Below, piece by piece: positions 1 through 23,000 of a stretch of 23,000 bases of DNA (its first letter is position 1; each line of letters starts with the position of its first letter). The position numbers were made by a program, and so were the translations under genes. The stretch comes from Elusimicrobiota bacterium (GTDB taxonomy: Bacteria > Elusimicrobiota > Elusimicrobia > UBA1565), in NCBI GenBank assembly GCA_043819795.1, contig JBDREN010000036.1:1-23000 (forward strand), written 5' to 3'. The notes beneath the pieces were generated by a model. It worked only from the letters and a program-made list of their open reading frames with translations, searched no databases and was not told the DNA's origin.

Positions 1-708
1 GCCCGCCGCGGGTCGCCCGGACGGAGGCGCGGGCCGGCCGTCCCGCGCGCCGTCGAGGTCCATCCCGGTCAGGCGGTTGAGAAGGCTCGATTTGCCGGCG
101 TTGGTGTAGCCGATGATCGCGACCGCCGGCATCGGGATCGACCGGCGCCGGCGCCGCTGGAGCCCGCGGTCGCGCTCCAGCCGCCGTATCGCGCGCTTCA
201 GATAGCCGATCCGGTATTGGATATGCCTGCGTTCGTACTCGATCTGACGCTCGCCGGGGCCGCGCGTGCCGATGCCGCCGACCTGCTGCGAATACGCGCG
301 CCAGCTGCCGGTCAGGCGCGGGAGCATGTAGGAGAGCTGCGCGAGCTCGACTTGGAGCTCCCCCTCCTTGGTCCGGGCTCGCCTGGCGAAGATGTCGAGG
401 ATCAGCCGGGTCCGGTCGACGATCTTGGCCCCGATCTCGCTCTCCAGGTGGAGCTGCTGGGCCGGAGAAAGGTCCTCGTCAAAGATGACCGTGCGGACGC
501 GGTGCGCGCGCGCGGAGCCGGCGATCTCGGAGACCTTGCCGGACCCGATCAGCGAGCGGGGATGGAAGCGCTCGATGCGCTGCGTGAACGTCTCGGCAAC
601 GTCCCCGCCCGCGGTCTCGGCCAGGCGCGTGAGCTCGTCGAGGGCCGCCTGCTCGTCTAGCGGGTCGCGGCCCTTCTGGAATACCCCGACGAGGATTACT
701 TTTTCCAT
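1..708 (-). CDS. hflX: GTPase HflX, N-terminal part (runs off the window start)
   Basis: Not in the ORF track; translated by hand from ATG at 708: MEKVILVGVFQKG...DELTRLAETAGG...IFDEDLSPAQQ...VDRTRLILDIFARRARTKEGELQVELAQLSYMLPRL...GGIGTRGPGERQIE...VAIIGYTNAGKSSLLNRLT. These are HflX signature motifs plus the G1 box. The start overlaps the miaA stop. Confidence 0.97.
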   Translation of the reverse strand, partial: MEKVILVGVFQKGRDPLDEQAALDELTRLAETAGGDVAETFTQRIERFHPRSLIGSGKVSEIAGSARAHRVRTVIFDEDLSPAQQLHLESEIGAKIVDRTRLILDIFARRARTKEGELQVELAQLSYMLPRLTGSWRAYSQQVGGIGTRGPGERQIEYERRHIQYRIGYLKRAIRRLERDRGLQRRRRRSIPMPAVAIIGYTNAGKSSLLNRLTGMDLDGARDGRPAPPSGRPAAG

Positions 709-1709
709 GCCGCTATCCGGAGGGCCTCGGCCCCGCTCGCCCTCGCTCGCGGGGCCCAGGCGTTGAGGGCTTCCGCCACGAGGCTTTCCTGGTCCATCCC
801 CCCCTCGAGCCAGTGCGCGGGGGTCTGCCGCCGGAACCAGGTCCGCTGCCTCTTCGCGTAGGCCACGGTGCTCTTCACCATCCTCTCAAGCCCTCGCTCG
901 GCCGAGAGCTCCCCGCGCGCGCACGCGACCGCCTCGGGATAGCCCAGGCACCGGAAGCCCGGCTCGTCGCCGGTGTAGCGGGAGTCGATGAGCGCGGCTA
1001 CCTCTTTGATCATGAGAGGGAACATCTCCTCGGCCCTGCCGCGGATGCGCCGCTTGAGGGCCTCGTTCTCCCAGCGGATCCCCAGGTAGACGGGCGCGGA
1101 GCCCGCGGAGGCCGTCCGGCGGCCGGCGCGGAGCGTCCATTGTTCGGAGATGGGCCGCCCCGTCAGCTCGATGACCTCGAGAGCGCGCACGACCCGCCGG
1201 AGGTTGGCGGCCGGGATGGCTTTCGCCGCCGCGGGGTCGCGGCGCGCGAGCTCCCGGTGGAGGGACCGGCGGCCTTCCGGTCCGGCTTCGGCCCGGCGTT
1301 CGATGCGCGCGCGGACGGCCGCGTCGCGTCTGGGCAGCGGGTCGAGGCCCTCGATCAGGCTCCGGACGTAGAGGCCCGTCCCCCCCGCCACGATGCCGGG
1401 CCGGCCGCGCCCCGTGATGCCGTCGAGGACCGGCCGCGCCAGCTCGGCGAAGCGGCCGGCGTCGGTCGGCTCCGCGGGGTCGAGCGCGTCGACGAGGTGG
1501 TAGGGGACGCCTTCCACCCGGTAGACGCCGCCGTCCCAACTCCCTGCGGGCTTCGCCGTCCCCGCGTCCAGGAGCCTGTACATCTGGCCCATGTCGGCCG
1601 AGACGATCTCGCCGCCCAGGCGTTTCGCGAGCGCCAGGGCGAGCGCGGTCTTTCCTGAGGCTGTCGGTCCGACGACGGCTATTGTGCGCGCTAGAACTTC
1701 GGAGGCCAA
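696..1709 (-). CDS. miaA: tRNA dimethylallyltransferase MiaA
   Basis: Motifs VVGPTASGKT, EIVSADMGQMYR-LDAGTAKP, VAGGTGLY, RVVRALEV, LGYPE, YAKRQRTWF. The start is uncertain: TTG at 1709 was chosen because it lies just upstream of the P-loop, while the ORF track extends to 1766. Confidence 0.95.
   Translation of the reverse strand: MASEVLARTIAVVGPTASGKTALALALAKRLGGEIVSADMGQMYRLLDAGTAKPAGSWDGGVYRVEGVPYHLVDALDPAEPTDAGRFAELARPVLDGITGRGRPGIVAGGTGLYVRSLIEGLDPLPRRDAAVRARIERRAEAGPEGRRSLHRELARRDPAAAKAIPAANLRRVVRALEVIELTGRPISEQWTLRAGRRTASAGSAPVYLGIRWENEALKRRIRGRAEEMFPLMIKEVAALIDSRYTGDEPGFRCLGYPEAVACARGELSAERGLERMVKSTVAYAKRQRTWFRRQTPAHWLEGGMDQESLVAEALNAWAPRARASGAEALRIAAWKK
720..777. repeat. Family A 45-bp repeat, about 1.3 units, in the miaA 3' end
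   Basis: gagggcctcggccccgctcgccctcgctcgcggggcccaggcgttgagggcttccgcc; encodes AEALNAWAPRARASGAEAL. Confidence 0.85.
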
Positions 1710-2218
1710 TGAGGGGCCTTCTGCGTCTTGGTGCAAAGGAGGTGGAAACTGCATTTCGGGACGCACGCTTCGGGGAGCCCGAGGGAGATGCGCGTCTTGC
1801 AGTCGATATCGTCGTCGGCCATCTGCGCGATCTTCTTCCGGTATTTCATGGCGATCTTCGTGAACTGGATGCCGACGACGAACGTCTCACCCTTCTTCTG
1901 GACACGGACGACCTTCCCCTCTACCGGGACTTGGTCGAGTCCGGGGATGGTGAGCGTCATCTTGAAGATCTTGGCGTGCGGCGGGGCCAGGAAGGTCACG
2001 AGGGACATGCCCCCTTCCGATAGGTTCGTCAGGATGGCGGGCTGCGTGCGCAGGTGTTTCGGGACGACGGCCGCGGACTTGGCGTCATCCTTGGACTTCC
2101 GCTTGTCCTGTATGTCGGGGGCGTAGCGCAGGACGATCGGCTCGACCAGATCGCTGACGACGGCCACCCGGGGGTGGCGGCGACGCTCGGCGGAACGCTT
2201 GCCGTTGGGATGCTTCAT
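1691..2218 (-). CDS. PilZ-domain (putative c-di-GMP-binding) protein with a C-terminal 4-Cys tail
   Basis: RxxxR motif (ERRRHPR), D/NxSxxG motif (NLSEGGM) and PilZ-like strands (VEGKVVRV...VGIQF). ATG at 2218 follows a sigma70-like promoter. Confidence 0.85.
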   Translation of the reverse strand: MKHPNGKRSAERRRHPRVAVVSDLVEPIVLRYAPDIQDKRKSKDDAKSAAVVPKHLRTQPAILTNLSEGGMSLVTFLAPPHAKIFKMTLTIPGLDQVPVEGKVVRVQKKGETFVVGIQFTKIAMKYRKKIAQMADDDIDCKTRISLGLPEACVPKCSFHLLCTKTQKAPHWPPKF

Positions 2219-2225
2219 CGAATCC

Positions 2226-2254
2226 ACGATACCAATAAATCCTTCGGCGCGCAA
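2226..2254 (-). promoter_or_regulatory. sigma70-like promoter for PilZ gene-miaA-hflX (probably leaderless)
   Basis: Minus strand TTGCGC-17 nt-TATCGT with an extended TGn element, then 7 nt to ATG 2218. No Shine-Dalgarno in between. Confidence 0.65.
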
Positions 2255-2261
2255 GCGATTT

Positions 2262-3635
2262 CTAGACCGTGGGCGAGCACTTGAGCGCGGTCGCGCTGCG
2301 GCCGATCACCTCGGCCTCGACGATGCGGCCCGTCGCGTCCGGCTTCGCCTCGTCAAGGCGCGCCCTGAAGTGGTACTGGGTGCGGCCGTCGGTGGGCGTC
2401 TCCAGGAGGATGCGCACGCGTTGGCCGGCCATGCCTTCGAGGTGGACGCGGGTCCGATCCTCCACGACGGCCAGCAGGCGCCGCAGGCGCCGCGCTCTCT
2501 CCTGCGCGGGGACGGCGGGGCCCATGTCGGCCGCTTCCGTCCCCGCGCGCGGGGAGAAGGCGGTGCAGTAAGCGGCGCAGAAGTCCGCCTCGCCCACGAG
2601 ACGGAGCGTCGCCGCGAAGTCGTCGGCCGTCTCGCCCGGGAAGCCCGCGATGATGTCGGTCGAGAGAGCCAGATCCGGGATGAGGACGCGCAGCGCCGAG
2701 ATCTTGTCGAGGTAATCGCGGACGGTGTAGCCGCGCCGCATGGCCTTGAGGATGCGGTCGGAGCCGCTCTGCACCGGGAGGTGGAGGTGCGGGACCACGC
2801 CGGAGCACTCCGCCATCGCTCGCATCATGCGGTCGTCGAGGTGGAACGGGTGCGCGCTCGTGAAGCGGACGCGGCTGACGCCGTCGACATCGCCGACCGC
2901 GCGCAGCAGGTCCGCGAAGTCGCGGCCTTTCGGGTCGCGGTAGCTGTTGACGGTCTGCCCCAGCAGGAACACCTCCCTGGCTCCGCCGGCGACGCGGGAA
3001 CGGACCTCGTCGAGGACGGTCTCCAGGGGGTGGTATGTCTCGCGCCCGCGCACGGAGGGGACGATGCAGTAGGTGCAGCGGTAGTTGCATCCGCGCATGA
3101 TCGTCACGAACGAGCTGATCTCTGAGGGCGCGGCCCCCCCCGGCGCCGCCCCGCTCGTCCCCGCTCGCGGGACCCAGGAGTGGAAGGCTTCCGCCCCGCT
3201 CGTCCCCGCTCGCGGGACCCGGGCGTGGAAGGCTTCCGCCTCGTTCCGGCATCCGCCGTCCTCGGGCCCCCATCCGTAGCGTCGGCGCAAGGCTTCGTCG
3301 AGGATCTCGGGATACCGCTCGATCGATCGCGCCCCCACGACCAAGTCCACGTGCGGGAAGCGGCGCGCGATCCATGCGCCGATCCGCTCCGCGGCGCAGC
3401 CGGCGACGACGACGTAGCGGCCGGGGCGCCGCTCCTTCCAGGCGCGGAGGCGTCCGATCTGCGAGACGGCCCGGTCCTCGGCGTGCTGGCGCACCGTGCA
3501 GGTGCTGACGATGACGGCGTCGGCGTCGTCGAGGTCCCGGGTGCGCGAGAACCCCCGGCGCAGCCATGGACGGGACATCTCCGCGCAGTCCGCGGCGGAC
3601 ATCTGGCAGCCGAAGCTGATCGTATGGAGCTTCAT
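2262..3635 (-). CDS. miaB: tRNA methylthiotransferase MiaB (radical SAM), carrying an internal repeat insertion
   Basis: UPF0004 Cys motifs (FGCQM, STCTVR, AGCAA), radical SAM CxxxCxxC (GCNYRCTYCIVP), LLGQTVNSY, HLPVQSGS, TDIIAGFPGET and a C-terminal TRAM-like region. Near miaA. Confidence 0.93.
   Translation of the reverse strand: MKLHTISFGCQMSAADCAEMSRPWLRRGFSRTRDLDDADAVIVSTCTVRQHAEDRAVSQIGRLRAWKERRPGRYVVVAGCAAERIGAWIARRFPHVDLVVGARSIERYPEILDEALRRRYGWGPEDGGCRNEAEAFHARVPRAGTSGAEAFHSWVPRAGTSGAAPGGAAPSEISSFVTIMRGCNYRCTYCIVPSVRGRETYHPLETVLDEVRSRVAGGAREVFLLGQTVNSYRDPKGRDFADLLRAVGDVDGVSRVRFTSAHPFHLDDRMMRAMAECSGVVPHLHLPVQSGSDRILKAMRRGYTVRDYLDKISALRVLIPDLALSTDIIAGFPGETADDFAATLRLVGEADFCAAYCTAFSPRAGTEAADMGPAVPAQERARRLRRLLAVVEDRTRVHLEGMAGQRVRILLETPTDGRTQYHFRARLDEAKPDATGRIVEAEVIGRSATALKCSPTV
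3146..3246. repeat. Family A 45-bp repeat, 2 tandem units plus a partial, inside miaB
   Basis: Units 3146-3190 and 3191-3235 are 43/45 identical; encodes AEAFHARVPRAGTSG-AEAFHSWVPRAGTSG. Confidence 0.95.
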
Positions 3636-3648
3636 TTCTCGCCGGACA

Positions 3649-3990
3649 CTACGCCAACTCGAAGTAGGTGATGCGCATCTCCTCGTCGGAGCGGACCTCG
3701 CGGCTGTTGGCGACGGCCGCGTTCGCGCGGATCTCCTCGAGCGTCATCCCCAGCCGCGTCGCGGTCCCCTCGTCGAAGTCGCCCAGCCGTCGGACTTCGG
3801 ATCCCGTGATCCGGATCATTCCGCGGGTCTTGCCGGTCTTGTCGACGAGGCGGAGGGTCTCGCCGACCGCGGCCTCCTCCGGGTCGTAAGCCGGACAGGT
3901 GGTCGCGGTCTTGCGACCGGCGAGGATCCGCTGGATCAGCAGCTCGCCCAGGTCGTTGTCCCCGTACCAGCCGAAGCGATAGGCGCGCAT
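3649..3990 (-). CDS. ASCH-domain protein
   Basis: 113 aa; ILAGRKTAT matches the ASCH GxKxxT motif; typical size and ...ITYFEL ending. Possible extended -10 (TGcTAGAAT) about 40 nt upstream. Confidence 0.75.
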   Translation of the reverse strand: MRAYRFGWYGDNDLGELLIQRILAGRKTATTCPAYDPEEAAVGETLRLVDKTGKTRGMIRITGSEVRRLGDFDEGTATRLGMTLEEIRANAAVANSREVRSDEEMRITYFELA

Positions 3991-4051
3991 CCGTTGTCCC
4001 GGGCCCGAACGGGCCGGCCCGACGTCTCAATTCTAGCAAAAGAGGACGGGG

Positions 4052-7000
4052 TCAGCGGGACCCAGGCGTTGAAGGCTTCCGCCCCTCGGGCCCTTGCCCT
4101 CGGGACCCAGGCGTTGAAGGCTTCCGCCGCAGAGCGGTGCGCATCTCCTCCAGCAGACGGTCGGCTTCGGCGCTCTGCGCGTCGAGCAGGCCTCGGGTCG
4201 AGTAGCGCTCGATGTAGTGCAGCTCGCTCAGCGCCCGCAAGGGCGCCAGCTCGGGCCGGCTTCGGGCGACGGCGTCCGCGAACTCTCGAGGGGTCTCCCA
4301 GAAACGGCGGCGCAGGCCGGCGCGGTGGAGCAAGGCGAGCGCGCGCTGGAACCGGCCGGCGGGCGGCCGGCGGAGCCGGCGCAGGCCCGCGAGGACGGCC
4401 GATCCCAGGCCGACGAGCAATAGGGCGGCGCCGGCCGTCTTGAGCAGGCGCCGCATCCAGCGTTCGACGGCGGGCCCGCTCAACGAGAGGCGGAACCTGT
4501 AGAACGTATTGCGCTGCACGAAGCGGTCGTAGCCGATGATGTGCCGGTACCATTTGAACTGGAGAGCGGTGAAGTAGCGGCCGAGGCGCGCGAGCGCGGC
4601 GCCGGTCCTCGCGGAGAAGGTGTCGCTCGGCGGTGTGGCGTCCACCGTCACCCAGCCCGTCCCGTCCACGTAGGCCTCGACCCATGCATGGGCTTGGCCC
4701 TGCCGGACGTCGTAGAACTTGCCGTACTCGTTCCACTCGTCGACGAGAAAGCCGGTCACCAGCCGCGTGGGGACGCCCGCCGCCCGCAGCAGGACGGCGG
4801 CGGCGGTGGCGAAGTATTCGCAGTTGCCGCTGCGGACCCCGAACAGGAAGTCGCCGAGCGTGCGTCCGGCGTCGTCGGAGTAGGTGCTGTAGGCGTAGCC
4901 GTCCCGGAGGTGGCTGAGCACCGCGGCGATCTTGTCTCCGGGAGTCGCGGCCTCGCGCGTGAGGCGCTCGGCGAGTCCGCCGAGGCGCGGATCGCCGTCG
5001 GGGACCTGGAGGAACCGCTCGCGGAGGATGCGCTTGTAGCCGAAGACGTGATCGCCGAACGAGATCGCGGCGGCCGGCGCGCCATGGCCCTTCAATGAGG
5101 ACCCGGCCGCCGGGGGGCGGCTTCCGTAGAGCCGGTAGCGGATGCCGGACAGGTAGGGCGAGCCGAAGTACGCCGTGTCGGTATAGTCGAAATAGGCCGC
5201 GTTGTCCGGCTCCTCTATGGCGCTCAGGCCGTGGGTCGTGAACAGGACCGCGGAGTTGAGCGGGAACATCGTGACCTCCATCGCCGGCCCGCGGACGGAC
5301 CCGCCGGGGAATACGAGCCTCGTCCCCTGGCGCGGCGTCCAGGCCCGGCCCGCCGCGGTGAACAGCAGGCGCTCGTCCACGCGGTACCGGAAGTCCAGAG
5401 CTGTCTTGCTCCAGCGCCGCCCGTCGAACCGGTCGAACGCGCTTCCGCGCACCCGGAGCAGGGGCTCCGGCGGCGCGGACCCGGCGTCGCCGAGCGGCCG
5501 GATGCGCATGACGCGCGCGCTCGACTTCTTGAGGCGGCCGAAAAAGCCCAGGGATACGTTCTCCGTGAACTGCACGACGAAGTCGGCCTTCGGCCGTCGC
5601 TTGTCGAGGCCCATGGCGATGAAGGGGTTCATGCGGCGCAGGGGCTCCAGCCGGGGCGTCGCGGCGAACAAGAGGCCGGCCGTCCCGAGGCAGGCGACCA
5701 GAAGCCCCCCCAGCGCCGCGACGGGGAGCGCCGCTTTCCTTCCGCCCGATTCGGCGAGCATCAGCCATCCCGCGGCGAAGACGGCGTAGAGCAGGAAGAA
5801 GAGGAAGTACCAGAGCGAGATCGTCTGGCCCGACACCAGGAAGAACGCGAGGAAGAATACCAGGAACACCTGCCGCAGCTCCCGCAGCTCCTCCTTTCTG
5901 CTGAGGAACCGGTTGACGAGCAGGTAGATGAGCAGATGCGTGTTCGCCAGCGTGATGCCGCTGTAATGCCAATCGAAGAGCAGGATGTAGGCCAGCGTGC
6001 CCAGCGAGGCCAGCGTCCAGAAGGCGTCGGGCAGGCGGAAGCTTCCCGCTCGGTCCATCCGCCAGGCCAGAGCGAAAAACGGGGCGACCGCCGCCAGGAA
6101 CACCGGGGAGATATCCTCGATGAGAAAGAGCGAAGCGTAGACGAGCACGCCTCCGAGATACGTCCATCCCAGCATCCGCTCGGGCACGCCCGCCTTCGGC
6201 TCCCGCGTCCGGCCGGCGCCGCCGGGGGCGGCGGCGACGGGCCGCGGGTCTTTCCCCGGACCGAGCAGGGCGAGCGCGCGCAGCAGGCGGTCGAGGTGCG
6301 GCAGGCCCTTCCCGTAGCCCACCTCCGACTCCGGGGTGATCAGCCGGACCTCCCCCCCGGTCTGGATTGCGTGCTTGCAGGCCGAGGCCGCCTCCACGAT
6401 GTACCGCTCCGCCGCGGCGCCTCCTCCGGTGAGCGCGACGCGGACCGTGACCTTCGATCCGGCGGGTTCGGCGTACTCGTTGACCAGCACCTCGCCCGAG
6501 CGCGCCGTCAACTTCCAGTTGATCAGGCGCGACTCGTCCGACGGGTCGTAGTCGCGTATCCCGTAGAGCTCGTCTCCCGCGCCCTTGCGCGGCCTCAGCC
6601 GCCCGCTCTCGGACACGTCCGCCGAGAGATCGCTCACCGACCGGGCCTCTCGCGGACGCGGGAACGCGACCCCGATGGCGTGGCGCACGGGGACGGACCG
6701 CTCCAGCAGGCCGAACGGGAACGCGCTTCGGAGCCTCAGTCCCTCGAGCCGGTTGCGCCCGCGGTGCGGCAGGGCCGTCTCGATGCTCGCGGATCGCGTC
6801 TCGCCGGCGTCGATCCGGTCGATGAGAGCCTCGGCATCGGCGGCGCCGAGCCGCAGGCCGATCATGCGGACCGGCCATCGCCCTCCGTTTAGCACGCTCA
6901 CCTCGAGCGGGAACGGGTTCCCGATGAAGACGTGTTCGGGGAAGCGGGCGGTCGCCCTCAGGCCGCGCATGTCGGCCCACAGGGCGGCGGCCGAGACGCC

Positions 7001-7120
7001 CAGCGCCGCCAGCATCAGGCTATAGAGGAGGTAGAGCAGGTTGTTGCCGCTCGCCAGGGCCGCCGCCAGAGTCAAGAGCAGCAGCCCCAGGACGATCCGG
7101 CCGCTCCGGGTGAGCCGCAT
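4052..7120 (-). CDS. Fused DUF58 + DUF3488/transglutaminase (TgpA-like) + DUF4129-like membrane protein
   Basis: N-terminal DUF58 motifs (FPFGLLE, ELYGIRDYDPSDESRLINWKLTARSG), a multi-TM region, then a transglutaminase-like triad (GNCEYFATA, AHAWVEAY, VDATP) and a WETPREF tail. Directly downstream of MoxR. Confidence 0.88.
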   Translation of the reverse strand: MRLTRSGRIVLGLLLLTLAAALASGNNLLYLLYSLMLAALGVSAAALWADMRGLRATARFPEHVFIGNPFPLEVSVLNGGRWPVRMIGLRLGAADAEALIDRIDAGETRSASIETALPHRGRNRLEGLRLRSAFPFGLLERSVPVRHAIGVAFPRPREARSVSDLSADVSESGRLRPRKGAGDELYGIRDYDPSDESRLINWKLTARSGEVLVNEYAEPAGSKVTVRVALTGGGAAAERYIVEAASACKHAIQTGGEVRLITPESEVGYGKGLPHLDRLLRALALLGPGKDPRPVAAAPGGAGRTREPKAGVPERMLGWTYLGGVLVYASLFLIEDISPVFLAAVAPFFALAWRMDRAGSFRLPDAFWTLASLGTLAYILLFDWHYSGITLANTHLLIYLLVNRFLSRKEELRELRQVFLVFFLAFFLVSGQTISLWYFLFFLLYAVFAAGWLMLAESGGRKAALPVAALGGLLVACLGTAGLLFAATPRLEPLRRMNPFIAMGLDKRRPKADFVVQFTENVSLGFFGRLKKSSARVMRIRPLGDAGSAPPEPLLRVRGSAFDRFDGRRWSKTALDFRYRVDERLLFTAAGRAWTPRQGTRLVFPGGSVRGPAMEVTMFPLNSAVLFTTHGLSAIEEPDNAAYFDYTDTAYFGSPYLSGIRYRLYGSRPPAAGSSLKGHGAPAAAISFGDHVFGYKRILRERFLQVPDGDPRLGGLAERLTREAATPGDKIAAVLSHLRDGYAYSTYSDDAGRTLGDFLFGVRSGNCEYFATAAAVLLRAAGVPTRLVTGFLVDEWNEYGKFYDVRQGQAHAWVEAYVDGTGWVTVDATPPSDTFSARTGAALARLGRYFTALQFKWYRHIIGYDRFVQRNTFYRFRLSLSGPAVERWMRRLLKTAGAALLLVGLGSAVLAGLRRLRRPPAGRFQRALALLHRAGLRRRFWETPREFADAVARSRPELAPLRALSELHYIERYSTRGLLDAQSAEADRLLEEMRTALRRKPSTPGSRGQGPEGRKPSTPGSR
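4056..4128. repeat. Family A 45-bp repeat, about 1.6 units, in the transglutaminase 3' end
   Basis: The 28-mer cgggacccaggcgttgaaggcttccgcc is identical at 4056-4083 and 4101-4128; encodes RKPSTPGSRGQGPEGRKPSTPGSR. Confidence 0.95.
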
Positions 7121-7129
7121 CCCGGGCCT

Positions 7130-8089
7130 CTATCGGGGGGCGGGAACGCGCTGGAGGACGTCCGCGACGAGGCGCTCCGCCTCCTTGACGCGGGCCATCC
7201 CGTACTCCCCGCTGTCGAGCAGCAGACGGTGGGCCGCCACGGGTACGGCCAGGCGCTTGATGTCGTCGGGCACGCAGTAGTCGCGTCCGGCCACGAGCGC
7301 GAAGGCCATCGCGGCGCGACAGAGAGCCTGCGAGCCGCGCGGGCTGAGCCCCAGCTTGATCCGCCTGTCCTCCCGGGTGGCGCGCGCGATCGCGACGATA
7401 TAGTCCATCAGCTCATCGTCCATGTGCACCGTCGCCACCCGCTCTTGAAGCCGGGTGACCTCAGCCATGCTCAGCGCGGGCTCGAGGGGCCCCAGGCGCT
7501 CGTTGATGTCCCCGCCCCGCAGGATGCTCTTTTCGTCCGCCGGCGCGGGATAGCCGATCTGCACGCGCATCAGGAAGCGGTCGAGCTGCGCCTCGGGAAG
7601 CGGGAACGTACCGTGGTACTCGACCGGGTTCTCGGTGGCGATCACCAGGTACGGCTCCTCGAGGCGATAGGTCTTCCCCTCGATGGACACCTGCCGCTCG
7701 TTCATCGCCTCGAGGAGGGCCGACTGGGTCTTGGGGGTCGAGCGGTTGATCTCGTCGGCAAGGACCACGTGGCTGAAGATGGGCCCGGGCCGGAACTCGA
7801 AGCGTTGCTCGCGCTGGTTGTAGAGGTTGAGGCCGAGGATGTCCGAGGGCAGCAGATCGTTGGTGAACTGGATGCGCCGGAAGCTCGCGTCGATGGATTT
7901 CGCCAGCGCGAGAGCGAGCAGCGTCTTGCCGATGCCGGGGACGTCCTCGATGAGGAGGTGCCCGCGGGCGATCAGCGTGACGACCGTCTCCAGGACGGCC
8001 TCCTCCTTGCCTATCAGGACGCTGTTGATCCCCGCGATGAGTTTCGCCAAGCCGGCGGTCTCGGCGGTCGTTTCCATGGGCGTTTCCAT
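7130..8089 (-). CDS. MoxR-family AAA+ ATPase (DUF58/transglutaminase-associated)
   Basis: HLLIEDVPGIGKT, RIQFTNDLLPSDILG, LADEINRSTPKTQSALLEAM, FPLPEAQLDRF. Start placed at ATG 8089, directly after a consensus promoter; alternative ATG at 8077. Confidence 0.95.
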   Translation of the reverse strand: METPMETTAETAGLAKLIAGINSVLIGKEEAVLETVVTLIARGHLLIEDVPGIGKTLLALALAKSIDASFRRIQFTNDLLPSDILGLNLYNQREQRFEFRPGPIFSHVVLADEINRSTPKTQSALLEAMNERQVSIEGKTYRLEEPYLVIATENPVEYHGTFPLPEAQLDRFLMRVQIGYPAPADEKSILRGGDINERLGPLEPALSMAEVTRLQERVATVHMDDELMDYIVAIARATREDRRIKLGLSPRGSQALCRAAMAFALVAGRDYCVPDDIKRLAVPVAAHRLLLDSGEYGMARVKEAERLVADVLQRVPAPR

Positions 8090-8095
8090 GGAAAA

Positions 8096-8124
8096 AGTAT
8101 GTCGGGAAACCGGCCGTTTGTCAA
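8096..8124 (-). promoter_or_regulatory. sigma70 promoter of the second moxR (probably leaderless)
   Basis: Minus strand TTGACA-17 nt-CATACT, then 6 nt to ATG 8089. Confidence 0.75.
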
Positions 8125-8254
8125 CGCGACCAAGTCCACGCCGGGGCCGGGCGCCGAAGTCCGGTCGCCGGAAGGGCGACGCGATTCTTCCGATGGGTTT
8201 CCCGACGGTCGGACGGTGCAAGCGCCGCGGGGCGAGCTTGCGGCGGTGAAAGGG

Positions 8255-8548
8255 CTATGGGTTGGCCGGCGAGATCGGCGTGAGCGGCACAGCCGGGACT
8301 CCCGCGCCGCCGGAGGCTCGGGGAGCGGACGCGGAGGGCTCTGCGGCCGCCTTGATTTTCCCGGCCTGGGACTTCTGCCGGCGGGACCGGCGGCGCCTGG
8401 CCCTGCGCCCGAGTCGCCCACGGGGCGCGGGCTTCGCGCCGACCTCCGAGCCGGCCCCGGCGGCGGGCTGCGGAACGTCGCCCTGCCCCCAGGCGGCGGC
8501 GGCCAGGAGCAGCGACAGGCATGCGGCCAGCATCGAATGAGCGATCAC
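8255..8548 (-). CDS. Small hypothetical secreted, basic, low-complexity protein
   Basis: Signal-peptide-like MLAACLSLLLAAAAWG followed by an Arg/Ala/Pro-rich tail. In-frame GTG at 8548 lies 6 nt after a promoter -10. Confidence 0.55.
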   Translation of the reverse strand: MIAHSMLAACLSLLLAAAAWGQGDVPQPAAGAGSEVGAKPAPRGRLGRRARRRRSRRQKSQAGKIKAAAEPSASAPRASGGAGVPAVPLTPISPANP

Positions 8549-8554
8549 CTTATT

Positions 8555-8583
8555 AAGATAACAGACCCCTGTTAAGAAATCAA
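8555..8583 (-). promoter_or_regulatory. sigma70-like promoter with an embedded palindromic operator
   Basis: Minus strand TTGATT-17 nt-TATCTT with extended TGn. The spacer carries TAACAG-N4-CTGTTA (8559-8574). AT-rich patch in a GC-rich context. Confidence 0.6.
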
Positions 8584-9425
8584 TAAGCGCCCTCACCGCC
8601 GGGGCGTGCCGCGGCCGGCCATATCTCTTCGAGCGCGGCGGCGGCGATCCAGCCCTTGAGTCCCTCCTGCAGGACGCCGATCTCGATCCAGTCCCCTCTC
8701 ACGTCGAGCTGGGATACGCGGCGGCCCTCGGGAACCTTGAAGCTCACCGGGAAATTCCCGCCGGGTCCGCTGCGCACTTCGGCGTCATGGACGAGGACGA
8801 CTGCCGGGGAGCGCATCTGCGTGAGCTGGCGCAGTCCCCACCAGCCTCCGGCGAGCGCCCAGAACGCGATCGCCCCGATCAGCCAAGCGCGCAGGGGCTC
8901 GCGCCAGCGGTCCCGCAGCAGCATGGCCGAGCCGAGCAGCAGCCCGGCCCAGAAACCCACCCAGTGCAGCATGGCCAGCTCGGTCTCGCCGAGCAGGTGA
9001 TACAGCACGAACAACGCCGGCGGCGTCCCGGGCGGGATGAGGGCCTCGCCGGCCCTCCGGAGCGCGAAATCGAGGTTGCGGCGTATGTCGGCGTCGCGGG
9101 GCATGAGCCGGAACGCGCGCAGGTAGGACGCGATCGCGCGCCCGAGATTGCCCGGCCGCCCGTCCCGGAAATAGGCGTTGCCGAGGTTGAAGTGGAGGTC
9201 GGGGCTCCGGGGGCGCTGGGCGAGCAGCTGGCGGTAGAGCCCGCCGGCCTCCTGGAATCGCGAGGCCGCGTAGAGCCGGTTCGCCTCTTCGAAGGTGTCC
9301 TGCGGCGTGTCGCCGAGCGCGAAGGCCGACGGCCAGAGCAGCATCCCTAATAGGAAGGCGTTCGCCAGCGGCGCTCGTCGCGGCGGCTTCAACGCCCGGG
9401 CCTCGCGAGAATGGGAGAGCCTCAT
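8580..9425 (-). CDS. batE: BatE-like TPR + TM + SH3 protein
   Basis: FEEANRLY...FNLGNAYFR...GRAIASYLRAFRLMPRDADIRRNL TPR, two TM helices, C-terminal SH3b-like VRSGPG...EGRRV...GDWIEI...GWI. ATGA-coupled to batD. Confidence 0.8.
   Translation of the reverse strand: MRLSHSREARALKPPRRAPLANAFLLGMLLWPSAFALGDTPQDTFEEANRLYAASRFQEAGGLYRQLLAQRPRSPDLHFNLGNAYFRDGRPGNLGRAIASYLRAFRLMPRDADIRRNLDFALRRAGEALIPPGTPPALFVLYHLLGETELAMLHWVGFWAGLLLGSAMLLRDRWREPLRAWLIGAIAFWALAGGWWGLRQLTQMRSPAVVLVHDAEVRSGPGGNFPVSFKVPEGRRVSQLDVRGDWIEIGVLQEGLKGWIAAAALEEIWPAAARPGGEGAY
9387..9420. repeat. Family A partial copy in the opposite orientation, in the batE 5' end
   Basis: cttcaacgcccgggcctcgcgagaatgggagagc matches the reverse complement of the miaA copy at 27/34. 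Confidence 0.65.
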
Positions 9426-11299
9426 TTCCGCATCTCCTCCTCGAGCGCCGCCACGAGCTCGCTCACGCCGTCGGCCAGGTAGGCGGTCTCGCGCCCGGCG
9501 GACGGCGCGAAACGGAACACCTCGAGCTCCCCCCAGAGCCTCCGGACCTGCTCGATGTGGCCGTCGGGCAGCTTCGGGTACCTGGTTCTCAGGAGCTGCT
9601 GGGTCTCGCGAAGGGTCAGTCCGAAGGCCGGCCGGTTCAGCTTGTCGGCGAGGTAGCTCGACAGCGCGTCGGCCAGCATGGCGGCCGCGCGCTGGGGCTC
9701 GCCGGCCGCCCTGCTCTTGCGGACGCGCTGACGGGCGCTGGACAGCGCGCGGCGGGACCGCGCGCCGACCGGGTCATGGAGCAGCCACTCGCGGTAAAAA
9801 TAGACCGCTAGACTCGCCAGCAGCAGCGCCAGCGGGAGCAGATGGAACCATCCGGCCCGCGCTACGGACGCGGCGGCGCGATCCAGCCGGGGCTCGCGCA
9901 GGACGCGATGGATGTGCCGGATGTTCTCGGCGACCGTCGTTATCGCGGCGCCCTCGCCGGTGGCCAGGAATCCGACCGGGGCCGGGGAGGTCTCCCCCGC
10001 CTCGACCCGGAGCTTGACGGGGCGCGTCCGGAGGCTCACGTAGCGCTTTCCCGCGGGATCGAAGTAGTGGAACGGGATCGACGGTATGACGAGGCGTCCG
10101 GATACCTTGGGCACGAGGATGGTCTTGTAGACCTTCGATCCCGAGACGCCGCCGGCGCCCTTCGCCTGGTTGAGGGAGCTCGCCGTCTCATAGACGCGGA
10201 ACTCCTGAAGCTCGGGGAGGTCCAGGTCCCCCAGAGTCTTGAGGTTGCCCCGGCCCTTCACGGTCACCGTCAGGTTGACGGCCTCGCCCACGGTCGTCTC
10301 GGTCGTGTCGACCTCCGCCCGGATGCTGTAGCTTCCGACGGCCCCGGTGAAGCCGGCGGGTTTTCCGGACTCCGGCAGCGCCCGCGTCGTGACCGTTATC
10401 GGACGGGTGTTCAGCGTCCGCGGTTCGGACGACCTGACGCCCTGCGAGAAGAACTGGCGGAAGAAGTCGCCGGCATAGGGGTCGACCGAGACGTCCCGGC
10501 GGACCTGGCAGCGGACGGTGCCGGGTCCGATCGTCAGCCGGCCCGGCTCTATGGGGAAGAGGGCTATCTGGATCTCGGAGAACATGTAGCGCCGTCCCTC
10601 GTAGACCGTCTGCTGGGGCTGTTTGGGCGGCAGGTCCTCGCTGAAGAAGCCCTTCGTCTCGGGCGGGGACCATTCCGCGTTGCCGAGCAACGGCACGGCG
10701 GTATGGAAACGCACGGTGAGCAGGACCTGCTCCCCCACATAGGGGGCGTGCTTGTCCGCCTCGGCGGTCACGAACACGTCCGGAGGGGCCTCCTTCCCGT
10801 TCTGCCTGCCGGCGGGCGCCGGCCGGCGGCGCGTCCCCCCGCGGGGAGAGGCGCCGCCTGACGGCGTCCGCTGGGCTTGGGGACTCGGTCCCGGCGCCTG
10901 GGCGCCCGCATACCGCGTGATCGTGACTTCGATGGGTTCTGTCGAGGACTTCTGCGACCCCTCCGAGACCGTGATCGGCGGGATGGAGGCGTTGCCGATC
11001 AGGCGCGGGACCAGGACGTAGTTGTACTGCACGGAGCTCGAGACCCTTCCGTTGACGAACGAGAAGTTCTGGCTCCGCCCCGCGGAATGCACGTTGAAGC
11101 GCGGCATGGAGGGCATGCGCGGCTCGGGCAGGCTGGTGCGGTCCCCCGAGACCGTGACGGTGAGCACGAGCTGCTCATTGAGCGCCACGGAGGCCTTGTT
11201 CACGCTCGCCGTGATGGACAGCGCCTCGGCCTGGGCCGCCGCCGCGAAGGCGAAAGAGGCGAGCAGGACGAGCGTTCCCCCCGCGGGCCGGATCCTCAC
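9422..11299 (-). CDS. batD: BatD-like oxygen-tolerance protein
   Basis: Signal peptide, repeated BatD modules (YVGEQV, FTGAVG, VGEAVNLTVTVKGRGN, FHYFDP) and a C-terminal TM. GTG at 11299 overlaps the upstream TGA and has an SD GGAGGT. Confidence 0.85.
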   Translation of the reverse strand: MRIRPAGGTLVLLASFAFAAAAQAEALSITASVNKASVALNEQLVLTVTVSGDRTSLPEPRMPSMPRFNVHSAGRSQNFSFVNGRVSSSVQYNYVLVPRLIGNASIPPITVSEGSQKSSTEPIEVTITRYAGAQAPGPSPQAQRTPSGGASPRGGTRRRPAPAGRQNGKEAPPDVFVTAEADKHAPYVGEQVLLTVRFHTAVPLLGNAEWSPPETKGFFSEDLPPKQPQQTVYEGRRYMFSEIQIALFPIEPGRLTIGPGTVRCQVRRDVSVDPYAGDFFRQFFSQGVRSSEPRTLNTRPITVTTRALPESGKPAGFTGAVGSYSIRAEVDTTETTVGEAVNLTVTVKGRGNLKTLGDLDLPELQEFRVYETASSLNQAKGAGGVSGSKVYKTILVPKVSGRLVIPSIPFHYFDPAGKRYVSLRTRPVKLRVEAGETSPAPVGFLATGEGAAITTVAENIRHIHRVLREPRLDRAAASVARAGWFHLLPLALLLASLAVYFYREWLLHDPVGARSRRALSSARQRVRKSRAAGEPQRAAAMLADALSSYLADKLNRPAFGLTLRETQQLLRTRYPKLPDGHIEQVRRLWGELEVFRFAPSAGRETAYLADGVSELVAALEEEMRK

Positions 11300-13053
11300 C
11301 AGTCCACCTCCGGCTTGCGCTCGTCGGGGCGCGCGGACTTCCGCTGGACCGGCTGCCGGCGCAGGGCCTCCCGCTCTTTTTCCTTGACGGCGCGGAGGAT
11401 GCGTTCGGCGTCCTCTTTCGAGAGGCCTTGCGGCCGAGGACGGTCCTTCGACGGCGGCTGGGAGGATGGATCTTCCTTCTTCTGGTTCTTCTGATCCTTC
11501 TTCGAGTCTTTCTTCTGCTTCTTCTTCTTTGGCGGCTTCAAAGTCAGCACGAGGTTGTGCCGGCAGTCCTCGTCGGACGGGTCGAGCATGAGGCACCGCT
11601 TGTAGGCCTCCGCGGCCTCCTGGAATTTTTCCTCCCGGTACAGGGAGTTCCCGAGGTTGTAGTAGGCTTTCGGGGCGATGCGGACTCCTTTCTTCGGCCG
11701 GGACGCTCCGCTCCCTTTGGATCGTCCGGGATCCAGCTCGCGCGCCAGCTCCTCGTAGAGCTCAACCGCGCCCCCGAAGTCGCCAAGCTTGTATAGGGCC
11801 GCCCCCGCGTTGAAGCGGGACTTGGGATCGCTCGGATCGGCCTTTTCGTATTGCTTCAGGGCTTCGCCGTAGTCCTCGCCGCTGTACTGCTTGTTGCCCT
11901 TCCAGAGCCGCAGGTCCGACGGCATGGCCCGGCTCGAGGTAGGTATGGCGAGCAGCAGCAGCGCGGCCAGCGCGGAGGTCTTGGGACCGCCCCTCGGGCC
12001 CTCGTTCGCGGGGCTCAGGCGCGCAGGGCTTCCGCCGCGGCGGGCCGGGCGCGCGTGCCGGAGCTCGGGCAGCAGCAGCTCCGCGAGCAGCAGCAGGAAG
12101 GCCGCCAGAAGCGGGAACCGGTAGCGGTTCTTGTAGCGGTTCACCGAGCCGGCCTGGATATCGGACTTCTCCAGCTCGCCGATGGCGCGGACGATGGCGC
12201 TCGCCTCCGTGTCGCCCGGGCCGGCGCGGTAGTAGGCGCCCTTGGAGGCGGCCGCGAGCTGGATCAGCCCGCTCTCGCCGAGGCGGGTGACGACGGTCTT
12301 GCCGTCCTTGTCCTTCTTGTACGCGACGACGCGGCCCGAGGAGTCCTTGACAGGGATCGGCTCCCCCTCGGGCGTGCCCATGCCGATGATAAAGAGGTGT
12401 ATGCCCCCCTCGGCGGCGGTCCGGGCCGCGACGAGCGGATGGCTGCCGTGGTCCTCACCGTCGGTGAGCAGCACGAGCGCTTTATGGCCGGGGTAGCGGC
12501 CGAGCATCCGGGTCCCGAGCTCGATGGCCTTGCCGAGGGCGGTGCCGGCCTGCGGGATCATGCCGGTCCGGAGCCGGCGCAGGAGCGACTTCGCCGCTTC
12601 CCGGTCCGTCGTAAGCGGGCACTGGACGAACGCCTCGCCCGCGAAGGCGATCAGCCCGACGCGGCTCCCCGACAGCTCGTCGATGAGGATCGCGAGCGCG
12701 TCCTGGGCGCGCCGCATGCGGTTCGGCTTGAGATCCTCGGCGAGCATGGACTCGGACGTGTCGACCGCGATGACGACCTGCGTCCCCTTCCCCTGGGAAG
12801 TCACGAGCTCCACGCCCCACTGCGGCCCGGCCAGCGCCGCGAGCAGCATGACCAGCGCTCCGGCCCCCAAGGCGTATTTGAGGCGGCGGGCCTTGATCGA
12901 CTCAGCCGCGAAAAGCCGGAGGAGGATTTCCGGGCGGGCGAAGGTCTCCCGGAGCCTGCGGGTCCGGCGCTCGGACCAGACGGCCAGACCGGCCGCCAGC
13001 GCGGCCGCCAGGAGCATCCATCCCAGATATGCCGGGTCCCTGAAGAGCCCCAT
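11296..13053 (-). CDS. BatB (VWA)-BatC (TPR) fusion protein
   Basis: LAGPQWG, MIDAS DTSESM, PLTTD, LLTDGEDH; TM; then TPRs (FNAGAALYK, AYYNLGNSLY, DEDCRHNL), a K/Q-rich linker and the BatC-type ending AERIL...EVDW. Confidence 0.87.
   Translation of the reverse strand: MGLFRDPAYLGWMLLAAALAAGLAVWSERRTRRLRETFARPEILLRLFAAESIKARRLKYALGAGALVMLLAALAGPQWGVELVTSQGKGTQVVIAVDTSESMLAEDLKPNRMRRAQDALAILIDELSGSRVGLIAFAGEAFVQCPLTTDREAAKSLLRRLRTGMIPQAGTALGKAIELGTRMLGRYPGHKALVLLTDGEDHGSHPLVAARTAAEGGIHLFIIGMGTPEGEPIPVKDSSGRVVAYKKDKDGKTVVTRLGESGLIQLAAASKGAYYRAGPGDTEASAIVRAIGELEKSDIQAGSVNRYKNRYRFPLLAAFLLLLAELLLPELRHARPARRGGSPARLSPANEGPRGGPKTSALAALLLLAIPTSSRAMPSDLRLWKGNKQYSGEDYGEALKQYEKADPSDPKSRFNAGAALYKLGDFGGAVELYEELARELDPGRSKGSGASRPKKGVRIAPKAYYNLGNSLYREEKFQEAAEAYKRCLMLDPSDEDCRHNLVLTLKPPKKKKQKKDSKKDQKNQKKEDPSSQPPSKDRPRPQGLSKEDAERILRAVKEKEREALRRQPVQRKSARPDERKPEVDW
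11987..12036. repeat. Family A copy at the BatB-BatC fusion joint
   Basis: 11987-12031 matches miaA unit 728-772 at 36/45, ungapped; encodes GGSPARLSPANEGPRGG. Confidence 0.8.
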
Positions 13054-13110
13054 ATCAGCGGGCGTCCTCCCGTCCGAGGGGATCGGGCGGACCCGCGGTC
13101 CCGCGGTCCG

Positions 13111-14109
13111 TCATGGTATCCTCAGCAGCCATGTTCGCGTCAGCAGCATCTCGAGCCCGAGCAGGAATACGGCCGGCAGAAGGATGTAGGCGTAGAGGTC
13201 GTCGAAGGAGACGATCTCGGGCCGCTCGTATTGGGTCTTCTCGAGCCGGTCGATCTCGGCGTAGATCTGCTTGAGCTCGTCGAGGTTCGTCGCGCGGAAG
13301 TACTTGCCGTCGGTCTCCGCCGCGACCTTCAATAGGGTGTCCTCGTCGAGCTCGTCCGGGATCGAAACCAGCCGCCTTCCGAAAACGGGATCGTCCACCG
13401 GGACGAGGGCCTCGCCTCGCTTCCCGGTCCCGATCGCGTAGAACTTGATCCCGAAGGTGTGCGCGGTCTTGGCCGCGGTGGTCGGGTCCACGAGCCCGGT
13501 GTTGCTCCTTCCGTCGGTCAGCAGGATGGCGACCTTGCTCCGCCCTTCGCTGTCCTTGAGATGGTTCACGGCCGCGGCGATCCCGTCGCCGATGGCCGTG
13601 CCGTTGCTGCGCGTCATTCCGGGGTGGACGTCCTCAAGGAAGCCGAGGAGCGCGTCGTAGTCCAGCGTCAGCGGACAGGTGAGCAGCGGATCCCCTCCGA
13701 ATACGACGATGCCGATGCGGTCCGAGGCGCGCCCGCGGACGAACTCCCGCGCGGCGTTCTTGGCGGCCGCCATCCGGTCGAGGGGATCGAAGTCGATCGC
13801 CTGCATGCTCGTCGAGGTGTCGAGCACGAGCAGGATGTCGATGCCCTCGGCCAGCCCGACCGCCTGCCGCGTGACCGTCTGCGGCCGCGCCAGCGCGAGG
13901 GCGGCGAGAATCAGCACCGCCCACTTCAGGAGAGTCGGCGTCCAGCGCACCCACAGGCCGGATGCCCGGGAGGTGAGCGTTCGCAGGCCGCTCGCGTCGG
14001 GGAAGGTCATGGAGGCCCGGCTCCCGAGGACCTCCCGCAAGGCGACCCCGAGGGCCGCGAGCGCGGGCAGCAGGAGCAGAAGCCAGAGCGGCTGTTCGAG
14101 CCGCATCAT
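13111..14109 (-). CDS. batA: BatA-like VWA-domain membrane protein
   Basis: N-terminal TMs with LALARPQ, MIDAS DTSTSM, DRIGIVVF, GTAIGDG, ILLTDGRSNTG, GKYFRA, IDRLEKT. SD GGAGG at 14117-14121. Confidence 0.9.
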   Translation of the reverse strand: MMRLEQPLWLLLLLPALAALGVALREVLGSRASMTFPDASGLRTLTSRASGLWVRWTPTLLKWAVLILAALALARPQTVTRQAVGLAEGIDILLVLDTSTSMQAIDFDPLDRMAAAKNAAREFVRGRASDRIGIVVFGGDPLLTCPLTLDYDALLGFLEDVHPGMTRSNGTAIGDGIAAAVNHLKDSEGRSKVAILLTDGRSNTGLVDPTTAAKTAHTFGIKFYAIGTGKRGEALVPVDDPVFGRRLVSIPDELDEDTLLKVAAETDGKYFRATNLDELKQIYAEIDRLEKTQYERPEIVSFDDLYAYILLPAVFLLGLEMLLTRTWLLRIP

Positions 14110-15200
14110 GAGTTAGCCTCCAAGTCAGCCTCCCCCCCGCGGGGGGAGGCTAAAGTCTGGGGGGGCGATGTCGTTATATTGGCCTTTCCTCCTTTTGTGT
14201 CCTCTCCATGCAGGGATTCTGACACAGCAACAGCCCCCCCTACATTAGCGGCCCCCCCTGGGGGGGCCGCTGACAACATGCGCACGATGCGCTTCGCGGT
14301 CTCGCAATCGGAGCGGGACTCGGGCTCGCCGGGGATAAAGCGCGCGAATTTGGCCAAGTCGCAGCGGTCGAGCAGGGATTTGGTCAGGGCGCGCGCCTCG
14401 GGGTCGATCTGCGCGGCGATCAGCCGCCGCTGCAGGTCGTGGGTCGTCATCGACAGAGCCAGCAAGCCGCAGCGCCGCTCGATGTAGAGGCGCAGGATGT
14501 CCGAGACGCGATCGTAGTACTCCTTGACCGGCAGCCCCTGGCCCAAGAGGGCGTCGAGCTCGTCGAGGGCGATCTGCTCAGGGGTGCGGGTGTCACTGGG
14601 GCCGGTAAAACCGCCGATCTCGACGGGACGTCGTGAACGTCGCCATCGGCGGAAGCCCGCGGCGCCGGCGGTCAGGAGGAGCAGGGCCGCCAGGAGCGCC
14701 CACGGCCACAGCCTCGGGACCAGCGGGCCCTTGATGTCCCGGATGTCGCCGGTGTCGCCGGGGCCGGGCGCGGGCGAACTGAGCGTCACGCGCAGGGGCG
14801 GGCTGGTCAGCGTCCGCTCGGCCCCGTCCGGGCCGCGCAGCCTCCAGCGCAGCTCCGGCAGCGTCTGCTCGCCGATATCGAACGCCGTGAGGCGGAGCCG
14901 GAGGGGCTGCGTGCTCGCGCCGCCGCGGGGCTCGGGCGGGCCCATCTCCGCGGCCAGGATCTTGAAGGGCCCGGTGTCCTGGGACTCGACAGGAGCCAGC
15001 AGCTCGAGCGGATCGGGGCTCTCCACGGCTCCTACGACCTCGAAGGGAGACCCGATGAGGACCGGCCCGGCGGGCGTCTCCCAGCGGAAGCTGCCGGTAG
15101 CCGAGGCCGGGCCCGGGGGCGACACGGGGGCTGGCTCGACCCGCCAGGCCAGGCATGCCAGCAGAGCCAGCGACGCGAGGGTGGTCCGCGGGGGCCTCAA
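14106..15200 (-). CDS. Bat-operon membrane protein (DUF4381-like) with a repeat-derived C-terminal extension
   Basis: Signal peptide, DIRDIKGP motif before a TM helix, LRLYIERR...TT...DLAKFA cytoplasmic domain. Position between DUF58 and batA, with 4-nt overlaps on both sides. Confidence 0.75.
   Translation of the reverse strand: MRPPRTTLASLALLACLAWRVEPAPVSPPGPASATGSFRWETPAGPVLIGSPFEVVGAVESPDPLELLAPVESQDTGPFKILAAEMGPPEPRGGASTQPLRLRLTAFDIGEQTLPELRWRLRGPDGAERTLTSPPLRVTLSSPAPGPGDTGDIRDIKGPLVPRLWPWALLAALLLLTAGAAGFRRWRRSRRPVEIGGFTGPSDTRTPEQIALDELDALLGQGLPVKEYYDRVSDILRLYIERRCGLLALSMTTHDLQRRLIAAQIDPEARALTKSLLDRCDLAKFARFIPGEPESRSDCETAKRIVRMLSAAPPGGAANVGGAVAVSESLHGEDTKGGKANITTSPPQTLASPRGGEADLEANS
14124..14274. 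repeat. Family B inverted pair of palindromic REP-like units (MITE/BIME-like, 151 bp)
   Basis: 25-bp palindromes at 14127-14151 and 14247-14271, each with an inward-facing G7 tract, around a lower-GC core. Confidence 0.8.
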
Positions 15201-16078
15201 CGGATCCTCCTGGAGCGCTCCCGGAAGAAGCGCACGATCGGATCGACGAACGGTCTGTCGGTGCGGATCCTGATGTAGTCGATCCCGGAGCTCTTGAAGA
15301 GATCCGTTACCGCCGCGCGGGCGGTCTCCCGGCGCCGGGCCGCGCCGTACCGGAGCCCGGCCGAGCGCGCGTTCACAAGGAGGCGTTCCCCTGTCTCGGG
15401 GTCCTCGAGCTCGAGAAAGGCCGGCAGCGCCGGGATGCTTTCCTCGCGGGGGTCCTCGATCAGGACCGGGATGAGGTCGTGCTTCTTGGCCGTGCGGCGC
15501 AGCGAGCTCTCGAATCCGGAGTCTTGGAAGTCCGAGACCAGGACGATGATCGCGCGCCGGTGCAGCATGCGATTGAGCGTGTCGAGGCTGGCCCCGAGAT
15601 CGGTCCCGCGATGCTTCGGCTCGAAAGCGAGCAGGTCGCGGATGATCGTCAGGACGTGCTTGTGCCCTTTGCGGGGCGGGAGGAAGCGTTCGCCCTCGTC
15701 GGTGAACAGGAAAAGACCGACCTTGTCGTTGTTCTTGAGCGCCGAGAAGGCGATGACGGCCGCGAGCTCGGCCGCGGTCTCCCGCTTAAGCTTGCGGTCC
15801 GAGCCGAAGAACTGGGAGCCCGAGAGGTCGCAGGCGACGATCAGCGTGAGCTCCCGCTCCTCCTGGTACTCGCGGACGAAGGGGCGGCCGATGCGGGCCG
15901 TCACGTTCCAGTCTATCGTCCGGATGTCGTCGCCGGGTACGTACTCCCGTACCTGGGCGAACTCCATCCCCCGGCCCTTGAAGGCGCTCAGGTACTTGCC
16001 GGCGAAGGTCTCGTTGACCAGCCGGCCGGTCTTGATCTCGATGCGGCGGACCTGCGCGAGAATTTCTCTCGGGATCAT
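15197..16078 (-). CDS. DUF58 (VWA-like) protein
   Basis: GKYLSAFKGRGMEFAQVREYVPGDDIRTIDWNVTAR, EERELT, DLSGSQFFG, VSDF. Confidence 0.93.
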   Translation of the reverse strand: MIPREILAQVRRIEIKTGRLVNETFAGKYLSAFKGRGMEFAQVREYVPGDDIRTIDWNVTARIGRPFVREYQEERELTLIVACDLSGSQFFGSDRKLKRETAAELAAVIAFSALKNNDKVGLFLFTDEGERFLPPRKGHKHVLTIIRDLLAFEPKHRGTDLGASLDTLNRMLHRRAIIVLVSDFQDSGFESSLRRTAKKHDLIPVLIEDPREESIPALPAFLELEDPETGERLLVNARSAGLRYGAARRRETARAAVTDLFKSSGIDYIRIRTDRPFVDPIVRFFRERSRRIR

Positions 16079-16115
16079 GCGATGCTCACCCCGCGCTCGT
16101 TCGGGCCGGGCGCGC

Positions 16116-17105
16116 TCAGGGGACTTCGATCGTCTCGAAGACGGCTCGGAGGATGTCCTCGGACGTGACGTTCTCGGCCTCCGCCTCGTAGCTGACGAGG
16201 ATGCGGTGGCGCAGAACGTCGGGCCCGATCGACTTGACGTCCTCGGGCGTCACGAACCCGCGTCCGTTCAGGAAGGCGTAGGCCTTCGCGGCGGTCGTCA
16301 GGAAGATCGTCGCGCGCGGGCTGGCCCCGTAGCGGATCAGAGGCCTGAGCTTGGGCAGGCCGTGCGCTTCCGGATCGCGCGTGGCGAAGACGATTTCGAG
16401 GATGTAGTTCTTGACCTTGTCGTCGATGTAGACGTCGTCGACCACCTTTCGGGCCGAGAACACCTTCTGCTGGGTGATCACGCGGCGCGCCGCGGGCTTC
16501 TGCCGCTGCGTCATGCGCTCGAGGATGACGCGTTCCTCCTCCTTGCGCGGATAGGTGATCAGCAGCTTGAGCATGAAGCGGTCCACCTGGGCCTCGGGCA
16601 GCGGATAGGTCCCCTCCTGCTCGATGGGGTTCTGGGTGGCCAGGACCATGTAAAGCTCGGGGAGCTTGTGGGTCTCGTTGCCGATCGTCACCTGGAGCTC
16701 CTGCATGGCCTCGAGCAGGGCGCTCTGCACCTTGGCCGGGGCGCGGTTCACCTCGTCGGCGAGGATGAGGTTGGAGAATATGGGGCCTTTCCGGACGGAG
16801 TATTCGCCGTCCTTGGGGTTGAATACCAGCGTCCCGGTGAGGTCGGCGGGCAGCAGGTCCGGCGTGAACTGGATGCGCTGGAACTGGGCGTCGATGGCCT
16901 GGGCCAGCGTGTTGATCGTCATCGTCTTCGCGAGCCCGGGGACTCCCTCGATGAGGATGTGTCCTCTCGCCAGCAGGCCGACCAGCAGCCGGTCGATCAT
17001 CTCCTCCTGGCCCACGATGACGCTTGAGATCTCCTTCTTGAGCTCGGCGACGAAGATGCTCTCGGACTGCACCTTCGCGTTGATCTCTCGGATGTCGAGT
17101 GGCAT
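16116..17105 (-). CDS. MoxR-family AAA+ ATPase (Bat-associated)
   Basis: HILIEGVPGLAKT, RIQFTPDLLPADLTG, DEVNRAPAKVQSALLEAMQE, NPIEQEGTYPLPEAQVDRF, YGASPRA. SD GGAG. Confidence 0.96.
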   Translation of the reverse strand: MPLDIREINAKVQSESIFVAELKKEISSVIVGQEEMIDRLLVGLLARGHILIEGVPGLAKTMTINTLAQAIDAQFQRIQFTPDLLPADLTGTLVFNPKDGEYSVRKGPIFSNLILADEVNRAPAKVQSALLEAMQELQVTIGNETHKLPELYMVLATQNPIEQEGTYPLPEAQVDRFMLKLLITYPRKEEERVILERMTQRQKPAARRVITQQKVFSARKVVDDVYIDDKVKNYILEIVFATRDPEAHGLPKLRPLIRYGASPRATIFLTTAAKAYAFLNGRGFVTPEDVKSIGPDVLRHRILVSYEAEAENVTSEDILRAVFETIEVP

Positions 17106-17114
17106 AAGCGTCTC

Positions 17115-17771
17115 CTATTCCACCGCCTTCTTCGTCTGATCGAGAAGGTCCCGGCGTCTCTCCGCCTGCTTCCCGGCGGCCGCCTCCCTCAGCTTTCCGA
17201 CCTTCTCATCGTATTCCCGCAGAATCTCGTCCTGCCGGCGATTGTGCTCGCGCACGCGCTTTTCCTGGATCCGGCCCAGCGTGTGCAGCGCCTGCACGCG
17301 GACCTCCGGCTCGGTGTCCACGAGCGCCTGGACGATCGAGGCGGTCGACCCGGGATCGCCTATCTCGCCGAGCGCGAGCAGGGCCGCGATGCGGATGTCC
17401 TTCTCCGAGTCCCGGAGCGCGATGACGAGCTTGCCGGGAACGCCGGGCTGTCGCACGTCCTTGAGGATGTCGATGGCGTTCTTGCGCACCGTGGGCTCGG
17501 TGTCGATCGTGAGGGTGTCCTCCAGGATATCGAGGGCCTGGGGGTCGCGCACGCGATAGAGCAGCTCGATCGCGGCCCAGCGCACCTGGGGGTCCGCGTC
17601 CTTGGTCGAGAGACGGATCTTGTCGAGCTCCGCCCGGGAGAGCAGCGGGGGCGGCGTCTCCTCGAGGGCGGGCGGCGGCGGGAGCTCCGGCGGCGGCGGC
17701 GGGGGCTTCCTCCTCTGATAGAGGTAGGTCCCCCCTCCGATGAGGATCAGGATGAATACCAGGCGCTTCAT
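17115..17771 (-). CDS. Membrane-anchored HEAT-repeat protein (paralog 2)
   Basis: N-terminal hydrophobic anchor, poly-Pro linker, about 4 HEAT/PBS-lyase repeats (DADPQVRWAAIELL, DSEKDIRIAALLALGEIGD) and a charged coiled tail. Confidence 0.85.
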   Translation of the reverse strand: MKRLVFILILIGGGTYLYQRRKPPPPPPELPPPPALEETPPPLLSRAELDKIRLSTKDADPQVRWAAIELLYRVRDPQALDILEDTLTIDTEPTVRKNAIDILKDVRQPGVPGKLVIALRDSEKDIRIAALLALGEIGDPGSTASIVQALVDTEPEVRVQALHTLGRIQEKRVREHNRRQDEILREYDEKVGKLREAAAGKQAERRRDLLDQTKKAVE

Positions 17772-18403
17772 CGCTTGCCTTGCTGTTGCTGCACCGCCTC
17801 ATCGTACCGGCGTTTTTGCTCCTGGTACTCGCGCATCTTCTCCTCGTTGCGGCGCCGGTTCTCCTCGACCTCCTGGAGATGCTTCTGCTGGAGCTCCTTG
17901 AGGGTCTTCAGGGCCTCGAGACGCACGCGCTCATCGGGATCGCGCAGCAGGGCGCTGACGGCCGGGGCGGCCTGGTAGTCCCCGATGCGGCCTAGCGCGA
18001 TGAGGACGGCCAGCCGGACCTTCGGGTCGCTGTCGCGCAGGGCCATGAGCAGGTGCTCCGTGACCTCGGGACCGGTCCGGTCGCCGAGGATGGCGACGAC
18101 CTTGAGGCGGATGTCGGGGTCGGAGTCCTGGTGCAGCATCTGCAGCAGGATCTCGTCGGCCTGCGGGTCCTTGGAGTCCAGCATCAGCTGCACGGCCTCC
18201 CATCGCACCTGGGGGTTCGTGTCGCGGGTCGAGGAGTGGATCCTCTCGATCGCCTCCCGATCCAGGACCGGCCGCAGCTGCTGCAGGACCGGGGGGGCCG
18301 GGGGAGGTCCCGTCGGATCGGCCGGCGGCGGCCGGTTCATGACGTATTTATGGGCGACGAACCCGAGAAGGGCGAGCCCCAGGAAAATGGCGGCGTATCT
18401 CAT
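17768..18403 (-). CDS. Membrane-anchored HEAT-repeat protein (paralog 1)
   Basis: Same architecture (DTNPQVRWEAVQLM, DSDPKVRLAVLIALGRIGD). SD AAGGAG; ATGA-coupled to paralog 2. Confidence 0.85.
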   Translation of the reverse strand: MRYAAIFLGLALLGFVAHKYVMNRPPPADPTGPPPAPPVLQQLRPVLDREAIERIHSSTRDTNPQVRWEAVQLMLDSKDPQADEILLQMLHQDSDPDIRLKVVAILGDRTGPEVTEHLLMALRDSDPKVRLAVLIALGRIGDYQAAPAVSALLRDPDERVRLEALKTLKELQQKHLQEVEENRRRNEEKMREYQEQKRRYDEAVQQQQGKR

Positions 18404-18404
18404 G

Positions 18405-18719
18405 TCAACTCCTTGGGCGAAAGCCGCGCCCGTCTGAGGCGCGGCGACCGCCCGTCCGGCTCCACTGATAGGATCTCGGCCCGGCCGCGCCTCGTCCGGC
18501 GCCCGCGGTCCGCCGGAAGCGCTCCGTCTCTCGGAAAGCGGGCTCCGGGTTCTTCTTGAGCCGTATCCGACGGGCCCCGGAGTACCATCCGATCCCCCAT
18601 CCGTCCTTCTGGGGACTGCTCTTGTCGGCGCTGATCCTCAAGAGCGCGAAAGGGGCGTCGGCAAGCTCCCCCGCGGCGCACTCGGGGCGCAGGCTTAACT
18701 GGTCGAACACGCGGCACAT
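18405..18719 (-). pseudogene. Truncated class II glutamine amidotransferase (YafJ/EgtC-like) remnant
   Basis: Starts MCR (N-terminal nucleophile Cys) and contains KDGWGIGWY. Recognisable similarity ends after about 70 aa; full-length family members are about 250 aa or more. Confidence 0.7.
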
Positions 18720-18787
18720 AAGCTCATTTCTCCGGGGAAAGGCACAGTTTTTTTAATCTATCAAAAATACCGGGGATGACGCCAGTC

Positions 18788-18905
18788 GATGTCCAGCGGA
18801 TGTCCAGCGGCCCCCCCGCGGGGGGGCGCTCAAGTAGGGGGGCGATTTCACTCTGAATGCCTCTCCCCCTCCACCTCCCGTCTCCCTCCCCCTGGGGGAG
18901 GGAGA
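18788..18905. repeat. Family B intergenic inverted pair of palindromic units
   Basis: agcggcccccccgcgggggggcgct-caagta-ggggggcgat (18806-18846), and the perfect palindrome tctccctccccc-t-gggggagggaga (18881-18905) preceded by a C-rich tract. Confidence 0.75.
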
Positions 18906-19093
18906 TTATCATGACGCGCGTCCCCGGTTTGACACTGCCTTGCTCACATTTGTTCCGCGCGAGAGCCCGTGGTACAGCCGCCCCGGCAGGGGCGAAGTGC
19001 CCGGCCCCATAAGGAAGTGGGTCGGGGCTGTGGGGCCAAAGGTCCTACCCAGGGATAGGCCCTCTGTCGCCGGATTCTGGGCCCGAAGGTCCT

Positions 19094-19122
19094 TTGGAGG
19101 CTCAGGCATTCCTTAATACAAT
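19094..19122 (+). promoter_or_regulatory. sigma70-like promoter of the MFS gene
   Basis: TTGGAG-17 nt-TACAAT, then 9 nt to ATG 19132. An upstream 16-bp direct repeat abuts the -35. Confidence 0.6.
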
Positions 19123-19131
19123 CATAGCAGG

Positions 19132-21603
19132 ATGAGACTGATCGTGCGGGTCAAGCAGGCATTGGCCGCTTCTTTGTGCGCGGCGCTGTGGTTGACGGCG
19201 CCGGGACTGGGGACCTACCGGGCCTTGGCCCAGGCGACGATGGCCATCCCCAGCTACTCGGTCCGCGCGCCTCTCGGCGGAGTCTCCGCGGGCGGCGCGG
19301 CCGGGAGCTTCGGCCGGGTCCCTGGAACGGGTCTCGGCAGGCGCGGCGCGACGGGATCGGGCGCGGGGCCTTCGCTCGAGTCGACGCTGGTCCCGGCCGG
19401 CTCGGTCCGTGTCAACGGTCGCGCCGCGGCCTCGGCTTCGCTGGCTCTTCCGGGCTCGGCGATCGGCGTCGCCGCTCCCGGGCGCTTCGTTCCGGCGCTC
19501 TTTGAGCAGGCCGCTCAGCATCGGCGGGCGGCCGCCGACGAGGGCGCCGCGGGGCGCCGGATCGTCTCGGACGCCGCCACGGCTTCGCGGGCGCGCGCCT
19601 CCGATGACGCCGAGGAGGCCTCCGCGTCCCCTTCGGCGACGTCCGGCGAGCATATTTCTTCCGAGGCCCCCTCCGAGTCGCTTCATGCGATCCGCGGCAA
19701 GCGCAACAGGCTCGGGCGCCACTTCGCGGCTCTGCGCGCGGCTTTCGGCCTGCGCGAAGACGCGGACCTGCGGCCTGGGCAGGGCGTCGAAACGGCCCTC
19801 GACGGGGGCCGCATGGCCGCGGCGGTGGAGTTCGCCGGGCGCGCGGTCTCCGCGGTGGCCGCGCCTCTTCGGGCCGCCGGCGGCAGGCTCGCCGCGCATC
19901 TCCCGATGTTCGCCGGCCGGAGGGCGTACGACCCGGCTCCTCTTATAAAGGCCGACTCCGCGGCAAGAGCGCCGGAGCCGCTGGTCCTGCGTCAGCGGAA
20001 CGGGCGCGACCTGCGGGTCGTCATCGAGCCTTCCGGAAAGGCGGCGGCTTCGTCCGGCGGCGCGCGAGTCGAGGCCGCTTTGGACGCGGCATCCGGCACG
20101 CGGGCCTCCCTCGCCGGGCCCTCCTCCGACGCCGGCCTGAGGGCCGCACGCGAAGGCAAGTCCCCGAAGAAGGGCGCTTGGTTCGGTCTGGGCAAGGTGG
20201 CGGTGATGTTCATCGTCTCCCTCGTGGTGGCCCAGATCGGGGTGGAGTCCCTGGGCGCGGCCATGCCGGCGCTGGTCCAGAAGACGTTCGGCGACTTCAC
20301 GGCGGTCGCCCAGCTGGCGATCTTCTCCTCGATCGCCTCGATCGTCGGCCGCCAGCTCGGGCCGATCATCGTCAAGAGCGTGGGGCTCAAGAACTCGTAC
20401 CTCGGCGCGAGCGCGGTCCGCCTCGTCTCCATTTCCCTTTTGGCCGGCCTCCTGGCCACCGGGAACATGACGCTCCCGCTCATGATGGTCTTCTTCTCGA
20501 TCAACGGGCTCTTGAGCGGCGTCTCCATGACGGCGATGGAGAGCATCCCTCCGGCGCTGGTGGGGCAGGACCCGGCCAAGCTGGAGCGGTTCTGGACCTG
20601 GCAGCAGACCATCCTGGAGATCGTGGCGATCCCGGCGCCCATCGTCACCGGCTTGGTGGTGGCCAGCTTCGGCTTCCTGCCGGCCTTGGTCGCGTTCCCC
20701 TTAGCGATGTTCGGGTCGCTTCTCATCGTCCTGAAGACGCTGCGCATCCCCCAGCATTACGAGCGGCTTCGGAAGCTGGAGCTGACGAAGCAGCAGCATG
20801 GAAGCAAGGGTTTCTGGGCGAGGGTGGCTCACGGGGCCAAGGTCGTGTGGACCTCGCCGGTCCTGCGGACCTCTTTCCTGGCCTACACCGTCTACGTGAT
20901 GCTCAACCCGTTCCTCTACACGATGCTCGGTCCGGCCTACGGCTTGCGGCTCGTGGGTCCCGAGAACGCCGAGCTGGCGACGGGCGTGATCGGTTTCCTG
21001 ACGGGGTTCTATAGCGCCGGCGGGCTTTTGGGCGGCCTGACGATGATGTGGGGGCAGAGGCGCAGCGCCGCGAAGAAGCAGGCCATGCGCGAGGCCGAGG
21101 AGGCCAAGAACGGGCCGATCTCGGACGAGCGATGGGCCGAGATGATCAAGCCTTGGGAGGCCGAGGCCCTGCGCAAGTCGATGCTCAGGTGGATGTCCTT
21201 CGGGACCTTCGGGCTCGCCGCGCTGGTCACGCTGATGTTCCCCCTCCCCATGCTGGGAAGCGTCGTGGCCTTGCCGGCCTGGCTCGGATGGCTCGGCAAC
21301 CTGACCCTGCCGGCCGTGGCCCTGATCCCGTTCGGTATCGCCCAGGTGATCTCGGTCCTCAAGCTGCGGAGCTTTTTCCAGTCCCGCGTCCCCAGGGAGC
21401 AGGACATGCCCGACGCGATGGGATTCTTCGGCTCGGCGTCGGTGGCCGTCAGCACCGCGGGCCTGCTGGCGCTCAAGTTCCTGTTCCAGGGCTTCGAGGG
21501 CTTCACTCCTTTCGCGTACGTCTCGGCGGCGCTCGTGCCCCTCGCGGTCTTCTACCTCTATCTCCGCTGGCAGCTCAATAGGCGATCCGCCCCCAAGACG
21601 TGA
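19132..21603 (+). CDS. MFS-type transporter with a signal peptide and an Ala/Gly/Ser-rich N-terminal extension of about 330 aa
   Basis: About 12 hydrophobic helices in two bundles from residue ~355, separated by a hydrophilic loop. Signal-like ALAASLCAALWLTAP at the N-terminus. Confidence 0.8.
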   Translation: MRLIVRVKQALAASLCAALWLTAPGLGTYRALAQATMAIPSYSVRAPLGGVSAGGAAGSFGRVPGTGLGRRGATGSGAGPSLESTLVPAGSVRVNGRAAASASLALPGSAIGVAAPGRFVPALFEQAAQHRRAAADEGAAGRRIVSDAATASRARASDDAEEASASPSATSGEHISSEAPSESLHAIRGKRNRLGRHFAALRAAFGLREDADLRPGQGVETALDGGRMAAAVEFAGRAVSAVAAPLRAAGGRLAAHLPMFAGRRAYDPAPLIKADSAARAPEPLVLRQRNGRDLRVVIEPSGKAAASSGGARVEAALDAASGTRASLAGPSSDAGLRAAREGKSPKKGAWFGLGKVAVMFIVSLVVAQIGVESLGAAMPALVQKTFGDFTAVAQLAIFSSIASIVGRQLGPIIVKSVGLKNSYLGASAVRLVSISLLAGLLATGNMTLPLMMVFFSINGLLSGVSMTAMESIPPALVGQDPAKLERFWTWQQTILEIVAIPAPIVTGLVVASFGFLPALVAFPLAMFGSLLIVLKTLRIPQHYERLRKLELTKQQHGSKGFWARVAHGAKVVWTSPVLRTSFLAYTVYVMLNPFLYTMLGPAYGLRLVGPENAELATGVIGFLTGFYSAGGLLGGLTMMWGQRRSAAKKQAMREAEEAKNGPISDERWAEMIKPWEAEALRKSMLRWMSFGTFGLAALVTLMFPLPMLGSVVALPAWLGWLGNLTLPAVALIPFGIAQVISVLKLRSFFQSRVPREQDMPDAMGFFGSASVAVSTAGLLALKFLFQGFEGFTPFAYVSAALVPLAVFYLYLRWQLNRRSAPKT

Positions 21604-22418
21604 GCCGGTCGCCGCACGCGCCGCTTCCCCCGGCTAAGATCACGGACCGTTTCATCGCCTACCTCGCGGACCTCCTGCCGTTCGGGGTCGGCTACTACCT
21701 CAGCCTCTATGCGCTGGTTTTCCGGCTCGGCGCCCTGCCGAACACGATCGAGGTGTGGCGCGGCGCGTTCGTGGCGTGGCTGGCCCTTTACCTTCTCTAC
21801 CAGGCGTTGGGCAATCGCCTCGGGGCGACCCCGGGCAAGAAGCTGCTCGGGATCCGGGTCGTCGGGCGCGACGGGCGTGCCCTCGGCCTCGGGCGCAGCG
21901 TGGTGCGCGCGTTCGGCTATCTCGTGAGCACCCCCCTCATGAACCTGGGCTTTCTCTGGAGCCTCTTCCATCCCGAGTCGCGCGCCTGGCACGACCTGAT
22001 GGCCGGCAGCGTCGTCGTCGAGGCCCGTCCGAAGCCGCCGGGGGCGGCGCTGCTGAGCGCGCTCGTCTCCATGGTCTTGATCGGGGCCCTCCTCGTCGGC
22101 AACGTCCTGCTTTACTTCGGGCGGTCCAGCCCCGCGGACCTGGACGCCCTGCGCAAGGCCAAGGAAGGCCTGAGGGTGCTGGCCGCCATCGAAGAGGAAT
22201 ACAAGACCCGGCACGGGACCTATACCGACAGCCTTGCGGACCTCGCGCGGGCGAGCGGGGACGTGGGGCGGTTCCGTGAGGCGATGGAGGATCTCTTCGA
22301 CCCGGACGCCTTCGTTTTCGTCGCGGACCGGGACCGTTACCTGCTGCGCGCGCGGGCCCGCGACCGCCGCCGGACGGTCGTGGAGCTGGCCGGGCCTTTC
22401 GAGACAGCGGCCCCGTAG
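21600..22418 (+). CDS. RDD-family membrane protein with a pilin-like C-terminal domain
   Basis: RFIAYLADL, GATPGKKLLGIRVV, RAWHDLMAGSVVV are RDD motifs. GTGA overlap with the MFS stop. Confidence 0.88.
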   Translation: MSRSPHAPLPPAKITDRFIAYLADLLPFGVGYYLSLYALVFRLGALPNTIEVWRGAFVAWLALYLLYQALGNRLGATPGKKLLGIRVVGRDGRALGLGRSVVRAFGYLVSTPLMNLGFLWSLFHPESRAWHDLMAGSVVVEARPKPPGAALLSALVSMVLIGALLVGNVLLYFGRSSPADLDALRKAKEGLRVLAAIEEEYKTRHGTYTDSLADLARASGDVGRFREAMEDLFDPDAFVFVADRDRYLLRARARDRRRTVVELAGPFETAAP

Positions 22419-22496
22419 CGGCCCGCTGGCGCGGGCCGGACGGCGCTGAGAGGTCGGGCGCTCGCGCCCGACGTCAAGGACCGATAGGGTTGCGCA

Positions 22497-22532
22497 ACGG
22501 CTGGAAATCCGCGGACGCGGATTTCCAGCCGT
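22497..22532. terminator. Strong hairpin between convergent genes (probable bidirectional terminator)
   Basis: Perfect 17-bp inverted repeat ACGGCTGGAAATCCGCG-ga-CGCGGATTTCCAGCCGT. A second 9-bp hairpin lies at 22453-22472. No U-tract. Confidence 0.6.
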
Positions 22533-22537
22533 GCGTG

Positions 22538-23000
22538 TTAGAACTCCGCGAGGACCCAGGGGCCGTGGGGGCTCAGAGCGCGGATCTCCTCGGCGGGGTT
22601 GAGCGCGAGGAAATTGTCCAGCTCCCTGCGCTTGAGCACGACGAACGTCCGGAATCCGGGCTCGGGAAGGGCCCGTATCGTGGCGTCGTCGCCGAAGCGG
22701 TGGGCGAAGCGCGCGAAGCGCTTGGCGTAGTGCATCTCCCCGGTCCAGTTGACCACGTCGACCGGGCGGCCCGTGTAGAACGGGATCCCGTGCAGGTAGG
22801 TGTCGTAGCTCAACAGGCGGGCCCCGGTGCCGGCGTCGAGGCCCGCGATCCTCTCGTTGATGGCCTGCGCCATCCTCTTTACGCTCAGCTGGTCGCTCAC
22901 GTATCGCGTCCCGACCACGAGCAGGGCGCAGACGCACAGGCCCAACAGCGCGGCGGGCGCCAGCGTCGGCCGGCCCCCCTGGGCGCGGCCGCCGCGGCCC
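22538..23000 (-). CDS. C-terminal part of an ArnT/GT39-like membrane glycosyltransferase
   Basis: TM helix followed by LSVKRMA...LHGIPFYTGRPVDVVNWTGEM, resembling the ArnT C-terminal soluble domain. The frame is open to the window end. Confidence 0.6.
   Translation of the reverse strand, partial: GRGGRAQGGRPTLAPAALLGLCVCALLVVGTRYVSDQLSVKRMAQAINERIAGLDAGTGARLLSYDTYLHGIPFYTGRPVDVVNWTGEMHYAKRFARFAHRFGDDATIRALPEPGFRTFVVLKRRELDNFLALNPAEEIRALSPHGPWVLAEF

Follow-up and report, generated by a model that had tools for sequence, protein, structure and literature searches.

A 45-nt hairpin repeat dispersed in the genes of an Elusimicrobiota genome, a probable REP/RPE-like insertion element

A 45-nt repeat was found at five loci, all inside genes, in a stretch of 23,000 nucleotides of an Elusimicrobiota bacterium (contig JBDREN010000036.1; hereafter the window), and profile-type searches recovered 49–56 copies from the whole genome, with none in the reversed-genome control. 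Comparison with related genomes supports the repeat as a lineage-specific insertion missing from orthologues. It is probably a lineage-specific, non-autonomous selfish element of the REP/RPE-like kind, copied locally via single-stranded DNA and kept in genes when it forms a stop-free insert of 3n nucleotides.

The window holds seven copies across the five loci, in three sense frames and one antisense frame (Table 1), which bears out the original prediction of a repeat read in four frames. The two copies in the transglutaminase gene encode RKPSTPGSR twice. The batE copy, the weakest of the five window loci (E=0.005 genome-wide; 35 bits) and still above the control, lies downstream of the ATG overlapping the batD stop and ahead of the predicted core of the signal peptide. 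The Pfam scan of window ORFs covered the five host genes, and the remaining ORFs were judged by eye. The names batE and batB-batC are presumptive, being assigned from gene order.

Table 1. Copies of the 45-nt repeat and their host genes in the window
Feature	Position	Strand	Description
Repeat unit	730..774	-	3' end of miaA, sense, reads AEALNAWAPRARASG
Repeat unit, first of tandem	3193..3237	-	miaB linker, N-terminal domain to radical SAM domain
Repeat unit, second of tandem	3148..3192	-	miaB, exact 45-nt register
Full repeat unit	4081..4125	-	3' end of transglutaminase/TgpA-like gene, reads RKPSTPGSRGQGPEG
Partial second unit, positions 1-26	4055..4080	-	Runs into TGA stop 4052-4054
Degenerate unit	9378..9428	+	Antisense in batE 5' end, peptide SHSREARALK
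Repeat unit	11989..12033	-	BatB(vWA)-BatC(TPR) fusion linker, reads GSPARLSPANEGPRG
Host miaA, IPP transferase	696..1766	-	Pfam PF01715; syntenic orthologues 56-61% identical
Host miaB, tRNA methylthiotransferase	2262..3635	-	Pfam; PDB 7MJZ E=2e-73
Host DUF58/TgpA-like transglutaminase	4052..7120	-	Pfam PF01841, PF11992, PF13559
Host batE-like (TPR + SH3)	8580..9425	-	Pfam domains, synteny
Host batB-batC-like fusion (vWA + TPR)	11296..13053	-	Pfam domains, synteny

A profile built on the five window units gave 45 genome matches at E<=1e-3, with none in the reversed genome at E<=0.1. After iteration, 49 matches were obtained at E<=1e-3 and 54 at E<=0.1, again with none in the reversed control. 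Other core genes that carry the repeat include mnmG, glmM, glmU, tsaE, mfd, and addA. The copies include decayed, split, truncated, hairpin-only, and internally deleted variants, and insert lengths vary (45, 72, and 90 nt). Besides the partial unit at 4055–4080, two more genomic copies lose the match at unit position 26. No two full copies in the genome are identical, and the burst looks old because every full copy differs from every other.

The conserved structure of the repeat is a predicted 26-nt hairpin in its 3' part (unit positions 20–45, where position 1 is the first G of GGAAG), with 9–11 pairs and a 4-nt loop. This hairpin shows covariation, with 22 cells of two-sided change versus 10.7 after shuffling; none of 500 shuffles reached as high a value, and slid controls were lower. 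The 17 nt that the original prediction had called more variable are in fact part of this hairpin, and the conserved fold differs from that proposed there for the 5' core. The 5' 19-nt unpaired part is conserved as strongly as the stem in the iterated profile of genome copies. The stem contains tandem G.A and G.T pairs, so the hairpin would work on one strand only, and several different perfected stems occur among the copies. RNAalifold returned a different, weak consensus in place of the hairpin. Shared ancestry or palindrome correction, and not selection, may account for the covariation.

Orthologues are shorter at all five window sites and also at glmM, mnmG, hldA, oppD, and addA, in relatives that are only ~50–65% identical at the protein level and offer no nucleotide-level empty site. 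The MiaA tail past TWFR has 44 aa here and 19–27 aa in 14 relatives; without the whole units it has 29 aa. The MiaB linker (78 aa, versus 34–58 aa in 13 relatives) is reduced to 48 aa in the same way, close to the 47 aa found in four of them. The transglutaminase tail measures 53 aa versus 27–45 aa in seven relatives, and the part of BatE before the first TPR helix 45 aa versus 20–28 aa (hand count) in eight relatives, where batE starts at the same overlap with the batD stop. The BatB-BatC linker has 69 aa here and 44–60 aa in seven relatives. Every one of these seven is fused too, by which comparison the fusion is taken as ancestral and the repeat is ruled out as its cause. Net inserts amount to ~12–36 aa and comprise tandems, partial copies, and inverted pairs, and the inserts at hldA (+29–30 aa) and addA exceed the length explained by recognisable units. 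The predicted addition of 15-aa modules thus stands as lineage-specific insertion, but the net insert is often not one module. Its placement, mostly at termini and linkers, is supported by copy positions, Pfam matches, and the MiaB structure match. Among the rows listed, no intragenomic empty sites or flank-to-flank inverted repeats were found above background (5/54 vs 7%). Contigs from four sequencing runs gave no contig joining a copy and an empty allele among the matches listed, and no 45-nt skip was seen among 15 of 70 joints in sequencing-run contigs. One of these runs may be the source sample, and another contains contigs of ~93–98% identity, possibly from sister strains.

The reading frames indicate what is conserved. 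The 40 genic copies are distributed as 10/13/7 over the sense frames and 7/3/0 over the antisense frames, and deviations by host codon position 1–3 (37/416, 28/388, and 35/384) show no bias. Since five of six frames are used and deviations are equal across codon positions, the conserved entity is DNA and no peptide, as originally proposed. The antisense frame that often bears TGA is used by 0/40 genic copies; the repeat is therefore not fully frame-neutral. The midpoints of 40/54 copies fall in called genes, in a genome that is 87% coding (p=0.007), so there is no gene preference. Genes are tolerated, not targeted, which qualifies the notion of a repeat colonising protein-coding genes. Of the copies in Pfam-matched proteins, 29/34 fall outside the best-matched stretches (hand tally). 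We infer that the repeat is mobile and its inserts are translated, the encoded peptides being passengers.

A search was performed for the repeat in other genomes. No match at <=2 mismatches was found in 40 genomes, and 100 same-order genomes have at most two weak matches (<=32 bits) each, versus 56 in the host genome. The repeat is missing from all 16 same-family genomes. Scans of GTDB genomes, metagenomes, and viral contigs gave no exact 25-nt match, and 55 metagenome loci match the 20-nt left part, none extending into the hairpin. In 43/400 phylum genomes, one to five matches at <=3 mismatches occur, above the reversed-pattern control, and are read as codon-like chance and not as a family. 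The window gave no Rfam match. No published account was found in a search that covered largely the main texts of non-subscription literature. The sequence family seems undescribed, as the original prediction had suggested, whereas in-frame palindromic repeats as such are already in print.

At the junctions, the sequence is similar to the end of the unit itself, GCGGGR^CGG. In-silico empty sites match this motif at 6.6 of 9 positions versus 3.2 in background, and at least seven matches are found in 22/37 of them versus 1.2% in background; this enrichment is partly circular, since the copies tested also supplied the motif and its columns form part of the iterated profile. Unit ends are direct, not inverted, in the genome copies. 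Target-site duplication is unsupported over −6..0, where private variants shared between 5' flank and 3' end number 174 versus 169 shuffled (p=0.11); over −3..+3, the sharing reaches p=0.02. One inverted pair exists among the 54 matches (mnmG, C145), and the others are single or head-to-tail.

Copies are also clustered, with 46 loci on 21 contigs versus 39 expected (p<0.001). They differ by 8.4 nt within a contig and 10.1 nt between contigs (p=0.006). Neighbours share variants in the inner hairpin (p=0.001), and no neighbour effect was found in the 5' 19 nt (p=0.45). The same strand is kept in 12/15 same-contig pairs with oppositely facing genes, such pairs being non-independent. Orientation shows no consistent relation to contig GC skew as a sign of replication-strand bias. 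A single chromosomal region for all carriers is ruled out; their orthologues in relatives lie on different contigs or 260–450 kb apart.

Linkage to RAYT/IS200-type or other nuclease genes was searched in the genome. Y1_Tnp gave seven matches at six loci, none with repeat copies, and four carry terminal inverted repeats unrelated to the 45-nt repeat. GIY-YIG gave two matches, a gene that we take to be YhbQ-like from its motifs and a UvrC-sized 451-aa ORF, neither with the repeat on each of its two sides. Further matches were to DUF559 (9), Y2_Tnp (3), HNH (3), and RVT_1 (4, of which three are long RT ORFs and one is a fragment). A covariance-model scan of these 26 Y1/Y2/GIY-YIG/DUF559/HNH/RT loci found copies at the YhbQ-like gene only, where they are degenerate and lie within the 3' tail of the gene itself. 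This gene is ruled out as the specific mobiliser; it is single-copy in 17/17 family genomes, 16 of them relatives without the repeat family. No linked enzyme was thus found among the 26 loci of these families, in a genome that is 90% complete.

Under the reading that we favour as probable, an ssDNA nuclease acting in trans, of the HUH/Y1 or GIY-YIG type, would recognise the predicted single-strand hairpin and nick it; the gene for this nuclease would be unlinked, lost, or unassembled. A donor close by would supply the patch to be copied, with entry and exit at microhomologies, and insertion sites would resemble the repeat's own junction. Genic copies would be retained only where the insert contains no stop, has a length divisible by three, and falls in a terminus or loop that tolerates it. 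The 45-nt tandems and partial second copies would arise because the unit's 3' end, when CGG follows, matches the target perfectly.

A route with no dedicated enzyme is unlikely, yet the best placed of the alternatives. The replisome or a polymerase engaged in repair would stall at the hairpin, and switching of template at short stretches of homology would copy it nearby on the same strand and perfect the G.A-mismatched stems. The lack of a linked nuclease, the local same-strand spread with variants common to neighbours, the variable insert lengths, the several perfected stems, and the absence of clear target duplication are all consistent with this. However, seeds have reached many separate regions, judging from the orthologous hosts far apart in relatives, the 19-nt unpaired part is conserved like the stem, as expected of a protein-recognised motif, and the genome is only 90% complete. 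A doubtful further possibility is a minimal replicator that brings no enzyme itself, a 45-nt ssDNA hairpin whose 5' arm would pair with a GCGGGR target identical to the repeat's own 3' end.

An RNA route is improbable, in which reverse transcription of hairpin transcripts (for example by the genome's RTs of the group II intron type) would be followed by sense-favouring insertion at patches of homology. The RT genes are present, G.U-type wobble and tandem G.A pairs suit RNA, and 31/48 loci are sense relative to the nearest gene. The sense excess is modest, though, and the antisense frame with stops would account for part of it, the strand is kept on the DNA in the oppositely facing pairs, and the RT genes have no copies nearby. 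We give similarly little credence to a host-maintained signal, namely an element that binds protein or structures mRNA (for pausing, stability, or uptake, or as a nucleoid site) and is selected in housekeeping operons. The many core-gene hosts, including miaA and miaB, and the conserved structure would fit such a signal, but same-family genomes lack it, frame, strand, and position are arbitrary, the distribution is patchy, and decayed, split, and truncated copies occur. An artefact of assembly or binning, or low-complexity GC sequence, is scarcely credible: the genome is a draft of 241 contigs with copies confined to ~21, but the reversed-genome control is empty, carrier and other contigs are alike in GC (67.1 vs 66.7%), copies differ mutually, host genes are syntenic with relatives, a contig from a separate study spans 4056–4125 with zero differences, and variant copies over position 3203 appear in contigs of a third study.

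The repeat was compared with published systems. Rickettsia palindromic elements (RPE; Ogata et al. 2000) are lineage-restricted palindromic repeats found in-frame in unrelated housekeeping genes (reviews PMC10969869, PMC3184786). Shared with them are the tens of copies, the lineage restriction, the in-frame position in unrelated ORFs whose orthologues lack the repeat, and the lack of a linked transposase, and to this extent the analogy drawn in the original prediction holds. RPE are ~100–150 nt long with a conserved peptide, whereas the 45-nt repeat uses five frames with no conserved peptide and has direct tandems, strong local clustering, and a high-GC host. As to sequence relatedness to RPE families, the window gave no Rfam match and the GTDB scan no exact 25-nt match. 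Intragenic GTAG/CGTC REPs, listed in Additional file 3 of PMC3733652, occur in Opitutus terrae and as RPE-4/6 in R. conorii; they are likewise short stem-loops (20–40 nt) present as singles, dimers, and groups, and in genes for repair and tRNA modification they lengthen termini and linkers by 20–30 aa. In the account given there, REPs are predominantly extragenic and form inverted dimers, in contrast to the mostly genic (40/54) and mostly head-to-tail 45-nt repeat, which has no adjacent RAYT. A terminal GTAG/GATG tag is near an end in only 5/54 copies, and an unpaired CGTC tag is absent, since CGTC occurs in 17/54 copies on the other strand only and overlapping the stem.

The NTS/SRM-Ssn system (PMC11893778) also has a hairpin with CCCGC...GCGGG arms, an asymmetric non-palindromic flank, and non-random clustering. 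The NTS pattern is essentially absent here (one match at <=4 mismatches), and the arrangement of SRM-Ssn, a small GIY-YIG (cd10448) gene repeat-flanked on both sides, was not found. REPIN-RAYT (PMC3116915) is similar as a non-autonomous hairpin repeat presumed to replicate via ssDNA, with tandem clusters. REPINs are inverted doublets placed randomly in extragenic space, whereas the 45-nt repeat is single, genic, and locally clustered; the RAYT there is repeat-flanked, and the Y1 genes here have no copies. SRM-Ssn (PMC11893778) and REP-RAYT (PMC3733652, PMC3116915) are precedents for the proposed route. Classical MITEs differ in that the 45-nt repeat has no terminal inverted repeats and no clear target-site duplication. 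Cyanobacterial small dispersed repeats (SDR; Elhai et al. 2008) are reportedly ~20 nt, lineage-restricted, mobile, and tandem, with a preferred target site, and are also said to insert in-frame. Likened by description, both are very small, lineage-restricted, and tandem-forming, with ~20 versus 45 nt. SDR are mentioned in PMC5861425 and PMC2884548. The 45-nt repeat is likely a further example of the in-frame palindromic repeats already published from Rickettsia and Opitutus.

This repeat bears on how RPE-like repeats multiply without a linked transposase. Its 45-nt size, junction motif, tandem register, neighbour-shared variants, and one-position truncations make it tractable on oligonucleotides or in a reporter, and the genome's other dispersed palindromes, which remain intergenic, provide an internal control. 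If the minimal replicator were true, each insertion would regenerate its target, the repeat would spread in cis on one strand via host replication or repair, and near-random landing in coding DNA would reshape loops and tails in dozens of core proteins. As probable selfish DNA, the repeat shows how core proteins can gain loops and tails from such DNA.

The 45-nt repeat (position 1 is the first G of GGAAG) was the top result of a repeat finder in the window, where seven copies occupy the five loci and the reading frames originally predicted. A profile built from five window units retrieved 45 matches at E<=1e-3 from the draft genome under study (4.99 Mb, 241 contigs, 67% GC, 90% complete), and none at E<=0.1 from the reversed genome. 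An iterated profile gave 49 matches at the stricter cut-off (E<=1e-3) and 54 at the looser one (E<=0.1), again with none in the control, and a covariance model made from 42 distinct copies gave at least 56, all 56 scored candidates passing. The repeat has no match in Rfam at gathering thresholds. The repeat is real, and its reading as a selfish in-frame element is well supported. Individual copies differ from the consensus by 2-11 nt and the closest pair by one base, suggesting a past burst of spread.

The unit opens with 19 nt that look unpaired and continues as a 26-nt hairpin at positions 20-45. The hairpin has two arms, GYCCCGC and GCGGGRC, together with an inner stem of two pairs and a 4-nt loop. 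Between arms and inner stem, 18 of 45 full copies carry tandem GA/GA and the rest other variants, often Watson-Crick. The fold is strand-specific owing to its G.A and G.T pairs. Among the folds listed, most single-copy folds recovered the hairpin; the RNAalifold consensus of the copies did not. Covariation on the named structure amounted to 22 cells with two-sided changes versus 10.7 in shuffled alignments (0/500 shuffles reached 22; slid controls were lower), and could come from relatedness or palindrome correction. The unit's final 6-7 nt are repeated directly upstream, less well conserved (65-80% per column at -5..-1), and its first 2-3 nt directly downstream. Tandem copies keep an exact 45-nt register, three copies cease to match the unit at position 26, and hairpin-only and internally deleted copies also occur.

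Same-family genomes keep the window's gene cluster in synteny (15 regions compared), and the relatives are shorter at all five loci. Measured from anchor to anchor, the MiaA tail is 44 aa versus 19-27 aa in 14 relatives, the transglutaminase tail 53 versus 27-45 aa (7 relatives), the BatBC linker 69 versus 44-60 aa (7 relatives), and the MiaB linker 78 versus 34-58 aa (13 relatives); without its two units the last would be 48 aa, and it is 47 aa in four relatives. BatB and BatC are fused in all 7 relatives, indicating that the fusion is ancestral and did not originate from the repeat. By hand count, BatE has 45 aa ahead of its first TPR helix versus 20-28 aa in 8 relatives; the batE start overlaps the batD stop in 8/8 relatives, which favours the ATG at 9425 as its start. 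Elsewhere in the genome, GlmM is 18-24 aa longer than its orthologues, MnmG 31-36 aa longer at an inverted pair of units and with a long tail besides, HldA 29-30 aa and OppD about 22-26 aa longer, and AddA is longer at two sites. In size, many net inserts depart from the single 15-aa module of the original prediction, spanning about 12-36 aa. Their placement, mostly at termini and linkers, is supported: of the 34 copies in Pfam-matched proteins, a hand tally puts 29 outside the best-matched stretches and 5 within them, and the MiaB insert falls between the two aligned domains of the solved MiaB 7MJZ.

Locations of further repeats, paralogues and comparison loci (G000, genome under study; G005, G007, G011 and G016, relatives; C, contig; L, fetched locus)
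Feature	Location	Observation
Second palindromic family (C-run, GC, G-run hairpin)	window 14126-14163, 14235-14272, 18805-18842	Unrelated to the 45-nt repeat; mostly intergenic genome-wide
ORF with two C-run/G-run copies	window 14106-15200(-)	Copies in its open 3' part, past the portion most relatives align to
Presumed MoxR-type ATPase paralogues (motif-based name)	window 7130-8089, 16116-17105	About 42% identical; kept in relatives
Presumed HEAT-repeat paralogues, two adjacent (motif-based name)	window 17115-18403	Kept in relatives
mnmG	G000:C145:4865-5396 (L068)	Four copies: inverted pair in an internal loop; head-to-tail pair lengthening the C-terminus by ~50 aa and reaching into the start region of rsmG
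hldA	G000:C83:64246 (L063 8200-8330)	~45 nt surplus after removal of the unit, its ends forming an inverted repeat of 9-10 nt, suggestive of entry of the unit into an older palindrome
140-nt tandem pair of another repeat	L038 1902-2163 (G000:C71)	Directly 3' of the YhbQ-like GIY-YIG gene
miaB, G011 and G016	L015, L027	Empty linker with E-N-E-A-F codons, DNA like the unit's first 10 nt; possibly pre-existing microhomology at the insertion point
miaB, G005	L020 / L045	Unrelated insert; same linker 58 aa long
addA, G007	L119 (G007:C3)	Hairpin in the linker that holds a 45-nt unit in G000

Genes were called with a home-made caller (3,717 genes, 87% coding), which reproduced the expected window genes except for two late starts. 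The midpoints of 40 of 54 copies lie in genes, in sense frames 10, 13 and 7 times and in antisense frames 7, 3 and 0 times. The predicted frame neutrality extends to five frames; the third antisense frame is unused and holds a stop in 28/54 copies. Deviations from the consensus are even over host codon positions (37/416, 28/388 and 35/384, nine polymorphic columns omitted). As predicted, the conserved entity is DNA rather than peptide. Although most copies are genic, the 74% share falls short of the 87% that chance would give (p=0.007), indicating that genes are tolerated, not sought. In 15 other dispersed palindrome families the share is far lower, with 36/364 copies genic, and 14 of the 15 are <30% genic; these were taken from the top 30 k-mer families after removal of those >=60% genic (protein-repeat-like), a selection that itself creates part of the contrast. 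Such other palindromic families number at least 15 in the genome, with 15-54 copies each; several appear to match terminal inverted repeats of ~300-aa Y1 transposase genes or hairpins flanking 9 DUF559 genes. One tandem family is clustered like the 45-nt repeat and half genic.

As far as the available excerpts describe these systems, the repeat works like Rickettsia palindromic elements (PMC10969869, PMC3184786), as predicted. It works in the same way as REPs found inside genes of Opitutus and R. conorii, where they lengthen termini and linkers by 20-30 aa (PMC3733652). By the definitions in such excerpts it is not a tagged REP (PMC3733652), REPIN-RAYT (PMC3116915) or SRM-Ssn element (PMC11893778), nor is it a classical MITE. 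Cyanobacterial SDRs may be nearest in style, judging from brief mentions (PMC5861425, PMC2884548). An in-frame CGTC/NTS-type hairpin (peptide LLDSGFRRND; typed by eye against the motif in an excerpt of PMC11893778) in the AddA linker of G007 indicates that in-frame repeats are not special to the genome under study; independent repeats occupy the same tolerant site. The phenomenon is already known, and the sequence family, of which the literature searched gave no account, is apparently undescribed.

Insertion sites were reconstructed in silico from 37 single full copies (49 matches less tandem members and partial copies). Once positions 0-44 are removed, these sites agree with the junction of the unit itself, GCGGGR^CGG, at 6.6/9 versus 3.2/9 for random sites, a partly circular comparison. 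Private variants common to both ends show no excess over shuffled pairs at -6..0 (p=0.11) and a weak signal at -3..+3 (p=0.02), so the ends look like target microhomology, not target duplication. The 46 loci fall on 21 contigs versus 39 expected (p<0.001), and comparable clustering is absent in 14/15 other repeat families. Carrier contigs have normal GC and host-gene orthologues are scattered in relatives, indicating several local clusters. When each tandem is represented by a single copy (40 copies in all), pairs on one contig differ less than pairs on different contigs (8.4 versus 10.1 differences, p=0.006). This effect comes from the inner hairpin (p=0.001), whereas the left part does not show it (p=0.45). 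The strand is common to 54/79 same-contig pairs, including 12/15 with oppositely facing genes, though pairs are not independent.

From the observed copies, anatomy, insertion, frames, distribution, junctions and clusters we infer an enzyme and copying steps as the probable route of spread. A trans-acting nuclease of HUH or GIY-YIG type would recognise or nick a non-autonomous single-stranded DNA hairpin; its gene may be unlinked or lost, or may fall within the tenth of the genome that is missing. A nearby donor on the same strand would supply a patch, copied into a junction-like site, and selection would then clear frameshifting, stop-bearing or fold-breaking insertions. A rival route, enzyme-free template switching, appears unlikely. 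As predicted, no mobilising enzyme was seen in the window, and in the assembled genome no copy lies near a Y1, Y2, DUF559, HNH or RT gene; four Y1 genes have unrelated terminal inverted repeats. With no copy near an RT gene, an RNA/RT route seems very improbable. Among the families screened, the sole nuclease gene physically touched is the lone YhbQ-like GIY-YIG gene, whose 3' tail contains two degenerate copies. It is single-copy in 17/17 family genomes and is best read as another host, not a dedicated mobiliser.

Outside the genome under study, the 26-nt core at <=2 mismatches is absent from 40 relatives. The covariance model gave 1-2 weak matches (<=32 bits) in 28 of 100 same-order genomes and none in 72, and loose matches number 1-5 in each of 43 of 400 phylum genomes versus 51 here. 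No exact match turned up in scans of the GTDB, metagenome and viral collections; the left 20 nt matched 55 metagenome loci, all of which lack the hairpin. Beside this distribution, and despite the covarying hairpin, a host-maintained signal is hardly to be expected. An artefact is scarcely credible, since window 4056-4125 is identical in a contig from a different study and a third study holds close relatives with variant copies, indicating that the family is real and, as far as searched, confined to one species-level lineage. The trans-nuclease patch-copying model is our favoured reading; an enzyme-free element that regenerates its own target is less likely, and would, if true, be of notably greater interest.
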